DNA of 64,000 nucleotides, taken from a virus. This document shows positions 1-64,000 of this stretch, piece after piece. The position numbers and the translations under genes are program-made. Numbering within the stretch: the first letter of the stretch is position 1; every line of letters starts with the position of its first letter. The notes below the pieces were generated by a model that did not search any database, was not told where the DNA came from, and saw only the letters and a program-made list of their open reading frames with translations. The DNA lies in IMG/VR virus record IMGVR_UViG_3300002461_000777, positions 3,256-67,255 of that record; one strand, given 5' to 3'.

Positions 1-163
1 CTCCATCGTTAACATCACCATTGATGATCGCAACGAGACTACTCCAGAGTTTGGTGTTAGTACTTTTATAACCACGCCAAGTACACATACCAAAATGTTT
101 ATAAGCTTTGCCACAGGGACACAAATTGTTCTTGGCCGCTTCGAACTCTTGTGAGTAAACCAT
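1..163 (-). CDS. hypothetical protein, runs off window edge
   Basis: ATG at 163 reads MVYSQEFEAAKNNLCPCGK... open to position 1. Confidence 0.5.
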   Translation of the reverse strand, partial: MVYSQEFEAAKNNLCPCGKAYKHFGMCTWRGYKSTNTKLWSSLVAIINGDVNDG

Positions 164-193
164 AATATCTCCTCTATTCAGTCTTCAAACTTT

Positions 194-397
194 TTATTTT
201 CTAATCCCACAGAAATGGTGTTTTCTCATTTGACCTTTATCTATGTGATAGATCCAACCATCTGAGGCTGGAATATAATTTTCATTAATTTCGGCGACTC
301 TTTCTTTGGTGGGTGCACCTTTATGAATCGCGGCATCAGGAATGAATCCCTGAAATCTGCCACCCACCATCATAACACGGACATCGATCTTAGACAT
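194..397 (-). CDS. hypothetical protein
   Basis: 67-aa ORF, co-directional with closely spaced neighbours. Confidence 0.6.
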   Translation of the reverse strand: MSKIDVRVMMVGGRFQGFIPDAAIHKGAPTKERVAEINENYIPASDGWIYHIDKGQMRKHHFCGIRK

Positions 398-404
398 CTT
401 GGAT

Positions 405-806
405 TTATTCCTGTGGGACTTTCTTGATTTTTAGCTTCTTGATCTCGATCTCTTTGATTTCACCACCAGCACCCCAAGCCCAAAATCCTTTCGTCTTGAC
501 AGCTTCATTGATCACATCATCCAATTTACCCTCCAATGTGGCTAATAGAGGTGTATGATGTGCTCCACCCAAATCACAATTCGGGTCTTCACCATAAATG
601 CTCCAGATAGCGTATTTTTGAAGATCATACTTCTTCAGGAGTTTATCTCCATTGTAAGTCGTAAGATATCTTTCTCTGTCCGAGATGGGTTTTTTGGGTC
701 GATTCTCCTCACGGTGTCTTTCGATAATCTCTTGTTCTTCTGGTGTTAATTCTGAGAGGTTCATATTAATACGTACCTGTAGCATTAACGATACCTTCGA
801 TGCCAA
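405..806 (-). CDS. hypothetical protein
   Basis: 133-aa ORF; true start may be internal (MNLSELT). Confidence 0.6.
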   Translation of the reverse strand: MASKVSLMLQVRINMNLSELTPEEQEIIERHREENRPKKPISDRERYLTTYNGDKLLKKYDLQKYAIWSIYGEDPNCDLGGAHHTPLLATLEGKLDDVINEAVKTKGFWAWGAGGEIKEIEIKKLKIKKVPQE

Positions 807-1047
807 GATGAGCTAACAAGATCCGTCGCATAACTTCTGCTTTATGTTCACGGCTTATGACATTCCCATCGGCTTGGTTATCTGCCATCCACCAAAGGTT
901 GAGAATTTGATCCACAGCGATTGAAATATTCGCCTTTATTGCGCTGGCAATCTCTTCGTCCGTAAGCAAAGTTGCTTCTGATTTAGTTGGTTGATTTTTC
1001 ATGTTTGTATCCTTATGCGACTTGATTTTCGATAATCTTGTTGGCAA
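766..1047 (-). CDS. hypothetical protein
   Basis: ORF in minus-strand run; likely start at MKNQPTK. Confidence 0.5.
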   Translation of the reverse strand: MPTRLSKIKSHKDTNMKNQPTKSEATLLTDEEIASAIKANISIAVDQILNLWWMADNQADGNVISREHKAEVMRRILLAHLGIEGIVNATGTY

Positions 1048-2386
1048 CTACTCGGAAAATGACAGTCTGTTTGATTTCCTTGTAGTCTTTGTGGCCCTTG
1101 ACGGTGAACGTGGCATCAACTGTCATACCCTCACCGACATTAGTGTTGGTTGCCTTATCCACGAAATATGAACTGGTGGTCCACTTGAAGGAATTACCTT
1201 CGGCATCAATGAAAATGACAATATTGGCGCTACCGAATTCATTCTCGATCGAAAAGATCTTCTTGACTGTCAGAACGCGGGTGTAGCGAATTTTCTCTTC
1301 ACCGAAATATTCGGACACCTTCTTGACTTCCTGAGTGCTCTCTTTGGCCTCACGCTTTTCATCGGTGTTATTTGGACGATTGATGAAAGAACCCATACCA
1401 GCGACGATCAGCCCAATCTGCCTTGAATTGCATTGCTGCTGGCTCAGAGCCAACTTCAAATTCCATGCAAAATCGGTATTAGTGGTGAGGGTATTGGTGG
1501 CCCAATCGATGCACTTGTCGGCCTTTTCGATATCTTCGGGCTGGTTCTGCCGTCCGTATGCGTCATCAAAATAACGATCTTTGGTGTACAGACCCTTGAA
1601 GACCGTCGATTTTGTAGAACTGTCAAATTGAGCAGACTTGTATGTTCCGTCTACCCGGATGATTCGTGCGGCCAATGCCAAGACATCCTTAACTGAATAA
1701 TACCGGGGTCCTGATCCACCGAAGAAGCTCTCTTCGTCTTCCTCTTCGATGCCGTTCATGATGTCGTAAAGATTCTCAGCGATGGCAGCGATCTTCTTGG
1801 GATCAGTATGACCAGTGAAATCCTTCATGCATGACTTGCCAACTTGGAATAGACGACCATCTTCATGTTCGACCACGTAGGTATCTTTACGTTGACGTGA
1901 TGCCTGACAATGATCGCATGTCGGTTTGGTATATCGCATTTCAAGCGGCATATTCTCAGAACCAGTGCCGGGGATGCGCCGAATGATGTTGCCGCTTTCG
2001 ATATGTTCGAGGACGGCCAACAGCCTCCAACCATTCAATTTGGGGCTTTCACCTTTGACGGTGAAATGAACATTTCGGCGAATGGTAATATCCCAAGTGC
2101 TAACTGACGATTCCCTTGGGTACTGGATCTTGAACTGATCGAGAATGTTCTCTTCAGTCAGTTCCATGGATTCGGGGAGAACGATTGAGCATCTCTTTTT
2201 ATCGGCAATCCTAGTGACCCAACAAATGAAAGATTCGCCGACTTCATTGATTTCAATGCTTCCGTTACCCAACTTTGCACAACGGCGATTGAGCTTGTCG
2301 ATGTTCTTTTTCAGGAATTCGACGTTGTTTTCTGGGACCTTGTAGATTTGGGGATCGGTGCTTTGAATCATTTCTGTCGTGCTCAT
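1013..2386 (-). CDS. conserved phage protein with CxxC/Cys motifs and C-terminal OB-fold-like region
   Basis: 457 aa; CDHC...RKDTY...QVGKSC.KDF motif; TAAAAT box 6 nt before ATG. Confidence 0.7.
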   Translation of the reverse strand: MSTTEMIQSTDPQIYKVPENNVEFLKKNIDKLNRRCAKLGNGSIEINEVGESFICWVTRIADKKRCSIVLPESMELTEENILDQFKIQYPRESSVSTWDITIRRNVHFTVKGESPKLNGWRLLAVLEHIESGNIIRRIPGTGSENMPLEMRYTKPTCDHCQASRQRKDTYVVEHEDGRLFQVGKSCMKDFTGHTDPKKIAAIAENLYDIMNGIEEEDEESFFGGSGPRYYSVKDVLALAARIIRVDGTYKSAQFDSSTKSTVFKGLYTKDRYFDDAYGRQNQPEDIEKADKCIDWATNTLTTNTDFAWNLKLALSQQQCNSRQIGLIVAGMGSFINRPNNTDEKREAKESTQEVKKVSEYFGEEKIRYTRVLTVKKIFSIENEFGSANIVIFIDAEGNSFKWTTSSYFVDKATNTNVGEGMTVDATFTVKGHKDYKEIKQTVIFRVVANKIIENQVA

Positions 2387-2431
2387 AAAACCATTTTAAC
2401 ACGAATGATGGAATTTTACAATGGATTATTT

Positions 2432-2587
2432 CTAGATTCCATTTAAACGTTTTTCTAAAGTAATTTGTTTGTCTATGATTCTCACTAACTGATTACCCAA
2501 CACTTGAGCAGAGAAAAGGAACGCGATGACCATAGTTATCAATGATGCCAACACGCATGGTGCTATATCTGTTAAAAATTGGATCAT
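2432..2587 (-). CDS. small membrane protein (51 aa, not in ORF track)
   Basis: MIQFLTDIAPCVLASLITMVIAFLFSAQ...; abuts upstream gene stop. Confidence 0.55.
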   Translation of the reverse strand: MIQFLTDIAPCVLASLITMVIAFLFSAQVLGNQLVRIIDKQITLEKRLNGI

Positions 2588-2590
2588 GTT

Positions 2591-3385
2591 CTATGTTTTT
2601 GATGCTAAAATGATCGTTTCTCTAACCTCAGTCAAAGTCTCTCCCAACCAATTAAGGCCATTCCAAGTAGCCCTATCATAAGCTTCCGGGTCATCTTCAC
2701 TCAATCCAATCCCCCAGATTTCGTCGAGAGGAGATGCTTCGACCAAAGTGGTGCCAGCTGTGTCTAGAATAATCTGCTTCAAATCAGAATTCTGCGTGAA
2801 CTTAGCCATATTAGCGGTAAAGACAAATATTTTGGCCACCGATTCCCACATTCTCTTATCAAAGTTCTCTACTCTTCTCCCCAACTTTTTGACTTCACGT
2901 GGGTCATTCATTTGATCGGCTTCAAAGATTTCACTAGCTAATTTACCACCGCTGAATAATTGATCTTTACACCACATCATATAGGTTTCAGCGTAATTGA
3001 ATTTTAACCCATGAAGCACAAATGGGGCATTGTACCATTGACTAAATGGCCCATTCCAAAACATTGTGAATTTTTCGTTACTAATCTTATTTTCCATTTT
3101 CTTATCCTTGAATTTATCTCTCATTGTGAATACAAGACCTGTCGGCCTTGCCATTGGTTGAACACCACATAAATTCCAATCATCCATGTGTGGGATCAAT
3201 CTTTTACTTAAATCCCTATGGAATTCTATCCCGATTTTCTTAGCTAACGCGGGAAAATAATGACATAACCGTCTTACATCAAAGTTATCATTTTCAATTC
3301 CGGAGACAATAATATGACGAAAATTTTTCTCATTATCAAGGGCCTCTCCCAACATCCCCATAAAATCGAGATTCATGTTTTCCAT
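2591..3385 (-). CDS. NADAR (YbiA-like) domain protein with N-terminal gp23-like fragment
   Basis: FWNGPFSQW, AETYMM, P.EVKKLGR.V..FD..MW, LVEASP.D.IWGIG, NWLG..L..VR are NADAR motifs; N-terminal LCGVQPMARPTGLVFTMR resembles gp23. Confidence 0.85.
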   Translation of the reverse strand: MENMNLDFMGMLGEALDNEKNFRHIIVSGIENDNFDVRRLCHYFPALAKKIGIEFHRDLSKRLIPHMDDWNLCGVQPMARPTGLVFTMRDKFKDKKMENKISNEKFTMFWNGPFSQWYNAPFVLHGLKFNYAETYMMWCKDQLFSGGKLASEIFEADQMNDPREVKKLGRRVENFDKRMWESVAKIFVFTANMAKFTQNSDLKQIILDTAGTTLVEASPLDEIWGIGLSEDDPEAYDRATWNGLNWLGETLTEVRETIILASKT

Positions 3386-3391
3386 TAGTGA

Positions 3392-3880
3392 TTACTCAAC
3401 ACATCCATAATTAGAAAAATTAGGACCTGTTAATAAAATTTCTGATATCAATATATCATTTTCGAGTAATTTGTATCGATGGTTTCGTCGTTCTGTTGTC
3501 GTTCTGATAAGAGTGTATTGACCAGATCTCTCCATTTCGACATCAGACACGAGATCAGCCTCAAAAATCATTTCGGCGAAGCAAAATTCGAATCGCGACC
3601 AAAAATTTCGGAAAACTTCTTGACCAGTATCTGATATGTATAATAGGAAATCATCAAAAGTAGCTGGCCCTACATTTTTATAAACCGATATTTTGTTATC
3701 TTTGATTGATCTTTGCCAAGAGTAAGGAATAAATCTACCTTTATCACTCATTATTCCACATACTTTTGTCGGTTTGTGTGGAATAATAGGCTTGTTGGGG
3801 AAAGTCAATTCTCTCCCCAACGCTGTACTAGCTCCAGTCGCTGCCAAAGTCGTTAGCAATTCTCTCCTATTCACTTGCAT
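3392..3880 (-). CDS. hypothetical protein with twin-arginine (Tat)-like signal
   Basis: N-terminus VNRRELLTTLAATGASTALG. Confidence 0.6.
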   Translation of the reverse strand: MQVNRRELLTTLAATGASTALGRELTFPNKPIIPHKPTKVCGIMSDKGRFIPYSWQRSIKDNKISVYKNVGPATFDDFLLYISDTGQEVFRNFWSRFEFCFAEMIFEADLVSDVEMERSGQYTLIRTTTERRNHRYKLLENDILISEILLTGPNFSNYGCVE

Positions 3881-4100
3881 CTACCTCTCTGAGTTCAATT
3901 TGTTGCATTTTTACTCTGCCATCATTGTAGCGATTATATGCAAAAACTGCATCTGGTTTGGTAGGGGTACTAACAGAGATGCGATGTTTAGCGCATCTCT
4001 GTTTTACAACATGTATTTCGGTACCACAAAAAGCAACAACAATATCCGCATTGATGAAGGGTTTCATCGTTTTGGCACAATTAAGCAAGACATTATACAT
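3867..4100 (-). CDS. hypothetical protein
   Basis: 77-aa ORF overlapping downstream gene start. Confidence 0.55.
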   Translation of the reverse strand: MYNVLLNCAKTMKPFINADIVVAFCGTEIHVVKQRCAKHRISVSTPTKPDAVFAYNRYNDGRVKMQQIELREVDASE

Positions 4101-4106
4101 TGTGGT

Positions 4107-5405
4107 TTATACCTTTTTGATGTCCTGTGAAGCTCTTTTCGTGTTGACTGACCATCTGCTACCGCTTCTGTAATCTGGGATCTTGATATCTAATTGATCA
4201 GCCAAATCTAGCATAATTCTTCTGACTGTGGGATGCACAGTATGACCAGTCCTTAAATGTACAATGTATTCGAAATCATCATATGTACCTTGAAGATGGT
4301 ATGGCACTGTTACACCCATAGGCAATGCAAGAGGGTCAAAAAGGTCATCCATAATCTCATAGATATTACCAAGCAAAGTTGTACTCATATTGGACAAATG
4401 TTCTTGATAGAATACATGTAAATCTGTGTTGTAGTCGAAAGGAAAAGACTGTTTAATTGAACGATGTCTCGCCAAATCTCGCCAACCAGCAAAATCTAAC
4501 TCACCAGAGGTTCTCACGACCGACCATGGGTGAACTTCCCCATTATGATATTCACAATTGAATCTTGTCTGATTGAATTGATCAAATTCGACAATCAGTT
4601 TGCGATCATCTTTATATTCAGCTTGTGAATTGGGGAATTCTGTGTTGACTAGATCATTCAATTTCGCAACAATTTCATCTAAACCTAATATTCCTTGACT
4701 GTTAAAGGAAATGAAATCACCATGTTTGCGATAATATGATTCTCCTGTCCGATAATATGATTCTCCTGTCCTGCTTTCCAAATATTCGTTCACCGCTTTC
4801 AATCGAGCCATATGCTGATGGAAATTTCTAATAGAAGTGGTCCAACTCAAATTAGTATGTGTACCAATAGGCAAAATGCCACGAAGAATATCGAAGGCTG
4901 CAGCTTTGGCCGTTTTATTCTCTGTTGGGTTTGACATATCAAGATCATGTAATTCAGCAGCATATTCGTGAGCAACTGTGAGATTGTCATTATACAACTG
5001 ACGTAATTGTTGAGCGTGCTTGAGATCTGCTGGATTCACAGTCATTCCCTGTGTACTGAAATCCAAATATCTCGTCGAACATTCCTGACCATTGTACAAT
5101 TGAGTATGCTGGATCAACTTGGCAATCACCATTGGAACATTTTCGATGGCAAGAGTGATCATCCCACAATCAGCAATTGATTGATGCCCATAACCAACAT
5201 AGAACTTCTTCATGAATTCACCGGACTGGCTGGTGCGGGCAAGCTTCACTGCGTCATCGATTGGTCTCGGGTCACGGCTATAAAGAGCTTGAATCATGGC
5301 ATAATCTTCAGCACTCGCCGCATCTTCTGGTGGTAAAAGTAAAAGGACGCGGCTGGTGTCACCATCATACATTGGTGTGTCATTTGTTTTGATACGGATA
5401 TTCAT
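4107..5405 (-). CDS. thyX: flavin-dependent thymidylate synthase, tandem two-domain ThyX type
   Basis: GYGHQSIAD, QECSTRY, RGILP..T.TN and WRDLARHRS motifs; 432 aa. Confidence 0.8.
   Translation of the reverse strand: MNIRIKTNDTPMYDGDTSRVLLLLPPEDAASAEDYAMIQALYSRDPRPIDDAVKLARTSQSGEFMKKFYVGYGHQSIADCGMITLAIENVPMVIAKLIQHTQLYNGQECSTRYLDFSTQGMTVNPADLKHAQQLRQLYNDNLTVAHEYAAELHDLDMSNPTENKTAKAAAFDILRGILPIGTHTNLSWTTSIRNFHQHMARLKAVNEYLESRTGESYYRTGESYYRKHGDFISFNSQGILGLDEIVAKLNDLVNTEFPNSQAEYKDDRKLIVEFDQFNQTRFNCEYHNGEVHPWSVVRTSGELDFAGWRDLARHRSIKQSFPFDYNTDLHVFYQEHLSNMSTTLLGNIYEIMDDLFDPLALPMGVTVPYHLQGTYDDFEYIVHLRTGHTVHPTVRRIMLDLADQLDIKIPDYRSGSRWSVNTKRASQDIKKV
4729..4771. repeat. 21-bp in-frame tandem duplication inside thyX
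   Basis: CGATAATATGATTCTCCTGTC twice; encodes RTGESYY-RTGESYY. Confidence 0.9.
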
Positions 5406-5441
5406 GTTAATTTAATTATCTCATGCTTTCGGATTATTTGA

Positions 5442-5732
5442 CTAGTATTCTAGAGAGAATGCGAAATGCCTTATAAAGCCGCATTCTCTGATTGTCTTGA
5501 TTGGGGCTTTATTTTCTATCAATTCAAGGGCAAATGCTTGTAAATCGGTATTTACTCTGAATATGAGAGAATCACCATTCAAGCCACTCTCTATACCGAT
5601 GACCATACCACAAAGATTCTCATCTAAAGGTTCCACACTACTGTTGGTGTAGAGCATTTTCCCGATTACGATACTCGGATCAAAGGTCACATCATCAAAC
5701 TGGAATTTGTAAATCATTATAGCCTCGCCCAT
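5442..5732 (-). CDS. hypothetical protein
   Basis: 96-aa ORF downstream of primase. Confidence 0.55.
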   Translation of the reverse strand: MGEAIMIYKFQFDDVTFDPSIVIGKMLYTNSSVEPLDENLCGMVIGIESGLNGDSLIFRVNTDLQAFALELIENKAPIKTIRECGFIRHFAFSLEY

Positions 5733-6742
5733 GAATCAAGAACCATTTGTGCGCGTAGACCTGTGTGAGTGTTCTCTGTTATGATCTGCTTAATATCTTC
5801 TGGTGTCATATTCTCTTTCAAAATCATATCGTTAACATCTTTCTGTTTGATATAAGGTGGCCAAACACAAATTTCTTGCATTGATTCTATTTTCCTTTTC
5901 ATTCTGTTGATGATGCCGGGATTTCTTGGTTCATTATCATAAATGAAAACGGTATCCAAAGAATCCAAGATCTCTCTCTCAGCAGGTCCACCTGCATCAG
6001 CCCCACCCATCGCCAAAGAATTTTCTATAAACATGGCATCAAAAGGTCCTTCGAATACAAAGACCTTTCTTTCTTGGTTGATCTCTTCCAAACCGAATAT
6101 TTTAGGATCATCGTCGTTATATCTAGCTGTCATGTATCTCAAGGTGCATTCATTATCTAAGGATCGACCTTGGATCATCATAATTTGGTTATTAGCTTTG
6201 CGAAATGGTATGACTAACCTTGGATCATTTGGGTAACTGATGTTGTCTTTAACTCCAAATACTTCTTTCACAGAGTCTCCAAAGTTCTCTGTGAAATATA
6301 ACTTCTTTGCCCATTTGATCGGCAATCTTCTCTTCTTAATATAACTCAAAGCTATGTGGGGTAATTTAAGTTTAATTATTGGTGTGAAATTACGGCTAAA
6401 AAGATCGTCGATCGGTTTAATGATCTTTTTGATTATTTGTGGTTGATATGGTGCTGAATCTTGTCGTGATTCGACCATTTTGGTGATTTGATATTCTTTG
6501 GCTAGGTTGCCATCCACTTCTCTGATGAAATTGTAAAAATTTCTGCCTTCACCACAGTTAAGACATTTGTAACGAAATTCATCATTTCTTCTGATTAATG
6601 CCCCACGAGCTTTTTTGCGGTTGTCGACAGAATCACCACATATGGGGCAACTGAACTCGAATTTATAAGAGGGTTTCTCTTTGAAATTACGGACATAACC
6701 TCGGATTTTATCAATGTATTGAAGATCGAGAAGAAGACTCAC
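5717..6742 (-). CDS. 61: DNA primase (T4 gp61-like)
   Basis: CPICGDS zinc finger, FRYKCLNC, VFEGPFDAMF TOPRIM, YDNEPRN, KDVNDMIL. Confidence 0.95.
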   Translation of the reverse strand: MSLLLDLQYIDKIRGYVRNFKEKPSYKFEFSCPICGDSVDNRKKARGALIRRNDEFRYKCLNCGEGRNFYNFIREVDGNLAKEYQITKMVESRQDSAPYQPQIIKKIIKPIDDLFSRNFTPIIKLKLPHIALSYIKKRRLPIKWAKKLYFTENFGDSVKEVFGVKDNISYPNDPRLVIPFRKANNQIMMIQGRSLDNECTLRYMTARYNDDDPKIFGLEEINQERKVFVFEGPFDAMFIENSLAMGGADAGGPAEREILDSLDTVFIYDNEPRNPGIINRMKRKIESMQEICVWPPYIKQKDVNDMILKENMTPEDIKQIITENTHTGLRAQMVLDSWARL

Positions 6743-6764
6743 CTCTACATTATATCATAATCAC

Positions 6765-7205
6765 TTAGAGTGTTAAAGGAGCAAAATCGTCTGTCGTTAT
6801 ATTAATCTTTTTGATAATAATATTTTCGCCAAAAATGGCGGCTTTAACATATTGTCCAGTGTGTGTATTCTTGATGATGAATTCTTCATCTTGATTTAAT
6901 CGAATGAATTCATGTATTTTACCACCGGGAATGTCGGAAATTGCACAAGATTTCTCTGGGAATTCAAAATCCCCAACATCGACCACACTCATTTTTGCTA
7001 ATTTCTGATATGTCGATTTTATCCCTCTAGCCAAAATGTCAGTCATATCGTCTACATCAGAATCAGGGGAATCCATATCAACAGCTGCACCAGAAGAATC
7101 TACTGCTCCACCCGGCGCAATCCCTACACCAGCGATATACCCGGTTCCGATAGCATTAGCGGGTGCCGATTCTTTTAAAGATTTCAGAAATTGTACAAAA
7201 CTCAT
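6765..7205 (-). CDS. putative capsid-targeted internal protein
   Basis: N-terminus MSFVQFLKSLKE-S; TAAATA at 7212-7217 upstream. Confidence 0.65.
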   Translation of the reverse strand: MSFVQFLKSLKESAPANAIGTGYIAGVGIAPGGAVDSSGAAVDMDSPDSDVDDMTDILARGIKSTYQKLAKMSVVDVGDFEFPEKSCAISDIPGGKIHEFIRLNQDEEFIIKNTHTGQYVKAAIFGENIIIKKINITTDDFAPLTL

Positions 7206-7225
7206 TGAAGGTATTTAATAGAAAC

Positions 7226-7372
7226 ATGAAAATAGAACAAATATTGCCATACACACAAATGGTCATCGCTTTTGGTGCTGGTATAGTGTACTTATGTGTG
7301 GGTAATTATCGTATGGGGTTGTATTGGATATTTGCTGGCGCACTCACAGCCACTATTATCGTTGGGAGATGA
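7226..7372 (+). CDS. small membrane protein
   Basis: MKIEQILPY... with two hydrophobic segments. Confidence 0.55.
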   Translation: MKIEQILPYTQMVIAFGAGIVYLCVGNYRMGLYWIFAGALTATIIVGR

Positions 7373-7432
7373 GATTTGTGGATTACATCTATGATTCCAA
7401 AACATTACAATCATAGATGTCAGAATACATAG

Positions 7433-8410
7433 TTGTGGAGAAATAATATGGCAACATTTGGTGGAAGTAACACAATCAAGGACAGAAAAGATCAATCCAA
7501 TATCGAGAGTCAAATCGAAGAGAAATTGATTGGACAAAAAGATTTCCTTAAAGTGGCGGATTATATTCAGATGTTTGAAGCTGGATTAAGTCCAGAAGGT
7601 CAACCAGTTGGTTCTTTCCTCTTAACTGGTCCAACGGGGAGTGGTAAAACTAGAGCAGTGGAGGTTGTTGCAGAAGTATTACACATGTCCAATCGACACA
7701 TTCTGCGTGTTGATTGTGGCGAATACCAAATGGATCATGAAGTTGCTAAATTGGTTGGCGCACCTCCCGGTTATTTGGGTCACCGAGAAACGCAACCTCT
7801 TCTGTCCCAAGCACGTATCAATTCAGTAGCAAGTGAGCATTCCAATATCAGCGTCATTTTATTCGACGAAATTGATAAAGCAGCACCCAGTCTGATGAGA
7901 TTGCTACTAGGTGTGATGGACAGAGGCATACTCCGTTTGGGTGATAACAACATCGTGAATTTAGAGAGATGCATGATTTTCATGACGTCCAATTTCGGAT
8001 CATCCACATTGAGCATGACGAAAGTGGAGGGTGGAAAGAACATCAAGGCATATCTCTCTCCAGAGTTTTTCAATCGGTGTGATGAGACTATCAACTTTAA
8101 GGTCTTGGATAGTGATTCGATCAAAATGATTGCGTATTTGGAAGTATGCAAAATTCAAGATCATATGGACCGTAGGTTGGGTTCAAGATCCTGTGACTTA
8201 GTAATAGATGATAGTTTCTATAAATGGGTGATCCAAAACTATACTGATGCCGAATATGGCTTTAGGCCGATCAAACGATTCATCAGGAAGAAATTGATAC
8301 ATACTATATCGAAAATGTACATCGGAAACAAAATTTCGGAAGGTGATTGTATTAACATCACATTCGATAGCAAAACCAAGAAATTGGTGCTCTTCATTGA
8401 GTCGGATTAA
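7433..8410 (+). CDS. ClpA/ClpB-like AAA+ ATPase (single D2-type domain)
   Basis: Walker A GPTGSGKT, KLVGAPPGYLG pore loop, ILFDEIDKA, FMTSN, SPEFFNR, YGFRPIKR. Confidence 0.9.
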   Translation: MWRNNMATFGGSNTIKDRKDQSNIESQIEEKLIGQKDFLKVADYIQMFEAGLSPEGQPVGSFLLTGPTGSGKTRAVEVVAEVLHMSNRHILRVDCGEYQMDHEVAKLVGAPPGYLGHRETQPLLSQARINSVASEHSNISVILFDEIDKAAPSLMRLLLGVMDRGILRLGDNNIVNLERCMIFMTSNFGSSTLSMTKVEGGKNIKAYLSPEFFNRCDETINFKVLDSDSIKMIAYLEVCKIQDHMDRRLGSRSCDLVIDDSFYKWVIQNYTDAEYGFRPIKRFIRKKLIHTISKMYIGNKISEGDCINITFDSKTKKLVLFIESD

Positions 8411-8433
8411 ATAGATTGTAGAAAGGTGTTTGT

Positions 8434-8694
8434 ATGAATAGAAAAACGTTTTTGGCAAGTATCCTTGGAGCAACAGCTGCTTTTGCTCTTAATCCATCCG
8501 AAAAAGAAATGTCTTTATCAGAGAAGGAAACAATTTGGTTAGAAAACCAAGTCAGTATTCTTAGATCGAAGGAAACTCTACCCCAATTCCATGCCGGGTC
8601 AAGTTATCTACGATCTGAATATTTTGATAATCTCGGTTATTTGATCACTCGTAGCGTTTCTGGTATCACTGTTAAGCTTCTTCCCAATTCTTAA
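8434..8694 (+). CDS. small protein with Tat-like signal
   Basis: MNRKTFLASILGATAAFA. Confidence 0.55.
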   Translation: MNRKTFLASILGATAAFALNPSEKEMSLSEKETIWLENQVSILRSKETLPQFHAGSSYLRSEYFDNLGYLITRSVSGITVKLLPNS

Positions 8695-9443
8695 TGCTTT
8701 ATAACGCCGCATTCATTTCTGATATTCATTTATTCTTTCGTGGTAGTGATATCAAGAAATTGAATGATTTTCTTAAGAATAATACTTTTGATAAGATTTA
8801 TTTTGTCGGCGACACTTTTGATTTCTGGGCTTGCAAGAGCCGTGTGCACTGGGGTCCAGAGATCAATCGTTTTTTTAGAATTATTCTCAAGAAGATTAAC
8901 CACGGCACCAAAATCGTTCTGATCCGTGGGAATCATGACGACCACATCCATCATTATTTTGACATCGAATTCGACAATTTGACCATAGTTGATCACTGTA
9001 TCCATCAGAGGAAATGTGGGTCAGGTCATAAGGATTATTTGATTATTCATGGTGATCAATTCGATTTCGTCATCAAGAGATTTCTGTGGTTGGCTCAATT
9101 CGGTGCTATAGCGTATGATTTCTTGGTGGTCTTGAATGGCATTCTCTCTAAATTTAGAGATTTGATCGGCCTTCCGTATTGGTCACTATCTTCTTGGTTA
9201 AAGAAAAAGTCCAAGGAAGCCGTCTCTTTCATTGAAGACTTTGAATATGCTGCAGTTAATCTGGCAAAAGAACACGATTGTGATGGTGTGATTTGTGGTC
9301 ACGTCCATACACCCAAATTCGATCAACACATGATAGAGGGCCGACAGATTGAATACTGGAATTGTGGCGACTGGATTGAATCTTATACATTGATTGTGGA
9401 GAAATCGGATGGTCAACTAGAGTTACTCCATCTAAATAGGTAA
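8694..9443 (+). CDS. LpxH-like (UDP-2,3-diacylglucosamine hydrolase family) metallophosphoesterase
   Basis: SDIHL, GDTFD, GNHD, IHGDQFD, ICGHVH, NCGDW motifs. Confidence 0.9.
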   Translation: MLYNAAFISDIHLFFRGSDIKKLNDFLKNNTFDKIYFVGDTFDFWACKSRVHWGPEINRFFRIILKKINHGTKIVLIRGNHDDHIHHYFDIEFDNLTIVDHCIHQRKCGSGHKDYLIIHGDQFDFVIKRFLWLAQFGAIAYDFLVVLNGILSKFRDLIGLPYWSLSSWLKKKSKEAVSFIEDFEYAAVNLAKEHDCDGVICGHVHTPKFDQHMIEGRQIEYWNCGDWIESYTLIVEKSDGQLELLHLNR

Positions 9444-9445
9444 TT

Positions 9446-9808
9446 ATGAAATTTCTAAAAATCTGGAAAAACACGATTGGTATTGACGGACTGGTTTTCA
9501 AATTCGTCAAAGGATCACACAGAGATCAACACTTGAAGATTGACAAATTGTTGATGGGTGATGAAAAATTTGTTGGTGATTTGACCAAAGATGGCAAAAT
9601 GCTCTCTGAAGAATATGAATTCGATTTCTGCGAGATGATGGAAGAAATCGAATCAAATAAAGTGGAAGTCTTTATTAATGGAGACAATATCACTGAAGCT
9701 GCGATCGAATGTGCCTCTACTATTAATGCGGACATCTTTATGGAGGCCGAAGAAAGAGCAGAGAGAGAAGCCGAAGAAAATCAGTTCGACGAAGACGACG
9801 AATACTAA
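9446..9808 (+). CDS. hypothetical acidic protein
   Basis: 120-aa ORF in operon. Confidence 0.6.
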   Translation: MKFLKIWKNTIGIDGLVFKFVKGSHRDQHLKIDKLLMGDEKFVGDLTKDGKMLSEEYEFDFCEMMEEIESNKVEVFINGDNITEAAIECASTINADIFMEAEERAEREAEENQFDEDDEY

Positions 9809-9821
9809 AGGGATTTTTGTT

Positions 9822-10670
9822 ATGATATTAATCGATTTTTCACAAACATGTTTATCTTACATTTTTGCCCAACGGATGGGAGTTCCTGATATCAGCTATG
9901 TTAGGAACGGCGTTTTAGACTCACTGCGTTTCTATAAAAAGAACTTCGCGAGCAAGTATGGAGAAACCATAGTTCTGGCTTGCGATTCAAAGACCAACTG
10001 GCGTAAAGATGCTTTCAAATATTATAAGTTCAAAAGAAAGGATATTCGAGAAAAATCAACCTATGATTGGAATTTGATATTCAGTCATATTGACACTTTG
10101 AAGCAAGAATTCAAACAATTCATGCCTTATTATGTGATCGAAACAGAAAATGCCGAAGCAGATGACGTGATTGCAACTCTATCTTTAAATCCTCCAGAAG
10201 AGACTAATCAACTGTTTTCAAAAGTGTTGATTATTTCTAGCGATAAAGATTTTAAGCAACTTCATCACTTGGGATATTTGGATCATTACAGTCCTCAAAC
10301 GAAGGGTATGATTAAAGTTGATCGTCCAGATCGACAACTAAAAGAAATGATAATGCGTGGTGATACCAGTGATGGTATTCCAAATTTCTTGAGTCCTGAC
10401 AATTGTTTTTATGATAAAATCAAACAGACGCCAATTATGTCGAAGAAAGTGTCTGTGTGGTTAGACCAAAAACCAGAAGAATTCTGTGATGAGACTACTA
10501 TCAAGAATTACAAACGTAATGAGCTTTTGATCGATTTAAAGAATATCCCTACTAACATATCAGAACAAATCAACTCTGACTTTTTGAATCACCCGAAACC
10601 AAGTAGGAAAAATATGTTCGATTATTTTTTTGAAAAGTCAGTCCCAACAAAGAATCTTCAGGAGTTCTAA
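9822..10670 (+). CDS. rnh: T4 RNase H / 5'-3' exonuclease
   Basis: MILIDFSQ start, WRKDAFKYYK..R, EADDVIA, SSDKDF.QL, GDTSDGIPN. Confidence 0.93.
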   Translation: MILIDFSQTCLSYIFAQRMGVPDISYVRNGVLDSLRFYKKNFASKYGETIVLACDSKTNWRKDAFKYYKFKRKDIREKSTYDWNLIFSHIDTLKQEFKQFMPYYVIETENAEADDVIATLSLNPPEETNQLFSKVLIISSDKDFKQLHHLGYLDHYSPQTKGMIKVDRPDRQLKEMIMRGDTSDGIPNFLSPDNCFYDKIKQTPIMSKKVSVWLDQKPEEFCDETTIKNYKRNELLIDLKNIPTNISEQINSDFLNHPKPSRKNMFDYFFEKSVPTKNLQEF

Positions 10671-10943
10671 ATGTTATATGATATCGCCGCACCACCAGAT
10701 GCCAAACAATGTCCTTTCTCTACGAAATATCAATTATTCGAACCAGTTCAGGTAAGAATTAGAAGAAAATCCGGAGAAATAGAATTAGTAGGTTATGGTA
10801 TTGGTGAAATTATCGAAGTGATGGAACCGAGAATGCAATACTGTATTCCTCCACACAGAAGACTGAAGGAAATTCCTATGTCTGATGGATCATTCATTGT
10901 TGAATTCCCAGAAAATATTAATTACAAGAGATATCATGAATAG
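10671..10943 (+). CDS. hypothetical protein
   Basis: 90-aa ORF abutting rnh. Confidence 0.55.
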   Translation: MLYDIAAPPDAKQCPFSTKYQLFEPVQVRIRRKSGEIELVGYGIGEIIEVMEPRMQYCIPPHRRLKEIPMSDGSFIVEFPENINYKRYHE

Positions 10944-11145
10944 AAAATCATTACCATACGAGAATGTAGTTGTCTATATTGAAACGAGTGAAGGCCCATC
11001 AGCATACGTCTTCCCCAATGCAGAATTAGCTTGGAGCATCTTAGTGTCCATGCATATTCCTAAGGACTCTGTGGCATGGGTATTTCTGGAAGAAATGGAT
11101 GGAACAATGACCTTCCAATATTATAGGAGGGTATTCAGTGAGTAG
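10936..11145 (+). CDS. hypothetical protein, paralog of next gene
   Basis: MNRKSLPY...TMTFQYYR. Confidence 0.6.
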   Translation: MNRKSLPYENVVVYIETSEGPSAYVFPNAELAWSILVSMHIPKDSVAWVFLEEMDGTMTFQYYRRVFSE

Positions 11146-11359
11146 AAAATCATTACCATTCAAAACATTCGTAATCATGATAAATCACTCATCCAATACT
11201 TATGTTGCCGAATATTGTTTCGGGGATGTGGAATTTGGTATACTTTATATGAAGTACTATTACAAATCATATACTGATGCTACAATAGAAGTTTATATTA
11301 AGGAATTTGATAACTCTTTAACTTTCCAATATAAAAGGAATCTGTATGAAATCCTATAA
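11138..11359 (+). CDS. hypothetical protein, paralog of previous gene
   Basis: MSRKSLPF...SLTFQYKR. Confidence 0.6.
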   Translation: MSRKSLPFKTFVIMINHSSNTYVAEYCFGDVEFGILYMKYYYKSYTDATIEVYIKEFDNSLTFQYKRNLYEIL

Positions 11360-11528
11360 GAAATGTTCATCCTGTAAAGGTTACGGTCGTATTGAAGATT
11401 TCCGATGGGGTGATGGGATTGCCGAATGTTCTGCTTGTCAAGGTCTGGGTGTGGTAAAGAAAAATGACAAACCACTTTCTGAGAGAGAATGGGACGATTT
11501 TTGTGCGACAAGAGGCGAAAATGATTGA
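11346..11528 (+). CDS. DnaJ-type CxxCxGxG zinc-finger protein
   Basis: CSSCKGYG and CSACQGLG. Confidence 0.7.
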   Translation: MKSYKKCSSCKGYGRIEDFRWGDGIAECSACQGLGVVKKNDKPLSEREWDDFCATRGEND

Positions 11529-11754
11529 TGCTCCTTTAGATCCAAATTTAAAAGCTATGATTGAGAATTTTCTCAATTGTCAGCGATCCACTATTATGGC
11601 AATCGAGGCTCAACCACATTTATTGACTCGTGGCTTAAATGATATATGGGACTGTACAGAAAAAATCGCTAAATTCATGGAATTGACCCTCTGTTCGAGA
11701 CGAGAATTAACTGAAATTTCTGCTCTTTATGATATGTTTCATATCAAGTCTTAA
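11521..11754 (+). CDS. hypothetical protein
   Basis: MIDAPLDP start overlapping previous stop. Confidence 0.5.
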   Translation: MIDAPLDPNLKAMIENFLNCQRSTIMAIEAQPHLLTRGLNDIWDCTEKIAKFMELTLCSRRELTEISALYDMFHIKS

Positions 11755-11771
11755 TATGTTATAATTGAAAT

Positions 11772-12326
11772 ATGATCGATAATGTGCCGATTACATATAT
11801 TCCTGATTTTGTTGAATATCCAGATTTGACATTCACACAACTCTGGAATCAACTTGATTGGGTGCGACGTGAAAACACCCCACGATTTGAATATTATTGT
11901 AATGATAGTGGCAAGCCTTATACTTATGGACGAGGGAATGGTATAAGGACATATGAAGCACAACCTTATCATTATAGAATTCTGCAAATTCGACAGGACA
12001 TACAGAAACTCACCAATACTGCATTCGAAGTCTGTTTCTTGAATGGTTATCGTGATGGTCGTGATCAATTGGGATGGCATGCTGATGATTCTCCTGAAAT
12101 GGATGATGATAGGCCGATAGCCATTGTTTCTTTGGGTGCTAGGAGAGAGATTTATTTCAGACCACAAAATGACAAAGAGAATGTCACCAAGCTTTGGCTT
12201 GATTCTGGTAGTCTTTGCTTGATGGCCGCTGGCATGCAAGACACCCATTATCACCGAATTCCTAAATCTTCGGTGATAGGCTGTGGTCCAAGAATTAGCC
12301 TGACGTTTCGTGGGTTGGTCAAATAA
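11772..12326 (+). CDS. alkB: AlkB-family 2OG-Fe(II) dioxygenase (ALKBH2/3-like)
   Basis: LNGYRDGRD..GWHADD, IVSLGARR, HRIPK, RISLTFR. Confidence 0.9.
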   Translation: MIDNVPITYIPDFVEYPDLTFTQLWNQLDWVRRENTPRFEYYCNDSGKPYTYGRGNGIRTYEAQPYHYRILQIRQDIQKLTNTAFEVCFLNGYRDGRDQLGWHADDSPEMDDDRPIAIVSLGARREIYFRPQNDKENVTKLWLDSGSLCLMAAGMQDTHYHRIPKSSVIGCGPRISLTFRGLVK

Positions 12327-12365
12327 TTAATTGTATGAATTTCATTTTCATGTTATAATAGTTCT

Positions 12366-12773
12366 ATGAAATTCGCCGAATTCCTGAATGAGACGACAGA
12401 TCTGGATTATGATACTGCCAAAAAAGCCTTGGCTCATGCTAGAGATATAGTTAAGGGGCGGGTACCTGAGGTCGAGGAATTATTAATCAGAGATCCCCAT
12501 TGGGCTTTCCATTATGCCAAGAATGTTATCAAAGGTCGTTGGTCCGAAGCAGAAGATGTGATAGCAACCTCAGCTGGTCCTGCTTGTAATTATGCCCAGT
12601 ATGTTATCAAAGGTCGTTGGTCCGAAGCAGAAAAAGTAATTGCTGCTTCACCCGGTATCGCTCTCAATTACGCCAAGGATGTCATCAAAGGTCGTTTCGA
12701 GGCGGCGGAAGAGGGGATGAGTAAAGCACCTGCTGTGTGGCGTGAATATAAAAAATTATTCATGAAGAAATAG
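12366..12773 (+). CDS. helical-repeat protein with capsid-targeting-like N-terminus
   Basis: MKFAEFLNE-T; 26-aa repeats YAK.VIKGRWSEAE, also visible as 78-bp DNA repeats. Confidence 0.7.
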   Translation: MKFAEFLNETTDLDYDTAKKALAHARDIVKGRVPEVEELLIRDPHWAFHYAKNVIKGRWSEAEDVIATSAGPACNYAQYVIKGRWSEAEKVIAASPGIALNYAKDVIKGRFEAAEEGMSKAPAVWREYKKLFMKK

Positions 12774-12796
12774 TTCGTGTACTGAGGAGATCATTT

Positions 12797-12958
12797 ATGA
12801 CACAAATTGGATGGGTTCTCAAAAGTTTAACCACAGGTTACATTTCGACTAATGATATCTGGACAACAAAGGATCTAGCAGAACGTATGTTGGCTCATTA
12901 CAAGAAACGATGTCCAGATGTTAATTTTGAGTTGAAGCCTGTTTATGTAAAAGATTAA
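12797..12958 (+). CDS. hypothetical protein (53 aa, not in ORF track)
   Basis: GAGGAG RBS then MTQIGWVLKS... Confidence 0.55.
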   Translation: MTQIGWVLKSLTTGYISTNDIWTTKDLAERMLAHYKKRCPDVNFELKPVYVKD

Positions 12959-13347
12959 TTTTCGATAACCACAAAGGGACCGAAATTTCTCGTTTTGAAT
13001 CCAGATACTTTCAGGAGATTAACGTAAATTTCGGTCTTTCTGTTATCATGCGAAGCAACAATCAATTCCCCGAATTCATTCAACCAATTCTGGATTATCT
13101 CTTTGAATTGTTTCCGATTGAAATTGCCCAACTGTGAATTCCCCTTTTCACCCTGTTGTTGCAAGTCAGTGAAATCTTTTCCCTTTAATTGCATGGCGAT
13201 CTGATACATCTTCATCATCTTATTATACACCACAAACAATTCATAATCACCACATTCAGCTTCATCAGCCACAACATTTCCTGTAGCTTTTAGCAATTGT
13301 TCTGCTTTATCGGTCAGACCTTCTGCAAGGAAATCTTTGAATTTCAT
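12955..13347 (-). CDS. putative capsid-targeted internal protein
   Basis: MKFKDFLAE-G. Confidence 0.65.
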   Translation of the reverse strand: MKFKDFLAEGLTDKAEQLLKATGNVVADEAECGDYELFVVYNKMMKMYQIAMQLKGKDFTDLQQQGEKGNSQLGNFNRKQFKEIIQNWLNEFGELIVASHDNRKTEIYVNLLKVSGFKTRNFGPFVVIEN

Positions 13348-13350
13348 AAT

Positions 13351-16134
13351 TTATATACCATAAACCTTATTTTGGAATCTTTGATATGTAGATTCATTGT
13401 TACGTGGTTGAGCATTAGGAGCAATGACAGTGGTATTCGTTCCACCCCCACCCATATTAGCTGGCGGAACATTGACCACAGGTGCCATTCTTTGATTATC
13501 CGATTCCAATTTGGCCATTCTATTGTCGACCGAATTTACCGCCATTTTGACACCACTTTCATTTGTAGCAGGTTTCAGAGCGGTCTCGTTTTTAGAGATC
13601 GTGAGTAATTCTTCTTTTTCTCTGCCGAATCTCAGCTTAACAGACTTCTTGATTTTCTCAGGGCTAGACTTGTAGTACTTGTCGACGTCCATTCTCTCAT
13701 TTTGGATTGCTGTGATTAAATCTTCATCAGACATCTTCGACAAGTCTTTCCCACCTAAACTGGTCTTGATAGCATTTTTGGTACCAACTGGTGTATTGAC
13801 ACTAGCCGCAAATAACATTTGTTTCACAGCCATACCACGGTCATCTACATTCATCCCCACCGAGTTAGCAAATTGCTTTACTGGTTCGTAATGAGTTACA
13901 CCAATGAAGTCATGTTGAGCTTCTTTGAATTTAGGATCATCAGACAATTTTAACCATGCATTAGGAAATGCATCACCAGCTTTGGTAGCAGAATTAGCGG
14001 CTTCCACACCACCAGCGGCTTCCAACTTCTCCGCGAAAGGTTTGTAGTCGGGTTTATTCTTCATCCAAGTCATGAATTCACCAACGGTGCCACCAGCTTT
14101 AGATGTTTTATCCTTAGAATTGAAAGCCTGACTGGTCATTTGATAGATGCCATAAGACACACCACCAATATCACCAGCTTTAGCTAATCCGAAGCTGATT
14201 GCCTTCGAACCGAGTCCACCAGTCTCTCCCTTAGTCGATACTTCTCCAAGTTTTGCGTATTCGGATTTGCCAACATTGGCAATTACAGGTTTGGCTATCG
14301 TCGTCGCTGGTGGGCGAGATACAGGAGTTATTGAATTAGCTGTCTTGGCGGCAATCTGTTTTGAAGTGGGAACACCCAAAATCTCTTTCACTGGATCTAA
14401 GACTTTATTCTTGGTTGCAATGAAATTTTCAGTGGCCGCAGTAGTTTTAGCTTTGGTATCTTTATAAATTTCCTTGGCCTTATCAACTGCAGGGGTTATA
14501 TTGATTCCGAATTTGTTCTTGATGAATTCTGTTATCTGATTGATTAAAGCGCCAGTATCAAATTCAGAAATAGCCTTGAACATTTTATCTTTAAGAGCAA
14601 TGAAGGATTCAGAGATTCCATCCTTCAGATTGACAAGGCCATTAGACACCACTTTGGTGAACGATTCACCGATGTTGGTCTTTACGCCAAACCATCCCAA
14701 TACATCATCAATCAAAGATAGGAATCCACCACCGATGTTGCTGATGGCAGTCAAACCTTTGTCTACAAAAGTAGGATCTTTCTTTAACAGGAATTTGTTG
14801 GCATTCTGGAAACCCTCAAAGGCATCAAAAATACCAGATACCGCCATTATGACTTGACCTGCTATCGGGATTCCCTTAGCAAGCTTCCCGGCACTACCGA
14901 GTATTTTACCAAGTCCACCCAACTTCAACAGCCCACTAGCACCAGCAAGTCCACCCACCATTTTGCCGACAGATCCTGCACCTCTGATACCACCGAGGGC
15001 GCGTCTTGCTAGTCCGAAACCCTTCCTAGCTATACTAGAACCCTTCAACAGCAATGATAATTGACCGAGTTTCTCGAAGATAGATTCTTTTTGATTGTCT
15101 TCCTTATCATTCGATTTATCGTTCATTCTATCAGAAGAATTAATCGACGACGCTTTACCGGAAGCTTTTTCCATACGAGCTTCCATCTGATCTCTTAGAA
15201 GATCTTCTCTCAGCAATTTAGCTTTGAAATAACGATTTAGACGGTCATCGACGCGATTGATAGCATTCACAATATTGGTGTCATCAAATGACGGACCATC
15301 ATTAGTCAGATTAAATCTTTTCGGTTCTGATTTACTGCTAGGTTCAAAATTAGCGACTTCATATCCACGAATCAGTGCTTTGAATTTGGCCGGGAATTCC
15401 GGTGCATTGCTTGGTTCTTTGGGAAGCGGTGTATCCTTTTCCGGTTCTTTCGAATTCGGTGATGGTGTTGGGATAATTGATGGGCCAAGATTCGATGGTT
15501 TATTGGGCATAAACCCACCACCAGAGTTCCTGCTGCTACCAAAAGAATATTCTAAATTCTTACCCAAACGCTCGATTCTGCTAATTCGTTCTATATTTTC
15601 GTCTTTCTTTTTGTTATCTTCACCCAAGAATAAATCGAGGGTCTTCATGAGAATCGGTGTACCACCAGACAGAACATCGACTGTGCCACGCAAAAAGCCC
15701 TTGCTACTCTTGCCAAATTTACGATTTATTGTTGCAAAAATACCATTTTGTTTCTTGAGTTGGTTTTCGAGAGCACCAATGACTGTATCGTATCTCGCAA
15801 AAATAACTTTCTTTGCATCTTCGTCTTCTATATTATCGGAAATGACCTTGCGAGCTAATTTAATGGTGTCAAGTTGTTTTCTGACTTCTTCTACAGAATT
15901 CGATTTGACTTCTTTGACTTGATCAAGCAAATCGCTGATTAAATTGTATTCGTCGTTTCTTAAGGAACTGTTGACCTTTAAGAAATCTTCTATCTCAGTC
16001 TGTAAATCGTATATCGGAAGATAATCACCCTCTAACTCTTTGCGAATTTCTTTTCTGATGGAAGCGACATTGAAATTAGCTATCTTACGAAGAGGCTTAT
16101 TGATTTTCTTTTTGGGTCTTATTATTTTCGGCAT
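13351..16134 (-). CDS. tape measure / baseplate hub protein (gp29-like) with C-terminal lysozyme-like peptidoglycan hydrolase domain
   Basis: 927 aa coiled-coil, Gly/Ala-rich GKLAKGIPIAG segment, SKGETGG...GGVSYGIYQM lytic-type motif; lies downstream of gp26/gp51. Confidence 0.75.
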   Translation of the reverse strand: MPKIIRPKKKINKPLRKIANFNVASIRKEIRKELEGDYLPIYDLQTEIEDFLKVNSSLRNDEYNLISDLLDQVKEVKSNSVEEVRKQLDTIKLARKVISDNIEDEDAKKVIFARYDTVIGALENQLKKQNGIFATINRKFGKSSKGFLRGTVDVLSGGTPILMKTLDLFLGEDNKKKDENIERISRIERLGKNLEYSFGSSRNSGGGFMPNKPSNLGPSIIPTPSPNSKEPEKDTPLPKEPSNAPEFPAKFKALIRGYEVANFEPSSKSEPKRFNLTNDGPSFDDTNIVNAINRVDDRLNRYFKAKLLREDLLRDQMEARMEKASGKASSINSSDRMNDKSNDKEDNQKESIFEKLGQLSLLLKGSSIARKGFGLARRALGGIRGAGSVGKMVGGLAGASGLLKLGGLGKILGSAGKLAKGIPIAGQVIMAVSGIFDAFEGFQNANKFLLKKDPTFVDKGLTAISNIGGGFLSLIDDVLGWFGVKTNIGESFTKVVSNGLVNLKDGISESFIALKDKMFKAISEFDTGALINQITEFIKNKFGINITPAVDKAKEIYKDTKAKTTAATENFIATKNKVLDPVKEILGVPTSKQIAAKTANSITPVSRPPATTIAKPVIANVGKSEYAKLGEVSTKGETGGLGSKAISFGLAKAGDIGGVSYGIYQMTSQAFNSKDKTSKAGGTVGEFMTWMKNKPDYKPFAEKLEAAGGVEAANSATKAGDAFPNAWLKLSDDPKFKEAQHDFIGVTHYEPVKQFANSVGMNVDDRGMAVKQMLFAASVNTPVGTKNAIKTSLGGKDLSKMSDEDLITAIQNERMDVDKYYKSSPEKIKKSVKLRFGREKEELLTISKNETALKPATNESGVKMAVNSVDNRMAKLESDNQRMAPVVNVPPANMGGGGTNTTVIAPNAQPRNNESTYQRFQNKVYGI

Positions 16135-16354
16135 TTTGATGATTTGCTTCGTACTCCCCTAATTTCTTTCCACTCACAAAGGTGGTTAAAGCCGTTCCAC
16201 TCCAACCGAATACTTCTTTACCATGTATAGCGATTTTTTCAGTGCTACTACACATCATCACAATACCAACCATAGTGAAGAAGAAAAACATAGCCATAAC
16301 TGCACCACTTAGACTTAAAGCATCAAAGAATTCGTAAAATATTCCCTTTTTCAC
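16097..16354 (-). CDS. small two-TM membrane protein (holin-like)
   Basis: Two hydrophobic segments and charged C-tail; GTG overlaps gp51-frame stop. Confidence 0.5.
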   Translation of the reverse strand: MKKGIFYEFFDALSLSGAVMAMFFFFTMVGIVMMCSSTEKIAIHGKEVFGWSGTALTTFVSGKKLGEYEANHQNAENNKTQKENQ

Positions 16355-16536
16355 TTTTTCGCTTGCCTCTTCTGTTCTTCTTGTACATGACCATTGATCA
16401 TTTCTACGATACTATCACGCACCCATGGCATAAGATGATTTATATCGTCAAATGAATATTTATGTACAAAGGTCAATGCCCAAATCGTCGTTAGATAATG
16501 ACCTAAACTTGAGTATCCAACGAGGAGGCGAAAAAA
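16351..16536 (-). CDS. 51: gp51-like baseplate hub assembly chaperone frame, no own start, reached by -1 frameshift
   Basis: Frame reads FFRLLVGYSSLGHYLTTIWALTFVHKYSFDDINHLMPWVRDSIVEMINGHVQEEQKRQAKK; HKYS...I..LMPW.R is the T4-like gp51 motif; TGA four codons upstream in this frame. Confidence 0.8.
   Translation of the reverse strand, partial: FFRLLVGYSSLGHYLTTIWALTFVHKYSFDDINHLMPWVRDSIVEMINGHVQEEQKRQAKK
16479..16536 (-). promoter_or_regulatory. -1 programmed ribosomal frameshift signal (T TTT TTC plus H-type pseudoknot)
   Basis: Heptamer 16536-16530 in gp26 frame; 6-nt spacer; stem1 TCGTTGGAT/ATCTAACGA; stem2 CTCAAGT/ATTTGGG. Confidence 0.75.
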
Positions 16537-17282
16537 CTTGAAAGCCCTTCAATCTTAATATCCTGTTTATTTCCACATTTTGGACATTTGATTTCTACGA
16601 CAGGAGCGATTTCCGGGATGGTCTCAAAGAAATGTTTGATCTGGTTAAATTGCTTGATGGTGAGTTTCTTGAGAAGCTCCAGAATTTCTTCTTTGGGGAC
16701 ATCTTCATATACCGTCTCTGAGTCAAAAACGTTTTCCACACATTCGGCAATCAATTCAAAAGTAGCTTCTGTCTCAGTTTTTGGTGTTTTATTCATTCTC
16801 TTGAGAATGTCGAGTGAGGGATACTTCATTAGAATTCCAACATCCGGTGTTAACCTGATGGTTGGGTCGTGTGAAGGGTCCTTGGTTACTTCGACAGTAT
16901 CAAGATCGAGGAAATGTTTAACTTCGGTCTTGCACATTTCACCATTCTCTGAAGGAGCTTGGCACTGGTAATTTAATTCCACCATATTACCCACGCCTTT
17001 GGAACGGCATTTGATGAAGAAATACTGTAAATCGTAGAGAGGCAATGAAGTTACGTTAATATTTGTCGGAGAGACAATGCAGTTGGTAGCTATTTGACGC
17101 AGAGCATGAAGAATTTCTTCATCATTGTCACTGGTTGATGCCCCTTCAAGAGCCATCATCAAGATTTGCTCTTCTTCCACCATATAAGGTCGATAGATGA
17201 TTTCTTGATTATTAGATGGAAGACTTAATTTAAAAGTCGGAACATTGATTTTCTCATAGGTTAATTGCTTGATCGATGCCAT
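16503..17282 (-). CDS. 26: baseplate hub subunit / tail assembly chaperone (T4 gp26-like)
   Basis: LPSNNQEIIYRPYMVEEE.IL, RSKGVG, MKYPS, KHFFETIP, CPKCG, IEGLSSFF. Confidence 0.9.
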   Translation of the reverse strand: MASIKQLTYEKINVPTFKLSLPSNNQEIIYRPYMVEEEQILMMALEGASTSDNDEEILHALRQIATNCIVSPTNINVTSLPLYDLQYFFIKCRSKGVGNMVELNYQCQAPSENGEMCKTEVKHFLDLDTVEVTKDPSHDPTIRLTPDVGILMKYPSLDILKRMNKTPKTETEATFELIAECVENVFDSETVYEDVPKEEILELLKKLTIKQFNQIKHFFETIPEIAPVVEIKCPKCGNKQDIKIEGLSSFFASSLDTQV

Positions 17283-18397
17283 GGTTATTAAGGATATTTA
17301 AAAGAGTCTCTCTAAATATTTTGGTGCCGAATCCCAATTCTCCGAAATTCCCTGCCCTCCTGCCTACTGATTTAGACCTTGGTGTAGCTTCCAATAAAGC
17401 ATTGACCACATTGAATGTGTCGATCAATTCAAATGTTACTTCTTTCGCTGCACTTGATGCATCTGGTTTCTCTGTACCCTGTTTTATCCAAATTGACAAT
17501 GAAATCATTCTGGCGGGTAATAAATCTGGCAACACCTTCACTTCGTGTGTAAGAGGCTATTCTAACACAACAGCCACTTCGCATACTTCCGGAGCTTTCA
17601 TCAAAGGTTTCATCGTCGCACATTTACATAATCAGCTTGCTGCTGAAGTGAAAGCCATCTGTTCTGCTTTGGGTACCAATCTTGATAACGTCGTTGAAGT
17701 CACGGATAATGCTGGTGGGGAAATTTCGGGCAATTTTGCTAATTTAAGTCTAGTACCCAATGGTATCGTGGCTGGAACCTATGGAGCAGAAGACAAAACA
17801 CCAAATATTACTGTGGATAATGCTGGAAGAGTAGAAGCCATTCAGTTACTCGATGCGGCTGGATCTGGTATACGAGTGATGCCTATTTTCTACAAAGCAG
17901 CTATCGCACAGGGTACCAATGCTGTATTAGGATTTAGTTTCGGGCTGGCTAATGCTCCTGCTGCTACTTTAGTTACAGGTGCTAACCAAACATGGGCTGT
18001 GGCGACTTTTACCCAAGCTCAAAATTACTCGGTTCAGGACCACTTCAGCATACCAGCTGATTGGACGGGTGATATCGATGTTGAAATCATCTGGAGAACA
18101 TCTGTGACAGCTGGATCGGCGACATGGCAATTACAGTTTGCAGGATTCAGGCCGAATGAGGCTACTGATAAATCATGGGGTCCAATGAATTCTATCACCA
18201 CAGCAGCAGTATCTCCTGCTCTCAATTTAATTAGTAGCACTTCTACCACTCTGAATTTAAGCGGAATACAAGCTGGTGATGAGGTTTATTTTAAATTTGC
18301 GAGATCCGCTTCCGATTCAATCGCGGCAGATGTGGAATTAATCGGGTTGCGATTCTTTGTCAAGCGTTTCTGGAATAATGGTGTCACACTCACGTAA
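17276..18397 (+). CDS. probable virion structural protein
   Basis: Ala/Gly/Thr-rich beta protein; TAAATA at 17313-17318 suggests start near GTG 17325. Confidence 0.6.
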   Translation: MPWLLRIFKRVSLNILVPNPNSPKFPALLPTDLDLGVASNKALTTLNVSINSNVTSFAALDASGFSVPCFIQIDNEIILAGNKSGNTFTSCVRGYSNTTATSHTSGAFIKGFIVAHLHNQLAAEVKAICSALGTNLDNVVEVTDNAGGEISGNFANLSLVPNGIVAGTYGAEDKTPNITVDNAGRVEAIQLLDAAGSGIRVMPIFYKAAIAQGTNAVLGFSFGLANAPAATLVTGANQTWAVATFTQAQNYSVQDHFSIPADWTGDIDVEIIWRTSVTAGSATWQLQFAGFRPNEATDKSWGPMNSITTAAVSPALNLISSTSTTLNLSGIQAGDEVYFKFARSASDSIAADVELIGLRFFVKRFWNNGVTLT

Positions 18398-18437
18398 TTG
18401 ATTGCCGCCAGCATCGATTCATGTTATAATGGATTTG

Positions 18438-18575
18438 ATGACATTTTACAAAATTAGTGCTGAGAGACCATCAAATGGTGGAATATATCAGAGGATTCAA
18501 GCTCGTTCCAGAATCCATGCCGTCGAAGCTTTCCTAAAATTGAATCCTGATGCGATTATTTGGAGCGTGGTATAA
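18438..18575 (+). CDS. hypothetical protein (45 aa, not in ORF track)
   Basis: MTFYKISAERP...; follows TGTTATAAT. Confidence 0.5.
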   Translation: MTFYKISAERPSNGGIYQRIQARSRIHAVEAFLKLNPDAIIWSVV

Positions 18576-18835
18576 TGACTACTGATTGGTCAATCCAGAC
18601 TTGTGGTAAAATTATCAAGGTGATAGACCCAGATCGCGAATCGATCATCAAGGCTGTGCTGGATGAGAAATCTTCTGATGGAGTCTCTTCCGTACAATAC
18701 ACAGCCAGAATCGGCTATATGGGCAAAGACTACAATCCCGAGAAAAATAGAATTGCACTGAATGTTCTGCGAGAATATATGGAAAGACATAAGGCTTTGC
18801 GAGAATATATGAAGAGCCTTCTGGCCAAAATGTAA
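18575..18835 (+). CDS. hypothetical protein
   Basis: TAATG coupling at both ends. Confidence 0.6.
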   Translation: MTTDWSIQTCGKIIKVIDPDRESIIKAVLDEKSSDGVSSVQYTARIGYMGKDYNPEKNRIALNVLREYMERHKALREYMKSLLAKM

Positions 18836-19554
18836 TGAGTAAGACACTTATCGTACCGGACATTCACGAACGTTTCGAGACCATGAAGTTCATTTATGAA
18901 ACATATGGTCGTCAAGCAGATCGTATTATTTGGTTATCTGATTTCATGGATAGTTTTAGTGGTTTGACTGATAATACCCACAAAACCATCGAATTCCTTG
19001 ATCAAATAATTTTGAGAGATGAGAAGTCCGAGTTATGTCTAGGTAATCATGAACTCCACTATCTATTCGATAATCCCAAGCTCAGATGCAGTGGTTATGA
19101 CATTAAGAAGAAGAAATTAGTCAAGGCAAATATTCCTTGGTATAAATGGGAACCTAAGACTCATGTTGGTATCTTGGATCAGGGATGGCTTATTTCACAC
19201 GCTGGTTTCACCGAGCAATGGCTCTCTCCATATTTCGAACTTGGGGATTGGTTGGAGAAAATAAGAACTACCACTTTTCTCCAATTAGAGGCTGGTTTAC
19301 ATCCAGAAATCTGTGAATACGGACACACACTTGGTGGTCCTGTGCATGTAGTTGGTGGTCCCTTTACCTTGAATTGGGATCATGATTTTAGGCCCATTTC
19401 GAACATTAATCAAATTGTCGGACACACTTGCCATAACGAACCCAGAATGAAATGTCAATCGGATTCACTAAATTGGTGTATCGACGTAAATCAAACAGAT
19501 GTGGTAGGATGGATAGAGAATGGAGAATTCAGAATTGAACCAGTTTATAAATGA
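18835..19554 (+). CDS. calcineurin-like metallophosphoesterase
   Basis: PDIHE, SDFMD, GNHE, SHAG, IVGHT motifs. Confidence 0.85.
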   Translation: MSKTLIVPDIHERFETMKFIYETYGRQADRIIWLSDFMDSFSGLTDNTHKTIEFLDQIILRDEKSELCLGNHELHYLFDNPKLRCSGYDIKKKKLVKANIPWYKWEPKTHVGILDQGWLISHAGFTEQWLSPYFELGDWLEKIRTTTFLQLEAGLHPEICEYGHTLGGPVHVVGGPFTLNWDHDFRPISNINQIVGHTCHNEPRMKCQSDSLNWCIDVNQTDVVGWIENGEFRIEPVYK

Positions 19555-19861
19555 TTTTGACATCAAGTTGCTGGCAGCACCAACACCATCGGATGCGGCC
19601 AAGATTAAATTCGAGAAAGGTCGCGCCGAGCATGGCGAGATCTTCTTGAAAGATCCCAAAGTTGAGATTTATCAGGAACTGTTAGATGCCATGAATTATT
19701 GCGATGTTGCTATCAGCCGTGGCGACAATACAATGAAAAACTTTAAAGATATATTGGAAGCACTGGCTTTGGATATCAGGGCCGATCTTTATCAAAGTGG
19801 TTTTGAAGATCATCAAGGCAAATGTTATCCTTGGGACGACATTGTTAACGCCAAATGGTAG
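19520..19861 (+). CDS. hypothetical protein, possible all-alpha NTP pyrophosphatase
   Basis: KG..EHG...E..QELLDAMNY pattern. Confidence 0.4.
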   Translation: MENSELNQFINDFDIKLLAAPTPSDAAKIKFEKGRAEHGEIFLKDPKVEIYQELLDAMNYCDVAISRGDNTMKNFKDILEALALDIRADLYQSGFEDHQGKCYPWDDIVNAKW

Positions 19862-19873
19862 GAGATTGAATTT

Positions 19874-20227
19874 ATGGGGATGTATGACACAATTTATGTT
19901 GATGTGCTAGGAGATCATGATTATCAGACAAAGAATCTTGATTGCAACCTAGACTATTACAAGATTGATCGCAGAGATAATAAACTCTACTTCAAGCCGG
20001 GTGTGATGGGGATGCTAAGATCTCCTGACTGGGCTTCAGTAATCGAGCCAGTTCCAGAAGGTGTTTTGTGGTTTCATGGTTTCAGAGAAGGTAGATTTGA
20101 AGAATATCGTGCTTACTTCGATAATTCAAACGAATGTTACTTAATCGAAATTCTGATAGAAGCCGATAATACTTGGAAAAAGGTTTGGGGTAAAATTAGG
20201 CCATGTTATCACCCAAAGGGGACTTAA
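19874..20227 (+). CDS. conserved phage hypothetical protein
   Basis: MGMYD...YQTK.LDC.L..Y motif. Confidence 0.6.
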   Translation: MGMYDTIYVDVLGDHDYQTKNLDCNLDYYKIDRRDNKLYFKPGVMGMLRSPDWASVIEPVPEGVLWFHGFREGRFEEYRAYFDNSNECYLIEILIEADNTWKKVWGKIRPCYHPKGT

Positions 20228-20442
20228 AAATTCAAGCTAACTACAGCCAAAAGAGCTTGCACATATTCTCCAGATCACAACATCATATCGTTCCCGGTAT
20301 TTGGTATGATCAGTTTGATGCAGATGGTGGCTATTTTTTTATCGATCCGGAGAACATGTCATCCATGGTTGAATGTTTCGAATCTATTGGGATTAAAGTA
20401 AGACAAGTCCCAATCAACACACCCAATCAACACACCCAATAA
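20203..20442 (+). CDS. hypothetical protein
   Basis: 79-aa ORF. Confidence 0.5.
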   Translation: MLSPKGDLKIQANYSQKSLHIFSRSQHHIVPGIWYDQFDADGGYFFIDPENMSSMVECFESIGIKVRQVPINTPNQHTQ

Positions 20443-20456
20443 ATCAGAGGTTTAAT

Positions 20457-20633
20457 ATGATAATTTTATTTGATGTTTCTTTAGTTCTAGCAACCATTTT
20501 GATGATGGCGCTATTTCATCCAAAATTCCGCAATATCCTCTTCGAATATGAGGATATTGTAACTGCTTGTGGGGCTTTTGTAGCTGTAGCAATGGTCGTG
20601 AGTGGTATAGATTCATTTGTTATCAGCCGATAA
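20457..20633 (+). CDS. small membrane protein (58 aa, not in ORF track)
   Basis: GAGG RBS; two hydrophobic segments. Confidence 0.55.
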   Translation: MIILFDVSLVLATILMMALFHPKFRNILFEYEDIVTACGAFVAVAMVVSGIDSFVISR

Positions 20634-20659
20634 TACCTCTCTCGTGTTATAATAAATAT

Positions 20660-20802
20660 TGAAGACGTTCTCCAAAGGGAGGACACTTTGTAACAGAATA
20701 ACTGATGGAAGTTTCATCAGAAACGCTGGTCCGGAGTGGCTAGTACCAATGGCGAACGGGCGCTTATGAGTCCGTTCCCTAAAATTTAAGGAAGGTTCTC
20801 AT
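20660..20802 (+). ncRNA. candidate structured leader RNA
   Basis: Four consecutive hairpins between promoter (TGTTATAATAAATA 20645-20658) and ATG 20803. Confidence 0.55.
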
Positions 20803-21201
20803 ATGAGATTATTAATAGTTTTTTTGTTCGTTTCATGTCTGTTTTCCGAAGTATCACCAGCGGGTAAGGTCAGGTCCAAATTCGAGACCCTCAAATGCCC
20901 TATCACGCAAAAGGCAGAATTCTTCGTCGAGATGTCAGACAAATATGATTTAGATTACCGTTTGTTACCTGCTATTGCGATTATAGAATCATCCTGTGGG
21001 AAGAACTATATTAAAAGCACCAACAATTTTCTTGGATGGGGCAGTGGCAAAATCAAATTCAGAAGTCAAGAAGAATGTATCGAGACCGTAGCTAAGTATA
21101 TCTCTGAGCGTTATCCCAAAGGTACTACGGCTATTTTGAAGAAATTCAATCCCAGACCGGAATATACCACCAAGGTTGACAAGGTGATGAAATCTTTCTA
21201 A
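20803..21201 (+). CDS. secreted lysozyme-like / glucosaminidase-type cell wall hydrolase
   Basis: Signal peptide; LLPAIAIIESSCG catalytic ES motif; NNFLGW. Confidence 0.75.
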   Translation: MRLLIVFLFVSCLFSEVSPAGKVRSKFETLKCPITQKAEFFVEMSDKYDLDYRLLPAIAIIESSCGKNYIKSTNNFLGWGSGKIKFRSQEECIETVAKYISERYPKGTTAILKKFNPRPEYTTKVDKVMKSF

Positions 21202-21263
21202 ACAAATGCATCTTATCCAAGAATTCATTATGTGATTTATTTCTGATATGGTAAAATGTTATT

Positions 21264-21620
21264 ATGCAATTGTCTCACACCTGCCGCGAAACACCAGACT
21301 GGAAATACAATAACAGAGCTTCACATGCCTCTACTGCCAGATCTTTATATGATAACTGGCATGATCCTAAGGTACTGTCAATAAAGGGAAATTTCCTGCC
21401 TAAGACATTCTTCGGTAAACTCGATTTGATTTATAAGTTGATTGTCTGTGGAGTCTTTCATTCACACAACGATTTAGAACTGCATACCGCCATGTACAGA
21501 TGTTCTAAATGTGACATCCGTTATCAAGCCTTTTGGTCGGAGTCGAAGAAATCTCTGACTGGTCATGAGATCCCCGTTGGCAGCATGTTCCAGAGGATCA
21601 AAAAGATCTGGAATGCTTAA
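21264..21620 (+). CDS. hypothetical protein
   Basis: 118 aa, CSKC; TAAAAT 6 nt before ATG. Confidence 0.6.
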   Translation: MQLSHTCRETPDWKYNNRASHASTARSLYDNWHDPKVLSIKGNFLPKTFFGKLDLIYKLIVCGVFHSHNDLELHTAMYRCSKCDIRYQAFWSESKKSLTGHEIPVGSMFQRIKKIWNA

Positions 21621-21795
21621 GATTCCAACAATCGCACGTCAAGAACCATTGAAATGTGAACTATGTGGTCAAGTCAAAGAACTTCGTCCATATGGTCCAC
21701 GAGGTGAGAATGTGTGTTTCGATTGTGGGATGAAGAATGAAAAAGCCGCCACAAGACAAATGAAGAGGGTTTTGTATGGAGAAACTGAAAACTAA
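21565..21795 (+). CDS. small zinc-finger protein
   Basis: CELCG...ELRPYGP.GENVCFDC. Confidence 0.6.
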   Translation: MRSPLAACSRGSKRSGMLKIPTIARQEPLKCELCGQVKELRPYGPRGENVCFDCGMKNEKAATRQMKRVLYGETEN

Positions 21796-22210
21796 AACTG
21801 TCTTCTGTGGATGCGGTAAAGAATGTCGTCTCACTAAAGGCCAAGAAATATATGGTGGGACTGATCGACAGGTATCAAGTTATATAAGCCAGTGTAATTA
21901 TTGGCTCTGTGACTCATGTGGTGCGTATGTGGGTTGTCATGGAGATTCAGGTATTCCTCTCGGAACACCAGCTGATTTAGAAACCAGATATGCTCGTAAA
22001 CAAGCATATGAATATTTCGACTGGATCTGGAAGATACGGGGAAAATACAATCGTAGTCAGCTTTATCGATGGTTGGCCGACAAGATGGAATTGACTTCCG
22101 AACAATGTCATATCGGGTTATTCAGTGCCACCCAATGTCGCATAGCAATAGAATTAGTCAAAGAGCATAGGAAAGAACTTTGTGAATACACTGTTGGTGA
22201 GGAAGTATGA
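21776..22210 (+). CDS. zinc-finger protein (DUF3268-like)
   Basis: C..CGAYVGCH...PLGTPA...R.AR..A...FD.IW...R...Y.WLA..M...CHIG.F. Confidence 0.75.
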   Translation: MEKLKTKTVFCGCGKECRLTKGQEIYGGTDRQVSSYISQCNYWLCDSCGAYVGCHGDSGIPLGTPADLETRYARKQAYEYFDWIWKIRGKYNRSQLYRWLADKMELTSEQCHIGLFSATQCRIAIELVKEHRKELCEYTVGEEV

Positions 22211-22467
22211 CAGACCTTCTTATTGGTTGGGGTACTGTCGATGAGAGTATTGCTGAATACGCTTATGCCATCTATCGCCATCGCCAAGAACATGGTATCG
22301 ATGGCGATCATCTCTCAGACTGGCACGACGGGAAGATCGCATACGAAGAAGCATGTGAATCGAGTCGTTTGGAATTAATCAAATTCATTGAGGCGGATGT
22401 TTGTCAATATGATCGACAATTCTTGAATGAAATTTTAAGAATGAGACGTGAAAGGGAAAAAGTATGA
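22207..22467 (+). CDS. hypothetical protein
   Basis: ATGA overlap with previous gene. Confidence 0.6.
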   Translation: MTDLLIGWGTVDESIAEYAYAIYRHRQEHGIDGDHLSDWHDGKIAYEEACESSRLELIKFIEADVCQYDRQFLNEILRMRREREKV

Positions 22468-22646
22468 ATATCACAGAATTAGCAAAGAAGATTGCTGAGA
22501 AGATTCTTGCAGATGTTACTGATCGAAGAGGGTGGAAACAGGAATATTATCAAATGGATGATGATATTAAAAAAGAAATTGAAGAGACATGGATCAAAGA
22601 AATCAAAAAGATCCTCAATGAAGAAGAAAGAAAACAAATCACATAA
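22464..22646 (+). CDS. hypothetical protein
   Basis: ATGA overlap with previous gene. Confidence 0.6.
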   Translation: MNITELAKKIAEKILADVTDRRGWKQEYYQMDDDIKKEIEETWIKEIKKILNEEERKQIT

Positions 22647-22658
22647 TCAGATATACAG

Positions 22659-22687
22659 AAAAGGGGGACTCTTGCGAGTCCCCCTTG
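22659..22687. terminator. bidirectional intrinsic terminator after gp23
   Basis: AAGGGGGACTC-TTGC-GAGTCCCCCTT hairpin between convergent genes. Confidence 0.85.
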
Positions 22688-22712
22688 ATTCAGCTTACGA
22701 CTCCGTCTACGA

Positions 22713-23969
22713 TTAAAGCAGGTTCGTGACTTTGGTAAGTCTGTAGAACGGATTGCTTGTCGGTGTGATGTCGCCAGTTGAGTTCGTGTAGAACGGATTG
22801 CTGACGAGACCATAACGAGTCTTGAATGCGATACGCGGAACGAAATTGTCCTGACCAGTTGCTCTCATCATCTGGAGCGGGACATAAGGACAATAAAAGA
22901 ATCCGGCATCGAACGGGTGAGCGCCCTTGTAACCGACCATCAGGAGTTCGTTACCAGCTGAATCCGAGAAGTAGGGGTCGATATAAACGCGGAACTGGTT
23001 GTTGAGCACACCAGCAAAGGTATTGCCAGTATCATCAACAGTCAGGTTGGTTGAGAGAGCAGGAGCGTAAGAAAGCATGCCTGAGGTAGCGAGGGCAGAT
23101 GCAACGTCTGACGAGCAGATGATGATGTTACCCTTACCGCGACGGGTCTTACGAGCGATCTCGTTAGCTTCACGATCAGCAAAGAACAAGAGACCCTTGA
23201 AGGTTTCTTCCATGTGACGACCGTTTGAGTCTACTGCCAAATTGAAGGTACCTGCAACAGCAGTATTCTTCTGTGCACCAGTCTGAGCAATGTAGTACAG
23301 AGTACGGACTGTTTCACGGTTGATTTCGGCCAAGATCTCTGAGCTTAACATTGTTGCCAATTCAGCTTCTGCATCCAGATTATGAATGCTCTTGAGATCC
23401 TGAGCGAGTTCGTGAGAGAATTCAGCTTTCAGGAAGCGAGTTCTAGCATTAACATTGACCTTGTCAATGGTGAGTGCCATTTCGCTAGGGGTAGCAAGTG
23501 CTTCAACCGCAGAGGTAGTGAAACCGTTACCAGTTGCAAAACCACCATCAAAGGGGCTTGAAGCAGCATGAGAACCAGTACCTGAGAAGTCGGTGTCAGC
23601 TTCGTTAAAGAGAGCTTCAGCACCAGCTTGGCTAGTATACTTGGAACGCATTGCAAAGATGATACCGTTGGGACCAGTCATTGCCTGAACGCCGCAAATA
23701 TCGTATGCCATCAAGTTGGGCATTGAACGACGCAGCAATCCAATGAGGACCGGATCAAAAGTAGCAACTGCTCCGCCACCCTGATTGTTCGCAGGTGCAG
23801 CTTCTGTGAGGAATGAGGAAGTGCCAATATTACCCAACATCTTTTCAGTGTTTTCGAATACCAGTGCTGTCGCAACACGCCGATTATGATCTTCAATCTT
23901 CCGGTACTTCGGGTGATCAAGAACTTGAGACCACTTTTCCAGAAGAACGTTAAAATTTTGACTTTCCAT
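22713..23969 (-). CDS. 23: major capsid protein
   Basis: LLEKW..VL, FDPVLI.L.RRSMPN.MAYDICGVQ.M.GP, ELAQDLK.IH.LDAE.EL, KTRRGKGN, GFFYCPYVPL, FKTRYG. Confidence 0.98.
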   Translation of the reverse strand: MESQNFNVLLEKWSQVLDHPKYRKIEDHNRRVATALVFENTEKMLGNIGTSSFLTEAAPANNQGGGAVATFDPVLIGLLRRSMPNLMAYDICGVQAMTGPNGIIFAMRSKYTSQAGAEALFNEADTDFSGTGSHAASSPFDGGFATGNGFTTSAVEALATPSEMALTIDKVNVNARTRFLKAEFSHELAQDLKSIHNLDAEAELATMLSSEILAEINRETVRTLYYIAQTGAQKNTAVAGTFNLAVDSNGRHMEETFKGLLFFADREANEIARKTRRGKGNIIICSSDVASALATSGMLSYAPALSTNLTVDDTGNTFAGVLNNQFRVYIDPYFSDSAGNELLMVGYKGAHPFDAGFFYCPYVPLQMMRATGQDNFVPRIAFKTRYGLVSNPFYTNSTGDITPTSNPFYRLTKVTNLL

Positions 23970-23998
23970 TAAAGTTCTATCTCCTAATTAAATATTTA

Positions 23999-25081
23999 TT
24001 AAATTGGCAATTTGTCTAATGCCAATGCGTATTGTGACACGCGATCAACGGGCTTCTTAACTGTTTCTGTTGCTGGCTTATCATTGATAGCAGCTTCAGT
24101 CAGAGGCACTGATGTCGCAGAAGTGGACTTGCGAGTAAAATAACTTTCTTTCAATTGTTTAGCTTTTTCGCCAAATTCCTTGCGATTTGTGTATTCCACA
24201 TTCTCAAGCAAATCTCGCAGCTTAGCAACTTGGGTTGATGTCAAGCCTTCACGAAGTGACTGTACAACGGCTTCGCGCTTGCTGAGATTAACCTGTTCAT
24301 TCAACTCTCCGTTAAGTTTGATTTCGTTGTTCAAACGAGTTTCAAGTTTGGTAACCTGCTCTTCGAGTGTCTGTACTAAATCAACCTTATTGGCCGGAAC
24401 ATCAATGTAATGCTCTTCGAAAAGATTCTTCAGACGGGACATGAATGACTCTGACAATTCGGTACGGATACCTCGTTCGAGTTCAATCGTATGTTCCTTC
24501 TTCCAATTCTCAACAATTACATCAACATATTTGCCGACTTTGTTTTCGAGAATAGATTCATTTTCTTTGGCTTCTGCAATGTGACGATTGCGGTTAGCAA
24601 TCGCACGCTCGAACAGTCGCTTTGCATACTGACGCCGAATAGCGGTCGTATGTTCCTTGACTGACTTGCGAACAGCAGCTTCGAAAATTACACGTGCTTT
24701 TTCTTTGAAAGACTCATTCAGATCATCTTCCCCATCGAGCAATGCATCCATATGCTCCTTGACATCGATAGGCATTTCAGGATCTTCAAGTTCAGTATTT
24801 TCGTCTTCCTCATCGAGGTCCACTTCTACCGAATCTTCGTCTTCTTCTTCTAGTTCTTTCTTTTTGATATCGAAATCTTCGTCTTCCGTATCAGTTGCCA
24901 TTGGTGCGGTTGGTTCTTCTAAGCTAGTGCTGGCCTTGCTCTTAACCCCAGTAATGGGATTGGTAGCTTGAGGAGCCGTTGCTGAAGGAACGCCAATTTT
25001 CGGATCAAGGCCACTCGGAGCGGAAGGCACTTCAACAGGCCCACCAATATCCAAGTTTTCTTTCAGTTTCTTTTTATTCAT
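23999..25081 (-). CDS. 22: prohead core scaffolding protein
   Basis: ESFKEKA..IFEAAV, IELERGIRTELSESF...LK.LF.EHYI.VP; upstream of gp23. Confidence 0.92.
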   Translation of the reverse strand: MNKKKLKENLDIGGPVEVPSAPSGLDPKIGVPSATAPQATNPITGVKSKASTSLEEPTAPMATDTEDEDFDIKKKELEEEDEDSVEVDLDEEDENTELEDPEMPIDVKEHMDALLDGEDDLNESFKEKARVIFEAAVRKSVKEHTTAIRRQYAKRLFERAIANRNRHIAEAKENESILENKVGKYVDVIVENWKKEHTIELERGIRTELSESFMSRLKNLFEEHYIDVPANKVDLVQTLEEQVTKLETRLNNEIKLNGELNEQVNLSKREAVVQSLREGLTSTQVAKLRDLLENVEYTNRKEFGEKAKQLKESYFTRKSTSATSVPLTEAAINDKPATETVKKPVDRVSQYALALDKLPI

Positions 25082-25189
25082 ATCACTCTCCGTAGTGGAT
25101 TGCGCAAATATTTATGCAAATATTCACAAAGCATATAGGTATTTAATAGTTACTTTACGAGATGATTATTAAAATGATATAATAGTTCT

Positions 25190-27212
25190 ATGAATGCAAC
25201 AGATCTCAAAGCAGGAATGATTTTAGCTAAGAAAATTACTCAGTCTCCACAAGATGAAGATGCTCGTTTGATCATTCTTGACGTCCGAAAGAATGATCAA
25301 AACGATCTAACAGAAATTTTGGTCTGGGAACTTGGTATAAATGTTCTGGGTGGGTGGATACCCGCCGATTCGATTTTGTTTTTCTGGGAAGTCATAGCCG
25401 TACCAAGCACCCCACAGCCAACTCTTATTAGTAATATTCATGACTTGGAGGGATATCTATAATGATACTCTGGTACAACATTGAAGAATTACCTGCCGAT
25501 GGTAAGATCTATGATGGTGCAGATTGTGGTGCTGAACTGGTACGCCATATCCCGGCCACCGTCATGCATGTTGAACAATTACTTGCTTTGAAACCGGACG
25601 GGCTTCGTCGACGGATGCGTATACGGAATGGTAAATGGGGGAGTGCCGATCTCATTGGTGGGACGATTGGGGATACGAAATGATTTATCGGGTCTATTGT
25701 GATCATCGATATGTGGGTAGTGGCAGAACTTATGATGAGGCTGTCTTAATCTCTCTTAATTACGATGTCTACGAAATAATCGTGATTGAGACCACCACCA
25801 AAGATGCTCCTCTAGAATTGTCTCGAAGGAAACATACTGTTAGGTCAACACCAAAGACAAATGCAGAAGCTTTTAGAGTCGGTTTGTAAACATTACTTGA
25901 TCCGAAAGTTCAAACGTGGTAAAATTGTCTTATGATCACCTTTGAAGAAGCACAAGAAATGATGGTTATTACAGACCGTTTAAATGGCTTGATGTCATCC
26001 GAAGATTATGGCTACTATCTCGAAGCCAAGGGGGAAATCGAAGCCGAACGAGCCGTCGAGCGCTATTACGAGGATCGTGGTTGGCAAGAAGCTCTAATGG
26101 AGAGCTATGTTGAATCAGGATTCATTGCAAGGTTCTGATATGCCAAACTATATGAAAGCGGGGTTCTGATATGCCAAACTATATGAAAGCGGGGTTCTGA
26201 TATGCCAAACTATATGGAAGAAGCATTTGCTCCAGCCACAGCACAATATGCTTACGAAGTACAAAAAGACACTTGGGGCCATCTGGCTTTAAAACGCAAT
26301 CGCAAATACCATGGTCATATGATTTTCTCTCATGTCGGTTATGGTGGTCATCTTGCGATTATTTACTCCGAATGGAATGGTCTGGAGGATTCACCATGGT
26401 TGTATAATGCCATGGAAGAATTCGCCTTTGGCCTCTCGGGTAGTACTGATGATGTAGTTCAGGGTGCTGTGTATCGTTTTGATGGTATGGTGAGGAACTA
26501 TAAATTCGTTGGTACTCGCTCTGTACTTTACATGCCGAAGGGGATCGCTTAAATGGTTGGATCAATCGAAGAAAGAGGAACGAACTTGGGACAGAATGAC
26601 AAAGTCAGAATGATGCCAGTATTAACCAGCGGATATCAGAAATTGGGTTTCGTGGCTAAACTGGTTGACCAAAACGATAGTGATATCGCCTTCTTCAAGG
26701 ACTACAATATCGCCAACACCTTTATGGAATCGTATAACAAAAGGATTGATAATGACTCACGATGAAATGCTGAGTCAGAGGCAATTCAATTTTTATTGTC
26801 GTTTTGGTTTGAATCTAATATACCTGACTGTTGGTGTCGAATTGGATATAACCAAAATGAACGGTAAAAATGTTGCTGTTCGAGTTACTCCCCGATGGAC
26901 AACAACGAGATGGATGTCATCAGGATGGATGGGTAAAATTATGTTGGGTTTTCAGTTCGAGGTGCTACTGTCACAATGACTTCAACATTCGGTTTACAAG
27001 TAAATCTTGGTTATGTCGCCTTCGAAGTCGATATCTATTATTCTTCATTCTTCGCAGAGAAACTCCATCGCCGCAACAAATTTCAATTAATCCGAACTGA
27101 GACCGGGATTTGTTGTGGCAACAAAAACAATACACGTATCAATTTGCAAATGATAAAGCGGCCAAGGTGGATCTTTGGTGTAAGTTGCTTTACTTTAAGC
27201 CAGAACGATTAG
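25190..27212 (+). other. plus-strand island of about 9 small hypothetical genes inserted between genes 21 and 22
   Basis: ORFs 25190-25462, 25462-25683, 25680-25889, 25932-26138, 26202-26552, 26553-26765, about 26752-26979, 26976-27212 with coupled starts and stops. Confidence 0.7.
26131..26217 (+). repeat. 31-bp tandem repeat, about 2.8 copies, spanning a stop-start junction
   Basis: GGTTCTGATATGCCAAACTATATGAAAGCGG starting at 26131, 26162, 26193. Confidence 0.92.
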
Positions 27213-27892
27213 CTCAGTAAGTCGGTGAATCTCTTCAATTGATAGGCTGAAGCTGGCCGGGATATAGAATCCAAGAAATTACCGAATTCCTTGATCGCTA
27301 CTTCTTCCTTGAATTTCTTCTCGAAAGATTTCTTAACACTTTCACATTTTTGTTCAGTGAGAATTCCAGAATTCCAGACCCATTCTTTATTCTCGACAAT
27401 ACCACGAACGAATGCGTCCGGTGCTGATGGATCACCAACAATATCAGCTGCAGTGGTCAAATGGAAATCGTCTCCGACTACCGAGACACCGTTTTTCTCA
27501 GTGAGAGAACCCAAAGCACGACTCGATACACCCAATTTAACTTCTTCATCAATTAATACTTGAGCGATCTTGCCATAAGGCGTATCCATGACTTTAGCCT
27601 TGCCGATGAAGTCATTGCCTTCTTTGATCAGAGACTTGATGATGTGTGAAGATCTCTCAAAATTGATAGTGGCATTTTCTGGGTGTCCCAATTCACCGAG
27701 TGCTCTGTTTGTAACAATCATCTCCCTGTTATAACGGTTTACTTCAGCTTCCATTATCGCAAGAGGATAGACTCTACCATTCCGATTCGTCTTGTTGGAT
27801 TGTAGAAATACGCCCTCAATGTAATATGACTTTTTGCCATTTTTCATCGTGGGTGTTACAAGAGCTTGATTATACTCGGTGATGAGTTTCAT
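27209..27892 (-). CDS. 21: prohead protease
   Basis: MKLITE, YIEGVFLQS...NRNGRVYP, ALGELGHP, GVSSRALGSL, DIVGDPSAPDAFV. Confidence 0.97.
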   Translation of the reverse strand: MKLITEYNQALVTPTMKNGKKSYYIEGVFLQSNKTNRNGRVYPLAIMEAEVNRYNREMIVTNRALGELGHPENATINFERSSHIIKSLIKEGNDFIGKAKVMDTPYGKIAQVLIDEEVKLGVSSRALGSLTEKNGVSVVGDDFHLTTAADIVGDPSAPDAFVRGIVENKEWVWNSGILTEQKCESVKKSFEKKFKEEVAIKEFGNFLDSISRPASAYQLKRFTDLLS

Positions 27893-27911
27893 ATGAATAT
27901 TTAGTTGGAAG

Positions 27912-28412
27912 TTAGATTATACCCAATGACAAAGCTGCTTTTGCTTTTTCGATATGTGCCGCCACATCGTTATGAGCAATATACTGCATAGGGAATCCGT
28001 CATAGCAGTGGATACAATCTTTGGTCTGACCCAACAGTAATTGGTGTTTCTTGTTTTTCTTGAAAGTGAAGGATTTGGAATCAGGGCATTTTTCCAAATC
28101 CTCATCTTCCATCCAAGATTCATTCAATTTCCCATTTAAATGAATATGAAGAGAATTAGCATCGACTCCTGCGACATTACTCTCAGGCATAGACCACATA
28201 TTGTTTTCAGGAAACAAACCATCACCATTGGCAGCGACAAGCAATCTTTCTGGTCCTTTCTGGAATTCCAGAATGGGTTGATTTGCGGTTGCTGGAATGA
28301 CTAGCTTGAAACCATTTGTTTCAGCCTCAGATGCCACAGCAGCGAAAGAGCCTACTGGATATACGATATCCTCAGCTTCTTTCAGGAGTGATTTAATTCT
28401 TCTTATATTCAT
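27912..28412 (-). CDS. head-region protein, possible prohead-core or internal protein
   Basis: Between gp67 and gp21; MNIRRIKSLLKE-A and internal LNE-S resemble gp21 sites. Confidence 0.55.
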   Translation of the reverse strand: MNIRRIKSLLKEAEDIVYPVGSFAAVASEAETNGFKLVIPATANQPILEFQKGPERLLVAANGDGLFPENNMWSMPESNVAGVDANSLHIHLNGKLNESWMEDEDLEKCPDSKSFTFKKNKKHQLLLGQTKDCIHCYDGFPMQYIAHNDVAAHIEKAKAALSLGII

Positions 28413-28602
28413 TCTTCTTATATTTATTGGCGTCTGTTCTTGTCAAGGTGGCAGAACCAGATACATCCTTCGATTCAGAATCTTCCGTCGATACTTCGGC
28501 AGTGACTTCAGGGACAGCTTCAACAGTCACCGAACTTTCAATTTTAGCTTCTGGTTTTACTTTTTCAACATAGTCAAAACCAGCGAGTCCGTATCTTTTC
28601 AT
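28393..28602 (-). CDS. small acidic/charged protein
   Basis: 69-aa ORF in head operon. Confidence 0.5.
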   Translation of the reverse strand: MKRYGLAGFDYVEKVKPEAKIESSVTVEAVPEVTAEVSTEDSESKDVSGSATLTRTDANKYKKNEYKKN

Positions 28603-28605
28603 GGG

Positions 28606-28761
28606 TTATGAATTTTCCTTTTTATTGTCCTTGAACATACCACGAGCGATCTCTTTGGCTGTTTCTCGAACAGAATCTCTTGATTTTTGATTAAGTTGTT
28701 GTTTCAATTCTTCTTCGAATTTAACAAAATTGTCGTTTTTGATGTTTTGAATCAGGCTCAT
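28606..28761 (-). CDS. 67: prohead core protein gp67-like (51 aa, not in ORF track)
   Basis: MSLIQNIKNDNFVKFEEELKQQLNQKSRDSVRETAKEIARGMF; directly after portal as in T4. Confidence 0.7.
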   Translation of the reverse strand: MSLIQNIKNDNFVKFEEELKQQLNQKSRDSVRETAKEIARGMFKDNKKENS

Positions 28762-28769
28762 ACTTTTAT

Positions 28770-30347
28770 TTATCCGTTGGGTCCAGCGCCAAAAGTAGTG
28801 GGTAATGGAATCTCATTATTTGGAGATTCGTCGTCCGATGTCTCTACACCATCAGCACCACCGGGGTCCATGCCGTCGACTCCCCCACCACTTTCTAGTT
28901 TGATTTTATCTTGTTCTTCCTTGATTTGATCTTCAGTAAAGTACATCACATTCTTTGAAACGTATTCTTGACTGTATAATTTCCCCGCAAATTCCATAGC
29001 ATCACGTGCTAATGTGATACGCTCACGCATAATCTCCATGTCATTCAATTGGCTAAAGTATGTGTCTTGTGCCCATCTAAAGCGGATCTTTTGTTTAACG
29101 TCTTTCCATTCATCAACAGTTATCACACCCTTCATTATCAGTTGTACCCTAAGCACTTGAAGAAGGATATCGACGAATTTATTTCTTAGGCTGCTAACGA
29201 ATTTACCGAATTTGTATTCTTCTCTCGAAATTTCAGAAGCTCTACCGATACCACCAAAGGGATTATCAGCTTTTAGACGAGACAATGGAACGTTGAGAGA
29301 ATTGTATAGTTTCTGGGAGAACCAAGAAAGCTGTTCGATCATGTCGCTGAAAGAATTACCACCCTGAAGCTGCTGCACTTCGGTGCTTTTTCCATCACGA
29401 CGAGCGAACCAGAAATCCTCCATCATTGAAAGGTGACGTTTCTCATCTTTCACCTCACCAGTAACCGGATCGTAAGCGATGTTGTTACGATACTTTGCAG
29501 CTTGTTCCTCAATATGCTTGGTAGCCTGACCACGCGGCAAATTACCAACATCGATATAGAAAATGCGCCGTTCCGGTGCACGAGAAATTTTATAAATTAC
29601 GGTTGCATCCTCCATCATGTTCAACATGTTTAGAGGCTTAATTGCCTTATGCAAATATGAGCAAATTAGACCAGATTTAGCATCAGTACGACCAGAATGA
29701 ATGTAAGCAATCGAATCCGGTGCTAAAGCCACACCCTCGAATTTTGTGCCGGGTGTGGCCATGTTGTTTTGATCATAAGTGAAGTATTCTTGATATTTCT
29801 CGATATACTGAATGTTCGCATCATTGATTGCTACTGTTTCTTTGCGAACCTTCCTCATTTTTCTGGGGTCAATATATCTAAGTTCTTGGACGCCTTCTTC
29901 CGGTTTTGCCGGGTCGACGACGATATAGAAATAAAGCCTTGCATCAACATACCATTTACGGAACATATTTTGAGCTTCTCTATTGAATTCGAGAAGATCT
30001 AATACTCTAGTGAAGTTATCTTTAATTTCTTCTTTGACTTCATCCGGGAATTCCAGCAAATCCAGATTTAATGAAATCGGTTCTAACTCATCGAGAACAA
30101 TAGCTTCATTTACGATTTCTTGGATAGCTGTATCAATTTCTGCTTGATCTGCCATGATCCGATAACGATTAATCAGATCTACTTCAGATGCTCCAGAGAA
30201 GTCCATATTAATATATGTTGACATTGAATCAACATAGGAGGTGGTGCCGTCTTCATTCGGGAGACCAACAATATTCCTGCTATTGTCAATCTTTTTGTCC
30301 TTTACGAAGGTAAATCCAAATAATTTAAGAGCCATAGTGGTGTGCAA
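28770..30347 (-). CDS. 20: portal vertex protein
   Basis: FRKWYVDARLYF, ELRYIDPRK, SYLHKAIKP, RAPERRIFYIDVGNLP, MMEDFW..RR, YNSLNVP.SR. Confidence 0.98.
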   Translation of the reverse strand: MHTTMALKLFGFTFVKDKKIDNSRNIVGLPNEDGTTSYVDSMSTYINMDFSGASEVDLINRYRIMADQAEIDTAIQEIVNEAIVLDELEPISLNLDLLEFPDEVKEEIKDNFTRVLDLLEFNREAQNMFRKWYVDARLYFYIVVDPAKPEEGVQELRYIDPRKMRKVRKETVAINDANIQYIEKYQEYFTYDQNNMATPGTKFEGVALAPDSIAYIHSGRTDAKSGLICSYLHKAIKPLNMLNMMEDATVIYKISRAPERRIFYIDVGNLPRGQATKHIEEQAAKYRNNIAYDPVTGEVKDEKRHLSMMEDFWFARRDGKSTEVQQLQGGNSFSDMIEQLSWFSQKLYNSLNVPLSRLKADNPFGGIGRASEISREEYKFGKFVSSLRNKFVDILLQVLRVQLIMKGVITVDEWKDVKQKIRFRWAQDTYFSQLNDMEIMRERITLARDAMEFAGKLYSQEYVSKNVMYFTEDQIKEEQDKIKLESGGGVDGMDPGGADGVETSDDESPNNEIPLPTTFGAGPNG

Positions 30348-30366
30348 AATTATTTACACACAGATC

Positions 30367-30391
30367 TGAGGAGCCATGATAGCTCCTCAGA
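30367..30391. terminator. hairpin, probable terminator
   Basis: CTGAGGAGC-CATGATA-GCTCCTCAG. Confidence 0.6.
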
Positions 30392-30415
30392 GAGAATTCA
30401 GTAATGAATTATTTG

Positions 30416-30757
30416 TTATGTGACTGCGATTTCGACATCCAAACCACAAGCACGAAGACGGGAATAAACTGTCTGGCGATGTTGGGGTGAATTACCCTTC
30501 GTAGCATTTACTAGCTGTCTCAGACGATCAGTAGGGTCAGCAGTAATACCATAGTATACTTCATTACCGTTAGACACTTCAAAAATAGCGGTACGGATAG
30601 AATCCTTATCCTTCAACACACCACCACTGTTACAGCGCTCATTAAGTACTACTCGGTCGATTGTTTGGTTGATTAGGCGTGCTTGCTCTTCGCGAGCCTT
30701 GCCGGGAGAACCGCGCCACTTTACGACGCGAAAGGAGAATTGCTTGGTTTTTGCCAT
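30416..30757 (-). CDS. hypothetical protein, possibly permuted or degenerate GIY-YIG fold
   Basis: Start MAKTKQF with TATAAT 6 nt upstream; AIFEV.N...YYGIT..P..R. Confidence 0.45.
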   Translation of the reverse strand: MAKTKQFSFRVVKWRGSPGKAREEQARLINQTIDRVVLNERCNSGGVLKDKDSIRTAIFEVSNGNEVYYGITADPTDRLRQLVNATKGNSPQHRQTVYSRLRACGLDVEIAVT

Positions 30758-31738
30758 ACACCAATTATAATACCATTGAATCATTGCGTCTATCCAATAA
30801 ATCTTGTTATACTGTGTACAGATATGGACAGACTCCCATCGCTTTGTGTACCTTTTACTATCCACAACAAATACGAAGATGCTGAAACTAATAGAATGTA
30901 CAATCTTAGCCGATTTTTAGAACCTTTCTTTGGTCATCCTTTTAGACAATCCTCAAGCATCGAAGATACTGACCAAGCCACCGATCTCGTTCTCCTCAAT
31001 GACGATAGAACTAGGCTAGCTGTACGGTTCTTGAGGCTGAAGGGTAATTTGACCACCGATAATTTCACACGTTGTACTATCAGACATGAAGCTAAAGTGG
31101 GCTATACGGAACTGGAAAAATTGGAGAACAACATGAATCCCAATTTTCTATATTGTTCAGTCCAAGCTACATTTGGTAATCACATAGACAAAGTGCATGA
31201 AGTTGTGGTGATAGACATGAAGAATTTCAAAGAAGAAATCTCTCCATTAATCCGCAAACAGCCTTTCGTAACAATGTCAGATAAAGCTTGGGGTCGAAAC
31301 CACTATAATTTCCGATGGATGGATATCACTCCCGAAAAAATCTTGTTTCATTGGGCAGAGAATCACGTTTATGTCAATAAATTGAACATGTATTCGTGGC
31401 GAAATCAATTGGCTAGTATGTTATCGAATTACACATTGTTTTCCAAATATAACAGAACGCTGTCTGATGTTACAATGACTAGATGGCCGAACAATCCGAC
31501 CACACCGCAATGGAGATCTCTATTAACTCCCACGTTGATCAAAATCCCGCAATTCAGGATTGCTCCAGCATTAAGACCATTATCACAAAAGGAATACGAT
31601 GGGCTGTCTGGTTCTCCAGAACTCAAGAAATTATATGAGGGATGCACATCAATAGAAAATTGGTATAAAATGGTCAAATTTGTTATAGAATATGGAGATT
31701 CCTCTGAAGACTTTAGACTCCATACAGGAATATGTTAG
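30683..31738 (+). CDS. hypothetical protein (true start probably internal)
   Basis: Long ORF; 5' part overlaps divergent gene. Confidence 0.6.
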   Translation: MLFASLAGRTAPLYDAKGELLGFCHTPIIIPLNHCVYPINLVILCTDMDRLPSLCVPFTIHNKYEDAETNRMYNLSRFLEPFFGHPFRQSSSIEDTDQATDLVLLNDDRTRLAVRFLRLKGNLTTDNFTRCTIRHEAKVGYTELEKLENNMNPNFLYCSVQATFGNHIDKVHEVVVIDMKNFKEEISPLIRKQPFVTMSDKAWGRNHYNFRWMDITPEKILFHWAENHVYVNKLNMYSWRNQLASMLSNYTLFSKYNRTLSDVTMTRWPNNPTTPQWRSLLTPTLIKIPQFRIAPALRPLSQKEYDGLSGSPELKKLYEGCTSIENWYKMVKFVIEYGDSSEDFRLHTGIC

Positions 31739-31755
31739 AATAAAAAGGAACAACT

Positions 31756-32424
31756 ATGATAAACATGAAGAGCCTCAAATCTCTAATTTTTGAAGAAGAA
31801 CCCGAAGTAAAGGAAACTGATGTTCCAAAACCAGCATCACCAAATTCTTTTCCACCAATCACCAAATTGAACATTTCTCCTCCTACCGTCGCGCCAGTCT
31901 TGCAAATGAAGAGCAATATCGGGGAAGAAATCAATGAAGTTATGGCGAAAATCAATGATTCTATTAGAGGAAATCATCTGGTCCCCGGCCATCACAAAGT
32001 TCTCGAATTGTTCCAAGCTAGTTTAGCTAATCTTCAAAAGTACATTCCGAGTGAGGATGTTAGAGTGGCGGCGGCGATCGATCAAATCAAAGCTGCTGGC
32101 TTTACCAAAGAAGATTTGTTGGCAGCTTATGGGCAGCTTACGATTAATTTGGAGTCCGAATACAAAATTTTCCAGACTATGTTGAGTCAAAAGACTTCCG
32201 TGGATGTTGATCAGCGTCAATCAGAAATCGACCAGATCAATCAGAAAATTATTGAAGCCAGAGTCAATATTGATAATTGGGAAAAGGAACAAAGGGATCT
32301 TTCGGCGAGTATCACCGACAGCAAGATTCAACTTTCGCAGAGAGAATCCAATTTCCAGTTAGCTAGTGGTAGAATCCAAAATGAAATCGAATCAATGAAA
32401 GGCTTGATTACCAATGCAAAATAG
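31756..32424 (+). CDS. coiled-coil protein, first gene of ABC/OmpA operon
   Basis: 222 aa heptad-rich C-terminal half; AAGGA RBS. Confidence 0.7.
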   Translation: MINMKSLKSLIFEEEPEVKETDVPKPASPNSFPPITKLNISPPTVAPVLQMKSNIGEEINEVMAKINDSIRGNHLVPGHHKVLELFQASLANLQKYIPSEDVRVAAAIDQIKAAGFTKEDLLAAYGQLTINLESEYKIFQTMLSQKTSVDVDQRQSEIDQINQKIIEARVNIDNWEKEQRDLSASITDSKIQLSQRESNFQLASGRIQNEIESMKGLITNAK

Positions 32425-33397
32425 TAAGAAGTTTCTAGACAAACCAGAGAATGTAGCATCATTAGTTATTAATGTAGCTATTGGTGGTTTGATAATTTAT
32501 TTTTGGGGACAAATTGTTCCTTTTCTGTTAAAGGCTGTGACTGACACTTTGTATTTGACTTTAGTTTCAATTGCTGTCGTTGCTATTTTCTATATCATCG
32601 CTGACAATAAGTTCAGGAACATGGTTTTTTACATTTACAGGTCGATCATGAGGTTTATCGCTGGTCAATTTGTTAATATGGACCCTATCGGTATCATTAG
32701 GACATATATCGAAAAAGCCAAGAAGAATAGCGAACTCCTACAAGAGGCAATCAATGACACACTAGGCGCTAAACAGGCTTTGAAAAGTTCTATAGCTGAT
32801 GGAAAGAAAGTTATAGATGAAGCCGCCGCCAATATCAATGTATTGAAAAAGCGGGAACCTAATGAAGAAACCATGAGGTTGATGACTATTCAGGCCAATC
32901 AAATCAATAGGTACACTGAAATGGTGGAGCAACAAGAAGGTGACCTTGTTAAATTGGAAACCATGGGTAAAATTCTGAAAAGATACAAGTCGATTTGTGA
33001 CAGTGTTATCTTGGATAAAGAGAATGATTTGGGTCTGCGTATCAAAAAACGCAAGAATTCACGAACATTCGCTAACGGTGTGAAGACAGCTTATGGTATT
33101 TTGAAAGGGAATGTTGATGATAATGAGATGTATGAACTTTCAAAAGAATCATTGGATGCTGACTATGCCAAGCAAATGGGGGATGTAGAAGGTCTCATTG
33201 AGTCCACAAAGGATATCGTGATGACAGCGGATCTTAAGGATGCAGTCGCGATCGAGAAAGCCTTCAAGAAATTCGATGTTTGGCAAAACACAGCCAATGT
33301 TGAATTTGGTGATACCAGCAAAAAAGCTATTTTGATAGAAGCCGCGAGTAATGGCAGTGTTGTTCCAGTGCAAAAGCAAGCAGAAAAATACTTCTAA
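32414..33397 (+). CDS. membrane-anchored coiled-coil protein (PspA/IM30-like architecture)
   Basis: Two N-terminal TM segments, DPIGII..YI then long coiled coil. Confidence 0.7.
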   Translation: MQNSKKFLDKPENVASLVINVAIGGLIIYFWGQIVPFLLKAVTDTLYLTLVSIAVVAIFYIIADNKFRNMVFYIYRSIMRFIAGQFVNMDPIGIIRTYIEKAKKNSELLQEAINDTLGAKQALKSSIADGKKVIDEAAANINVLKKREPNEETMRLMTIQANQINRYTEMVEQQEGDLVKLETMGKILKRYKSICDSVILDKENDLGLRIKKRKNSRTFANGVKTAYGILKGNVDDNEMYELSKESLDADYAKQMGDVEGLIESTKDIVMTADLKDAVAIEKAFKKFDVWQNTANVEFGDTSKKAILIEAASNGSVVPVQKQAEKYF

Positions 33398-33461
33398 ACC
33401 GATTATTTCAAAACAAAATGTCATCTGTCACGATGACGGATTAAACAGGAGAGAATACATT

Positions 33462-35231
33462 ATGGGAATGAAACCCCTACCTAAGATTTTGATTTCTATG
33501 ATTGGCGTTGGGACAGTCTTTTTTGGTATCAAAGAAGCTGCCTACAGAGGATACATCCCGAGACCAGATGCCCTCAAATCAGTCATTCCTATCAAGGCCG
33601 ATTTGATTGAAGCTCAGGTATTGGAGACGGATAAGAATGTAAAGATTACTTCTTTGCCATCCAGATCACCTGTCACCAATAGCATTCCCGAAATGCGGAT
33701 TGCAGTCTGGGCATGGAACGCTCAGATGGGATTGATGTACGCTAATGGTGGTGAACTCACCACACAGAATAGCCTGATGGATAAGCAAAAAGTAAAATTG
33801 CGGATCGTCAGACAAGATGATCCCTCCAAAATGCAAGATATGTTGATGGCTACAGCACAGAGTCTATCCGAAAATCGTTCGATGCCTTCCGATAGTGCTC
33901 AATTCGTGGCTATTATGGGTGATGGAGCAGCACCATTCTTGGCAAGTTTGAATGGCCGTCTCAGTCGTCTTGGTTCAGAATACGAAGCTGAAGTGATCGA
34001 TATTATCGGTTATTCTCGTAATGAAGACAAATTCATGGGTCCCGTTGAATGGAAGAATGACCCACAAAAAGCACGAGGTGGAGTAGGAGTAGCTGTATTG
34101 CGTGACGGTGATTGGAATTTGGCGATGCGTTGGTTGGAACAAAATGGCATTCCAAATAACCCAGATGAGAAGACATACGATCCAGAGGCTTTCAATTGGA
34201 TCTCGGTTAATTCTTACATCGAGGCATCAGAAAAATACATCTCTAATTATTGTGAAGAAAGACCTATCAAGGGTAAGCCGTCTGAAAAGAAAAAGGTTTG
34301 TGCTCAAGCTCCTGCTACTTGGACGCCGGGTGATGTGATGATAGCTGAGAAAAAGGGTGGGATTGTAACCTTGATGTCAACCAAGAGTGCCATTTTCCAG
34401 ATGCCATGCACAATTATCGGGATTAAGAAATATAACTCGAACAATGCTGACAGAATTGCTGGATTCATTGCAGCGGCCTCAGATGGTGCTGACCAGATCA
34501 GGAACTCACAGGAAGCTTTCAAACGAGCAGCAGAAGTCAGTACAGCAGTCTATAAAGAGCAAAATCCCGAGTATTGGATGAAGTACTTCCATGGTGTGAC
34601 CAAGAAAGATCTGCAGGGACATGAGATCGAGCTAGGTGGATCATCAGTAGCTAATTTGGCTGACGCAGAACAAGCCTTTGGGATTCGAGGTGGAGTTAAT
34701 ATCTTCCAATCGACATACGAGACGTTTGGTAATATCGCCAAACAGCAGTATCCTAATATTCTACCAACCTTCCCACCAGCTTCTACCATTTTGAATACAC
34801 GCTATGTCTTGATGGCTAAAAACAAGCTGAATGATACAGATGTAAAAGTGGAAAAGATCAATTATTCTTCTAGTGTGAGTGAGGTCGTTGCTCGAAGAAA
34901 TTACTCTATTAATTATGGTGTTGGATCAGCCGTGATTTTGGCTAGTAGTTTTGAAACTTTAAAGCAAATCACCTCTGATATGGTCACTTCTAACAACACG
35001 ATGATTATCCATGGTCATACCGATAATACCGGAACTCCAGATGGTAATATCGCCTTGAGTCAGAAAAGAGCAGACGCTGTAAAAGCTTTCATTATGACTA
35101 AAGGTGGTGACAGAGTACCATCGAGCCGCATCCTCACGGTTGCACATGGCCAAGAGGAACCGATTGAATCAAACACCACCGAAGTCGGAAGATCCAAGAA
35201 TCGGCGAGTAGAAATCATTTTGGGTAATTAA
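33462..35231 (+). CDS. ABC substrate-binding (SsuA/NMT1-like) domain fused to C-terminal OmpA peptidoglycan-binding domain
   Basis: AGGAG RBS; N-terminal TM; GYSRNEDKFMGP; IHGHTDNTG...NIALSQKRA.AV...NRRVEI OmpA signature. Confidence 0.85.
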   Translation: MGMKPLPKILISMIGVGTVFFGIKEAAYRGYIPRPDALKSVIPIKADLIEAQVLETDKNVKITSLPSRSPVTNSIPEMRIAVWAWNAQMGLMYANGGELTTQNSLMDKQKVKLRIVRQDDPSKMQDMLMATAQSLSENRSMPSDSAQFVAIMGDGAAPFLASLNGRLSRLGSEYEAEVIDIIGYSRNEDKFMGPVEWKNDPQKARGGVGVAVLRDGDWNLAMRWLEQNGIPNNPDEKTYDPEAFNWISVNSYIEASEKYISNYCEERPIKGKPSEKKKVCAQAPATWTPGDVMIAEKKGGIVTLMSTKSAIFQMPCTIIGIKKYNSNNADRIAGFIAAASDGADQIRNSQEAFKRAAEVSTAVYKEQNPEYWMKYFHGVTKKDLQGHEIELGGSSVANLADAEQAFGIRGGVNIFQSTYETFGNIAKQQYPNILPTFPPASTILNTRYVLMAKNKLNDTDVKVEKINYSSSVSEVVARRNYSINYGVGSAVILASSFETLKQITSDMVTSNNTMIIHGHTDNTGTPDGNIALSQKRADAVKAFIMTKGGDRVPSSRILTVAHGQEEPIESNTTEVGRSKNRRVEIILGN

Positions 35232-35233
35232 TC

Positions 35234-36019
35234 ATGAAAGCAATCAAATTGAAATTAGACCAATTTGATGTATTGGGGAAAACCAGTTCTTTAGGGGGCT
35301 GGTTTTTTCTCCTATTATTCGCATTAGTCTACGAAATCGGTCGACCTCGACTTTTGCCATCTTTATCAGAAATTCCAAGCGGGTTTATGAGTATTCTTGG
35401 AAAAGGAATATTGGATGATTTGATAGTAAGCATGAATTGTTATTTGATGGCAGTTGGTTTAACCATCATCTTCAATTTTGCTATCTTGAGTCTAGTATCA
35501 ATACCCAACCGTTTCGGTGTGATGATGTCTGGATTGAGTGATTTAATATCGATAGGACGATTCAACGGATTTGTAGGCTTACCACTCATTTTAACTCTTT
35601 TGATAGGGGATCTTTACTGGTCCAAGATCATCATGTTATCATGTGGTATGACCCTGTTTTTGTTGCCGTCCCTTATAGATGTAAAAGACACTATCAGGAG
35701 AGATCAATATGAGCATGCTAGGACATTACAATTCGGTGATTTGAAGATCTTGATTGAAGTGGTGTTATGGGGTAAGTTGACAGAGTATTTTGGTGCTGTT
35801 AGAACCAATATCGCGATGGGATGGATGATGTTGCCTATGGTAGAGGGAACCTTTCGAACAGAAGGTGGTATTGGTGTGGTGCTGCTGACAGAAGACAAGT
35901 ACAAAAAACTGGATGACTTATATGCCACTATCTTGCTGGTCTTATTCACCGGATTTTTGATTGACAAATTTGCCGGGACTTTAGAGAAGATTATCTTCCC
36001 ATGGAAACCCAAGAAATAA
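35234..36019 (+). CDS. ABC transporter permease (TauC/SsuC-like)
   Basis: Six TM segments; LPS.SEI, EAA-loop-like YEHARTL.FG, EGGIG. Confidence 0.85.
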   Translation: MKAIKLKLDQFDVLGKTSSLGGWFFLLLFALVYEIGRPRLLPSLSEIPSGFMSILGKGILDDLIVSMNCYLMAVGLTIIFNFAILSLVSIPNRFGVMMSGLSDLISIGRFNGFVGLPLILTLLIGDLYWSKIIMLSCGMTLFLLPSLIDVKDTIRRDQYEHARTLQFGDLKILIEVVLWGKLTEYFGAVRTNIAMGWMMLPMVEGTFRTEGGIGVVLLTEDKYKKLDDLYATILLVLFTGFLIDKFAGTLEKIIFPWKPKK

Positions 36020-36028
36020 AGGAAAAAT

Positions 36029-36370
36029 ATGACATCAAATAATACAAAAACAAAGTATAAACGTGGTGATTTGGTAGTCTGGCATATCGCACAGATTCCG
36101 GGTCCTCAATTCCGGGTGAAGGTAGACGATCTTCGAAGTGCCAAATTGATTCTGGATACATTGGCTAATTATGACAGTTATCAATATCAGAACAAAATCA
36201 AAGGTGATTATGCCAGTGCTGGTGGTCTCTTAGTTTGGGATTCAGACTTAGAACCTGATGAGGATGGCGAAAGATTTACTGAATGGGCGGATGAACATGG
36301 TAACTCCATCGATAATGTAGAGAATTTGGATAGAGCCATTTGGGAAATGGACGTCAATCTAGGATTTTAA
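36029..36370 (+). CDS. P22 gp17-like superinfection-exclusion-escape protein
   Basis: VWHIAQIPG..F.V.V....A..I.DTLA.YD.YQY.N.IK.DY....GL.VWD resembles P22 gp17 family as recalled. Confidence 0.65.
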   Translation: MTSNNTKTKYKRGDLVVWHIAQIPGPQFRVKVDDLRSAKLILDTLANYDSYQYQNKIKGDYASAGGLLVWDSDLEPDEDGERFTEWADEHGNSIDNVENLDRAIWEMDVNLGF

Positions 36371-36372
36371 AA

Positions 36373-37164
36373 ATGCATAAAAGATTAGAGAAACTGGTTG
36401 AAATCAAAGATGTCTGCTTGTCTTATGGTACAAAAAGGATTTTCGACTCAATTAATCTAGAAATCCATAATGGGCATAGGGATGGTCAAACCACTGGTCA
36501 GATAGTCAGTCTATTGGGGCCATCCGGTGTCGGCAAAACTCAACTATTAAGGATTGTTGCGGGTTTGCAGAAACCGAATAGCGGAGAGGTATTGATTGGT
36601 GGGAAATCGGTAGTAGATGCTGGCCGGGTCGGTGTAGTGCTTCAAAAATATCCTTTGTTTGAACATAGGACTATCAGAGGCAATCTTTCGGTAGTATCAG
36701 AGAAACCCAAACAGAATCATGGGGGTTCATTGCATTCTGTTGACAAATACTTGGAGATATTCGGATTATCAGAACATTCATCCAAGTACCCACACGAAAT
36801 CAGTGGTGGTATGCAGCAGAGAGTAGCAATCTGTCAACAAATGTTAGCAATGGACTGCAATGAGAATTTCAAATTACTGTTGCTCGACGAACCTTTTGCA
36901 GCATTGGACCCTGTGAATATCAAAATCACGTGTCAATTGCTGCGTCAAACAGCTGATTTAGAAGATCATAATACTTTGATTGTAGTCACTCATGACATCC
37001 AAGCTGCGTTATTGGTTTCGGATGAAGTTTGGTATTTTGACAGAAACGATAATAATAAAATCAAAACTGTGGATATGGGTAATTATGGTGTGGCGTGGGA
37101 TAGCAGAAAATACAAGCAGATTGAACAAATTGAACAGATGATTTTAGAAAGTTACGGTAATTAA
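36373..37164 (+). CDS. ABC transporter ATP-binding protein (TauB/SsuB-like)
   Basis: GPSGVGKT, Q-loop, ISGGMQQR, LLLDEPF.ALD, VTHD. Confidence 0.92.
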   Translation: MHKRLEKLVEIKDVCLSYGTKRIFDSINLEIHNGHRDGQTTGQIVSLLGPSGVGKTQLLRIVAGLQKPNSGEVLIGGKSVVDAGRVGVVLQKYPLFEHRTIRGNLSVVSEKPKQNHGGSLHSVDKYLEIFGLSEHSSKYPHEISGGMQQRVAICQQMLAMDCNENFKLLLLDEPFAALDPVNIKITCQLLRQTADLEDHNTLIVVTHDIQAALLVSDEVWYFDRNDNNKIKTVDMGNYGVAWDSRKYKQIEQIEQMILESYGN

Positions 37165-37166
37165 AC

Positions 37167-38003
37167 ATGCCCTCCATTGTTTCCACGAACTTTGCTGCTG
37201 CCACTACCAGACTTATTGCAGCTGAAGCGATATCTGCCTTAATGGACAACCTTCTGATGGGTAATCTAATATACCGGAATTTTGATTCAGTACCCGCCAA
37301 GATTGGGGATACTGTGGATATGCCCATTTCAGTCTCGTCTAATACACCATTTGTATTAAAGGCTGTCGAAGCCACATTCCAAATTCCAGACCTCACACGA
37401 ATCATCAACAATTCTGATCTTGTGAAATTATATATGGAACCTTCAATTGTGGCTATTGCCGAGAAAATCGAACTGGATTTATTGTCATCAACCGCATCGT
37501 TCCCAGTAATAGCAATCTCGACCATTCCGACACCCCATGAGATTATTGACGACATAGATAATATGTTTTACCCCAATAGGAAAGACAAATATCTTATCAT
37601 GAGTCTCTCTGATTATTGTATTTTTAGTCAGGATAGTCGATTTAGTGCATATAGAGAAGCTTCCGAAATCGGCCTCAATCATATTAGGGGTGCTGTTGGT
37701 CGTCTAGGTGATTTTTATATTTTCAAATCACCACACATTCACAAAACCAGTCCCGCAAAACACGGATTCGCTTTCACCCAACATGCTCTCGGATTCATCA
37801 CTCGCCGACTTGAACATCATCCAGAAAATACAAACAAAATTTCTGAATATGCTGAAGTGGGGAATCTTGGTATCCGTGTTACAATGGATTTCCAACCAGA
37901 CACCTTGTCTCAACAGTTTACGATCGATATTCTTTATAGTACAGGTCCTTTACAAAATAAACACGGATTACGTATCAAAAAATTTGAGGATACTAATCAG
38001 TGA
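37167..38003 (+). CDS. P22-coat-family major capsid-like protein of foreign lineage
   Basis: LIAAEAI.AL..NL.MGNL..R.FD....K.GDTV..P, ATFQIPD, G.RV.M..QP..L.Q.FTIDILY; 278 aa. Confidence 0.7.
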   Translation: MPSIVSTNFAAATTRLIAAEAISALMDNLLMGNLIYRNFDSVPAKIGDTVDMPISVSSNTPFVLKAVEATFQIPDLTRIINNSDLVKLYMEPSIVAIAEKIELDLLSSTASFPVIAISTIPTPHEIIDDIDNMFYPNRKDKYLIMSLSDYCIFSQDSRFSAYREASEIGLNHIRGAVGRLGDFYIFKSPHIHKTSPAKHGFAFTQHALGFITRRLEHHPENTNKISEYAEVGNLGIRVTMDFQPDTLSQQFTIDILYSTGPLQNKHGLRIKKFEDTNQ

Positions 38004-38212
38004 GTTTTTGGTCAAGTAAAGACGTTGAAGATCGAGCTACTGCAAAGGATGCTTTCACTGCATCACATGTTGCAGCTTCGCCTCATAGTCATCTATGGTT
38101 AGCAATAACCGATTTACAGAATAAGATCAAAGCCACGAAAAATGATAGGCTGATCGCACAATATCAGGAAGCCATTAAATTTCTGAAAGAAAAAATTTCA
38201 CATGACCAATAA
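38000..38212 (+). CDS. hypothetical protein
   Basis: GTGA overlap with previous gene. Confidence 0.55.
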   Translation: MSFWSSKDVEDRATAKDAFTASHVAASPHSHLWLAITDLQNKIKATKNDRLIAQYQEAIKFLKEKISHDQ

Positions 38213-38483
38213 AGAAGCTTTTAGATCTAGAATGACAAAATACATGAGATGTCTTAGTACTGGCATTTCGACAGAATATTTTTGGCCTATTGAACTCGAT
38301 TCATTGGAACCCCAACATGCAGCATTATTCTCATATCATTACTTAAAAGGCATGGATTGGAAATTGTGTTGCACGAAAATGGGATTAACTCAGCCAGAAT
38401 TTATCAAATTGCTTGAAGAGACACAAGAAAAAATTGGTGCCATACTAAATAGGATTGACCATGAAATTCAAAGAATTCGTTAA
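38202..38483 (+). CDS. hypothetical protein with C-terminal HTH-like segment
   Basis: LF.YHYL.G.DWKLCC..MGL. Confidence 0.55.
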   Translation: MTNKEAFRSRMTKYMRCLSTGISTEYFWPIELDSLEPQHAALFSYHYLKGMDWKLCCTKMGLTQPEFIKLLEETQEKIGAILNRIDHEIQRIR

Positions 38484-38757
38484 CGAAAAAGCATTGATTA
38501 AAGAAGATGCTGAAAAAGTTGTTACATCAGAATATCTCCGTTCTTACATAAAAGAACATGGACGAGAGCATCTGGAGATGTATGTGGCATCGGTGCAAGC
38601 ACAGAATGCTAGCACCAAAGAACAGGATATGTATGATTATTTCCATGGTGGTGTCTTGGGATCTACTCAAATGAAAAATGACGAATTAATCAGTACAGCA
38701 GCCTTCTTCGCGGCTAATATGGAAATTGCGGATTTCTTAGAAATCGTTAATTCCTAG
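38461..38757 (+). CDS. putative capsid-targeted internal protein
   Basis: MKFKEFVNE-K; TAAATA at 38446-38451. Confidence 0.7.
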   Translation: MKFKEFVNEKALIKEDAEKVVTSEYLRSYIKEHGREHLEMYVASVQAQNASTKEQDMYDYFHGGVLGSTQMKNDELISTAAFFAANMEIADFLEIVNS

Positions 38758-38769
38758 AGACAATTGACT

Positions 38770-39099
38770 ATGAAATTCAAAGAATTCCTGACAGAATCAT
38801 CCGGTGAAGGCTCTCAAAAGAGGGCTTATGATTCGAAAGTAAAGATAACTGTCGAGAAGAAAGCCGATGAGCTTTCTATTACAGTGACTGACAATCCACC
38901 ACATCGTCACGCACCAAATGGTCTGACAGCGCCATCATTGAGTAAGGCGGAAGCCAAAAAATTAACTCAAAACGAAGAAGATTTGGCAGAATGGGTGACA
39001 GAACATCTTTTGTCATTCACACCAAGTTTAACAATCAGACAAGAAGATCAAATGTTTGAGGATCTTGTCGATATTGTAGAGAAATTCGCAAGAGAATAA
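38770..39099 (+). CDS. putative capsid-targeted internal protein
   Basis: MKFKEFLTE-S. Confidence 0.7.
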   Translation: MKFKEFLTESSGEGSQKRAYDSKVKITVEKKADELSITVTDNPPHRHAPNGLTAPSLSKAEAKKLTQNEEDLAEWVTEHLLSFTPSLTIRQEDQMFEDLVDIVEKFARE

Positions 39100-39105
39100 C
39101 ACTTT

Positions 39106-39183
39106 GGTGTGTAGGAAAATCTGGTAATCCGCTTGCCTTGTGGTCAGGACATCATTGGAGTTCAAGTCTCCAATTCCCGATCA
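39106..39183 (+). pseudogene. degenerate tRNA (Pro-like)
   Basis: D-arm GTAGGAAAATCTGGTAATCCG and T-arm TGGAG-TTCAAGT-CTCCA intact; acceptor and anticodon stems poorly paired. Confidence 0.5.
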
Positions 39184-39185
39184 GT

Positions 39186-39296
39186 CTTAGTTTGGGTATC
39201 ATAACTGAGATTGAAAAATGCCAAGTGTTGTGTGCGAACTGTCACCGTAGACGAACCGCAATTCAGATGGAATGGTATAAGCATGTTGTTCGATAA
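39186..39296 (+). pseudogene. C-terminal remnant of HNH endonuclease
   Basis: Frame reads ...EIEKCQVLCANCHRRRTAIQMEWYK*, no convincing start. Confidence 0.7.
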
Positions 39297-39355
39297 CACT
39301 CAAGTGAAGGATTTGGAAGGTTGGCAAACCACTGACCACAATTTTTAAAAATGAT

Positions 39356-39571
39356 ATGAACACAAAAACTTGGTGCTTAATACCCGATACTGACGGTCTT
39401 GAAGTTCTGTTAGTTGATAATGTTGAAAAACTAGCTATTTCTTATGACGTTAACACCAGAAAGTTTATGATTTTGGATCTTAGCAATAAACCCGAACTCC
39501 GTATTTGGGACAGTGCAAGATTTGACGACAAAGAAGAAGCTAAGTTCTACATCAAATGTGTGTTCGATTAA
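39356..39571 (+). CDS. hypothetical protein
   Basis: 71-aa ORF. Confidence 0.55.
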   Translation: MNTKTWCLIPDTDGLEVLLVDNVEKLAISYDVNTRKFMILDLSNKPELRIWDSARFDDKEEAKFYIKCVFD

Positions 39572-39631
39572 ATACTACTATAAAAGGAGGTATAACCATG
39601 AAATTGCATTAGGATAAGGAGAATATCTAGT

Positions 39632-40330
39632 ATGCGGCCTGATATGGGTAAAGTAGTAATCGAGAGACCACGTAGAGGATCATCGGGTAAAAGCCTGAAA
39701 ACACGGAATGTCGTGAAGATCCGACACGATGGAGAAGAATATTATCATGAGGGACCACTTCATATTGGAAGCGGTTCGATTAGACATGCTTACAATCGGA
39801 AATTAAGAGAAAAAAACCAAACTGATGTTTTGGGTCCTATTCGTGGATACTTGAGATCACGAGTTGGCAAACCTTGGAATGACACTTGGTCCGAAATCTG
39901 TGCTCAACTGTCTGGGAGATCTCATCCGATCGAGCATGTTCTTGGGCATATCAAAAGTGACGTCAATGTTCATAATGTCCAAGAAGAGAAATGGAAAGAT
40001 TTCGTAGTTGTTGATGGTATTTTGATCGAGAAAAAATTCCCGAGTCGAAAAGGTAAATACAAACCTCTTAAACCGATCGATGACAAAGGATATTATACGA
40101 GAATCAATAATTGCTGGTTTGTTATCGTTTTCTTGGAGTATAAAATCGCTTGGGAGACGAGTTGGACATTCAGAATGGCTATACCAAAGCTCCGTAAGAA
40201 TGAAATAACTTACAAAAGAGTTAGATATTATTTCAAGAAGCTTCGTTCATTATCCAAAAAAGAAATTCGTGATTTGGATCAATCCAGAGTCATTGATATC
40301 AGAGAGTATCAGAAAGACCGATATCAATAA
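39632..40330 (+). CDS. conserved basic hypothetical protein
   Basis: MRPDM.KVVIERPR, L.P...YLRS.VGKPW...WSEI; AAGGAG RBS. Confidence 0.7.
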   Translation: MRPDMGKVVIERPRRGSSGKSLKTRNVVKIRHDGEEYYHEGPLHIGSGSIRHAYNRKLREKNQTDVLGPIRGYLRSRVGKPWNDTWSEICAQLSGRSHPIEHVLGHIKSDVNVHNVQEEKWKDFVVVDGILIEKKFPSRKGKYKPLKPIDDKGYYTRINNCWFVIVFLEYKIAWETSWTFRMAIPKLRKNEITYKRVRYYFKKLRSLSKKEIRDLDQSRVIDIREYQKDRYQ

Positions 40331-40331
40331 A

Positions 40332-40889
40332 TCAGACTTTTTCAATGAAGACTTCGTAGAAATCTTTGGATGGAATAGCTTGAGTTTTTCTTTTTCGAAT
40401 TAAATCAGCACCCAAAGTAGCATGGAGGAGTCTCCTGTATGTTTGATTGGATACAAGATTCCATCCACCATTCTCTTTGATGATTTCACTTGGTTTGGGA
40501 TCGAAATGACACCAAATATCGCCCTCATAACGGAATTTACGGTAGTTTGAATGACGAATTGCGACCCATTTGTCTTTAATCACCGTAGTCCTACGTGATT
40601 CATCCTTACCATATTCATCCCATTCTGGATGATCTTGATCAAGTCTTTTGCCATCTGAACCTTTGATTATCTCCATCCTTCTTGGGTCAAAATTAGCTCC
40701 GAGGAGATATGGTTCTGTGGCTTTAATGGGAAATGCATAAATTCCACGACGGGCTGGTGGATGGTGGGCAGTGGGCATAGACGAGTCATAACCCCTTTGA
40801 TTAACGGAACTCAGACCACCCCATCTTACAAAAGTGCTGTAAAGGACTTTGTTATCAATAGATTCTGCTAAAAACTCTCGAAGGGTCAT
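40332..40889 (-). CDS. putative capsid-targeted internal protein
   Basis: MTLREFLAE-S; H.PPARRGIYAFP domain. Confidence 0.65.
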   Translation of the reverse strand: MTLREFLAESIDNKVLYSTFVRWGGLSSVNQRGYDSSMPTAHHPPARRGIYAFPIKATEPYLLGANFDPRRMEIIKGSDGKRLDQDHPEWDEYGKDESRRTTVIKDKWVAIRHSNYRKFRYEGDIWCHFDPKPSEIIKENGGWNLVSNQTYRRLLHATLGADLIRKRKTQAIPSKDFYEVFIEKV

Positions 40890-41230
40890 TTATCTTTATG
40901 TTTTTCGTAGAACTCATCCGTCACTGGTTTATTCAATTTGCTCGTTAACCAACTGTCTTTGACAGGGTCAGCGAAATAGAAAGTGACGTACTCATCAACT
41001 TGTTCAGCGAAATCATCGGGATCACCTGTAGGCAGGACTTCTTTCGTATTTCGCATCACCACAATAGGAGGAGTATTGCGTTTACGTAATTTGTCTTCTA
41101 TCTTTTTGATTTCTATAGCACATAGGCGTGCGAATTCAAGGGGATTCGAAGCTTCAATTTGCTTGAAATTGATGACTTCATACTTGTCTTCTTCGTTATA
41201 AAATCCAAAAGTTACGAGAGCTTTGTACAT
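40886..41230 (-). CDS. hypothetical protein
   Basis: Coupled to neighbours. Confidence 0.6.
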   Translation of the reverse strand: MYKALVTFGFYNEEDKYEVINFKQIEASNPLEFARLCAIEIKKIEDKLRKRNTPPIVVMRNTKEVLPTGDPDDFAEQVDEYVTFYFADPVKDSWLTSKLNKPVTDEFYEKHKDK

Positions 41231-41499
41231 TAATAAAGTCCTGTGATTTGAGTAGCAGTAGTGCCTGATGCATGAATTTTCCTTAAACGGAAAGGGTATG
41301 CTATCGAAGCATCTATTTTAATTGTAACAAACTGGCCCACCGGGTCGTCGACAAATTCACACCTCAAGTCACCGGGATTATTAACCATAACTGCTCTGGT
41401 GACAGTGGGCAAATCAGCCACATCCGATGTGGTGACAGCATAGGCGTTAGCAATCGGACTTTCTAGGATAGTTTTAAATCTTACAAATTTGTCGGGCAT
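41230..41499 (-). CDS. head-spike base protein-like (RcGTA Rcc01079 family)
   Basis: SP...A.AVT.SD..DLP.VTRA......GDL...F.D...V........PFR..KI.A.GTTAT.I.GL. Confidence 0.65.
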   Translation of the reverse strand: MPDKFVRFKTILESPIANAYAVTTSDVADLPTVTRAVMVNNPGDLRCEFVDDPVGQFVTIKIDASIAYPFRLRKIHASGTTATQITGLY

Positions 41500-41500
41500 T

Positions 41501-42835
41501 TTAGATATTTATTCCTATATTGATGTTGGGTCCGATGTTCATATTTGCGTGGATATTGATGGTACCACCAAACCCACCATTACCGGGGAGACTGGTGGTG
41601 AGGGTGGAGCTTCCATTCACATTCATAGTTGGAGATACTATTATTCTGCTTGCCGTTAGGTCTACACGACTGACAGATATGAAATTGACTGTTATGTTAT
41701 CTATTATAATACCAAAGATATCAACATTTGATACACCAGAAGTATTCAAGACTCTACTAAAGAACGTATCACTGACGACCACTATATTTGATACACCAGA
41801 AGTATTCAACACTGAATTGAAATATATTGCATTAGCGAGCGCAGCATTTGATACACCAGAAGCAGATAATGTTCTATTATAAAACACCTGAGGCGTCAAA
41901 ATTGTAGTTGAGGTACCAGATACGCTACCGGAAATGGGATCTATCTTAGTAGATATCATGCTGTTGTCGGATGTTCCGTTTGCAGCCAAACTTCGTGACC
42001 AGACGAAGTAATAACCCAAAGATCCGGAAGATACTGCATTTGATACCATCGAGACAGCATATAATATGCTAGCACTCAGATCCGCAGAGGAAGTGCCTAA
42101 TGTTCCAAATGTACCACTATTGATGATAGAAGTGGTCATCTGACCATTGGAAGCACCATTGGAAGCAAAATTTCCTGACCAGACAATATAATAACCCAGA
42201 GAAGCCGAAGATACTGCATTTGATACCATCGAGACAGCATAGAAATCGGTGGTTGTGATCGATAGACTAGAAGTACCCGAAGCATTGTATAGAGCACCAG
42301 AGATCAATACTGGGTCCATTGAGGTAAATGAAACACCGTTTGTCGTAAAGCTTCTTGACCAAATAATTGACTGATCTAGAGAGGCTGAAGAGACACTTGA
42401 TATCGAAGCACCTATTGATAAGGCATAAGTTGCTGATAAGCTGGATACACCATTTGAGGCAAAGGCTCTTGACCAAATAATTGATTGAGCTAGTGTAGCT
42501 GAAGAGACACTTGATATGATCGGTGTTGAATTGTAAATCAAACCGGATACTAACGAACCTGTAGAGACAGCTACCACAAAGACTTGGCGATTGAAGATTG
42601 GTGTAGAATCGAGAGAAGCGAAAGAGACCGAACTAGAAATCAAATCTGGTGATGGAATAAGCCAAATGAACTCACCAGTCAAAGAAGATACACTCGACAC
42701 ATCAAGGGATAGTGGCGAGATCAATGATCGACCGACTCTTACTGAAGATACACCAAAAACATTGAGACCACTAAAGTCTCCTTGTGGTCCCAGATTGAAA
42801 TATCTATTGAAGTATTGTGGGTCGAAATATGGCAC
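41501..42835 (-). CDS. Ser-rich repetitive virion fibre/decoration protein
   Basis: Repeats of about 20 aa of ..SNGVSS.S type; duplicated DNA blocks such as GATACTGCATTTGATACCATCGAGACAGCATA. Confidence 0.65.
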   Translation of the reverse strand: MPYFDPQYFNRYFNLGPQGDFSGLNVFGVSSVRVGRSLISPLSLDVSSVSSLTGEFIWLIPSPDLISSSVSFASLDSTPIFNRQVFVVAVSTGSLVSGLIYNSTPIISSVSSATLAQSIIWSRAFASNGVSSLSATYALSIGASISSVSSASLDQSIIWSRSFTTNGVSFTSMDPVLISGALYNASGTSSLSITTTDFYAVSMVSNAVSSASLGYYIVWSGNFASNGASNGQMTTSIINSGTFGTLGTSSADLSASILYAVSMVSNAVSSGSLGYYFVWSRSLAANGTSDNSMISTKIDPISGSVSGTSTTILTPQVFYNRTLSASGVSNAALANAIYFNSVLNTSGVSNIVVVSDTFFSRVLNTSGVSNVDIFGIIIDNITVNFISVSRVDLTASRIIVSPTMNVNGSSTLTTSLPGNGGFGGTINIHANMNIGPNINIGINI

Positions 42836-42840
42836 AATTA

Positions 42841-43482
42841 TTAATCGCTTAGGTCATATGTTATTGCAGTTCTATTACCATCACCATCCACTGTAGCTAC
42901 GATTCTGTCTTTACTATCGGCCACAGCACTCTTGAAAGTGATAGTGGTACCAGCAGCACCAGAGACTTTACCTGCTAAAGAAGCGGTTATCAATCTCAAA
43001 GCATCGCGGACTGTAAGACCAGTCTCAATTAATTGGGCGTCGAGCAAATTTCCAGCAATATCATCAGCACTCGGGTTAAAACCAATTCTTATGACCGAGT
43101 TTAAATTGGCGTCGCCTCTCATGTTACCCAACACGGTTGCAGAGCCGATTAATACAGCTTCACCGTATCTCAAACCAGTCAACTCTGCAGTAGTGATAGA
43201 TGCCACACCATTGATTGTCGATGCAACATCACCCAATCCTTGTGCAGATGCCGATGTGATTTGAGATGTAGCTCGAATCAAGGCAGTGATATCATAGCCC
43301 TTAACAGAAGGTGCATAAGCATATTCACTTCTCCTACCGACAGGAATAGCGGTAGGAGAACCATTAAATCTAGCATTCAATCGACCATTGGTTACCCAAT
43401 TATTAATTTGAGAAGCAAAGAAACTACCACCCATTAACCGGGCAGGAATGCTAGATTGTAATGTGCTGTTGATTTTGAGCAT
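42841..43482 (-). CDS. virion structural protein
   Basis: C-terminal T...ALRLI.A.LAGKVSGA..TTI.F.....K.RI.AT.D.DGNR motif of phage structural genes. Confidence 0.6.
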   Translation of the reverse strand: MLKINSTLQSSIPARLMGGSFFASQINNWVTNGRLNARFNGSPTAIPVGRRSEYAYAPSVKGYDITALIRATSQITSASAQGLGDVASTINGVASITTAELTGLRYGEAVLIGSATVLGNMRGDANLNSVIRIGFNPSADDIAGNLLDAQLIETGLTVRDALRLITASLAGKVSGAAGTTITFKSAVADSKDRIVATVDGDGNRTAITYDLSD

Positions 43483-43486
43483 TATT

Positions 43487-44347
43487 TTAATTCCATGCGT
43501 AATCTACATAGCCAAGGAAAGGGGTGGAGGCGACGGTTGCCGCAGCCGTGTAATACAAGAACCCTAAGCAAGCCCCATCTTGAACCTGTGGTAATGATGG
43601 CAACTGATAAAGTAAATCTCTTTCAGAAGCTACACCAGCAATTGTTAGCGGGATTTGTGCTAAAGGTTTGGCCAGTACTAATGCACAAGTACCAGAGCCA
43701 GTCATAGAAGCTGACAACTGTACAGATTGCACAGATCTTACTCCAGAATCGAGACCTTGTAAGGGCAAGAAAATTGGTGCAGCAGCAGTATTAGCTATCT
43801 GTGGCACAATCGAGGCAGTGACCATTGCAGTTGTAGGCATTGCACGTGAAGCAGTACCAGCTTGATTCGTATACGTGACCGACAGGTTGGAGGCGGTGGC
43901 ACCCAAGGTGGCAGTAGTTTCCAAGAACATCATAACACCATCACCGGAAGTGTATCTAGGTAATGAAACACCATTCGTGAGAGTCTGTAATGTATTGATG
44001 TTAGTCTGGATTGAAGGATAATACATCAAAAGATCTACTAACATCAAATAGGAGGGTACAGCAGTAGCTACTGCCGACAATGCACCGAAATTCAGAATAT
44101 GTCTGGTCGCAGGAGAGACAGCAGCATTAAGGGGCAAAGAACCGACTGTGGAAGAACTCATCTGCACAGCATTCAAAGCAGTGCCTGAATAAGTTCCAGC
44201 AGGGGGATTCCCACCCAATGTGAAAAATGAATAACCACGAGCAGCTGTATAGGCAGCACCACCAGTTATTTTATAAAATGGTTGTTTTATAAAAGTGCCG
44301 TTCGTGGAAACGGCATTAACGATACTATCAATTGATGTAAATGACAT
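43487..44347 (-). CDS. virion structural protein
   Basis: LPRYTSG.GV...LE...LPLQ..D.GVRSVQS motif; in late cassette. Confidence 0.6.
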   Translation of the reverse strand: MSFTSIDSIVNAVSTNGTFIKQPFYKITGGAAYTAARGYSFFTLGGNPPAGTYSGTALNAVQMSSSTVGSLPLNAAVSPATRHILNFGALSAVATAVPSYLMLVDLLMYYPSIQTNINTLQTLTNGVSLPRYTSGDGVMMFLETTATLGATASNLSVTYTNQAGTASRAMPTTAMVTASIVPQIANTAAAPIFLPLQGLDSGVRSVQSVQLSASMTGSGTCALVLAKPLAQIPLTIAGVASERDLLYQLPSLPQVQDGACLGFLYYTAAATVASTPFLGYVDYAWN

Positions 44348-44353
44348 ATTATA

Positions 44354-44764
44354 CTAGTCCTCTTGAATCTGTAAAGCTGAAATTGGGAATGATGGTGTAA
44401 TTAAGTTGGATACACTTAGTGATTGGGCTAATGCACCTTTATATAACAAGACACCTGTACCAGTAGAAGCAGTACCTATACCCACATGCGTTAACACATT
44501 AGTACCACCTGTGCACTGAGGAAAGGTAACAGCTGCTGTGTTAGACGAAGTATTTCCAGCAACAGTCCAACCACCAGAATCTCTGGTGACTGCTACACGT
44601 GCATATCCAGTATAATCAGCTTCATTGGTGGTTTGGGTACCCGCTTCACCGGGATCACCTGTATGCATGCTCACATAGAGGATAGCTGCTGCATCCCATG
44701 CTGGATTAGCGGCATTGAAAATTTTTCTGAGAACGTCGTTCTCTAGGGTATTACCTTTACTCAT
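44354..44764 (-). CDS. tail-fibre-associated structural protein
   Basis: LYV.MHT.DPGEAG...NE..Y.GYARVAV...FP.C.G. Confidence 0.7.
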   Translation of the reverse strand: MSKGNTLENDVLRKIFNAANPAWDAAAILYVSMHTGDPGEAGTQTTNEADYTGYARVAVTRDSGGWTVAGNTSSNTAAVTFPQCTGGTNVLTHVGIGTASTGTGVLLYKGALAQSLSVSNLITPSFPISALQIQED

Positions 44765-45162
44765 TAGTCTTCACCTACATTCAATTGAGCAACAGCAACT
44801 TCTAATGATGCTGTGTTGTTAACGGTAACGGATGTAATAGTGGACCAATATCTCAGAGTACCACCTGTTTCAGCATCATAGATGCCAAATGCGACTGCAG
44901 CTAACCAATTGCTGGTAGCTGGTCCAAATCTGACGACGTTGGTGTTACTAACCTTCCGACCAGCACCCGAATCATCGGCTGGTGCACCGAAAGTGACTGC
45001 TTGACGTGCGTATCCATTCCCAGTAAGTTCTGTTCCTGTAGCACCATCATTGGCAGGTGCTGTTGACAAAAGACCTACATATGGAGTAAAGGCGGTTGCA
45101 TTACTCCCTCTCATCAAGTTAAGTACTTGATCGCTTTGACTAGTTGTTTTTCCTGCTGGCAT
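44764..45162 (-). CDS. tail-fibre-associated structural protein, paralog of neighbour
   Basis: YVGL.ST.P.....GTE..G.GYARQ..TF...GIYDA..GG; TAAATA just upstream. Confidence 0.7.
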   Translation of the reverse strand: MPAGKTTSQSDQVLNLMRGSNATAFTPYVGLLSTAPANDGATGTELTGNGYARQAVTFGAPADDSGAGRKVSNTNVVRFGPATSNWLAAVAFGIYDAETGGTLRYWSTITSVTVNNTASLEVAVAQLNVGED

Positions 45163-45183
45163 TCTGGATATATTTAGTACAGA

Positions 45184-46539
45184 CTAAAGGGAACTTCTTC
45201 TAGTCGACACTTTATCGAAATTGCTCAAAGCATCAGTGACTGATTCGAAATCGAACATTCTGTCGGGGAGGGTAAAGTCACCATCGGGTCTTTTTAAGTG
45301 GATGATAACATCTTTCTTGGTTCGTTCACCGAATTTCTGAATAACCTTATCGACAGCTTTGATGTGTTTGGGAATATCCAGAGCATCAATCATCAGACCA
45401 CCATCGGCAGTTAAGACCCATCTAAAATAGTCATTCTCCATTGCATGATGGGTAGCTTGATAGGGATCTTTGATTCCGGGGAGACTTCTATTTGCTAAGG
45501 AGTCATGATCGTCCTTTCGCGGGTTGCCTGTTAAGAGCTTGTCAGTGAAGGGATTATAGAAACCAAAATCCTTGTAAAAATCCCTCTCAATCAGGAAATC
45601 TTCATCGAGAATATCTTGGACTGATTTATCATCTCGCCACATCTGACAAGACCAATATTTGGCTGTAGTCTTGTCTTTCGCTTTGTCACAACCATGTCTA
45701 GCGCGGAAGGATTTTCTTCGAGCAGGGTCATCACGTTTAATTTCCATATTTGGGTCACCAAAATCCACCTTGACGATATTACCAGTGTCCGGATTCTTGA
45801 CATTTACTCGAAACTTCTTAGTCCCACCACGGAATGGCTTGTTTAACGATACTTCTTCTTCGAGGGTCTGATTCAATGATTTTATCGCTGTCTCCGGATC
45901 TCCTACATTGATCGAAAGAGAATGTCCACGTCTAATATCACCTTTAGTATACAAATCAACGACGATTCTTTTATCAGTACCTTTAATGAATTTAATGATG
46001 TTTTTGATAACAGAGGGGGATTTTACAGCTTCAATTCCGATAGCTTCACCTGTGTAATAAAACCTGATATAAGATTTTACTAGAGCATTAGTAACAGTCT
46101 TCAGACCAAGGCGTAATGCAATATCATCATGCATATCATCGTATCGTTGATCGGCTGAAATGATATTGCCGTTGGGTGAGATGAAGCCAAAGTCTTGATA
46201 GAAATCCATGGCCTCATTTAATGGATCTGTATATACAAGAATAGGATTAAGGCGTCCAGCATTACCACCAGTACCCGCATCTGGTGAATTCACAAATAAA
46301 CTAACTTTGCGCGGCAATTTGGACTGATTGGGCTTCATCAATTTCAAAAGACGAGGACCATTCTCTTTCCAAACTTTCTTAGCTGCATCCTCTCTGGATG
46401 AAGCTTTTATTTTCCATTGTTCAAAATCCTCTTGTCCAATCTTTTTGCTAGAGGAATTTGGGAAATATGATTTGGAAATGAAAACATGGTATAATTTGTT
46501 GCTTGCTTCTTCATTCAAGAATTGTGAGAAATTGGACAT
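45184..46539 (-). CDS. multi-domain capsid-targeted protein (putative polyprotein)
   Basis: MSNFSQFLNE-E; internal LNE, LEE, LDE, LIE junctions; duplicated DFY.DFGF domain; FGDPNMEIKRDDPARRKSFRARH.C domain. Confidence 0.7.
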   Translation of the reverse strand: MSNFSQFLNEEASNKLYHVFISKSYFPNSSSKKIGQEDFEQWKIKASSREDAAKKVWKENGPRLLKLMKPNQSKLPRKVSLFVNSPDAGTGGNAGRLNPILVYTDPLNEAMDFYQDFGFISPNGNIISADQRYDDMHDDIALRLGLKTVTNALVKSYIRFYYTGEAIGIEAVKSPSVIKNIIKFIKGTDKRIVVDLYTKGDIRRGHSLSINVGDPETAIKSLNQTLEEEVSLNKPFRGGTKKFRVNVKNPDTGNIVKVDFGDPNMEIKRDDPARRKSFRARHGCDKAKDKTTAKYWSCQMWRDDKSVQDILDEDFLIERDFYKDFGFYNPFTDKLLTGNPRKDDHDSLANRSLPGIKDPYQATHHAMENDYFRWVLTADGGLMIDALDIPKHIKAVDKVIQKFGERTKKDVIIHLKRPDGDFTLPDRMFDFESVTDALSNFDKVSTRRSSL

Positions 46540-46587
46540 CGGGAATATTTATTGCCAAAGATATATTGGTCATGTTAAAATTTAATT

Positions 46588-48054
46588 ATGGAAAGCAACG
46601 AACCAATCGAGACGGAAATCGAAGAGAAAGCAAGATTCTTTGATCTTCTTATCAGCAAACCTTGGAATGTCAATGTCTACCCGAAGTCAGATGGTACGAA
46701 AGAATATATTGTTGTCAACTGGTTGCGGGGATGTTCGATGAGTAAAGGTAATACTGCCGTCGAAGCAATTAGGCTTGCAATCAAGACCGAAAAAGAAGGG
46801 ATCTAATAATGAACTACTACACAGAACTGACCATTGAAGACCTCAAACAGGGTTATGAAACCGAACCAGTCAAAACCATCCTCATGGCATCCAATTCAGA
46901 CCGTAGTGGTCGTTCGAAGAGGCTGGAGATGCGTGTTGATATCATGAACAATACCACAGAGTACGTAGCTACTAAGTCGCGGGGTGTTGGTGAGACCACG
47001 ACCTTAGCATATCCGAAGCTCGAAGATGCACTCGCCCAATACAACGAATTCTAACAGGAGAGACCAATGAGAAAAACACACATGCAGGAACTAGTCGATG
47101 CCGGATATGAAGTTGCAATGAAGGGTCAACCATGCGAAGCACCAACATCTCGTGAATTGGATCGTTCTGCATGGGAAACTGGGTGGCGAGATGGTCACAA
47201 AATCAAAGGCCGAATCGATCACGCCAAAATATCAGCAGAGGGTCAAAGGATGTGTATCGGAAGTGTTGCAGTCACGGTAACTGATGGTGAAGTCAAAGTG
47301 ACTTCGACTGTTGATGGATTTAAAGTGTGGGTGTGGGGAATTGAAGTATGACTATCAGTACTTTCATCATGAGTATCGAGAACTGGAATCTCTTAGCTCA
47401 CTGGGTCGGGATCATCGGTATTGGGTATCTGATCCTCATACTGTTCTGGAGCTTGTTTAAGCTCATCTTGCAAGCTCTGGTTTACATCGTGGCGGCTATA
47501 GCTGGATTCGCCCTTGTTGGGATTTGTTGGATGATTTTCTATTGCTTTAAATTATATTTTACTTAAAGGACAAAAAATGCCAAAAGAAAGATTGCTCATC
47601 GATGATATCTTGAAATATCACGGAATGTTCATGAAGGGTGTAGACGACACCAAAGATATGTCTCATTGGATTTATCAAGCGATGTTGGTGGGCACTACAA
47701 TTGGCCTCAAAAATTCCAGTCCTAATACCAATATTCTGGGAGAGGCTATCGAAGATATCATCCAAAGTGCTCGGAACAAAAATGAAAATTAAACCCGGCT
47801 TGTACGCTACCAAAAACGGCAATGTCGTCACCATTGTTAAGAAATTGGCAGAGGGGATTGTGGGGCATAGTAGGTCCTGTGTATTCCCAAGGGTGCATTG
47901 GGATGTCGAAGGTAAATTCATCGCCAACGAGCTTTACCCGCATTTTGGTGATGGATTCGACTTATCCCATAAAGTTGACAAACGAACAACTATCGAGGGT
48001 GATGGACGGAATTTTGACTGGGATAATCTCAGAGAAAAGAATGTGAGGTCATAA
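46588..48054 (+). other. run of six small accessory genes
   Basis: ORFs 46588-46806, 46809-47054, 47067-47351, 47348-47566, 47577-47792, about 47782-48054. Confidence 0.65.
47067..47351 (+). CDS. ribosome modulation factor (Rmf)-like domain protein
   Basis: AGY...MKGQPCEAP...LDRSAWETGWRDG matches Rmf GY..G..G...CP......W..GW pattern. Confidence 0.5.
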   Translation: MRKTHMQELVDAGYEVAMKGQPCEAPTSRELDRSAWETGWRDGHKIKGRIDHAKISAEGQRMCIGSVAVTVTDGEVKVTSTVDGFKVWVWGIEV

Positions 48055-48056
48055 AG

Positions 48057-48494
48057 ATGATGTTGAATAATAAGGATTTTGTTCTATATTCGATCACAAA
48101 TCGATACATTAGTACCATCCAAAAAGGCATTCAGACAGCCCACGCAGCGGTTGAATTAGTTAAGAGCCATCCGAGGGACAATCATATTTTTGATTGGGCT
48201 GACAAACACAAGACTATTAGGGTGCTTGAAACAGGATCGAATCAAGATCTCTTGGATTTAAAATATAATTTATCAGAAGCAGATATTAGATATGGTATGT
48301 TCATGGAACCAGAGCTATCGAACACCATTACGGCAATTTGTTTTGTGATTGATTGGTCGTTGTTTGAAGTCATGGATAACTTCGATAACATTTTTACCCC
48401 AGAGCAACAACTTGACTTCATGGCTAGTAATATTGAAGCTGTTTCAATGTTCAGAGTCTTGCGAATGATCAAACCCCTAAGGTCCGCTACTTAG
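48057..48494 (+). CDS. peptidyl-tRNA hydrolase 2 (PTH2)-like protein
   Basis: QKGIQ.AHA..E, W....KTI.VL, F.EPEL.N..TAI. Confidence 0.65.
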   Translation: MMLNNKDFVLYSITNRYISTIQKGIQTAHAAVELVKSHPRDNHIFDWADKHKTIRVLETGSNQDLLDLKYNLSEADIRYGMFMEPELSNTITAICFVIDWSLFEVMDNFDNIFTPEQQLDFMASNIEAVSMFRVLRMIKPLRSAT

Positions 48495-48912
48495 ATAGCA
48501 GTTTCTTCTCTTTTTCGGGTAATAGTTCGATCAACACAGTCAGGATCTCCTCACACCGGGGTAGGTCCTGACTAATTATGTTTACACCATTGATGCCGTA
48601 TACGACGATCGGCATTCTGTCCATGAATAATAGGAATGTTTTCAACAAGGACCAACATTCATAATCAATTTTCAAGAATAATAGTCTGGTAGAGGCTGAT
48701 CCAAAGACATTGAAGAATGTCATAAGGTGATTCAGGATCAGTTTCTCTTTCAGGTCTTCTTTGGACTCCAAATACCTATGGAGAAGTCTGTTGATATACT
48801 TGATGCGATCCAAATCCTCTCGGAATTCCGCAACACTCTCCGCAGTGGGGTTGTGGTAATTCTTTGAAGCATAAAGAAGATAATTCGCTGGTGTTAGATT
48901 GTCAAAATTCAT
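48487..48912 (-). CDS. conserved T4-like phage protein
   Basis: F..L...NY.LYA.K.Y.NP...EF.EDL.RIKYI.RLL.RY...LILNH...F.NVFG; TAAATA upstream. Confidence 0.7.
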   Translation of the reverse strand: MNFDNLTPANYLLYASKNYHNPTAESVAEFREDLDRIKYINRLLHRYLESKEDLKEKLILNHLMTFFNVFGSASTRLLFLKIDYECWSLLKTFLLFMDRMPIVVYGINGVNIISQDLPRCEEILTVLIELLPEKEKKLLSK

Positions 48913-48947
48913 TAAGCACGAATATTTATTGACGGGGTTCGAGGTCA

Positions 48948-49954
48948 GGTGTTAAAATTGAAATATGAAAATTGGAATGACGGTTAAGGGAACTTGGCGA
49001 GATATTGAGACGGCACCCAAGGATGGGACAGTCATCATCACTGACGAGGGGAGTGCATGTTATGTCGATCAACGTAATTGGGGTTCTCCAGTGACTAACG
49101 GCTGGTATCTATGTGCATTCAACTGTCAACCAGATGTGAGTTATGATGGTTGTTTCGGGCTTGAGCCTAAGATTTGGCTTGACTTTGATTTTGAAGGGTT
49201 ATTGACAGAGACCAAAGTTTGATGTTAAAATTGAAATATGGAAACGACAATTCAGGACGCTCTTTTAAAGTTCAAGCCAGCGATTGCCGCCTCTTATGTT
49301 GCGATTGTTACCAGAAGTTTTAATTTGATTCAAGAGAGACTAGGCCCAACCTTCAAGAATGTCTATAATGATTGGAGTTTCGCTAAGATCTATCGTGAGA
49401 CTGTGGCACCCAATTGCACAGTAGATCATTCGACCAAAATTGTCAGCTTGAATGCTGCTAAGTTGGAGAGGAATTCCATCGCATATGCGGAATTTACGAT
49501 AGCTGCATGGCAGAATAAAATCGAATTCAAGATGGGTGACTTGGAGTCGGCTGAAGTCAAAGCTCTTGACGGCTATTCTTTCAGGATTTTCGGGACGCGT
49601 AATGGTGATAAGGTAGCAATCGATCAAACCATGATTGTGAATGTCTCCCCTAAAGGGAAGGTTTTCAACCAGTTTCCTGCTAGGATCTACGTCAATGGTA
49701 AATTCACCCCAGAATCCAAATACAAAAGTTCATTGACAAAATCCAAGGTTTGATGTTAAAATTGAAATATGGACGCACAACTCAAACAGGAAATTGAAAT
49801 CACGATCGAAGAAATCAGAAGCATTGATCCAAAACTCCAAGATCGTATCACACAACATGAACTGGAACAGGCTGTCAAAGCATTCAGGATTAGCGTTCTG
49901 AGAACGCACAGAGATGCGATTCGGCGAGAACAGCAGGGTGTGTTGTTCTTCTAG
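48948..49954 (+). repeat. three gene cassettes each preceded by the same promoter/start block
   Basis: TGTTAAAATTGAAATATG before ORFs 48965-49222, 49238-49753 and 49769-49954; last two share CAA(A/G)GTTTGATGTTAAAATTGAAATATGGA. Confidence 0.9.
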
Positions 49955-50460
49955 ACTTTAGTGGCTTTTGATTGCCTACGCCTCCTGCTTCGAGGAGGGT
50001 AACGGGGACCGGAATACCCATTATTGGGGACTATGGATACTAACAGAAATAATCAAAAGCCAAATTCGAATCGAAAGGCATAAATATTATCATGGAATTT
50101 AAAACTTTTCTAAATGAAACCAGCGATGAACCAACACACGAGGCCAATGGTTATCATACTATTAAGGAAGATATGTTGGGTACTCCGGTGGATCTAGAAA
50201 AAGGAACTTTGATTTGTTACAGGACGAATCAAGCTTTAGGTGTCGGATTGTTAATTGCTATCGACGGTCAAATGGAAATTTTCACTGCACCTAAACTGGG
50301 ACGTTACACACATTCCAAAGAATCATTAACAAATCCAACAAAAGTCATCAAGATAAATAGTTGGCCACAATTCTTCGACAGGAATTTCCTTGTACTAAAG
50401 AATCCAAAAATAGAAAATATATTTCGTGGATTGGTGCCATAAAAGCCAAATCTAGACTTT
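49950..50460. mobile_element. inserted cassette flanked by 10-bp direct repeats with short inverted repeats
   Basis: TCTAGACTTT at 49950-49959 and 50451-50460; TGGCTTTT left and AAAAGCCA right; internal AATCAAAAGCCA at 50051-50062. Confidence 0.55.
50092..50442 (+). CDS. putative capsid-targeted internal protein
   Basis: MEFKTFLNE-T; TAAATA at 50081-50086. Confidence 0.7.
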   Translation: MEFKTFLNETSDEPTHEANGYHTIKEDMLGTPVDLEKGTLICYRTNQALGVGLLIAIDGQMEIFTAPKLGRYTHSKESLTNPTKVIKINSWPQFFDRNFLVLKNPKIENIFRGLVP

Positions 50461-50697
50461 CGACCTGAGAGCCTTTTTCCAGAATCTCTCTATCACGTAA
50501 GGGTCATCACGCCAACTGGAACCTTCACCTCTCGAATGGCATTGACATTTTTCTTTCCCACATCCAATGCATTCTCCGACATGGAGACGGTCATATAATT
50601 TATTCCATGCAATAGTGTTCTGTGAAGGCATCCCGAACATATGCGAACCGTCAAAATCCAAATTAGACCCAGTGGTTCTTGATTTTCTTGTTTTCAT
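50452..50697 (-). CDS. small Cys-containing protein
   Basis: CIGCGKEKCQCH. Confidence 0.55.
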   Translation of the reverse strand: MKTRKSRTTGSNLDFDGSHMFGMPSQNTIAWNKLYDRLHVGECIGCGKEKCQCHSRGEGSSWRDDPYVIERFWKKALRSKV

Positions 50698-50704
50698 AAT
50701 ATTG

Positions 50705-50780
50705 TGGAGCCGTCCGACAGGATCGAACTGTCGACCTCCTATTTACAAGACAGGCGCTCTACCAACTGAGCTAGGACGGC
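50705..50780 (-). tRNA. trnT: tRNA-Thr(UGU) with encoded CCA
   Basis: GCCGTCC acceptor, D-arm GCTCAGTTGGTAGAGC, anticodon arm CCTGT-CTTGTAA-ATAGG, T-loop GTTCGATC, ends CCA. Confidence 0.97.
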
Positions 50781-50786
50781 TAAATG

Positions 50787-50806
50787 AGGTCCCGAAAGGG
50801 ACCTCA
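50787..50806. terminator. hairpin terminator after vWA gene
   Basis: GAGGTCCC-GAAA-GGGACCTC. Confidence 0.8.
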
Positions 50807-50809
50807 AAT

Positions 50810-51835
50810 TTATTTACTGCTCATAATCAGAAGGTTTTGACCTTTGATCAATTTACGATTCACAGAAGTACTCTGAACGAAAATATCAAAGTCAGTATTG
50901 GTATCGGGATTAACCTTGACATCATGGTGGGGCAGATTCAGAACTTGTCTGGCCTCAGCACCTTTATACAGTTTCTTCTTCTGTTTGTCATAAACCAATA
51001 TGGCCTTGTGATGTTGAATCAATTCGGATTTCGTCAACTGATAATAAGCCGAACCTTTGACGAAATTACGGTTGATTGACTTTTCGACGAATGTTCTGAT
51101 CGGTAAATCAGCACTCACAGGGTAAATACGATATTTTCTTCCATCGACTTCCTGTAAATTGCTCTTCACAGTGTTTTGATTCAAGTCCGATAATTTCAGT
51201 TTAAGCAGACCTTTATAACCACGAACACCCTGAGTGCGAGCTTCCATGAAATTATCGGCAGATTCGCTGATCTCATCGATCATTTTATCCAAACCAGCTT
51301 CAGTGACATTCCAAGTCTCAATACATTCAGCAGGAATTCCATAATTCTTGGCTTGAGCTACACCTTCCCGATTTGGAACAAGGACGCTCAAAGTCCAATT
51401 CTCTTCAGTATTGACTTTTTCAATCTCTGATTTGATAGATTGGGGGTTGAATATTCGGCTACGATTCTCATCACCATCAGTTACGACATATCCGATGAAA
51501 GCATGGTCACCGTATTTGACAGGAATGGTCTTTAAATCCTTGATTGTCAAACCGATACCATCCATCAGTGCTGTCATACCACTTGCTTTGAGTTTTCCAG
51601 CTAAGGAACCCAATCGGGCTACGTCAACATCAAAGACGACACATTCAACTTTATCCGCAAAAGTGAATATCGACAAACGAGTTTCTTGGTTTAATTTAAC
51701 TGATTTTGCTTTTAGTCTTTCAACAGTCTTATCGATCAATGTTGTCATTTGATCAATAAGGTGGGACATGGAAGACGAAGTATCTATCACGAGGGCATAA
51801 TGATTGATATATTGGTAATAATATTCTTTGTACAT
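50810..51835 (-). CDS. von Willebrand factor A domain protein
   Basis: MIDAS-type DTSSSM, GMTALMD, VVTDGDEN. Confidence 0.88.
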   Translation of the reverse strand: MYKEYYYQYINHYALVIDTSSSMSHLIDQMTTLIDKTVERLKAKSVKLNQETRLSIFTFADKVECVVFDVDVARLGSLAGKLKASGMTALMDGIGLTIKDLKTIPVKYGDHAFIGYVVTDGDENRSRIFNPQSIKSEIEKVNTEENWTLSVLVPNREGVAQAKNYGIPAECIETWNVTEAGLDKMIDEISESADNFMEARTQGVRGYKGLLKLKLSDLNQNTVKSNLQEVDGRKYRIYPVSADLPIRTFVEKSINRNFVKGSAYYQLTKSELIQHHKAILVYDKQKKKLYKGAEARQVLNLPHHDVKVNPDTNTDFDIFVQSTSVNRKLIKGQNLLIMSSK

Positions 51836-51929
51836 TTTTACTTTCTAATTCACTATAATACCATAATTTACTAGTTTTGGTCCATTAGAGAACCTTACAG
51901 TTATTTATATAGTTAATCAAAAGAATACC

Positions 51930-51958
51930 TTGTCGGCTTAACATGGCCATGTTATAAT
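51930..51958 (+). promoter_or_regulatory. sigma70-type promoter of the large ncRNA
   Basis: TTGTCG-N17-TATAAT. Confidence 0.8.
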
Positions 51959-51964
51959 GGTTTT

Positions 51965-52395
51965 GTAAGCGTGAACGGATGGTGCACACATTAGTTCACT
52001 TGGTCCAGACTGATGGATTCTGGATGACATTCCTATACCTCCATCAAACGTAAGCCGCCACACGTGGTACCACAAATGTCATCATCCTGATGAGGGATTT
52101 GACTAGTAAGATGGCGGTGAAGCTCCAGCATTTGGATGTGGATATCTAGGAGCGAGGTCCTGCAAAGCTTGGACGGAATATTCACAAAGCATAACCCAAT
52201 CGCGAAGACAACATTTATCTCGGGTCTAGCGATAGTTGAAGGAAAGAAATTCTCTTCTGGGTTCGAGTTCTCAGGATAAACCATCTGAGGTAAAATAAGT
52301 TAATGGAGATGTTCTTGTGACCCGAAGCCAAGTTCACTCCGAGTTCCTCAATGAACTATACATTGAGTGGTGGAGGGTCCGTTAGGACCCCTATA
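51965..52395 (+). ncRNA. large structured ncRNA, ROOL-like, apparently circularly permuted
   Basis: Own promoter and terminator, no credible ORF, many long-range helices and a pseudoknot; family assignment from recalled motifs only. Confidence 0.65.
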
Positions 52396-52442
52396 GAAAA
52401 CCCGCTGGAAGCAATTCTCATCTCTGCTTCCAGCGGGTTTTC
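52396..52442. terminator. strong bidirectional terminator
   Basis: 17-bp perfect stem GAAAACCCGCTGGAAGC / GCTTCCAGCGGGTTTTC. Confidence 0.9.
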
Positions 52443-52459
52443 TGTGTTTGGATTGTAAA

Positions 52460-53974
52460 CTAATTTACGACGATCGAAGCGGCTGATGGCATGGTGAATG
52501 TGATATTGGCATTGACGTTACCCAAATCCACAATCGTACCACCATTCAGAGCTAGAGAGCTAAGAGTAACTTGGCCGGGTTGAGCGTAATCAGCAGCAAC
52601 TACCTTGTACATGAAGGTCAACTGTTGAGTACCAGAACCAACAAAGTAATTCAAATATCTCTGAACGCCATTGATGGTGATCGGAACTCTAGGAGTACCA
52701 GTCACTACGACAGGCTTAGAGAATTTCACTTTGAGAACAATGTTCTGACCCGTCGAATAGGGGCTGACATTAATCGGAGGTACTTCGGAGATCACAGCGG
52801 GTGTATTATCCACAATGATACCAGAAGTGCTCGGAGCGGTGAATGTCAACACAGCATTGTTGGTTGATGCATCTCTGATTGTACCACCATTTAATACAAT
52901 TGGTGAGAGAATAGAAATCTGACCAGCAGGACCTTCGTCACCAGCAAGAATGGCATATCTGAAGAGGAGTGTATCCGTAGTTGATCCTGATGTATAAGCG
53001 GCGATTCTGACGTTTTCACCAATTCTTACTTGGATTCGCGGAACACCGACGACGGTTACGGGTTCATCAAATACAACAGTCACATCGAAGTTACTCGGAT
53101 TCTTGTAATAACCATCAGCAATCGTGGTCACGGTAGTAACTACAGGAGCCTGTGTATCGGTAATTGTGACAGTGTCAATGTTCGAAGCGGCGGGAAGTGT
53201 CAAAGTTGACATGGCGTTGCCAGCACGATCGATAATTGTCCCGCCATTAAGACTTACGTTAGCTGGCAGATCAACCTCAGTTGCCAATGCCACAATACCA
53301 TTAGGTACAACGGCTTGGAAAGCATGGGTTGTGGTGCCCGATCCACCGATGTAGTCAGCATTCACGTTGGTACCATCCAAAACCATTACGATTCGAGGAG
53401 TGCCAGTGACATTCACGATCTCCGAAGAAGTCACTATTAACATAATAGCATCACCAGAGGAATATGAGGAAGCCAAATTGGCTGTAGCGGTGAATGTGGG
53501 TAATGCAGTGTCAACGGTAGCAGCCACGGTTGGAGCAGTGAAGGTCAATACAGCATTGTTGAGTGCTGTATCTCTAATCGTTCCACCATTAAGCGTGACT
53601 GGAGAGGCGATTGCTACAGCACCAGTTTCGGCGGCGGCAACCACTTTTCGGAATACCAATCGATTAGTACCACTACCCGAAACATAATCCCAATTTTTTG
53701 AAGTTGCATCGAAAGTACCGACAATTCTGGGGGTACCAGTGACAACAACCACTTCATTGAAATAGACGGCCAGATCAATATTTTCATTAAGTTTGTACCA
53801 AGCTTTAGTTGGTGTTACGAATTCGACATAGGTGACATCGGGTGCACCACCAGCAGCATTCGCATTTCTGAAGGCGACCAAAAGTTCGCCTGTGATTGGG
53901 TCTTCCCAACCTCTATTTGTAGCAACCGCATCTGGTTTCCAGCGTGGTGGTTGATTCGCAGTCCAAAGAGCCAT
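52460..53974 (-). CDS. Ig-like repeat virion decoration protein (Hoc-like)
   Basis: N-terminal AVATNRGW...GELLVA; four repeats V.F.E.V.VTGTPRI...Y.SGSGT..L.F.Y.V...LNGGTI.D; TAAATA upstream. Confidence 0.75.
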   Translation of the reverse strand: MALWTANQPPRWKPDAVATNRGWEDPITGELLVAFRNANAAGGAPDVTYVEFVTPTKAWYKLNENIDLAVYFNEVVVVTGTPRIVGTFDATSKNWDYVSGSGTNRLVFRKVVAAAETGAVAIASPVTLNGGTIRDTALNNAVLTFTAPTVAATVDTALPTFTATANLASSYSSGDAIMLIVTSSEIVNVTGTPRIVMVLDGTNVNADYIGGSGTTTHAFQAVVPNGIVALATEVDLPANVSLNGGTIIDRAGNAMSTLTLPAASNIDTVTITDTQAPVVTTVTTIADGYYKNPSNFDVTVVFDEPVTVVGVPRIQVRIGENVRIAAYTSGSTTDTLLFRYAILAGDEGPAGQISILSPIVLNGGTIRDASTNNAVLTFTAPSTSGIIVDNTPAVISEVPPINVSPYSTGQNIVLKVKFSKPVVVTGTPRVPITINGVQRYLNYFVGSGTQQLTFMYKVVAADYAQPGQVTLSSLALNGGTIVDLGNVNANITFTMPSAASIVVN

Positions 53975-54076
53975 TTGTGATAATTTCCTTTGATAGTATT
54001 TATAAGCAATTATATACGAATATTATTGACATATAATTGAGAATGTGCTATAATCAAAATTCAGGGAGAAATTAAC

Positions 54077-54373
54077 ATGTTAACCGCACATATGAATCAT
54101 CAAATCGAGTCTGAAGGAAATTTTGACCAAGAAATTGATGAAATTCTGTATTCCCAAGATCATCAAATATTATCCGAACTCGAATGCCATTTTTGTAAAT
54201 CACAATTACATGAAAATAACAATGTCATGACTCGATGCATGAGCAATCAAGAACTTGCTCCACGAGGGATGGGATGGGTATCTGTTATTGTTCAACCATT
54301 CCGAGAAGTTCCCTGTTGTGATATTTGTCTGGAAAAACCCGATGACCAACTACAAGGTCTCCTGATGGTATAA
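54077..54373 (+). CDS. hypothetical zinc-binding protein
   Basis: CHFC and CCDIC; GGGAG RBS. Confidence 0.55.
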   Translation: MLTAHMNHQIESEGNFDQEIDEILYSQDHQILSELECHFCKSQLHENNNVMTRCMSNQELAPRGMGWVSVIVQPFREVPCCDICLEKPDDQLQGLLMV

Positions 54374-54480
54374 ATAATCATGTAAGCCTTGATGTCACCG
54401 CTTAACAATGTGCTCATGGTATAGAAAGAGATGGGACGTAACTCGAAAGAGGCGTCCCATTTTCGTATTAAATATTTGAT

Positions 54481-54879
54481 ATGTCTTTCCTTCGATTTCT
54501 GACTGAATCCAAACAAATTGAGTCATTTATGACCGATCTTAAACAGAAATATGGAAATAAGTCGGATCGTTTTACACTAGAAATAAACAGGAAAGAAGTA
54601 GCATCTTTCATTGTCGGCGAGAGAGAAGGGCGAATAAGACTCCGTGGATTGGATTCTCACGAGAAACGTCAAGGGTATGCTAGCCAAATTCTCAAAAATC
54701 TTACTGAGTTGGCCGACAAATATCATTTAGTAATAGAATTGACTGCTTCACCCCATGGTGATGAAGAAACTAGGATGAATCACGAACAACTACAGAGTTT
54801 CTATTCTAAATTTGGCTTTGAAATGGAAGAAGGTTTTGACCCGTCTTACGGCTATATGATTCGTAAACCTAAATATTAG
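54481..54879 (+). CDS. GNAT acetyltransferase, capsid-targeted
   Basis: MSFLRFLTE-S; KRQGYASQIL acetyl-CoA motif A; L..FYSKFGF. Confidence 0.82.
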   Translation: MSFLRFLTESKQIESFMTDLKQKYGNKSDRFTLEINRKEVASFIVGEREGRIRLRGLDSHEKRQGYASQILKNLTELADKYHLVIELTASPHGDEETRMNHEQLQSFYSKFGFEMEEGFDPSYGYMIRKPKY

Positions 54880-54880
54880 A

Positions 54881-55693
54881 GTGACCTTTTTACAGTTCTT
54901 AACTGAATCCGATGAATTTGTGTTAGCTTGGAATGCTTATACCAACAAGAATCCCAAGGCTGAACCAATACCATCACAATACAAGAGATTTTCTAAAATA
55001 TCTTCCAAAAAACCTCCTAAGGGGATCCTTCGTGGGTGTTATCATAATTCCATGAAGAATTTTCAAGAAAATAATCTCAGAATGGTCGTGGGATTGGCTG
55101 TGCCAGTGAGTGATGCCGAACATCTCTTGAGAACTGGTGAGATGAGTTGGAATCCGAAATACCGTGGGTATGACCATGCTTGGAATATAGATGATTCGGG
55201 TGCTATAATAGATTCAACTTATGAAAATCCAAAAGATTTTCGGTATTATGGATTCGTAGTACCAACTGTCACAGCAAAAAGTTTTAAAGTAGATAATGAT
55301 GTCATGAATTATGTTCATCAAATTAATGGTGCTCATGATAAAGATAGAGCTAAAGTAGTCTTTGGCGAGCATCCCAAGAAATTGGTGAATATTCAAGAAC
55401 CATTGCCTGAGCCATTCAAAAGTGTTTTGGATAGCAAAAAATTTATCTTCCATAGTTCATCACATGATAAAAATCAAATTAATTATCTCTATATCAAGAA
55501 AGGTGATAATGGCATTAAAGTCACTTTAAGATATAATTCAAAAACCAAAAAGATAGAACATATCTACCAAGAATCCATCATTCACGATAAAAGATCCAAC
55601 ACTAGTGGGCCGGGGAAAGTGAAAAGTTGGTTTGGTGATAACAGTTGGTATAATTGGTCTAACAACGTCAAACCAGACAGGAATGCCTACTAA
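54881..55693 (+). CDS. papain/transglutaminase-like (Cys-His-Asp) protein, capsid-targeted
   Basis: MTFLQFLTE-S; GCYHNS...DHAWN.D...IIDST...YYG. Confidence 0.6.
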   Translation: MTFLQFLTESDEFVLAWNAYTNKNPKAEPIPSQYKRFSKISSKKPPKGILRGCYHNSMKNFQENNLRMVVGLAVPVSDAEHLLRTGEMSWNPKYRGYDHAWNIDDSGAIIDSTYENPKDFRYYGFVVPTVTAKSFKVDNDVMNYVHQINGAHDKDRAKVVFGEHPKKLVNIQEPLPEPFKSVLDSKKFIFHSSSHDKNQINYLYIKKGDNGIKVTLRYNSKTKKIEHIYQESIIHDKRSNTSGPGKVKSWFGDNSWYNWSNNVKPDRNAY

Positions 55694-55695
55694 AT

Positions 55696-57045
55696 ATGAC
55701 TTTTTCTCAATTCCTTTTAGAATTCAACTGTTCTACCGATCGGCTAGTGACTAAATCAGAAATTGATGCATTAGAAAGATACCTCGACCAAGTCTGGGCA
55801 AAAGCTGGTATCGACGTCGATTTCACCAAGCACTTCATCGATCGAATCAACGACAGTAGGAACATTAAGCAAATTACGGTTTGTGACGTTCAAAACATCT
55901 TTGATCAAGCCTTTAAGAGATATTCAGATAAATTCGCTAAACAAAAAGTTGATTTCCAAGCTGTTTTAAAATCAGTATCCACAGCTATCAATATCCCATT
56001 CATTCTTGATTCAAAAGATGGCCAACTGACTCTTATCAACAAAACGATTATGAGGAAGAAGGACTTTAAATCTGATGACAGAATCTTTACCGTTGAATCT
56101 GCTAATTATCAAGGCTATAAAATGTGGGGTTTCATTGACAAAAATGGTGATTTGATAGAGGGTACACCCAATGATAATTACCACGATGATATAGCTATCG
56201 AAGCATTCGGTTGCTATACTGATGAAGCGGTGATCAAACGTAAAGCTATCAGATTCGCACAGATGACTGATGCTGGTTGGTTGATATCTTTAGAGACTTT
56301 AGCTCTCAAAAACCTCAAAGAATTAGATCATTTCATAGAAAAACATGACGATGTTTATGTTGATATATTGAAGAATGGTAATCTCATCAAAGCATTTGAA
56401 GATAAATGGGTCAACGTTCTCAAATTAACACAAAAGCCTTATAGAGACAAATTCTTGGCTGAATCCAATTATTACAGATACAATTATGATATAGATCCCG
56501 GAGCCGATCCTCTGTCACAACGTTATGCCAGATATAAAAATCTTTTTCAAAAGGGTAAAGAAGATCCTAACAAATTACCTAATATACAAGTTTTGCAAAT
56601 GGCGAGGCCCATTAAAGATGAACAATGGGCAAGAATTTTCCGAAAGAGATTTAATGTAGCTCAACGTAAATTCAAAGCAGCTAATCCAAAATATTATATC
56701 AAAAGAGAGAATCATCTTGCTGGTACGGCTGATTGGAATGGCAAAATTTATACGGAAGATAATGAATTAGTCGGGTCGTTTTATTTGAATGTTTATAAAG
56801 TCAAAGAGACAGATAAACTAATTGGTTATATAAATTCAATAGCGAAATGGATACCCAATTCACACAAAGCGGATTGGAAGAATGAATCACCCCATAAAGG
56901 GCTACTCACTCATGTAATGAAGCTTTGGATGGAACAGATAAAAGATGATGTCAGTGTAATAATGTTGGATGTTGGGAATTTATCTTATTGGGCACATTTC
57001 TTCAACAAATATTACCCGAATGTCACAGTATTGGATACGGATTAA
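55696..57045 (+). CDS. multi-domain capsid-targeted protein (putative polyprotein)
   Basis: MTFSQFLLE; internal TVE-S and FLAE-S; FTKHFIDRIND domain, WGFI..NG..YHDDIA domain, GNAT-like C-terminus. Confidence 0.65.
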   Translation: MTFSQFLLEFNCSTDRLVTKSEIDALERYLDQVWAKAGIDVDFTKHFIDRINDSRNIKQITVCDVQNIFDQAFKRYSDKFAKQKVDFQAVLKSVSTAINIPFILDSKDGQLTLINKTIMRKKDFKSDDRIFTVESANYQGYKMWGFIDKNGDLIEGTPNDNYHDDIAIEAFGCYTDEAVIKRKAIRFAQMTDAGWLISLETLALKNLKELDHFIEKHDDVYVDILKNGNLIKAFEDKWVNVLKLTQKPYRDKFLAESNYYRYNYDIDPGADPLSQRYARYKNLFQKGKEDPNKLPNIQVLQMARPIKDEQWARIFRKRFNVAQRKFKAANPKYYIKRENHLAGTADWNGKIYTEDNELVGSFYLNVYKVKETDKLIGYINSIAKWIPNSHKADWKNESPHKGLLTHVMKLWMEQIKDDVSVIMLDVGNLSYWAHFFNKYYPNVTVLDTD

Positions 57046-57365
57046 TCTTCGATTTTAACCAAGAATTCTGGTTCTTTACATACACCAATACGCTCAAGAT
57101 TATCATCTAATCTGGTGAAATCAGTCCATATTTCACCTTCGAAAGACGGATGATTGGGGATTGTGACACCTTGCGTTTTCAAAATATCGAGAAAATAATA
57201 TCCACCAACCAGTGTATGCCAATAAGTACCTCTTGTCTGTGATTTGATGATCAAATAACAATCCATTTCATCTTCAGCATATCCAATCAAACGACAGACT
57301 TCTGTGCCTATCAAAATTGGTTCATTGAAATGTGATTTAATCTCATCGTGGTATTTTTGTATCAT
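57042..57365 (-). CDS. hypothetical protein
   Basis: 107-aa ORF. Confidence 0.6.
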   Translation of the reverse strand: MIQKYHDEIKSHFNEPILIGTEVCRLIGYAEDEMDCYLIIKSQTRGTYWHTLVGGYYFLDILKTQGVTIPNHPSFEGEIWTDFTRLDDNLERIGVCKEPEFLVKIED

Positions 57366-57368
57366 GTT

Positions 57369-57971
57369 TTAGTCCCATTCCTGAGAAACAATTTCGGCAG
57401 TCCAAATCCTCAATGATTCTTCTGGTTTAATATGAATCGGAATACCATTAAAGTAATCGCCATTCTTGAATATTTCGGGATTAGGATTAACTTTTATTTT
57501 AGTGTTCCTAGGTAGCATTCTCTCGGATTCTTTCTCAATAGATTTTTTCGAGAGGTCAGCAGCATATTGCCCTTTTTTCGCCTTGATCGCTAGTATATCA
57601 GCAGGGATTAATGGTTCGCCGGGTTTAAGGTAACTATTTACGCGCCAAGAGCCACGTATTGCAAAGATCGTCGCTACAGAGAGTTCCTCAGATGTCGATA
57701 AGAATGATGGGAAATGAATAATATTGTTAGAGTCCATCATCTCAGTAGGATCATGTCTCAATCCAGAATAGAGCCAAGTGTTTTTGGTGAGGATATTCTT
57801 TCTTGCGATTTTATCCAAAGCCGCCAAATCATGCTTATCGATCTTAGATGGTGGTTTAGTTCCATCCTTATGATGTTGCCAAAGAGCTTGATTCAAATTC
57901 TGAGACATATCAGTGTAACGTTTGATATGCGATTTTTGAGTTTCTTCATCCAGAAATCGAGCAAAGGTCAT
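57369..57971 (-). CDS. ADP-ribosyltransferase (Alt/Mod/VIP2-like), capsid-targeted
   Basis: MTFARFLDE-E; YT..S..LN..L, LYSG, FLSTS, EKESERMLPRNTK (R/S-S-E type). Confidence 0.82.
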   Translation of the reverse strand: MTFARFLDEETQKSHIKRYTDMSQNLNQALWQHHKDGTKPPSKIDKHDLAALDKIARKNILTKNTWLYSGLRHDPTEMMDSNNIIHFPSFLSTSEELSVATIFAIRGSWRVNSYLKPGEPLIPADILAIKAKKGQYAADLSKKSIEKESERMLPRNTKIKVNPNPEIFKNGDYFNGIPIHIKPEESLRIWTAEIVSQEWD

Positions 57972-58447
57972 TGTCTCTCCCAATTCAGCCCAAATTTTTT
58001 GGCCAGTGCTTCCCAAACAGCATCATTGGTGGATACATGAACACCCATATTCATATCCAATTGTATTTTTTCTTTATTATCGACCAACCATTTAAGACCA
58101 ACTGAGAAAAGCCCTCTTTTTTGCCAGCTTTTGGGTATTTCTGAATCACCGATATGAATATGGGTCCCAATGAATTTCCCGTCATCATCGAATCTTGGAA
58201 CTAAAACAATCGACAAGAAAACTTGTCCTTGAGATGTTAAACTATTCACCGTTATAATAGCTCTATACCACTCACTATGCCAATAATACCTAGATTTCGA
58301 TGGACCCTTGGTAAATGGTTCTGCATCAGGATCAATTTCCTTAATTTTTACCCACCACGCCTCATAAAGACCTTTGGCACCAAACATCAAAAGATCTTTA
58401 TATGGAGTTTCGTCCGCTGATTCTTGAAGGAATTGAGCAAGAGTCAT
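57968..58447 (-). CDS. GNAT-like protein, capsid-targeted
   Basis: MTLAQFLQE-S; IP..WQKRGLF motif A-like. Confidence 0.55.
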   Translation of the reverse strand: MTLAQFLQESADETPYKDLLMFGAKGLYEAWWVKIKEIDPDAEPFTKGPSKSRYYWHSEWYRAIITVNSLTSQGQVFLSIVLVPRFDDDGKFIGTHIHIGDSEIPKSWQKRGLFSVGLKWLVDNKEKIQLDMNMGVHVSTNDAVWEALAKKFGLNWERQ

Positions 58448-58770
58448 TAACTAGCAGATTCCTTACTCATTTCTTTTTCAGCTGCATCAGCCATAACCAG
58501 CAGACCAGCAGCATATTTACGAGCTTCCATCGGTGTAAAAGAATCTTTAGGAACCTTAATAGGCTTATCACCACCGAATTGTGATTGGATTAGAGAGCCA
58601 CCTTTTTCAATGGGTTCGACATTCAAATATTGAGCCTGTTTAGTCTCATCGTCATTATGATAAGAACTATCAACCGCGATATTCTTGACCATATGTTTGA
58701 AGTCACTCAAATGAGTATCTAACCAAGAGGTAGATTCAACAGCTTCTTTTAAGAATTCAGCGAATTTCAT
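58447..58770 (-). CDS. putative capsid-targeted internal protein
   Basis: MKFAEFLKE-A. Confidence 0.7.
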   Translation of the reverse strand: MKFAEFLKEAVESTSWLDTHLSDFKHMVKNIAVDSSYHNDDETKQAQYLNVEPIEKGGSLIQSQFGGDKPIKVPKDSFTPMEARKYAAGLLVMADAAEKEMSKESAS

Positions 58771-59088
58771 TTACTTTGCCTTCTCTGCATCAAATTTCTT
58801 CAAATATGTTTTCACTTTTTGGAAACTATCAAAATCTCCACCATCTTTATCATTCTTACCAAAGACAAAGAAAGTTTCTGCCCCATTTCCAGCACGAAGG
58901 AACTCCACTGTTAACTTACGAGTAGGGTCGATATAACTATAATCAAATTCTTCGTTACCCTTGTTCCATTTTTTCTTTTCTTTAGTAAAACCGTTGTTTT
59001 TAAGCCATTCTGCTGCTTTCAATTCGGTCTTAGATCTAGTCTCTTTGGTTTTATCAACAGCTTCGCTCAAGAATTCTTTGAATGTCAT
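58771..59088 (-). CDS. putative capsid-targeted internal protein
   Basis: MTFKEFLSE-A; TAAATA at 59097-59102. Confidence 0.7.
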   Translation of the reverse strand: MTFKEFLSEAVDKTKETRSKTELKAAEWLKNNGFTKEKKKWNKGNEEFDYSYIDPTRKLTVEFLRAGNGAETFFVFGKNDKDGGDFDSFQKVKTYLKKFDAEKAK

Positions 59089-59118
59089 TTCGAAAGTATT
59101 TATCCTTGTTTATACTCG

Positions 59119-59149
59119 AAACCCCGATTCCTTTCGAAACCGGGGTTTG
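59119..59149 (-). terminator. terminator of tmRNA
   Basis: AAACCCCG...CGGGGTTT hairpin. Confidence 0.8.
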
Positions 59150-59716
59150 AGCTTCAGATTCCGTTCACAGGTTCTTTAAGACCCGGCAAGGCTAAGCAGC
59201 CATTGCAAGCTGACCATAGTTAGTGGCAGTTATAGTTTTACGCTATTCATTGTGACTATCAAATTCAACAACCACAACCAAGTAGTCGTCTACTTGTAGA
59301 CATTCCCCTTACCCTAATAACTTCCGATCGAAACCATGACGCCCCCACCAAACCACTCAGCAAAATCTTTGCTTTTGTAATCAACGCTGCTAACATTCTT
59401 TCATGACTTATGAGGTCAATGAATGCAGACACCGTACTAGAAATGATGAGTCTCTAGTCCGTCTGAGTGGTTTGGTGGAGGCGGTGGGAGTCGAACCCAC
59501 GTCTCAAAAGCTTTACTCTCAGGCTCTGAGATTAATTCACACCGTCCTCTAAATCCAACTTCCTGCAATCATATGGCCATATGATTGCTCAATAGCCAAT
59601 TTTTACTGGGACTTTAGTGGAGGATCGAACTCCTTTGAGGAAACCTAGATTTACTGATGATCCGGCCTTGAACCATCTAACCTAGTGACCCAGAGGACGG
59701 GATGAATTAATCTCGC
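59150..59716 (-). ncRNA. ssrA: two-piece (circularly permuted) tmRNA
   Basis: T-arm/acceptor GTGGGTTCGACTCCCACCGCCTCCACCA ends 59473, upstream of 5' end GGGGGCG at 59346; G3-U pair; resume motif ATAACT-GCC; tag ATNYGQLAMAA* at 59227-59192. Confidence 0.92.
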
Positions 59717-59838
59717 GTCTATTTCTATTTAACCACAAACTGTATAGCTATGTCAATATATTCTTGCGAGAGATTAGATTGAATAATACAAAAAGACCCC
59801 ACCGAAGCAGGGTCTGAATATTTTTAAAATCTGTTTGA

Positions 59839-60099
59839 TTAGGCGGGTGAGAAAACTGAAGAAACGCTAGTGTTTGCACCAGCTGTATCGGTCCATGTCA
59901 GTCCGCTTGCAACTGTAGCATTGGTAAATGCTCCAGCACCAGTCTTGGCATTGGCTAATGAAGAATAAGCCTTGATAGGCACCACAAGATTACTGCCAAC
60001 GACAGATAAACTGAGTTGGAACTGACCAGTGAAATCACCAGTCAAAGCAGAATATTGGGTACCAGTTAAGCCCAAATTTTGAATTACATATTTAAACAA
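59839..60099 (-). CDS. small probable virion protein
   Basis: TTG start with AAGGAG RBS and TAAATA upstream; Ala/Thr/Ser-rich. Confidence 0.6.
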   Translation of the reverse strand: MFKYVIQNLGLTGTQYSALTGDFTGQFQLSLSVVGSNLVVPIKAYSSLANAKTGAGAFTNATVASGLTWTDTAGANTSVSSVFSPA

Positions 60100-60136
60100 A
60101 TTGAATCTCCTTTCATGATTATTTATTCTGAGATAA

Positions 60137-60415
60137 TCATGAAATATTCAGGAAAGCCATCCACATAGGTTTTTCTTCTGCAAATCCAATCCCACCATGT
60201 TCAGGATCATTAAAGGTCCGTAAACCAGTCCTTGGTCTCCAATTAAGAGGTTGTTTAAAAATGCTGGATGCTAAATCTTTTGCACTTTCGATATCCTTTC
60301 GATATCCCATAACTGTCGGTTCTCCATCACCGATTAAGGCTAATGCCCAATCATCTCGCAAACTCTGATAAATCATTAACTTCATAGAAATATCTATGAA
60401 GATTCTCTCGCTCAT
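60137..60415 (-). CDS. hypothetical protein
   Basis: 92-aa ORF. Confidence 0.5.
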   Translation of the reverse strand: MSERIFIDISMKLMIYQSLRDDWALALIGDGEPTVMGYRKDIESAKDLASSIFKQPLNWRPRTGLRTFNDPEHGGIGFAEEKPMWMAFLNIS

Positions 60416-60429
60416 GTTATAATAACATT

Positions 60430-60666
60430 ATGAAAATCTTTCTAATCAAAACTGTCCTGATACTGATTCTGAGTATCATTTGTTTTCTGCCAACGGAGAT
60501 TTATTTGGTATTTCGTTGGATCGCAAGTCCTACAGGATTCTGGCAAGAATTCTTGATGGGAGTCACTGGTCTTTTTGTCTTGGGAGGAGTCCAACTCATG
60601 ATGGGAATTGTCTGGGTGTGTGGTATATTTGCGATTGTCGTTGAGAAACCACAAAGAACCATATAA
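60430..60666 (+). CDS. membrane protein
   Basis: Two TM segments; TATAAT 6 nt before ATG. Confidence 0.6.
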   Translation: MKIFLIKTVLILILSIICFLPTEIYLVFRWIASPTGFWQEFLMGVTGLFVLGGVQLMMGIVWVCGIFAIVVEKPQRTI

Positions 60667-60861
60667 ATGGACCCAAGAAATCCTGAACGCCCAATCACCA
60701 GTAATGGTGATAACTGGGTGATTTGTAAGAAATGTGGGCGGAGTGCCAACAAAATTAGATTAGTCCGTCACACAAAGGAATGTCCCTATGTCCAAGCCAA
60801 GATTGCTCAGCATCAAAATGAAGAAAGACTATCGATGTCTCCTCAAAGACCAGCAATTTGA
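60667..60861 (+). CDS. small zinc-binding protein
   Basis: CKKCG...HTKEC. Confidence 0.55.
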   Translation: MDPRNPERPITSNGDNWVICKKCGRSANKIRLVRHTKECPYVQAKIAQHQNEERLSMSPQRPAI

Positions 60862-61366
60862 TCTCTACCAAGGTATTAATGTTCTGGTTGGGGATCAAGG
60901 ATGCGGCAAATCATCTTTGTTAGATCTCATCGGTGCTGGTGGAAAGAAATCAGAATTTTACAGCCACCAAGTAGCATTCCCAATCAAAACTTATGCTTTC
61001 GACTTCGAGAAAGATAATCCGAGGATGAAAGAAGCACCTTACAATATCTCCAACGATGGTTTCAAAGCAATGATGGCTAACAGATGGTCATCTCATGGTG
61101 AATCTAATAAAGCTGTCATCAAAGCTCTGAAACAATTAGATTCTGAGGATTACTATCTGATAATAATGGACGAACCAGAAACTGGTCTCTCTGTACGATC
61201 CATCATTGAGTTAAAAAAATACTTGGTCAAGCTTGTCGCGAAGGACAGGAGTATTCTGATGGCAACACATAACGAAAGATTGATGGAATGCGCCGATCAT
61301 TTATTTTCAATGGAACACCGAAAAGCGATGACAGCGAAAGAATTTGTTGAATCACATGGAGGATAA
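60788..61366 (+). CDS. stand-alone ABC-family ATPase (COG3910-like)
   Basis: GDQGCGKS, SHGES signature, IIMDEPETGLS, ATHN. Confidence 0.85.
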   Translation: MSKPRLLSIKMKKDYRCLLKDQQFDLYQGINVLVGDQGCGKSSLLDLIGAGGKKSEFYSHQVAFPIKTYAFDFEKDNPRMKEAPYNISNDGFKAMMANRWSSHGESNKAVIKALKQLDSEDYYLIIMDEPETGLSVRSIIELKKYLVKLVAKDRSILMATHNERLMECADHLFSMEHRKAMTAKEFVESHGG

Positions 61367-61808
61367 AATGGAAGAAACTAGTTTCAAACATGGTTACATG
61401 ATAATTACACCGACCGATGGTGGAATTGCCGATGGTGGATACTGTGCCACAGGTGCTTTTGGTGGTCGTTTAGATGATGAACTTGACATCTCATATGGCA
61501 ACACTAACTATTACGAAAATGGTACTCACCCATCGCATTTTATCTTGCATGTCAGATTCATCAAATACAAAATAGAGCTTCGTTATGGTCCATCCATGAA
61601 AGAAGAATTCCTAAAAGCCTACAGATCGGCTACACGAGACGAAGAGATCCGGCAACTGGCTTGGAAATTGTTGAGAATCAATCTTGAAATTTCTATGGCC
61701 AAGATCCTCAATCATATTTGTGAAATCCAATATGAACATGGTAAAGTCGATGGCGCTAATATTCTTCGAAGACGATTCAATCAATTGATGACACCAGAAT
61801 ATGTGTAA
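61344..61808 (+). CDS. hypothetical protein
   Basis: GGAGG RBS before MEETSF. Confidence 0.6.
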   Translation: MLNHMEDKMEETSFKHGYMIITPTDGGIADGGYCATGAFGGRLDDELDISYGNTNYYENGTHPSHFILHVRFIKYKIELRYGPSMKEEFLKAYRSATRDEEIRQLAWKLLRINLEISMAKILNHICEIQYEHGKVDGANILRRRFNQLMTPEYV

Positions 61809-61960
61809 ATGTTTCCAAGATAGCCATTCTTATTGTGGAGAACCGGATGGAAACATTTCTGTTTGTGTTTGTTTTTCATTAGCCTGTGAGAGCAGATATA
61901 CGATAGTCCCGAGTTGAATAGATATCATTCCATGCCGTGAGTGTGGATTAGGAGAACCAA

Positions 61961-62329
61961 ATGAAAATATTTCTACTGATACCAGTAATGCTAACTTTAC
62001 TCTTGTCACAACAACCACAACCGAAGAAAGATGACTATGATCCCGATAAGTTGGGAAAGGGTGAAATAGCCTGTGGAAGAGTGACTTCCAAGAAATCAGC
62101 ACCTTGCAAGTGCATGGTGCACCGCATGGCCAAAAAGATGGCTCAGGCCGAAGCATGCCATTTGAAGCATGACAACATCAATCAAGCAATGGAATGCATA
62201 GCTAATATTCCACAATGTCCTGCGGTTGATGATGCCGAAACTTTCAATTATGATGGTAAGGGGAACTTGATGCCAGCACAATGCAGCCGATCTTGTACCA
62301 AAGCTAAATGTGAATGTTGCAAATCATGA
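61961..62329 (+). CDS. secreted Cys-rich protein
   Basis: Signal peptide plus 11 Cys; AGGAG RBS. Confidence 0.65.
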   Translation: MKIFLLIPVMLTLLLSQQPQPKKDDYDPDKLGKGEIACGRVTSKKSAPCKCMVHRMAKKMAQAEACHLKHDNINQAMECIANIPQCPAVDDAETFNYDGKGNLMPAQCSRSCTKAKCECCKS

Positions 62330-63753
62330 AGACATCAGACGAATTGGTTATCGAACATCTTGAAGATTTGATCAAGACCCTAAGGGATGACAACTGGTTA
62401 AAAACAGCACTGCGTGATAATTATGACCAGATTCCGAGTGGGGTGATGAAGAAAGTAATTGAAGCTATTGAAGCTAAAATGCGTAAAATAGGAAACCCGG
62501 ATAGTTCTCCACCTACCTGCGAAGAATGTGATCTCGAAATGCATGAATTCGAAGATCCCAACACAGGTGCTACGGGGTGGGGGTGCGATGGGTGTGGTTG
62601 GACCCATGATTCATAAGGATATTAAACCACCAAACACCAAAGAAGCTCGTAAGTTGATTGGTAAAGAAGTGAGAGTCACTCTCCGGAATTCCAAAAGAAT
62701 ATGCGGCCTGATTTATAATGTTGTGAATAGAGAAATGTACATCTTCGATGATTGGATCAAAATTAGTGATATCACTGAAATGAAAGAACTATGAAGATTC
62801 CTTTTGATCAATTGATGTATCTGTTCGCAAACAACAAATCTGCTGAGATCGATCGATATTTTTCATGCGAAAGCAAAACAACTTATTATTCTCCGCTGAC
62901 CGCCACACGACAAGCTTACCACCTAGAGACAACAAGGGTTAACGAATTCTTCGAGGTTTATCAGTGCCGATGGTGTGATTTTTACCACTTTGGGCATGTC
63001 AAAGATAGATCCCGGTTCTCATACAAATATAAAGGAGCAACACAACATGCCCATCCAGCAGACAAATTCCGACAAAGATGAATCCCATAGTACATCAGAC
63101 CTATTAAAGCGATACATCTATCCCATAACTCTGTCAGATGGTAGAGAAGTGGATTGGGGGGTCAATTTAAAACTCCATAAAGAGCTACAACGGATTATTG
63201 AATGGGCAAAATCTAAGGGAAATGAACAACAAGGAATTATGACATACAGATATACTTTCCGATATATGGAATCCAACACATATACAGGGTCTATTCAACT
63301 AGAGACTAATGATACACCTCAAGTTGTCTTTGATAGAATCCAGAAATCTGGACTCCAACTTTCTCCACATCACATAATCTTCCCGTCGATGATGGTGGAT
63401 ATGAGATGGGAAGAACTAATAGAGGCGAGATGACAATACATAATGTTTTGGAGTTTGTCAAAACCGCTGATGACTGGGAATTGGATACTATCAGAATATC
63501 ATTAAAGATTCGTAGATCGAACCTGAAGAAAGCCGATAATGCTAGGATAGCATCACTTCTTGCCGTGGGTCATACGGTGGAATTTCCTTATATGCAGATA
63601 GTCTACATTGGGAAAATTGAAAAAATAAATAATGCGACGGCTGATGTCAAAATCATCGAAAACAAAGAAATCCCCAGAGATGGAATAATTGCTAAGGTTG
63701 GTAATATCGTCAAGATTCCTCTAGCTAATCTTTCTATAGTCTACTTTTTGTAG
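62314..63753 (+). other. run of five small hypothetical genes
   Basis: 62326-62616 (CEEC..CDGC), about 62587-62794, 62791-63081 (CRWC..H), about 63047-63433, 63430-63753. Confidence 0.6.
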
Positions 63754-63992
63754 CCAAACAGCAAAGCATCAGTAATGCATTCAATAGCCTGTTCTTCTGC
63801 TAGGACAGGCTCTTTTGTTTCCATAGTAAGCGGATAAAAATGAAGGTGGAGTAATTCATGTACAATCAAACCTTCGTATGTCATGGGGAAGTCCGGATCG
63901 ATTTCGGCTTCAAAATCTTCGGCACACAACAATAACATCACAGCAGTCTTGCTATCAAGATCCGGTTCGATTCTGGCGACGGCTTCACCCAA
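63741..63992 (-). CDS. HExxH zincin-like protein, probably partial at window edge
   Basis: IVHELLHLH motif. Confidence 0.55.
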   Translation of the reverse strand: MGEAVARIEPDLDSKTAVMLLLCAEDFEAEIDPDFPMTYEGLIVHELLHLHFYPLTMETKEPVLAEEQAIECITDALLFGYKK

Positions 63993-64000
63993 CTCTGAAA

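Follow-up and report, generated by a model that had tools for sequence, protein, structure and literature searches.

Comparative evidence for a probable programmed −1 frameshift joining gp26 to gp51 in a freshwater T4-like phage

How might a phage make a gp51-type protein from a reading frame that holds no ATG ahead of its conserved part? The question is raised by the window, the 64,000-nucleotide stretch of viral DNA analysed here, which belongs to an uncultured, divergent freshwater member of the T4-like phages whose gp26 is at most 39% identical to that of any isolate. On its minus strand, the gp26 gene (16503..17282) runs from 17282 to 16503 and encodes 259 aa, ending in ...IEGLSSFFASSLDTQV before a TAG stop codon at 16505-16503. 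Near its 3' end lies the heptamer T_TTT_TTC (16530..16536, minus strand), phased agT TTT TTC and therefore in the X_XXY_YYZ register of the gp26 frame. In the −1 frame of the same strand, a TGA at 16551-16549 is followed by four sense codons and then by FF; past the heptamer this frame continues as FFRLLVGYSSLGHYLTTIWALTFVHKYSFDDINHLMPWVR... and ends at a TGA at 16353-16351. The gp51-like TAC-C extension (16351..16536, minus strand) has 61 codons, of which the first two are the Phe codons of the heptamer and the last encodes K, and a transframe product is predicted to have 310 aa, residues 1-251 of gp26 plus 59. The first ATG of the frame is the M of LMPW, and the ORF listing gives a minus-strand TTG (16474..16476) as the sole canonical start before the conserved motif. 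The heptamer and its register, the TGA four codons upstream and the lack of an early ATG had all been pointed out in the initial annotation, and each can be read directly from the DNA.

The two frames and their T4 and lambda counterparts

Profile searches placed gp26 in PF12322 (E 7.8e-54, residues 15-252) and in phrog_150 (E 1.1e-56). The −1 frame matched phrog_634, the family of the baseplate hub assembly catalyst gp51 (E 4e-13, residues 4-64 of the 65-residue frame), so its earlier description as a gp51-type frame holds from the heptamer onward. In fact, because this match starts at residue 4, gp51 homology begins at the heptamer, upstream of the TTG at 16476; a product initiated at that TTG would lack 22 residues for which both T4 gp51 and the members of the gp51 family have homologous counterparts. 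In tblastn, the −1 frame matched 461 phage records over residues 1-65 or 4-65. Zero matches were returned by a blastn search of the phage collection with the locus, by NCBIfam for gp26, the −1 extension or the 85-aa ORF, and by a direct BLASTP comparison of the −1 frame with T4 gp51, a relation that is seen with profiles only. Searches for related loci among viral contigs with a single protein, and among metagenome contigs with a two-sequence alignment, found none.

Both gp26 and gp51 are listed as hub assembly chaperones (Leiman et al. 2010, PMC3004832). Like the gp26 of the window, T4 gp26 (208 aa) and T4 gp51 (249 aa) belong to PF12322. In fact, T4 gp51 is a gp26 paralogue carrying a gp51-type extension: its profile matches cover residues 1-201 for PF12322 and 147-246 for phrog_634. 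An HMM of 82 predicted fusions matches T4 gp51 once, across the junction (HMM positions 131-283), where VFKLLV of T4 aligns with FFRLLV of the window. The zero-frame product thus resembles T4 gp26, and the predicted transframe product is colinear with T4 gp51, junction included. T4 has two separate genes, divergently transcribed paralogues without the heptamer, whereas the window has one gene with it. T4 gp26 ends in ...EFFELL, its FF being coded TTC TTT after a GAG; judged by its sequence, T4 gene 26 has no heptamer where none would be needed. In-frame gp51 of the T4 type is found in about 1375 Straboviridae records.

A conserved −1 frameshift in tail assembly genes, producing gpG and gpGT in lambda, was reportedly described by Xu, Hendrix and Duda in Mol Cell in 2004. 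The locus resembles that system in its two predicted products, its overlapping frames and a heptamer close to where the first ORF ends; by analogy, the likeness would extend to the position upstream of a tape-measure-like gene, to a chaperone role and to a TAC-like N-domain fold. In contrast, there is no detectable sequence homology to lambda G, and window gp26 has roughly double the length, including an additional C-terminal half that contains a zinc ribbon. The lambda heptamer is G_GGA_AAG and is not known to have a stimulatory structure. A 43-sequence gp26 profile aligned to lambda G by hhalign at a probability of 0.2%, and the TAC Pfam families gave zero matches to gp26 at E up to 1.

Structure brings the two systems closer together. 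In the AF2 model of gp26 (pLDDT 87), the N-domain (residues 1-97) aligned in VIA-align with the HK97 tail assembly chaperone 2ob9_A over 94 of 107 residues at Z 7.5, a score below 8; further matches were 3fgx (Z 7.1) and prophage YqbN, 3klu (Z 6.1). Next came 5ir0_B, a protein of unknown function, at Z 4.8, and the best unrelated structure reached Z 3.4. Foldseek of the gp26 model against the PDB returned nothing at E 0.001 or better, and a profile search of PDB sequences gave one chance-level match only. The lambda G/GT reading of gp26 is supported by this modelled TAC-like fold of its N-domain.

In many relatives, the tail tube gene lies directly upstream of gp26. In the window the upstream neighbour is a different gene, and a gp19-family gene lies elsewhere in the record (G000:C1:69019-69345). 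The 927-aa protein encoded downstream is tape-measure-like by position, size and a Gly-rich hydrophobic core only, with weak similarity to T4 gp29 (E 0.06). Complex prediction for a tail-tube protein (L094:1480-2016:-) with the −1 extension scored 0.00, with partner pLDDT <50.

The junction among relatives and the RNA around it

We examined 98 junctions from T4-like relatives and the window itself, 85 of which form a surveyed set (the window, four cyanophage isolates and 80 IMG/VR loci) whose predicted fusion proteins have a median pairwise identity of 49%. The initial annotation had suggested looking for the slippery site across T4-like genomes, and there it is strongly conserved: the same heptamer stands in the same register at 96 of the 98 junctions, namely at all 85 of the surveyed set and at 11 further phage loci, the two exceptions being T4 and Vibrio phage K364. 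Throughout the surveyed set the site reads T_TTT_TTN in register, with a last base of C in 75, T in 8 and A in 2. It occurs in phages of Pelagibacter, Vibrio, Aeromonas, Sinorhizobium, Stenotrophomonas, Pseudomonas and Acidovorax and in cyanophages, including GC-rich Stenotrophomonas DLP6, Sinorhizobium phiN3, Pseudomonas Milchi, C48C1, P-SSM2, Pelagibacter Mosig, Vibrio D482, Aeromonas 65.2 and Acidovorax ACP17. Relatives of the window at 83% and 99% gp26 identity keep it as well.

This conservation extends to nucleotides that the proteins do not explain. The codon before the heptamer is AGT, TCT, AAT, GCT, GGT or GAT; it ends in T every time, against a background of 40% third-position T, and this invariant wobble T is independent of the residue encoded. 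At two loci gp26 ends in ...SFLE and T_TTT_TTA is still kept, so it is the nucleotides that are under conservation, beyond the FF dipeptide. The upstream stop of the −1 frame lies 0-21 codons ahead of the heptamer among relatives, and in 29 of the 85 surveyed junctions ATG is absent from the extension or first appears at codon 18 or later.

What would make ribosomes slip here? Directly downstream of the heptamer comes a spacer, GCCTCC (16524..16529, minus strand), whose 6 nt are typical for a −1 frameshift stimulator. It is followed by a stem-loop on the minus strand (16488..16523), the RNAfold minimum-free-energy structure, in which a 10-bp stem (16523-16514 with 16497-16488) encloses a loop of 16 nt in which the gp26 stop codon lies. 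This stem 1 includes one G.U and is one pair longer than first stated; alone it folds at -10.5 kcal/mol, which is mildly unusual (z -1.76; 11 of 200 shuffles fold as well). In L092, the relative with 83% gp26 identity, both arms are unchanged, and the loop and flanks differ at 6 positions. Across 81 loci, the profile of folding potential reaches its global minimum immediately 3' of the heptamer, with a mean of -8.7 against about -4.8 kcal/mol, and the shuffle z there is -1.62, against -0.96 to +0.26 at control positions.

The initial annotation had drawn an H-type pseudoknot at this place, and only half of that drawing survives. Stem 1, with its 10 bp and 6-nt spacer, is plausible as a stimulator. 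Stem 2, in which 16513-16507 would pair with a 3' arm at 16479..16485 (minus strand), was proposed from complementarity and is unsupported: its 7 pairs include two G.U, and 27-38% of shuffled sequences contain a run of at least 7 contiguous pairs joining the loop to the 30 nt that follow. Only 2 nt (16487-16486) separate the 3' arms of the two stems, and such a loop is too short to cross a stem of 9-10 bp in a classical H-type pseudoknot. Stem 2 being at chance level and its loop sterically poor, we rejected the pseudoknot; a simple hairpin is the better-supported stimulator. Covariation adds little on either side. L092, the sole informative relative, has stem 1 unchanged and keeps 6 of the 7 pairs of stem 2, with one G.U turned into A-U; among distant relatives, RNAalifold on 80 ungapped junctions returned 0 pairs and thus found no consensus structure common to them.

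A second candidate stimulator lies upstream, where a weak SD-like GAAGGG (16545..16550, minus strand) stands 8 nt ahead of the heptamer. Relatives use GAG for the Glu codon at this place in 62 of 82 cases, compared with 31% in the rest of gp26, and this choice creates a GAGG 9 nt upstream; the window carries the weaker GAA form. By analogy with E. coli dnaX, the element might act as a stimulator. Indeed, the locus may share with dnaX gamma/tau a tripartite signal, in which a homopolymeric heptamer is preceded by an SD-like GAGG at 9 nt and followed by a hairpin at 5-6 nt. It differs from dnaX in that the frameshift product is the shorter protein there and would be the longer one here, and in that the putative SD-like element of the window is weak (GAAGGG).

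Competing readings of the junction

Could the two frames be the debris of an in-frame gene like T4 gp51, broken by a recent frameshift mutation, or by an indel introduced during sequencing? Sequencing errors are frequent in homopolymer runs. Yet an identical stretch of 401 nt, with zero indels, is present in contigs of an activated-carbon study of 2015 and of an independent drinking-water study of 2024, which excludes an assembly error in the window (the sequencing runs listed for this stretch are all of DNA), and the two-frame arrangement recurs at 96 of 98 divergent junctions. Artefact or decay is effectively refuted.

The extension could otherwise be a separate small protein with its own start, at the TTG in the window and at an ATG just past the heptamer in many relatives, in which case the heptamer would simply mirror a conserved FF C-terminus. 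An ATG does stand 3 or 6 codons past FF in 49 of 85 junctions, and such ORFs are annotated as gp51 in GenBank records. Moreover, the genes of the window phage lack clear SD sequences, so the missing SD before the TTG at 16476 is compatible with a start there. Relatives that lack the heptamer and have their own ATG, which the initial annotation had named as evidence against a frameshift, are in fact represented by one lineage: in Vibrio phage K364 the heptamer is lost and the extension has an ATG of its own that overlaps the gp26 stop, so that the extension can function, or at least be made, unfused. The other side of the balance is heavier. The gp51 family, and T4 gp51 with it, is homologous to the frame from FFR onward, ahead of every candidate start, and at 29 of the 85 junctions an ATG is late or absent. 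Protein constraint fails to explain the preceding wobble T or the TTT TTA kept where FF became FL, and T4 gp26 retains FF without a T run. We therefore consider independent initiation very improbable.

A subtler alternative would place the slip in the RNA polymerase, which would add one U on the T6 run, the long form then being translated conventionally from the edited mRNA. The site is homopolymeric, with T7 or T8 in some relatives, and one extra U yields exactly the −1 frame. Efficient transcriptional slippage in bacteria typically needs runs of 8-9 or more, however, and six T is short; in 75 of 85 junctions the heptamer closes with C, although polymerase slippage would favour a longer run. 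The peak in folding potential, 5-10 nt past the heptamer, also fits a ribosomal stimulator. The fixed codon register speaks for the ribosome only weakly, since the conserved FF dipeptide also fixes it. Overall, slippage during transcription seems very improbable to us.

These comparisons leave the ribosome. That a programmed −1 frameshift makes both gp26 and a gp26-gp51 fusion, as a short and a long tail assembly chaperone, we regard as highly probable on the comparative sequence evidence. This lambda G/GT-like arrangement, as the initial annotation had it, is strongly supported. What our analysis establishes is the presence of the signals in the DNA, how well they are conserved, that the predicted fusion is homologous to T4 gp51, and a TAC-like fold in the gp26 model.

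A proposed mechanism and what it means for T4-like phages

To explain these results we propose that gp26 is the TAC-N gene of this T4-like phage. Most ribosomes would pass T_TTT_TTC and stop eight codons later, releasing the 259-aa gp26. Some would slip back by one base with two Phe tRNAs on UUU UUC (16535-16530); the tRNAs would re-pair on U_UUU_UU and the −1 frame would resume as R-L-L-V.... The slip product would be the gp26-gp51 fusion (TAC-NC), a one-gene counterpart of T4 gp51. The 10-bp hairpin starting 6 nt downstream probably helps the slip, and the weak SD-like GAAGGG possibly does so too. If the parallel with lambda G/GT extends to function, the N-domain common to both products would bind the tape-measure-like protein of the downstream gene, and a further tail component would be recruited by the C-extension. 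We infer the slip and its efficiency, the roles of hairpin and SD-like element and the binding partners from the signals and likenesses described above.

Vladimirov and colleagues are said to have reported that several T4-like groups use a −1 frameshift and that T4 itself relies on separate genes, 26 and 51. As relayed in PMC10885494 and PMC12846349, Vladimirov, Gautam and Davidson (Virology 2022) described a short and a long form of the TAC for T4-like phages, together with poly-T −1 frameshift signals in their TAC-N genes. The initial annotation had implied that the gp26-gp51 frameshift was new; by these accounts, it had already been described for T4-like phages. The gene family and the proposal of a short TAC-N and a long TAC-NC are the same, as far as the two accounts convey it, and the window differs as a new, divergent freshwater member. 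The idea being already published, the value of our result lies in corroboration and in annotation. In fact, public records annotate the locus as two ORFs or omit gp51 (S-BM3, S-CAM1, Aeromonas 65.2, ACP17), and annotation pipelines should join the gp26 and gp51 ORFs.

The zero-frame tail past the heptamer is unusually long in the window and in Pelagibacter phage Mosig, and most relatives have a near-adjacent stop instead. We also raise a more tentative idea, which we hold to be possible though rather doubtful: the junction may be a dnaX-like cassette of three parts, in which an SD-like GAGG precedes a U-run heptamer by about 9 nt and a fast-evolving hairpin follows the heptamer at 5-6 nt, and lineages would trade these parts off against one another. 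In the clade of the window and in Mosig, a long zero-frame tail with a strong 10-bp stem would then replace the near-adjacent stop. If this were true, and if the 2022 paper holds no analysis of stimulators, the cassette would give a new, testable account of how T4-like phages set the ratio between their short and long chaperones.

Judging from the 98 junctions, most T4-like phages outside the T4 group would make both of their hub/tape-measure chaperones from one frameshifted gene. Set against the two-gene solution of T4, the frameshift would provide a clean natural experiment on the need for a fixed ratio of short to long chaperone.

The junction of gp26 and the gp51-like frame

[quoted passage not shown] It matches PF12322 (E 7.8e-54) as well as phrog_150, and the source record, a 69.9-kb IMG/VR fragment that is ~40% complete, holds one PF12322 gene. 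As the initial annotation had claimed, the heptamer T_TTT_TTC lies at the gp26 end (16536-16530, minus strand) in the codon phase agT TTT TTC, which is the canonical X_XXY_YYZ register. Upstream, the -1 frame is closed by a TGA (16551-16549, minus), followed by four sense codons and then FF, after which it reads RLLVGYSSLGHYLTTIWALTFVHKYSFDDINHLMPWVR... as far as a TGA at 16353-16351 (minus). Its lack of a conventional start was also read correctly: there is no ATG in this frame upstream of the M in LMPW, where a TTG (16476, minus) is the sole canonical start. Residues 4-64 of the 65-residue -1 frame match phrog_634 (E 4e-13), a family annotated as gp51 'baseplate hub assembly catalyst'. This bears out the proposed gp51 identity and places the beginning of gp51 homology at the heptamer, with the TTG lying 22 codons further downstream.

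The proposed slip site in relatives and its absence from T4

Conservation of the slippery site at gp26 3' ends was followed across 85 junctions, comprising 80 IMG/VR loci collected with a gp26 alignment, four cyanophage isolates and the window. T_TTT_TTN occurs in identical register in every one, ending in C (75), T (8) or A (2), and this last base is accounted for by the -1 codon that comes next, whether CGN or AGA (Arg), TGG (Trp) or TAY (Tyr). The preceding codon is AGT, TCT, AAT, GCT, GGT or GAT, ending in T in 85/85 despite the varying residue, against a third-position T background of 40% in gp26. In all of these junctions a stop closes the -1 frame within 0-21 codons before the heptamer, and the frame continues past it as FF(R/W/Y/Q/L)... 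into gp51-like sequence; ATG is absent altogether, or not found before codon 18, in 29 of them. Two loci have a gp26 end of ...SFLE* yet retain T_TTT_TTA followed by GA, with heptamer and -1-frame Arg codon intact, which argues for selection on the nucleotides and not on the FF dipeptide alone. The heptamer is also present in both close relatives of the window (gp26 identity 83% and 99%) and in nine further isolates: Sinorhizobium phiN3, Pseudomonas Milchi, C48C1, P-SSM2, Pelagibacter Mosig, Vibrio D482, Aeromonas 65.2, Acidovorax ACP17 and the GC-rich Stenotrophomonas DLP6. The zero frame runs on for one codon after the heptamer in most relatives; in Mosig (L096, 1170-1217) it extends 8 codons (FFVLPSLTTA*), like the window, making this a second, unrelated long-tail lineage.

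Two phages depart from this pattern, Vibrio phage K364 and T4. In K364 (L100, OZ196357.1, 1060-1255) gp26 ends ...TLFA* on CTT TTT GCG TAA, without the heptamer, and the extension starts at its own ATG overlapping the gp26 stop (TAATG); this lineage has lost the heptamer and appears to make the C-extension unfused. Relatives of this kind had been named as evidence against frameshifting, and K364 is the only such lineage among the junctions compared, set against 96 (the window's included) that keep the heptamer.

T4 provides a natural control. Here gene 26 stands apart from gene 51, and the two are transcribed divergently. The 249-aa gp51 has a PF12322 match in residues 1-201 (E 3.9e-52) and a phrog_634 match in residues 147-246. 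An HMM of 82 predicted transframe products, from which the window was left out, gave one hit to T4 gp51 that spans the junction (HMM 131-283, junction near 240), aligning ...DVFKLLVNPDEIF... onto ...SSFFRLLVGYSSL... of the window. Judged from these alignments, T4 gp51 is a gp26 paralogue carrying the C-terminal extension in frame. T4 gp26 itself ends in ...GLKEFFELL*, with FF coded TTC TTT after GAG (L085, NC_000866, 2803-2850, minus) and no slippery run; the T run is thus missing precisely where a separate gene 51 makes the slip unneeded. In-frame gp51 of the T4 type is found in ~1375 records, with hosts including Escherichia, Klebsiella, Shigella, Acinetobacter, Aeromonas and related genera. 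In 2022, Vladimirov and colleagues reportedly found frameshifting to be apparently conserved across several groups of T4-like phages, with T4's group encoding TAC-N and the fused form, TAC-NC, as genes 26 and 51.

Candidate stimulatory elements and other routes to the long form

Six nucleotides past the heptamer begins a 10-bp stem with one G.U (16523-16514 with 16497-16488, minus), whose 16-nt loop contains the gp26 stop. Taken by itself, this stem folds only modestly well, at -10.5 kcal/mol and z -1.76. Both arms are identical in the relative with 83% gp26 identity, the six differences falling in spacer, loop and 3' flank; the proposed stem 1 is therefore conserved there without covariation, and RNAalifold found no common structure in distant relatives. 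In a sliding 45-nt MFE scan of 81 unique loci, the global minimum fell in segments starting 5-10 nt past the heptamer start (-8.7 vs ~-4.8 kcal/mol), with a mean shuffle z of -1.62 (52% below -1.5) compared with -0.96 to +0.26 at five control positions, so that hairpins recur there, although their register shifts. On the 5' side, a conserved LEG motif has its Glu codon 12-14 nt ahead of the heptamer; IMG/VR (L005-L084) and cyanophage loci use GAG for it in 62/82 cases (76%), vs 31% elsewhere in gp26. This bias produces an SD-like GAGG 9 nt upstream of the heptamer in relatives of the window, at a spacing comparable to that in dnaX; the window's own motif, GAAGGG, is weaker. We take the downstream hairpin, provisionally, as the plausible stimulator of the slip.

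The H-type pseudoknot of the initial annotation is not supported. Its stem 2 complementarity exists (16513-16507 with 16485-16479, minus, two G.U pairs) and 6/7 pairs are retained in the 83% relative, but 27-38% of shuffles yield runs as long or longer, and the linker between the 3' arms of stems 1 and 2 is 2 nt, too short to bridge a helix of 9-10 bp in the classical H-type geometry.

Could the long form arise otherwise? Transcriptional slippage on the T run is very unlikely, as six T is a short run for it and the last heptamer position prefers C, not T; the fixed codon register is weak counter-evidence, since it would also follow from the conserved FF dipeptide. Independent initiation of the extension as a separate protein has its precedent in the unfused K364 arrangement, but gp51 homology reaches upstream of every candidate start and the heptamer is conserved at the nucleotide level, which makes this route very unlikely in the window. 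A sequencing artefact is excluded, since an identical 401 nt, without indels, occurs in contigs from a 2015 study of activated carbon and an unrelated 2024 study of drinking water, and the two-frame layout is thus not an assembly error.

A probable chaperone pair beside the tape-measure-like gene

An AlphaFold2 model of gp26 (43-sequence alignment, pLDDT 87.4) leaves the zero-frame tail, residues 253-259, disordered. Foldseek of this model against the PDB gave no significant match on its own. When its top-ranked PDB chains were re-scored with VIA-align, the top three for residues 1-97 were related structures: the HK97 tail assembly chaperone 2ob9_A (Z 7.5, 94/107 residues), 3fgx (Z 7.1) and the prophage protein YqbN 3klu (Z 6.1). 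The next, 5ir0_B, a protein of unknown function, scored Z 4.8, and the best unrelated chain Z 3.4. At the sequence level, hhalign detected no link of gp26 to lambda gpG (probability 0.2%). Leiman et al. (2010, PMC3004832) class both gp26 and gp51 among the hub assembly chaperones, with gp51 given as missing from the particle. The proposed equivalence to lambda G/GT is supported by the two predicted forms, the N-domain that they share, a chaperone role and a tape-measure-like gene lying downstream. What the two forms bind is inferred; modelling the -1 extension in complex with the tail tube protein yielded no call either way.

In the tape-measure position lies a 927-aa protein (13351-16134, minus) with a Gly-rich hydrophobic core and no more than weak similarity to T4 gp29 (E 0.06); towards its C-terminus, residues 629-840 match a VgrG3-like peptidoglycan-hydrolase domain (PF21277, E 6.5e-36). 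Between it and the gp51-like frame is an 85-aa hydrophobic membrane ORF (16354-16097, minus) that matched no family in Pfam, PHROGs or NCBIfam; its GTG start overlaps the -1-frame TGA as GTGA (16351-16354), which suggests that the membrane protein is translationally coupled to the long chaperone form only. Elsewhere in the source record (L094, G000:C1:67519-69949), a 467-aa ORF of repeated helix-turn-helix-like modules (2-1402, minus) runs off the record end beside a gp19-family tail tube gene and may be a homing-endonuclease-type insertion.

Public records handle this locus unevenly. The two frames are joined in none of those examined; gp51 is unannotated in S-BM3 (L001), S-CAM1 (L002), Aeromonas 65.2 (L098) and Acidovorax ACP17 (L099), and others begin it at whichever ATG comes after the heptamer. 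One GenBank record labels gp51 'tape measure protein assembly chaperone', and the gp26 homologue P0006 bears the JGI name 'DNA polymerase III gamma/tau subunit', probably a mis-transfer, though a curious one, given that dnaX is the textbook case of -1 frameshifting in bacteria.

The novelty implied for the gp26/gp51 frameshift does not stand. A remark in PMC12846349, citing Vladimirov et al. (2022), states that TAC-N genes of T4-like phages carry poly-T -1 frameshift signals, and the PRFect paper (PMC10885494), in a passage on the same work, that some T4-like phages have a short gene plus a longer fusion gene in place of frameshifting. The phenomenon has thus already been published, apparently from bioinformatics alone. 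On comparative grounds, we conclude that the window heptamer is a real, well-conserved -1 frameshift site that is almost certainly functional, and that the window adds a new member to a mechanism and family already described.

Follow-up and report, generated by a model that had tools for sequence, protein, structure and literature searches.

The 64,000-nt stretch of phage DNA analysed here (hereafter the window) probably carries a stand-alone non-coding RNA gene of about 480 nt on the plus strand, an orphan that is partly structured. The window makes up most of a 69.9-kb IMG/VR viral record estimated to be about 40% complete, and its source is taken to be an uncultured T4-like phage of freshwater or drinking water. 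The RNA unit fills, on the plus strand, a 624-nt gap between two minus-strand genes (Table 1). A preliminary description of this DNA had proposed a stand-alone non-coding RNA, and the proposal is supported by a promoter that belongs to a family within the phage, a terminator, the lack of a coding signal, a contig from an RNA library and sequence changes that preserve hairpins, from which we infer the strand and the ends. The RNA gene is probably real and functional, and there is good support for sequence constraint on the RNA, in which a few helices are constrained and one hairpin varies.

Table 1. Coordinates of the RNA unit, its predicted elements and the neighbouring genes (positions of the window)
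Feature	Position	Strand	Remarks
RMF-like ORF	47067-47351	+	Pfam PF04957, E 1.5e-5, 25.4 bits, just below the cut-off of 27.9
PTH2-like peptidyl-tRNA hydrolase ORF	48057-48494	+	PF01981, 23.4 bits against a cut-off of 23; PHROG 'hydrolase', E 5e-26
tRNA-Thr	50705-50780		About 1.2 kb from the RNA unit
VWA-like gene	50810-51835	minus	One flank of the RNA unit
Sigma-70-type promoter TTGTCG-N17-TATAAT	51930-51958	+	TG extension (caTGTTATAAT); score 10/12
Perfect 16-nt palindrome TAACATGG/CCATGTTA (whole: TAACATGGCCATGTTA)	51939-51954		In the promoter spacer, overlapping the -10 box
Predicted primary transcript	51965-52449	+	About 480 nt; start placed 7 nt past the -10 box
5' hairpin GUGAAC/GUUCAC	51971-51999	+	17-nt loop with palindrome GUGCAC; invariant in the variant
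Hairpin GUCCAGA/UCUGGAU	52003-52025	+	Compensatory 52006 C>U with 52022 G>A
9-bp helix GAUGACAUU/AAUGUCAUC	52023-31/52075-83	+	100% complementary; invariant in the variant
83-aa ORF	52036-52284	minus	Reported by gene callers in three assemblies
7-bp helix GCCGCCA/UGGCGGU	52054-60/52112-18	+	Closes a sub-domain with two inner hairpins
Most conserved block	52117-52214	+	98 nt, no change in the variant; includes the GUGGAUAU/AUAUUCAC helix
47-aa ORF	52136-52279	+	In the most conserved block, on the strand of the promoter
Helix GUGGAUAU/AUAUUCAC	52138-45/52178-85	+	Inside the invariant 98-nt block
Block with T-loop-like GGUUCGAGU	52255-52290	+	One change in the variant, in a loop
Variable patch	52300-52346	+	Sequence differs; hairpin from the same GG in both variants
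Hairpin CUCAAUG/CAUUGAG	52347-52367	+	CUCGCU/AGCGAG in the variant; kept with a different sequence
Hairpin GGGUCC-GUUA-GGACCC	52375-52390	+	Unchanged in the variant
Perfect 19-bp terminator hairpin	52395-52413/52425-52443	both	11-nt loop; U-rich tail on each strand
504-aa repeat protein gene	52460-53974	minus	Other flank, convergent with the RNA unit
Permuted (two-piece) tmRNA	59101-59565	minus	82.9 bits against RF04321; tag ATNYGQLAMAA

The promoter named in the preliminary description is present on the plus strand and possesses a TG extension besides. Its extended -10 word, TGTTATAAT, occurs six times in the 64-kb window against 1.15 expected, always on the plus strand, and four of the six copies are followed 6-7 nt downstream by an ATG that opens an ORF. 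Moreover, the arrangement TATAAT-N6-ATG is found six times in the window (1.2 expected; none of 100 shuffles reaches six). Judging from these sequence patterns, the phage seems to make many leaderless mRNAs from such promoters, a feature that may serve as a clue to its host. TATAAT boxes exactly 6 nt before an ORF-opening ATG were observed at 11760-11774, 12354-12368, 25178-25192 and 60418-60432 on the plus strand and at 13213-13227 and 30755-30769 on the minus strand; a further one, at 18422-18440, has a spacing of 7 nt. Because the leaderless-type promoters fix the distance between the -10 box and the start at 7 nt, the RNA is suggested to begin at about 51965. The 16-nt palindrome of the promoter spacer does not recur in the other five TGTTATAAT promoters of the window, and may represent a candidate operator for a dimeric regulator.

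At the other end of the unit, the preliminary description had reported a 17-bp terminator. The hairpin exists, but it is 19 bp long, perfect and two-way, and the predicted transcript ends in the U-rich tail beyond it. This predicted terminator is one that would work in both directions, and so would be common to the RNA unit and the convergent gene of the 504-aa protein.

All or part of the DNA of the RNA unit is contained in 13 public runs from seven studies, two of the runs being freshwater metatranscriptomes, and the RNA libraries that contain the region come from two studies. Four runs were compared with positions 51400-53000 at a likeness of at least 80%. One RNA run (X11) yielded a single 433-nt contig with a depth of 14.2, which spans 51974-52400 alone, beginning 9 nt past the predicted start and ending at the foot of the terminator hairpin, while another (X12) yielded a 168-nt contig on 52059-52223. 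The extent of the X11 contig is what a discrete transcript would give, which is good but indirect evidence, as such contigs show neither the strand nor the true ends nor the level of an RNA. The missing cover of the flanks in the RNA libraries means only that the X11 contig stops there. Carry-over of DNA is possible for contigs from RNA libraries; the best explanation is nevertheless that the RNA accumulates sufficiently to be assembled from lake metatranscriptomes.

The X11 contig represents a variant of the RNA that differs from the window by 40 substitutions and 12 gap positions. The first 326 nt are 94% identical (14 substitutions, 13 of them transitions, and a 6-nt insertion), a 65-nt patch at 52300-52365 has an identity of about 53%, and positions 52366-52400 are 100% identical. 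Five near-identical assemblies have the same RNA and therefore show no variation, and identical copies come from assemblies of activated-carbon and drinking-water metagenomes. With two sequence variants known, covariation is thin; what the single variant offers are two compensatory pairs and one rebuilt hairpin.

Several local structure elements can be recognised in the RNA. All the helices listed in the preliminary description are present as sequence, including GTGAAC/GTTCAC, GATGACATT/AATGTCATC, GTGGATAT/ATATTCAC, TCGGGTC/GACCCGA, CTCAATG/CATTGAG and GGGTCC/GGACCC, and the T-loop-like GTTCGAGT is found as well. However, comparative support extends only to 52003-09/52019-25, 52054-60/52112-18 and 52347-53/52361-67, and TCGGGTC/GACCCGA is not kept in the variant. 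The pairing of GCCGCCA with TGGCGGT, described earlier as a pseudoknot, forms in the local folds of both variants; in this helix 52056 C>U is compensated by 52116 G>A, and 52058 C>U leaves a U-G pair. The 9-bp helix crosses it, and the two would give a pseudoknot topology if both form. Within the T-loop-like block there are two competing hairpins (UUCUGGG/CUCAGGA or UCUCAGG/UCUGAGG), and ARAGORN found no tRNA in this block. The hairpin of the variable patch is strong in the variant (-15.5 kcal/mol, z -4.7) and weak in the window (-10.7 kcal/mol, z -1.2), while the adjacent hairpin at 52347-52367 exceeds 99.3% of the shuffles in stability, in one variant as in the other (p about 0.007 each). 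One-sided changes at 52058, 52073 and 52084 give G-U pairs on the plus strand and A-C mismatches on the minus strand, so that they pair on the plus strand only, in agreement with the strand of the promoter. When the substitutions were permuted to random sites, at least two compensatory pairs arose in 2.9% of the trials for stems of at least 7 pairs and in 28% (p 0.28) for stems of at least 5 pairs. Palindromic loop motifs (GUGCAC and GUGGUACCAC) are, by estimate, no more numerous than expected by chance.

The RNA had also been called ornate, which is a weak claim. Folding of the whole region gives a z-score of -4.8, but the terminator is its source, and we therefore dropped this value as evidence of structure. 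The 430-nt body without the terminator has a z-score of -1.5 on the plus strand, which resembles the controls (-1.2 +/- 1.3 in 24 windows of the same phage), and in a threading test the substitutions of the variant preserve the minimum-energy fold no better than random ones do. Both the minimum-energy structure and the two-sequence alifold structure were unstable and had no support from the threading test, and were rejected as a global fold. Because the z-score of the body, the threading and the unkept helix speak against an elaborate fold, only local elements are listed in Table 1, and we rate such a fold as less probable than the stand-alone non-coding RNA itself.

The unremarkable folding energy of the body would also be expected if the transcript were a by-product, or if the locus acted only in cis at the level of DNA or transcription and the RNA fold had no function, for instance as a promoter-terminator pair that insulates the two minus-strand genes from each other, as a brake by which antisense transcription limits read-through into the VWA-like gene, or as an R-loop primer at an origin. 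The palindrome in the promoter, the lack of a wider family and the variability of the slot among relatives (see below) fit such an explanation too. It seems unlikely, however, given that a 5' part of 326 nt is conserved at 94% beside a patch of about 53%, that two helices show compensatory changes and one hairpin has been re-formed from a new sequence, that the G+C content of the RNA region is raised (45.8% versus 40.2% for the window), and that the RNA assembles from RNA libraries.

The coding potential of the unit was examined in the light of the earlier statement that it has no credible ORF. ORFs do exist, one of 83 aa on the minus strand and one of 47 aa on the plus strand, but neither looks coding. 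We consider it quite improbable that a small protein is the product of the unit, whether of 47 aa with a long leader or of 83 aa. Both ORFs remain open in the variant with the 6-nt insertion in frame, the 47-aa ORF lies in the most conserved block on the strand of the promoter, and the 83-aa ORF was called in three assemblies. On the other hand, no relative of the 83-aa ORF was found in 5.8 billion proteins, and no small-protein relative of the 47-aa ORF in 1.84 billion representatives. The matches of the latter were to three long repeat proteins only, one of them a 2329-aa S-layer repeat protein, and were rejected as sums of weak matches to one Ig-like repeat. The codon scores of the two ORFs, 0.067 and 0.031 per codon, are typical of spurious ORFs nested in real genes (median 0.027), among which the lower score lies at the median and the higher at the 70th percentile, as against 0.26 +/- 0.12 for real genes. 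The changes in the variant are nearly all non-synonymous (seven versus two synonymous in the 83-aa ORF; two versus none, plus the insertion, in the 47-aa ORF). Neither ORF is preceded by a Shine-Dalgarno motif, although many genes of this phage also lack one, and no minus-strand promoter is present in 52285-52395. Moreover, conservation and hairpin-preserving changes reach far beyond both ORFs.

As a non-coding RNA, the transcript might act as a sponge of the CsrB/RsmZ type, which titrates a host protein of the CsrA/RsmA type by means of GGA motifs. Like these sponges, it is a long RNA with many GGA and GGAU motifs and its own promoter and terminator. Positions 51965-52394 contain 14 GGA, a count that no 430-nt window of either strand exceeds (mean 5.6), and seven GGAU against 2.9 in dinucleotide shuffles (p about 0.01), three of them being GGAUG. 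The GGA count itself is, however, not significant against dinucleotide shuffles (p 0.07), and the variant lacks two of the 14 GGA, one of which disappears through a change that keeps the pairing intact. In CsrB the density of GGA is about twice as high, and the motifs of the present RNA are neither clearly conserved nor clearly located in loops. No link to csrA was found, nor any CsrB/Rsm match in the Rfam scan at E<=10, and a sponge function appears very unlikely.

The preliminary description had further suggested a circularly permuted ROOL RNA, in which ROOL-like segments would occur in a changed order. This reading is rejected by tests of both sequence and structure models, and membership in ROOL, whether permuted or ordinary, is hardly to be expected any longer. 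In its favour, the RNA is borne by a phage, is a few hundred nucleotides long and lies about 1.2 kb from a tRNA, as the preliminary description had correctly noted; both the tRNA-Thr and the tmRNA occur in the neighbourhood, a context that does not define the family. However, when both strands of 51600-52800 were compared by cmscan with all 4227 families of Rfam (E<=10, local matches included), no match to ROOL, GOLLD or OLE appeared. The permissive scan gave only microRNA-type matches on the terminator hairpin and other matches at chance level, and none of the other families of Rfam 15 (RNase P, tmRNA, group I/II introns, 6S, CsrB/Rsm and ribozymes among them) was relevant at E<=10. The ROOL model RF03087 (gathering threshold 99.1 bits) has no match to the RNA unit on either strand, not even a local fragment, and finds nothing in the whole record at E<=10. 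As a positive control, 101 bacterial genomes were searched with the same model, and one of them yielded a ROOL of 338.9 bits flanked by four tRNAs. Against this control joined head to tail, which mimics a permutation, BLAST and nhmmer showed no similarity, and no 9-mer is shared with it (one ROOL compared). None of the four supposedly ROOL-like segments (GAACGGATGGTGCA, GTGGATAT, AACCCAAT and AGGTAAAATAAG) is present in the control ROOL on either strand. RF01998 is a group II intron model and not GOLLD; its weak match (E 0.35) elsewhere in the record was set aside as irrelevant.

The RNA nevertheless resembles ROOL (RF03087) in being a stand-alone, phage-borne non-coding RNA of several hundred nucleotides near tRNA genes, but it differs in its length (about 430-480 nt versus 574 model positions) and in the absence of a model match, of sequence similarity and of a thermodynamic sign of an elaborate fold. 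ROOL and GOLLD RNAs adjoin tRNA islands in phages, and a link to translation has been proposed for both in this setting; ROOL is abundant and of unknown function, while GOLLD, near tRNAs, rises during phage lysis (PMC12286853). GOLLD, OLE and raiA are likewise large bacterial or phage RNAs of unknown function, but the present RNA matches none of them at E<=10.

Searches for homologues were negative throughout. Neither distant blastn nor megablast detected any in 50,697 phage records, nor did nhmmer and blastn in 80 viral loci with the VWA-like neighbour gene, and BLAST of 47 whole related viral records gave only chance matches of 14-27 nt. Exact words from the invariant blocks were scanned for in IMG/VR, in JGI metagenome contigs and in 185,579 species genomes. 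The IMG/VR scans returned 21 chance matches in one case, none in another and one unrelated sequence in three copies in a third; the JGI contigs gave one chance match in a high-G+C bacterium, and two scans of species genomes gave 44 chance matches without nhmmer support. A search for related loci by each single flanking protein found nothing. At present, the RNA appears as an orphan with two variants and without a match to any catalogued RNA family.

The slot occupied by the RNA seems to differ between related phages. The nearest cultured relatives of the VWA-like protein have identities of 35-39% and are found in large myoviruses of Mycobacterium, Streptomyces, Synechococcus and Caulobacter. 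In a phage whose VWA-like neighbour protein is 68% identical, a small protein gene replaces the RNA; it is divergently transcribed and preceded by a similar TGTTATAAC box. Because this relative possesses a small protein gene instead, the slot is regarded as accessory. The ORF in this slot (L008:1-351, upstream of the VWA-like gene) encodes a small Cys-rich protein (CPNC...C..G).

Several genes related to translation are located within 5-7 kb of the RNA, namely the tRNA-Thr, the permuted tmRNA, the RMF-like ORF and the PTH2-like hydrolase gene. At gathering scores, the Rfam scan of the whole window reports the tRNA-Thr and the permuted tmRNA only. The RMF-like and PTH2-like ORFs together with the tRNA-Thr and the tmRNA resemble an accessory island directed at translation. 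This gene neighbourhood suggests a link of the RNA to translation, as an association only. Antisense matches between the RNA and other parts of the window do not exceed 12 nt, which is chance level.

Under the reading that we favour, the stand-alone non-coding RNA, the RNA polymerase of the host would initiate near 51965 at the extended -10 promoter, of the same family as those that would drive the leaderless mRNAs of the phage, and transcription would halt at the two-way terminator (52395-52443). Its 5' two-thirds are strongly conserved and include at least two helices under constraint, one of which would close a small multi-hairpin sub-domain. The RNA also possesses the T-loop-like block, a peripheral hairpin that evolves fast and, before the terminator, two more hairpins in its 3' part. 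In T4-type phages, promoters of the sigma-70 type form the early class, and the RNA would therefore be made early by the host polymerase. It would presumably act in trans as a folded RNA. Since the accessory island holds the tRNA-Thr and the permuted tmRNA as well as the RMF-like and PTH2-like genes, it would most likely serve the phage in taking over the translation or RNA metabolism of the host, to judge by the neighbours alone. A more far-reaching and rather doubtful idea is that the RNA is the founding member of a new class, an abundant folded phage RNA that reprogrammes host translation together with the phage tRNA, tmRNA, RMF-like and peptidyl-tRNA-hydrolase-like genes, its conserved core being accompanied by a fast-evolving hairpin that would set the specificity for host or phage partners.

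A comparison may also be drawn with T4, whose accessory region contains the rnaC and rnaD genes as well as tRNA and internal-protein genes. RNAs C and D are stable non-coding RNAs of the tRNA region with no known function. The locus described here is likewise placed between a tRNA and tagged internal-protein-like genes. However, RNAs C and D have about 120-140 nt and are cut from a tRNA precursor, whereas the present RNA has about 480 nt and its own promoter and terminator.

Large RNAs of phages, for example ROOL and GOLLD, occur in abundance and assemble into RNA-only cages in the cases studied, and no function is known for any of them. Each independent large RNA from another phage lineage helps to ask what such RNAs share. 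The value of the present one is limited for now, as only two variants of this orphan are known, the phage is uncultured and the fold is only partly supported. Its interest lies in its occurrence in a T4-type phage, near genes related to ribosomes and tRNA, and in its visibility in environmental RNA, and the conserved core and the variable hairpin constitute a clear, testable split.

A 17-nt exact identity on the same strand, GAATATTCACAAAGCAT, is shared by the conserved core of the RNA (52177-52193) and positions 25119-25135 (BLAST E 0.001). The latter copy is located in the region of divergent promoters that separates the head scaffolding gene (23999-25081, minus strand) from a leaderless plus-strand gene, where it adjoins the direct repeats GCAAATATT.

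Follow-up and report, generated by a model that had tools for sequence, protein, structure and literature searches.

Why do so many otherwise unrelated genes of one virus begin with nearly the same nine residues, and what might the encoded peptide do? The DNA analysed here, hereafter the window, is a stretch of 64,000 nucleotides of IMG/VR record IMGVR_UViG_3300002461_000777. It forms part of a contig of 69,949 bp (a ~70-kb fragment) from a distant T4-type myovirus, an uncultured, water-borne phage of activated-carbon filter metagenomes. One cluster of such genes, at positions 54,481-59,088, gave no match to cultured phages by megablast. The original prediction had listed 15 genes sharing an N-terminal tag and had read the tag as a capsid-targeting sequence (CTS) removed by a gp21 protease, with a large, injected set of effector proteins as its cargo. 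In this study, we describe the tag and the genes that carry it, compare both with known systems, and weigh the explanations that the comparison leaves.

A shared N-terminal peptide

On reading the open reading frames (ORFs), all 15 listed N-termini were found at their genes, and a sixteenth tagged gene (143 aa, MTFGEFLKE) was located slightly beyond the window, at contig base 2540. These 16 mostly unrelated genes, out of ~121 ORFs (~13%), share the nine-residue consensus M-x-F-x-x-F-L-x-E, in which position 3 is Phe in 14 copies and Leu in two, position 6 is Phe in all 16, position 7 is Leu in 15 and Val in one, and position 9 is Glu in 15, the variant copy having L-K-E three residues later. 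For genes on the minus strand, the coordinates listed earlier mark the lower end of each ORF; the starts lie at 7205, 13347, 40889, 46539, 57971, 58447, 58770 and 59088. The motif search over starts that had been proposed as a check (^M.{1,3}[FL]..F[LIV].E at ATG starts of the whole 69,949-bp contig) returned 15 strict matches, each opening at least 98 codons, against 0.47 on average, and never more than 2, in 30 order-2 Markov shuffles. Fourteen of the matches are ORF heads; the single internal one (MKTLDLFLGE at 15648) falls inside a 927-aa VgrG3-like ORF, 170 codons past its start, and was treated as coincidental. In IMG/VR, the pattern MKFKEFLxE occurs at 57 loci, 53 of them at ORF heads, whereas a scrambled pattern of equal degeneracy occurs at one. 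A chance origin of the tags is rejected by this control and by the shuffles.

Beyond residue 12 the cargo proteins are mutually unrelated by BLASTP, with one exception, a module common to the 451-aa and 449-aa proteins described below (E 7e-5). Common ancestry of the tagged genes was rejected, as there is no similarity past that residue apart from this module. Judged from sequence, the tag is an add-on, since the cargo behind it is unrelated and homologs of the N-domain of the 449-aa protein that lack the tag start at the domain itself.

The cluster at 54.5-59.1 kb

The plus-strand late operon opens with a GNAT-like gene (54481..54879, 132 aa, MSFLRFLTE/S; here and below a slash marks the putative cut), where TAAATA, placed after a hairpin and a T-run, ends 6 nt before the ATG. 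Its product matches three GNAT Pfam families, all under the cut-off (E 3.5e-4 to 0.016), and phrog_14082 (1.4e-8). The following plus-strand gene (54881..55693, 270 aa, MTFLQFLTE/S), with TAAATA 5 nt upstream, has a GTG start that is backed by a 44%-identical ortholog, P0038, which keeps the tag. The N-domain of this protein is possibly the Cys-His-Asp enzyme that had been predicted, of a papain-like or deamidase kind: Cys54, His99 and Asp111 are all kept in one full-length ortholog, and the last two do not vary across the three sequences aligned. The nearest named Atlas cluster, Tox-PLDMTX, scores only 0.81. The AF2 model, built on a three-sequence alignment, is unusable for this domain, with pLDDT <50 over residues 1-172; the C-domain (residues 173-270, pLDDT 72-92) is beta-rich and confidently modelled. 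The third gene on this strand (55696..57045, 449 aa, MTFSQFLLE/F) combines a widespread N-domain of ~115 aa with a central module that recurs in the 451-aa protein, and its C-terminus is GNAT-like (residues 305-449, Atlas TM 0.52-0.62 to GNAT clusters); the protein has an internal KFLAE/S at residues 253-258 and matches phrog_23027 (8e-18).

On the minus strand, the first gene of the late operon (58771..59088, MTFKEFLSE/A), with TAAATA 8 nt upstream, encodes a basic protein of 105 aa (23% K+R). The start of the next one (58447..58770, 107 aa, MKFAEFLKE/A) and the stop of the gene before it overlap, and Pfam and PHROG searches with its product found no known family. It is followed by a GNAT-like gene (57968..58447, 159 aa, MTLAQFLQE/S), whose product scores 0.92-0.96 by Atlas features against viral GNAT clusters, with TM values of 0.45-0.59 in structure and no Pfam match; its AF2 single-sequence model, with a mean pLDDT of 44.6, is unusable. 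The two or three GNATs expected in the cluster are thus retained as three GNAT-like domains with the standing of leads: the Pfam matches lie below cut-off, and the rest are language-model or structure look-alikes.

The predicted ADP-ribosyltransferase (ART) of the cluster is borne out (57369..57971, minus strand, 200 aa, MTFARFLDE/E), scoring 26.0 bits with PF03496 (exoenzyme/VIP2/Alt type; cut-off 23.4), and a precomputed PF03496 match is also on record. The longest ORF reaches a TTG at 58016, the tag begins at ATG 57971, and a matching 200-aa product is called in further assemblies of this phage. PHROG matches are to RNA polymerase ADP-ribosylase and, weakly, Alt-like families (E 0.006 for the latter). 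Putative ART catalytic motifs stand in canonical order (R72, S92-T-S94, E148-x-E150) with a short R-to-STS spacing, and a weak match to C3larvin aligns ESERMLPRNT with QYELLLPRNT. A homologous-protein search with the ART returned the ART itself only, and IMG/VR related-locus searches with the ART and with the 449-aa protein found no relatives. The last gene of the minus-strand operon (57042..57365, 107 aa) is untagged, starts with MIQKYHDEIK and showed no family in Pfam or PHROG profile searches.

Tagged genes elsewhere on the contig

In the rest of the window, the tag is found on both strands. The variant copy, MSFVQFLKSLKE (6765..7205, minus strand, 146 aa, TAAATA 6 nt upstream), has Ser in place of the usual Glu, with the next L-x-E three residues on, and profile searches with the protein gave no family. 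The plus-strand gene at 12366..12773 (135 aa, MKFAEFLNE/T) is preceded by a TATAAT box, as found for non-structural genes, rather than by TAAATA; the minus-strand gene at 12955..13347 (130 aa, MKFKDFLAE/G) has TATATAAAT directly upstream. Two plus-strand genes lie in tandem, 38461..38757 (98 aa, MKFKEFVNE/K, TAAATA 9 nt upstream) and, directly downstream, 38770..39099 (109 aa, MKFKEFLTE/S), and two more tagged genes are found at 40332..40889 (minus strand, 185 aa, MTLREFLAE/S) and 50092..50442 (plus strand, 116 aa, MEFKTFLNE/T, TAAATA 5 nt upstream). The largest product, of 451 aa, is encoded on the minus strand at 45184..46539, with TAAATA 6 nt upstream, and its tag, MSNFSQFLNE/E, has one extra residue. 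Its residues 228-311 form a very widespread 85-aa domain, matched by 3,815 representative proteins, and nine of the best 150 of these 3,815 matches start with CTS-like tags.

As predicted from sequence, the cargo would comprise one ART, the three GNAT-like domains and perhaps a Cys-His-Asp enzyme, the remainder being some ten small proteins of no recognised fold; for ten small ones, Pfam, PHROG and other profile searches gave no recognisable enzyme fold.

Head genes and late promoters

The genes with which a CTS would have to work are encoded in the same genome, all on the minus strand: a gp21-type prohead protease, a gp22-type core protein and a gp23-type capsid protein with a matching cut site. 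The protease (27209..27892, 227 aa, starting MKLITE/Y, TAAATA 5 nt upstream) belongs to Peptidase_S77 (PF03420, 1.2e-37; phrog_207, 3e-72). The scaffolding core protein (23999..25081, 360 aa; phrog_237, 1.6e-64) has VPLTE/A near its C-terminus. In the major capsid protein (22713..23969, 418 aa; phrog_138, 4e-132) the FLTE-A that had been noticed in the propeptide is indeed its end, SSFLTE56/A57, and SFLTEA is fully conserved when the protein is aligned with T4 gp23, so that the cut site SFLTE/A is that of T4. Between the gp20-type portal protein (28770..30347; phrog_213, 5.5e-163) and the protease lies an ORF of 166 aa (27912..28412) that starts MNIRRIKSLLKE/A, has TAAATA 8 nt upstream and found no family match in profile searches; its position, which is that of gp67/68, and its promoter box make it a candidate prohead core protein.

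The TAAATA late-promoter box in front of many of the tagged genes, also part of the original prediction, is confirmed. Of the 16 tagged genes, 7 have a TAAATA in the 15 nt upstream, as compared with 10 of the 105 untagged ones (Fisher p = 0.0017), and these 10 are head and tail genes. Five more tagged genes sit downstream within TAAATA-led operons, and three or four have no recognisable TAAATA. Many tag copies begin only 5-9 nt behind the box, with no Shine-Dalgarno visible. From this we infer that the tagged genes are probably expressed late, together with the head genes.

The tag in other phages

The ortholog P0038, from another metagenome, starts with the ten-residue form MLSFQQFIVE/SDDFVLAWN, and its unrelated upstream neighbour starts MKYYQEFLIE/A; the same contig carries a T4 gp2 gene. 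An S77 protease is present in all four IMG/VR tag records with a completeness of 50% or more, the records on which co-occurrence was judged, five small fragments (8-28% complete) being uninformative. In a complete 360-kb S77 phage, 11 paralogs show a column identity of 0.77 in the tag versus 0.29 across the rest of the protein. A tag-like N-terminus was also found on one capsid protein of HK97 type whose neighbour is an S78 rather than an S77 protease, and therefore the peptide is not exclusive to S77 phages; this occurrence counts against the CTS reading.

As a positive control, the same regular expression applied to T4 (169 kb) gave three starts, IPII and IPIII among them. A cultured phage with many tags was sought among HTVC008M, Melnitz, DLP_6, phiN3, S-BM3 and S-SKS1, and each gave 0-2 starts, about the control level. 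The 16 tagged genes in 70 kb are therefore a real expansion, in agreement with the predicted set much larger than that of T4, and proteomic data are not transferable from these six cultured, distant relatives.

Discussion

The closest known counterpart of the tag is the CTS of the T4 internal proteins IPII and IPIII, MKTYQEFIAE (PMC8442874), for which both that paper and PMC9026906 cite Mullaney and Black (1996). Suppressor scanning assigned targeting to its residues 4 and 7 (Y4, F7), and cleavage was assigned to 8 and 10 (I8, E10) (PMC9026906), and F3, F6, L7 and E9 of the tag have the same spacing, i, i+3, i+4, i+6. As in IPII and IPIII, an aromatic-x-x-Phe-aliphatic-x-Glu peptide stands directly after Met and in front of unrelated cargo; as in T4, it is accompanied by a gp21-type S77 protease, gp22 and a gp23 with SFLTE/A, and by late expression, which is predicted here. 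The tag differs from the T4 CTS in having nine residues, not ten, in 15 of the 16 copies, although the ten-residue forms MKYYQEFLIE and MLSFQQFIVE of this phage's relatives bridge the two. It also differs in the number of genes that carry it, in the late promoter box lying so close to many copies, and in the cargo, which includes enzymes and acidic proteins, unlike the small, basic internal proteins of T4.

[quoted passage not shown] Both belong to T4-type phages and have an N-terminal L-x-E propeptide and an ExE-type catalytic motif, both putative here, with late expression predicted here. Alt, however, has 682 aa and a MELITE propeptide, whereas the present protein has 200 aa, an IP-type tag and only that weak Alt-like match. 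Giant phages of the phiKZ and SPN3US type hold many head-internal proteins, with propeptides cut after Glu by a related prohead protease (PMC9026906), but their motif is S/A-x-E, their propeptides are long, they have no short shared N-terminal address peptide, and the genomes are unrelated. Delivery of anti-restriction or modifying enzymes within the capsid is also served by the N-terminal packaging signal of P1 DarB (PMC9024508) and by MuF-fused polyvalent effector proteins (PMC9503650). The P1 signal is ~30 residues long and not reported as a protease-removed L-x-E peptide, the MuF systems are domain fusions, and neither has sequence similarity to the tag.

By analogy with T4, M-x-F-x-x-F-L-x-E is thus likely to be the CTS of this phage, with packaged cargo cleaved by the S77 protease. 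The tagged proteins would be made late in infection alongside the head genes, and the two aromatics F3 and F6 would dock them into the gp22-based prohead scaffolding core. The gp21-type Peptidase_S77 would then cut after Glu9 at L-x-E, F-L-T-E/A being also the motif of its gp23 cut site, and the mature cargo would stay in the head with the DNA, probably to be ejected into the next host in the manner of T4 IPI-III and Alt. What is well supported by comparison in the original capsid-tag reading is a CTS-type tag carried by an exceptionally large number of unrelated genes; the packaging, cleavage and injection that it had also claimed, like docking, head retention and any role in the host, would follow only by analogy. 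This reading is drawn from the genes of an uncultured phage. Points that count against it are the acidity of several of the cargo proteins, the three or four tagged genes with no recognisable TAAATA, among them 12366 with its TATAAT box, the low tag counts of the six cultured relatives, and the 16 cargo species, two of them ~450 aa, which would compete for a limited core volume.

The tag could also target proteins to the core for cleavage without delivering them, if these were assembly-phase fillers, size determinants or chaperones that are degraded or expelled before DNA packaging. T4 gp22, gp67 and gp68 enter the core too and are destroyed by gp21 (PMC9026906), and the ten small tagged proteins lack a recognisable enzyme fold, while several tagged proteins are acidic, as scaffold proteins are. 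Most of the small proteins, however, have no second [LI]-x-E-[ASGT] site and would be cut once, like T4 internal proteins, rather than shredded; moreover, the ART and the GNAT-like enzymes have no obvious assembly role, and the known ART of T4, Alt, is ejected. We therefore regard such an assembly role as unlikely. Somewhat less likely still is a removable propeptide or sorting signal with another purpose, such as the inactivation of toxic enzymes, targeting to a membrane or compartment, or stability. A pro-form would benefit toxic cargo such as the ART, and both AF2 models show the tag as a short amphipathic helix (H3-8 in one, H3-11 in the other, at low confidence), but a generic signal predicts neither the resemblance to the gp23 cut site nor the promoter link with head genes nor the co-occurrence with S77, and the match to the functionally mapped positions of the T4 CTS is exact.

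The conserved stretch might, finally, act in nucleic acid, with the peptide as a by-product, either as a start-region element of near-leaderless late mRNAs or as a homology cassette for shuffling. With TAAATA so close and no Shine-Dalgarno visible, the first codons could matter for initiation, and neighbouring cargo differs between related contigs, which recalls cassette exchange. Nevertheless, Leu7 is encoded by five codons (TTG, CTG, CTT, TTA and CTA), so that selection is at the protein level. Two Phe codons are used, the x positions vary freely, the tags average 61% nucleotide identity with one another, and the longest run that they have in common has a median of 6 nt; the tag is also found on translationally coupled internal genes of operons and, in IMG/VR, behind unrelated upstream sequences. 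A purely nucleotide-level signal is unlikely as the source of the tag, and the explanation as a whole appears highly improbable.

A review of T4 had reportedly suggested the CTS as an evolutionary device for loading varied proteins. As the mechanism is already known from T4, the advance therefore lies in scale and in enzyme cargo, not in principle. Going beyond the CTS reading for this phage, we tentatively consider, at somewhat less than even confidence, that the tag is a lineage-wide, readable address code of S77-protease phages, with interchangeable nine- and ten-residue forms, which lists the whole packaged and injected effector set. Here this set would consist of at least 16 swappable cassettes (the ART, three acetyltransferase-like domains and multi-module precursors among them), most of them on near-leaderless late transcripts, a payload richer than that of any characterised T4-type phage.

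Should the tag work as it does in T4, one could predict from sequence which proteins uncultured T4-type phages carry into the next cell. These would be first-minute effectors, acting before any phage gene expression, and the tag would thereby give a direct list of candidate anti-defence or host take-over factors, mostly without a known fold, and would offer the engineering of protein delivery a second natural CTS, shorter than that of T4.

Results

The source is a single contig of 69,949 bp, terminal repeat absent, whose bases 3256-67255 form the window, and it is most likely part of the genome of a distant T4-type myovirus, since its capsid protein has its top cultured-phage match in Pelagibacter phage HTVC008M (57.6%), after which come T4-like phages of Methylophilales, Stenotrophomonas, Sinorhizobium and cyanobacteria with genomes of 140-250 kb. 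The head module comprises genes for the gp23 capsid protein (22713-23969), the gp22 scaffold (23999-25081), a gp21-type Peptidase_S77 protease (27209-27892; PF03420, E 1.2e-37), a core-position ORF of 166 aa (27912-28412) and the gp20 portal (28770-30347). Identical sequence was found in activated-carbon filter metagenomes (PRJNA301005) and several further runs, SRR28154515-30 among them. Elsewhere lie a 264-aa protein (2591-3385, minus strand) joining a short gp23-like segment (residues 59-109; PF07068 at E 4e-6, the phage's own gp23 at E 9e-11) to a NADAR domain (PF08719, E 4e-44); a 927-aa protein (13351-16134, minus strand) whose C-terminal domain is VgrG3-like (PF21277, E 6.5e-36) and which is probably a cell-wall hydrolase associated with the tail; and a tRNA-Thr (TGT) at 50705-50780, minus strand, called by ARAGORN and Rfam.

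The original prediction held that at least 15 unrelated genes share an N-terminal tag, M-x-F-x-x-F-L-x-E, and all the N-termini that it listed are present in the window. When the N-termini of the contig were searched with a strict pattern (M, 1-3 residues, F/L, two residues, F, L/I/V, one residue, E; ATG codons only), 15 matches were obtained, as against 0.47 on average in order-2 Markov shuffles (n=30). Every match opens at least 98 codons and 14 lie at ORF heads, the fifteenth (15648) being internal to the 927-aa ORF. The tag is carried by 16 of ~121 ORFs, including the GTG-started gene at 54881, a variant at 7205 (MSFVQFLKSLKE) and a gene at contig base 2540, outside the window. Past residue 12 the tagged proteins are mutually unrelated, except for a module common to the 451-aa (45184-46539) and 449-aa (55696-57045) proteins (E 7e-5). 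Positions 3 (F, 14/16), 6 (F, 16/16), 7 (L, 15/16) and 9 (E, 15/16) are near-invariant, while the residues at positions 2, 4, 5 and 8 change freely from tag to tag. Five different codons encode Leu7, both Phe codons are in use, and pairs of tags show a mean nucleotide identity of 61% and a median longest common run of 6 nt: what is conserved is a peptide rather than a DNA element. Public gene calls begin 54881 and 54481 at an internal Met (203 instead of 270 aa and 116 instead of 132 aa) and so drop the tag; automated annotation can therefore hide such tags.

A candidate late promoter, TAAATA, proposed for many of these genes, was found no more than 15 nt before the start in 7/16 tagged and 10/105 untagged genes (Fisher p = 0.0017), and five more tagged genes sit downstream within the same two-to-four-gene operons. 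Untagged genes with this box include those for a Gp80-like head protein and the protease, as well as the core ORF; at the genes for capsid, scaffold and portal it is found 15-27 nt upstream. Two convergent operons, both predicted to be late, make up the 54.5-59.1 kb cluster. Just before the first tagged gene, a hairpin and T-run part the plus-strand late operon from a sigma-70-type early gene, an untagged Cys-rich 98-aa ORF behind a perfect TTGACA-17-TATAAT promoter with extended TG (54026-54373, plus strand). Since TAAATA ends 5-9 nt before the start at, for example, 27892, 46539, 50092, 54481, 54881 and 7205, with no Shine-Dalgarno visible, many late mRNAs, that of the protease included, may have no leader or almost none. 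A permuted (two-piece) tmRNA encoded by the phage (59192-59534, minus strand; Rfam RF04321, 82.9 bits, gathering score 47) lies immediately upstream of the tagged operon on the minus strand; its tag peptide is given by ARAGORN as ATNYGQLAMAA.

In T4, internal proteins bear the capsid-targeting sequence (CTS) MKTYQEFIAE (PMC8442874), in which amber-suppressor scanning of IPIII assigned residues 4 and 7 to capsid targeting and residues 8 and 10 to processing (PMC9026906). These four residues have exactly the spacing of F3, F6, L7 and E9 in the tag, where each sits one residue nearer the Met. FLTE-A, which the original prediction had pointed out in gp23, belongs to a hexapeptide, SFLTEA, that our alignment shows to be invariant between this protein and T4 gp23, where it marks the end of the 65-residue propeptide (PMC9026906); from this, F-L-x-E, with which the tag ends, should be a cutting site of the phage protease. 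PLTE-A occurs near the C-terminus of gp22, and the protease itself starts MKLITE. As a positive control, the strict pattern recovered three starts in the 169 kb of T4 (IPII, IPIII and gp61.1), and in HTVC008M, Melnitz, DLP_6, phiN3, S-BM3 and S-SKS1 it found 0-2 each, about the level of a reversed-pattern control; thus, 16 tags in 70 kb are a real expansion. T4 gp61.1 (NC_000866 18966-19130, minus strand) is a 54-aa hypothetical protein adjoining the primase gene, with the CTS-like start MKTFKEFIKE.

Relatives carry related tags. For the 270-aa protein (54881-55693) a single full-length ortholog was found (44% identity), which starts with a ten-residue tag of T4 geometry, MLSFQQFIVE followed by SDDFVLAWN. 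Its gene (520-1353) lies on an independent metagenomic contig, L116, that also encodes a T4 gp2 homolog, and the gene directly upstream (3-515) starts MKYYQEFLIE followed by A, identical to the T4 CTS in 7/10 residues. As this neighbor is unrelated to the corresponding gene in the window, cassette exchange is suggested. Among metagenomic homologs of the 449-aa protein's N-domain, some start right at the domain, and others bear related N-termini (e.g., MINSFKLYLEE, MKNFKSFIKE) ahead of different domains, from which the tag is seen to be an add-on to proteins. When the 150 best relatives of the central domain in the 451-aa protein were inspected, nine had CTS-like starts. Residues 228-311 of that protein form an 85-aa domain starting LNKPFRGG (phrog_7595, weakly DUF5754), common to 3,815 representative proteins of highly varied length and architecture at 50-75% identity.

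With a degenerate DNA pattern for MKFKEFLxE, 57 loci were found in IMG/VR, and in 53 the match heads an ORF; a scrambled peptide of equal degeneracy gave one locus. Among the cargo of these loci are DUF6267 proteins, cytidylyltransferase-kinase fusions and a large number of small proteins without known family. Peptidase_S77 is encoded in 4/4 tag records at least 50% complete and in 5/10 larger records tested. One complete 360-kb S77 jumbo phage has 16 tagged genes; at 281-298 kb and 347.6 kb lie 11 paralogous genes of ~200 aa, each starting MKFKQ/EF/YLxE, with a column identity of 0.77 in the tag and 0.29 in the remaining protein.

As for the cargo of the cluster, the predicted ADP-ribosyltransferase (57369-57971) was confirmed by PF03496 above its cut-off (26.0 against 23.4 bits); its PHROG matches are RNA-polymerase ADP-ribosylase and Alt-like families, and the candidate catalytic motifs R72, S-T-S 92-94 and E-x-E 148-150 appear in canonical order. 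The two or three predicted GNATs correspond to three GNAT-like domains that are leads only: 54481, with three sub-threshold Pfam matches; 57968-58447, whose Atlas feature scores against GNAT clusters of viruses are 0.92-0.96; and residues 305-449 of the 449-aa protein, with TM 0.52-0.62 to GNAT clusters. The 270-aa protein is a putative Cys-His-Asp enzyme, its C54, H99 and D111 being kept in the ortholog. Family searches found no family match for the other tagged proteins.

Discussion

According to a review of T4, T-even phages have diverse proteins with CTS-like sequences, and the CTS might have arisen in evolution as a means of loading varied proteins (PMC9026906; PMC3012670). This kind of system is thus already known from T4. 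Our literature search found no paper in which a short CTS is described for numerous enzyme genes of distant T4-type phages. Head-packaged ADP-ribosyltransferases have been proposed, in a survey of viral NAD-ADP-ribose systems, from MuF or portal fusions and gene neighborhood, not from a short tag (PMC9503650).

The T4 spacing, the gp23 site, the late box and the spread of the tag make it, in our view, a probable T4-type capsid-targeting sequence, and this part of the original interpretation is supported. Against it count the acidic nature of some cargo proteins, unlike T4 internal proteins, the few tagged genes without a late box, and an HK97-type capsid protein (PF05065; L019, an IMG/VR locus, 5355-6623, minus strand) that adjoins an S78 protease and starts MKFKEFLTE, so that the peptide is not exclusive to S77 phages. 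A pro-peptide or sorting signal serving another purpose is a weaker alternative beside the match to the residues mapped in IPIII. An mRNA or recombination element, also weaker, could be imagined from the closeness of TAAATA to the start codons and the cassette exchange, but the conservation lies in the peptide.

The main rival accepts that the proteins are targeted and cleaved, yet takes them for assembly-phase components that are later discarded. The precedent for the tagged ADP-ribosyltransferase is T4 Alt, an enzyme of this class packed in the head and processed by gp21 (PMC9026906). By this analogy, we infer that the cargo could be injected and act on the host, which was the other part of the original interpretation; we hold the chances of such a payload to be about even, below those of the capsid-targeting reading.

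All together, our results partly support a model in which this phage would possess a T4-type system of CTS-tagged internal proteins, with a cargo set that is unusually large and enzyme-rich.
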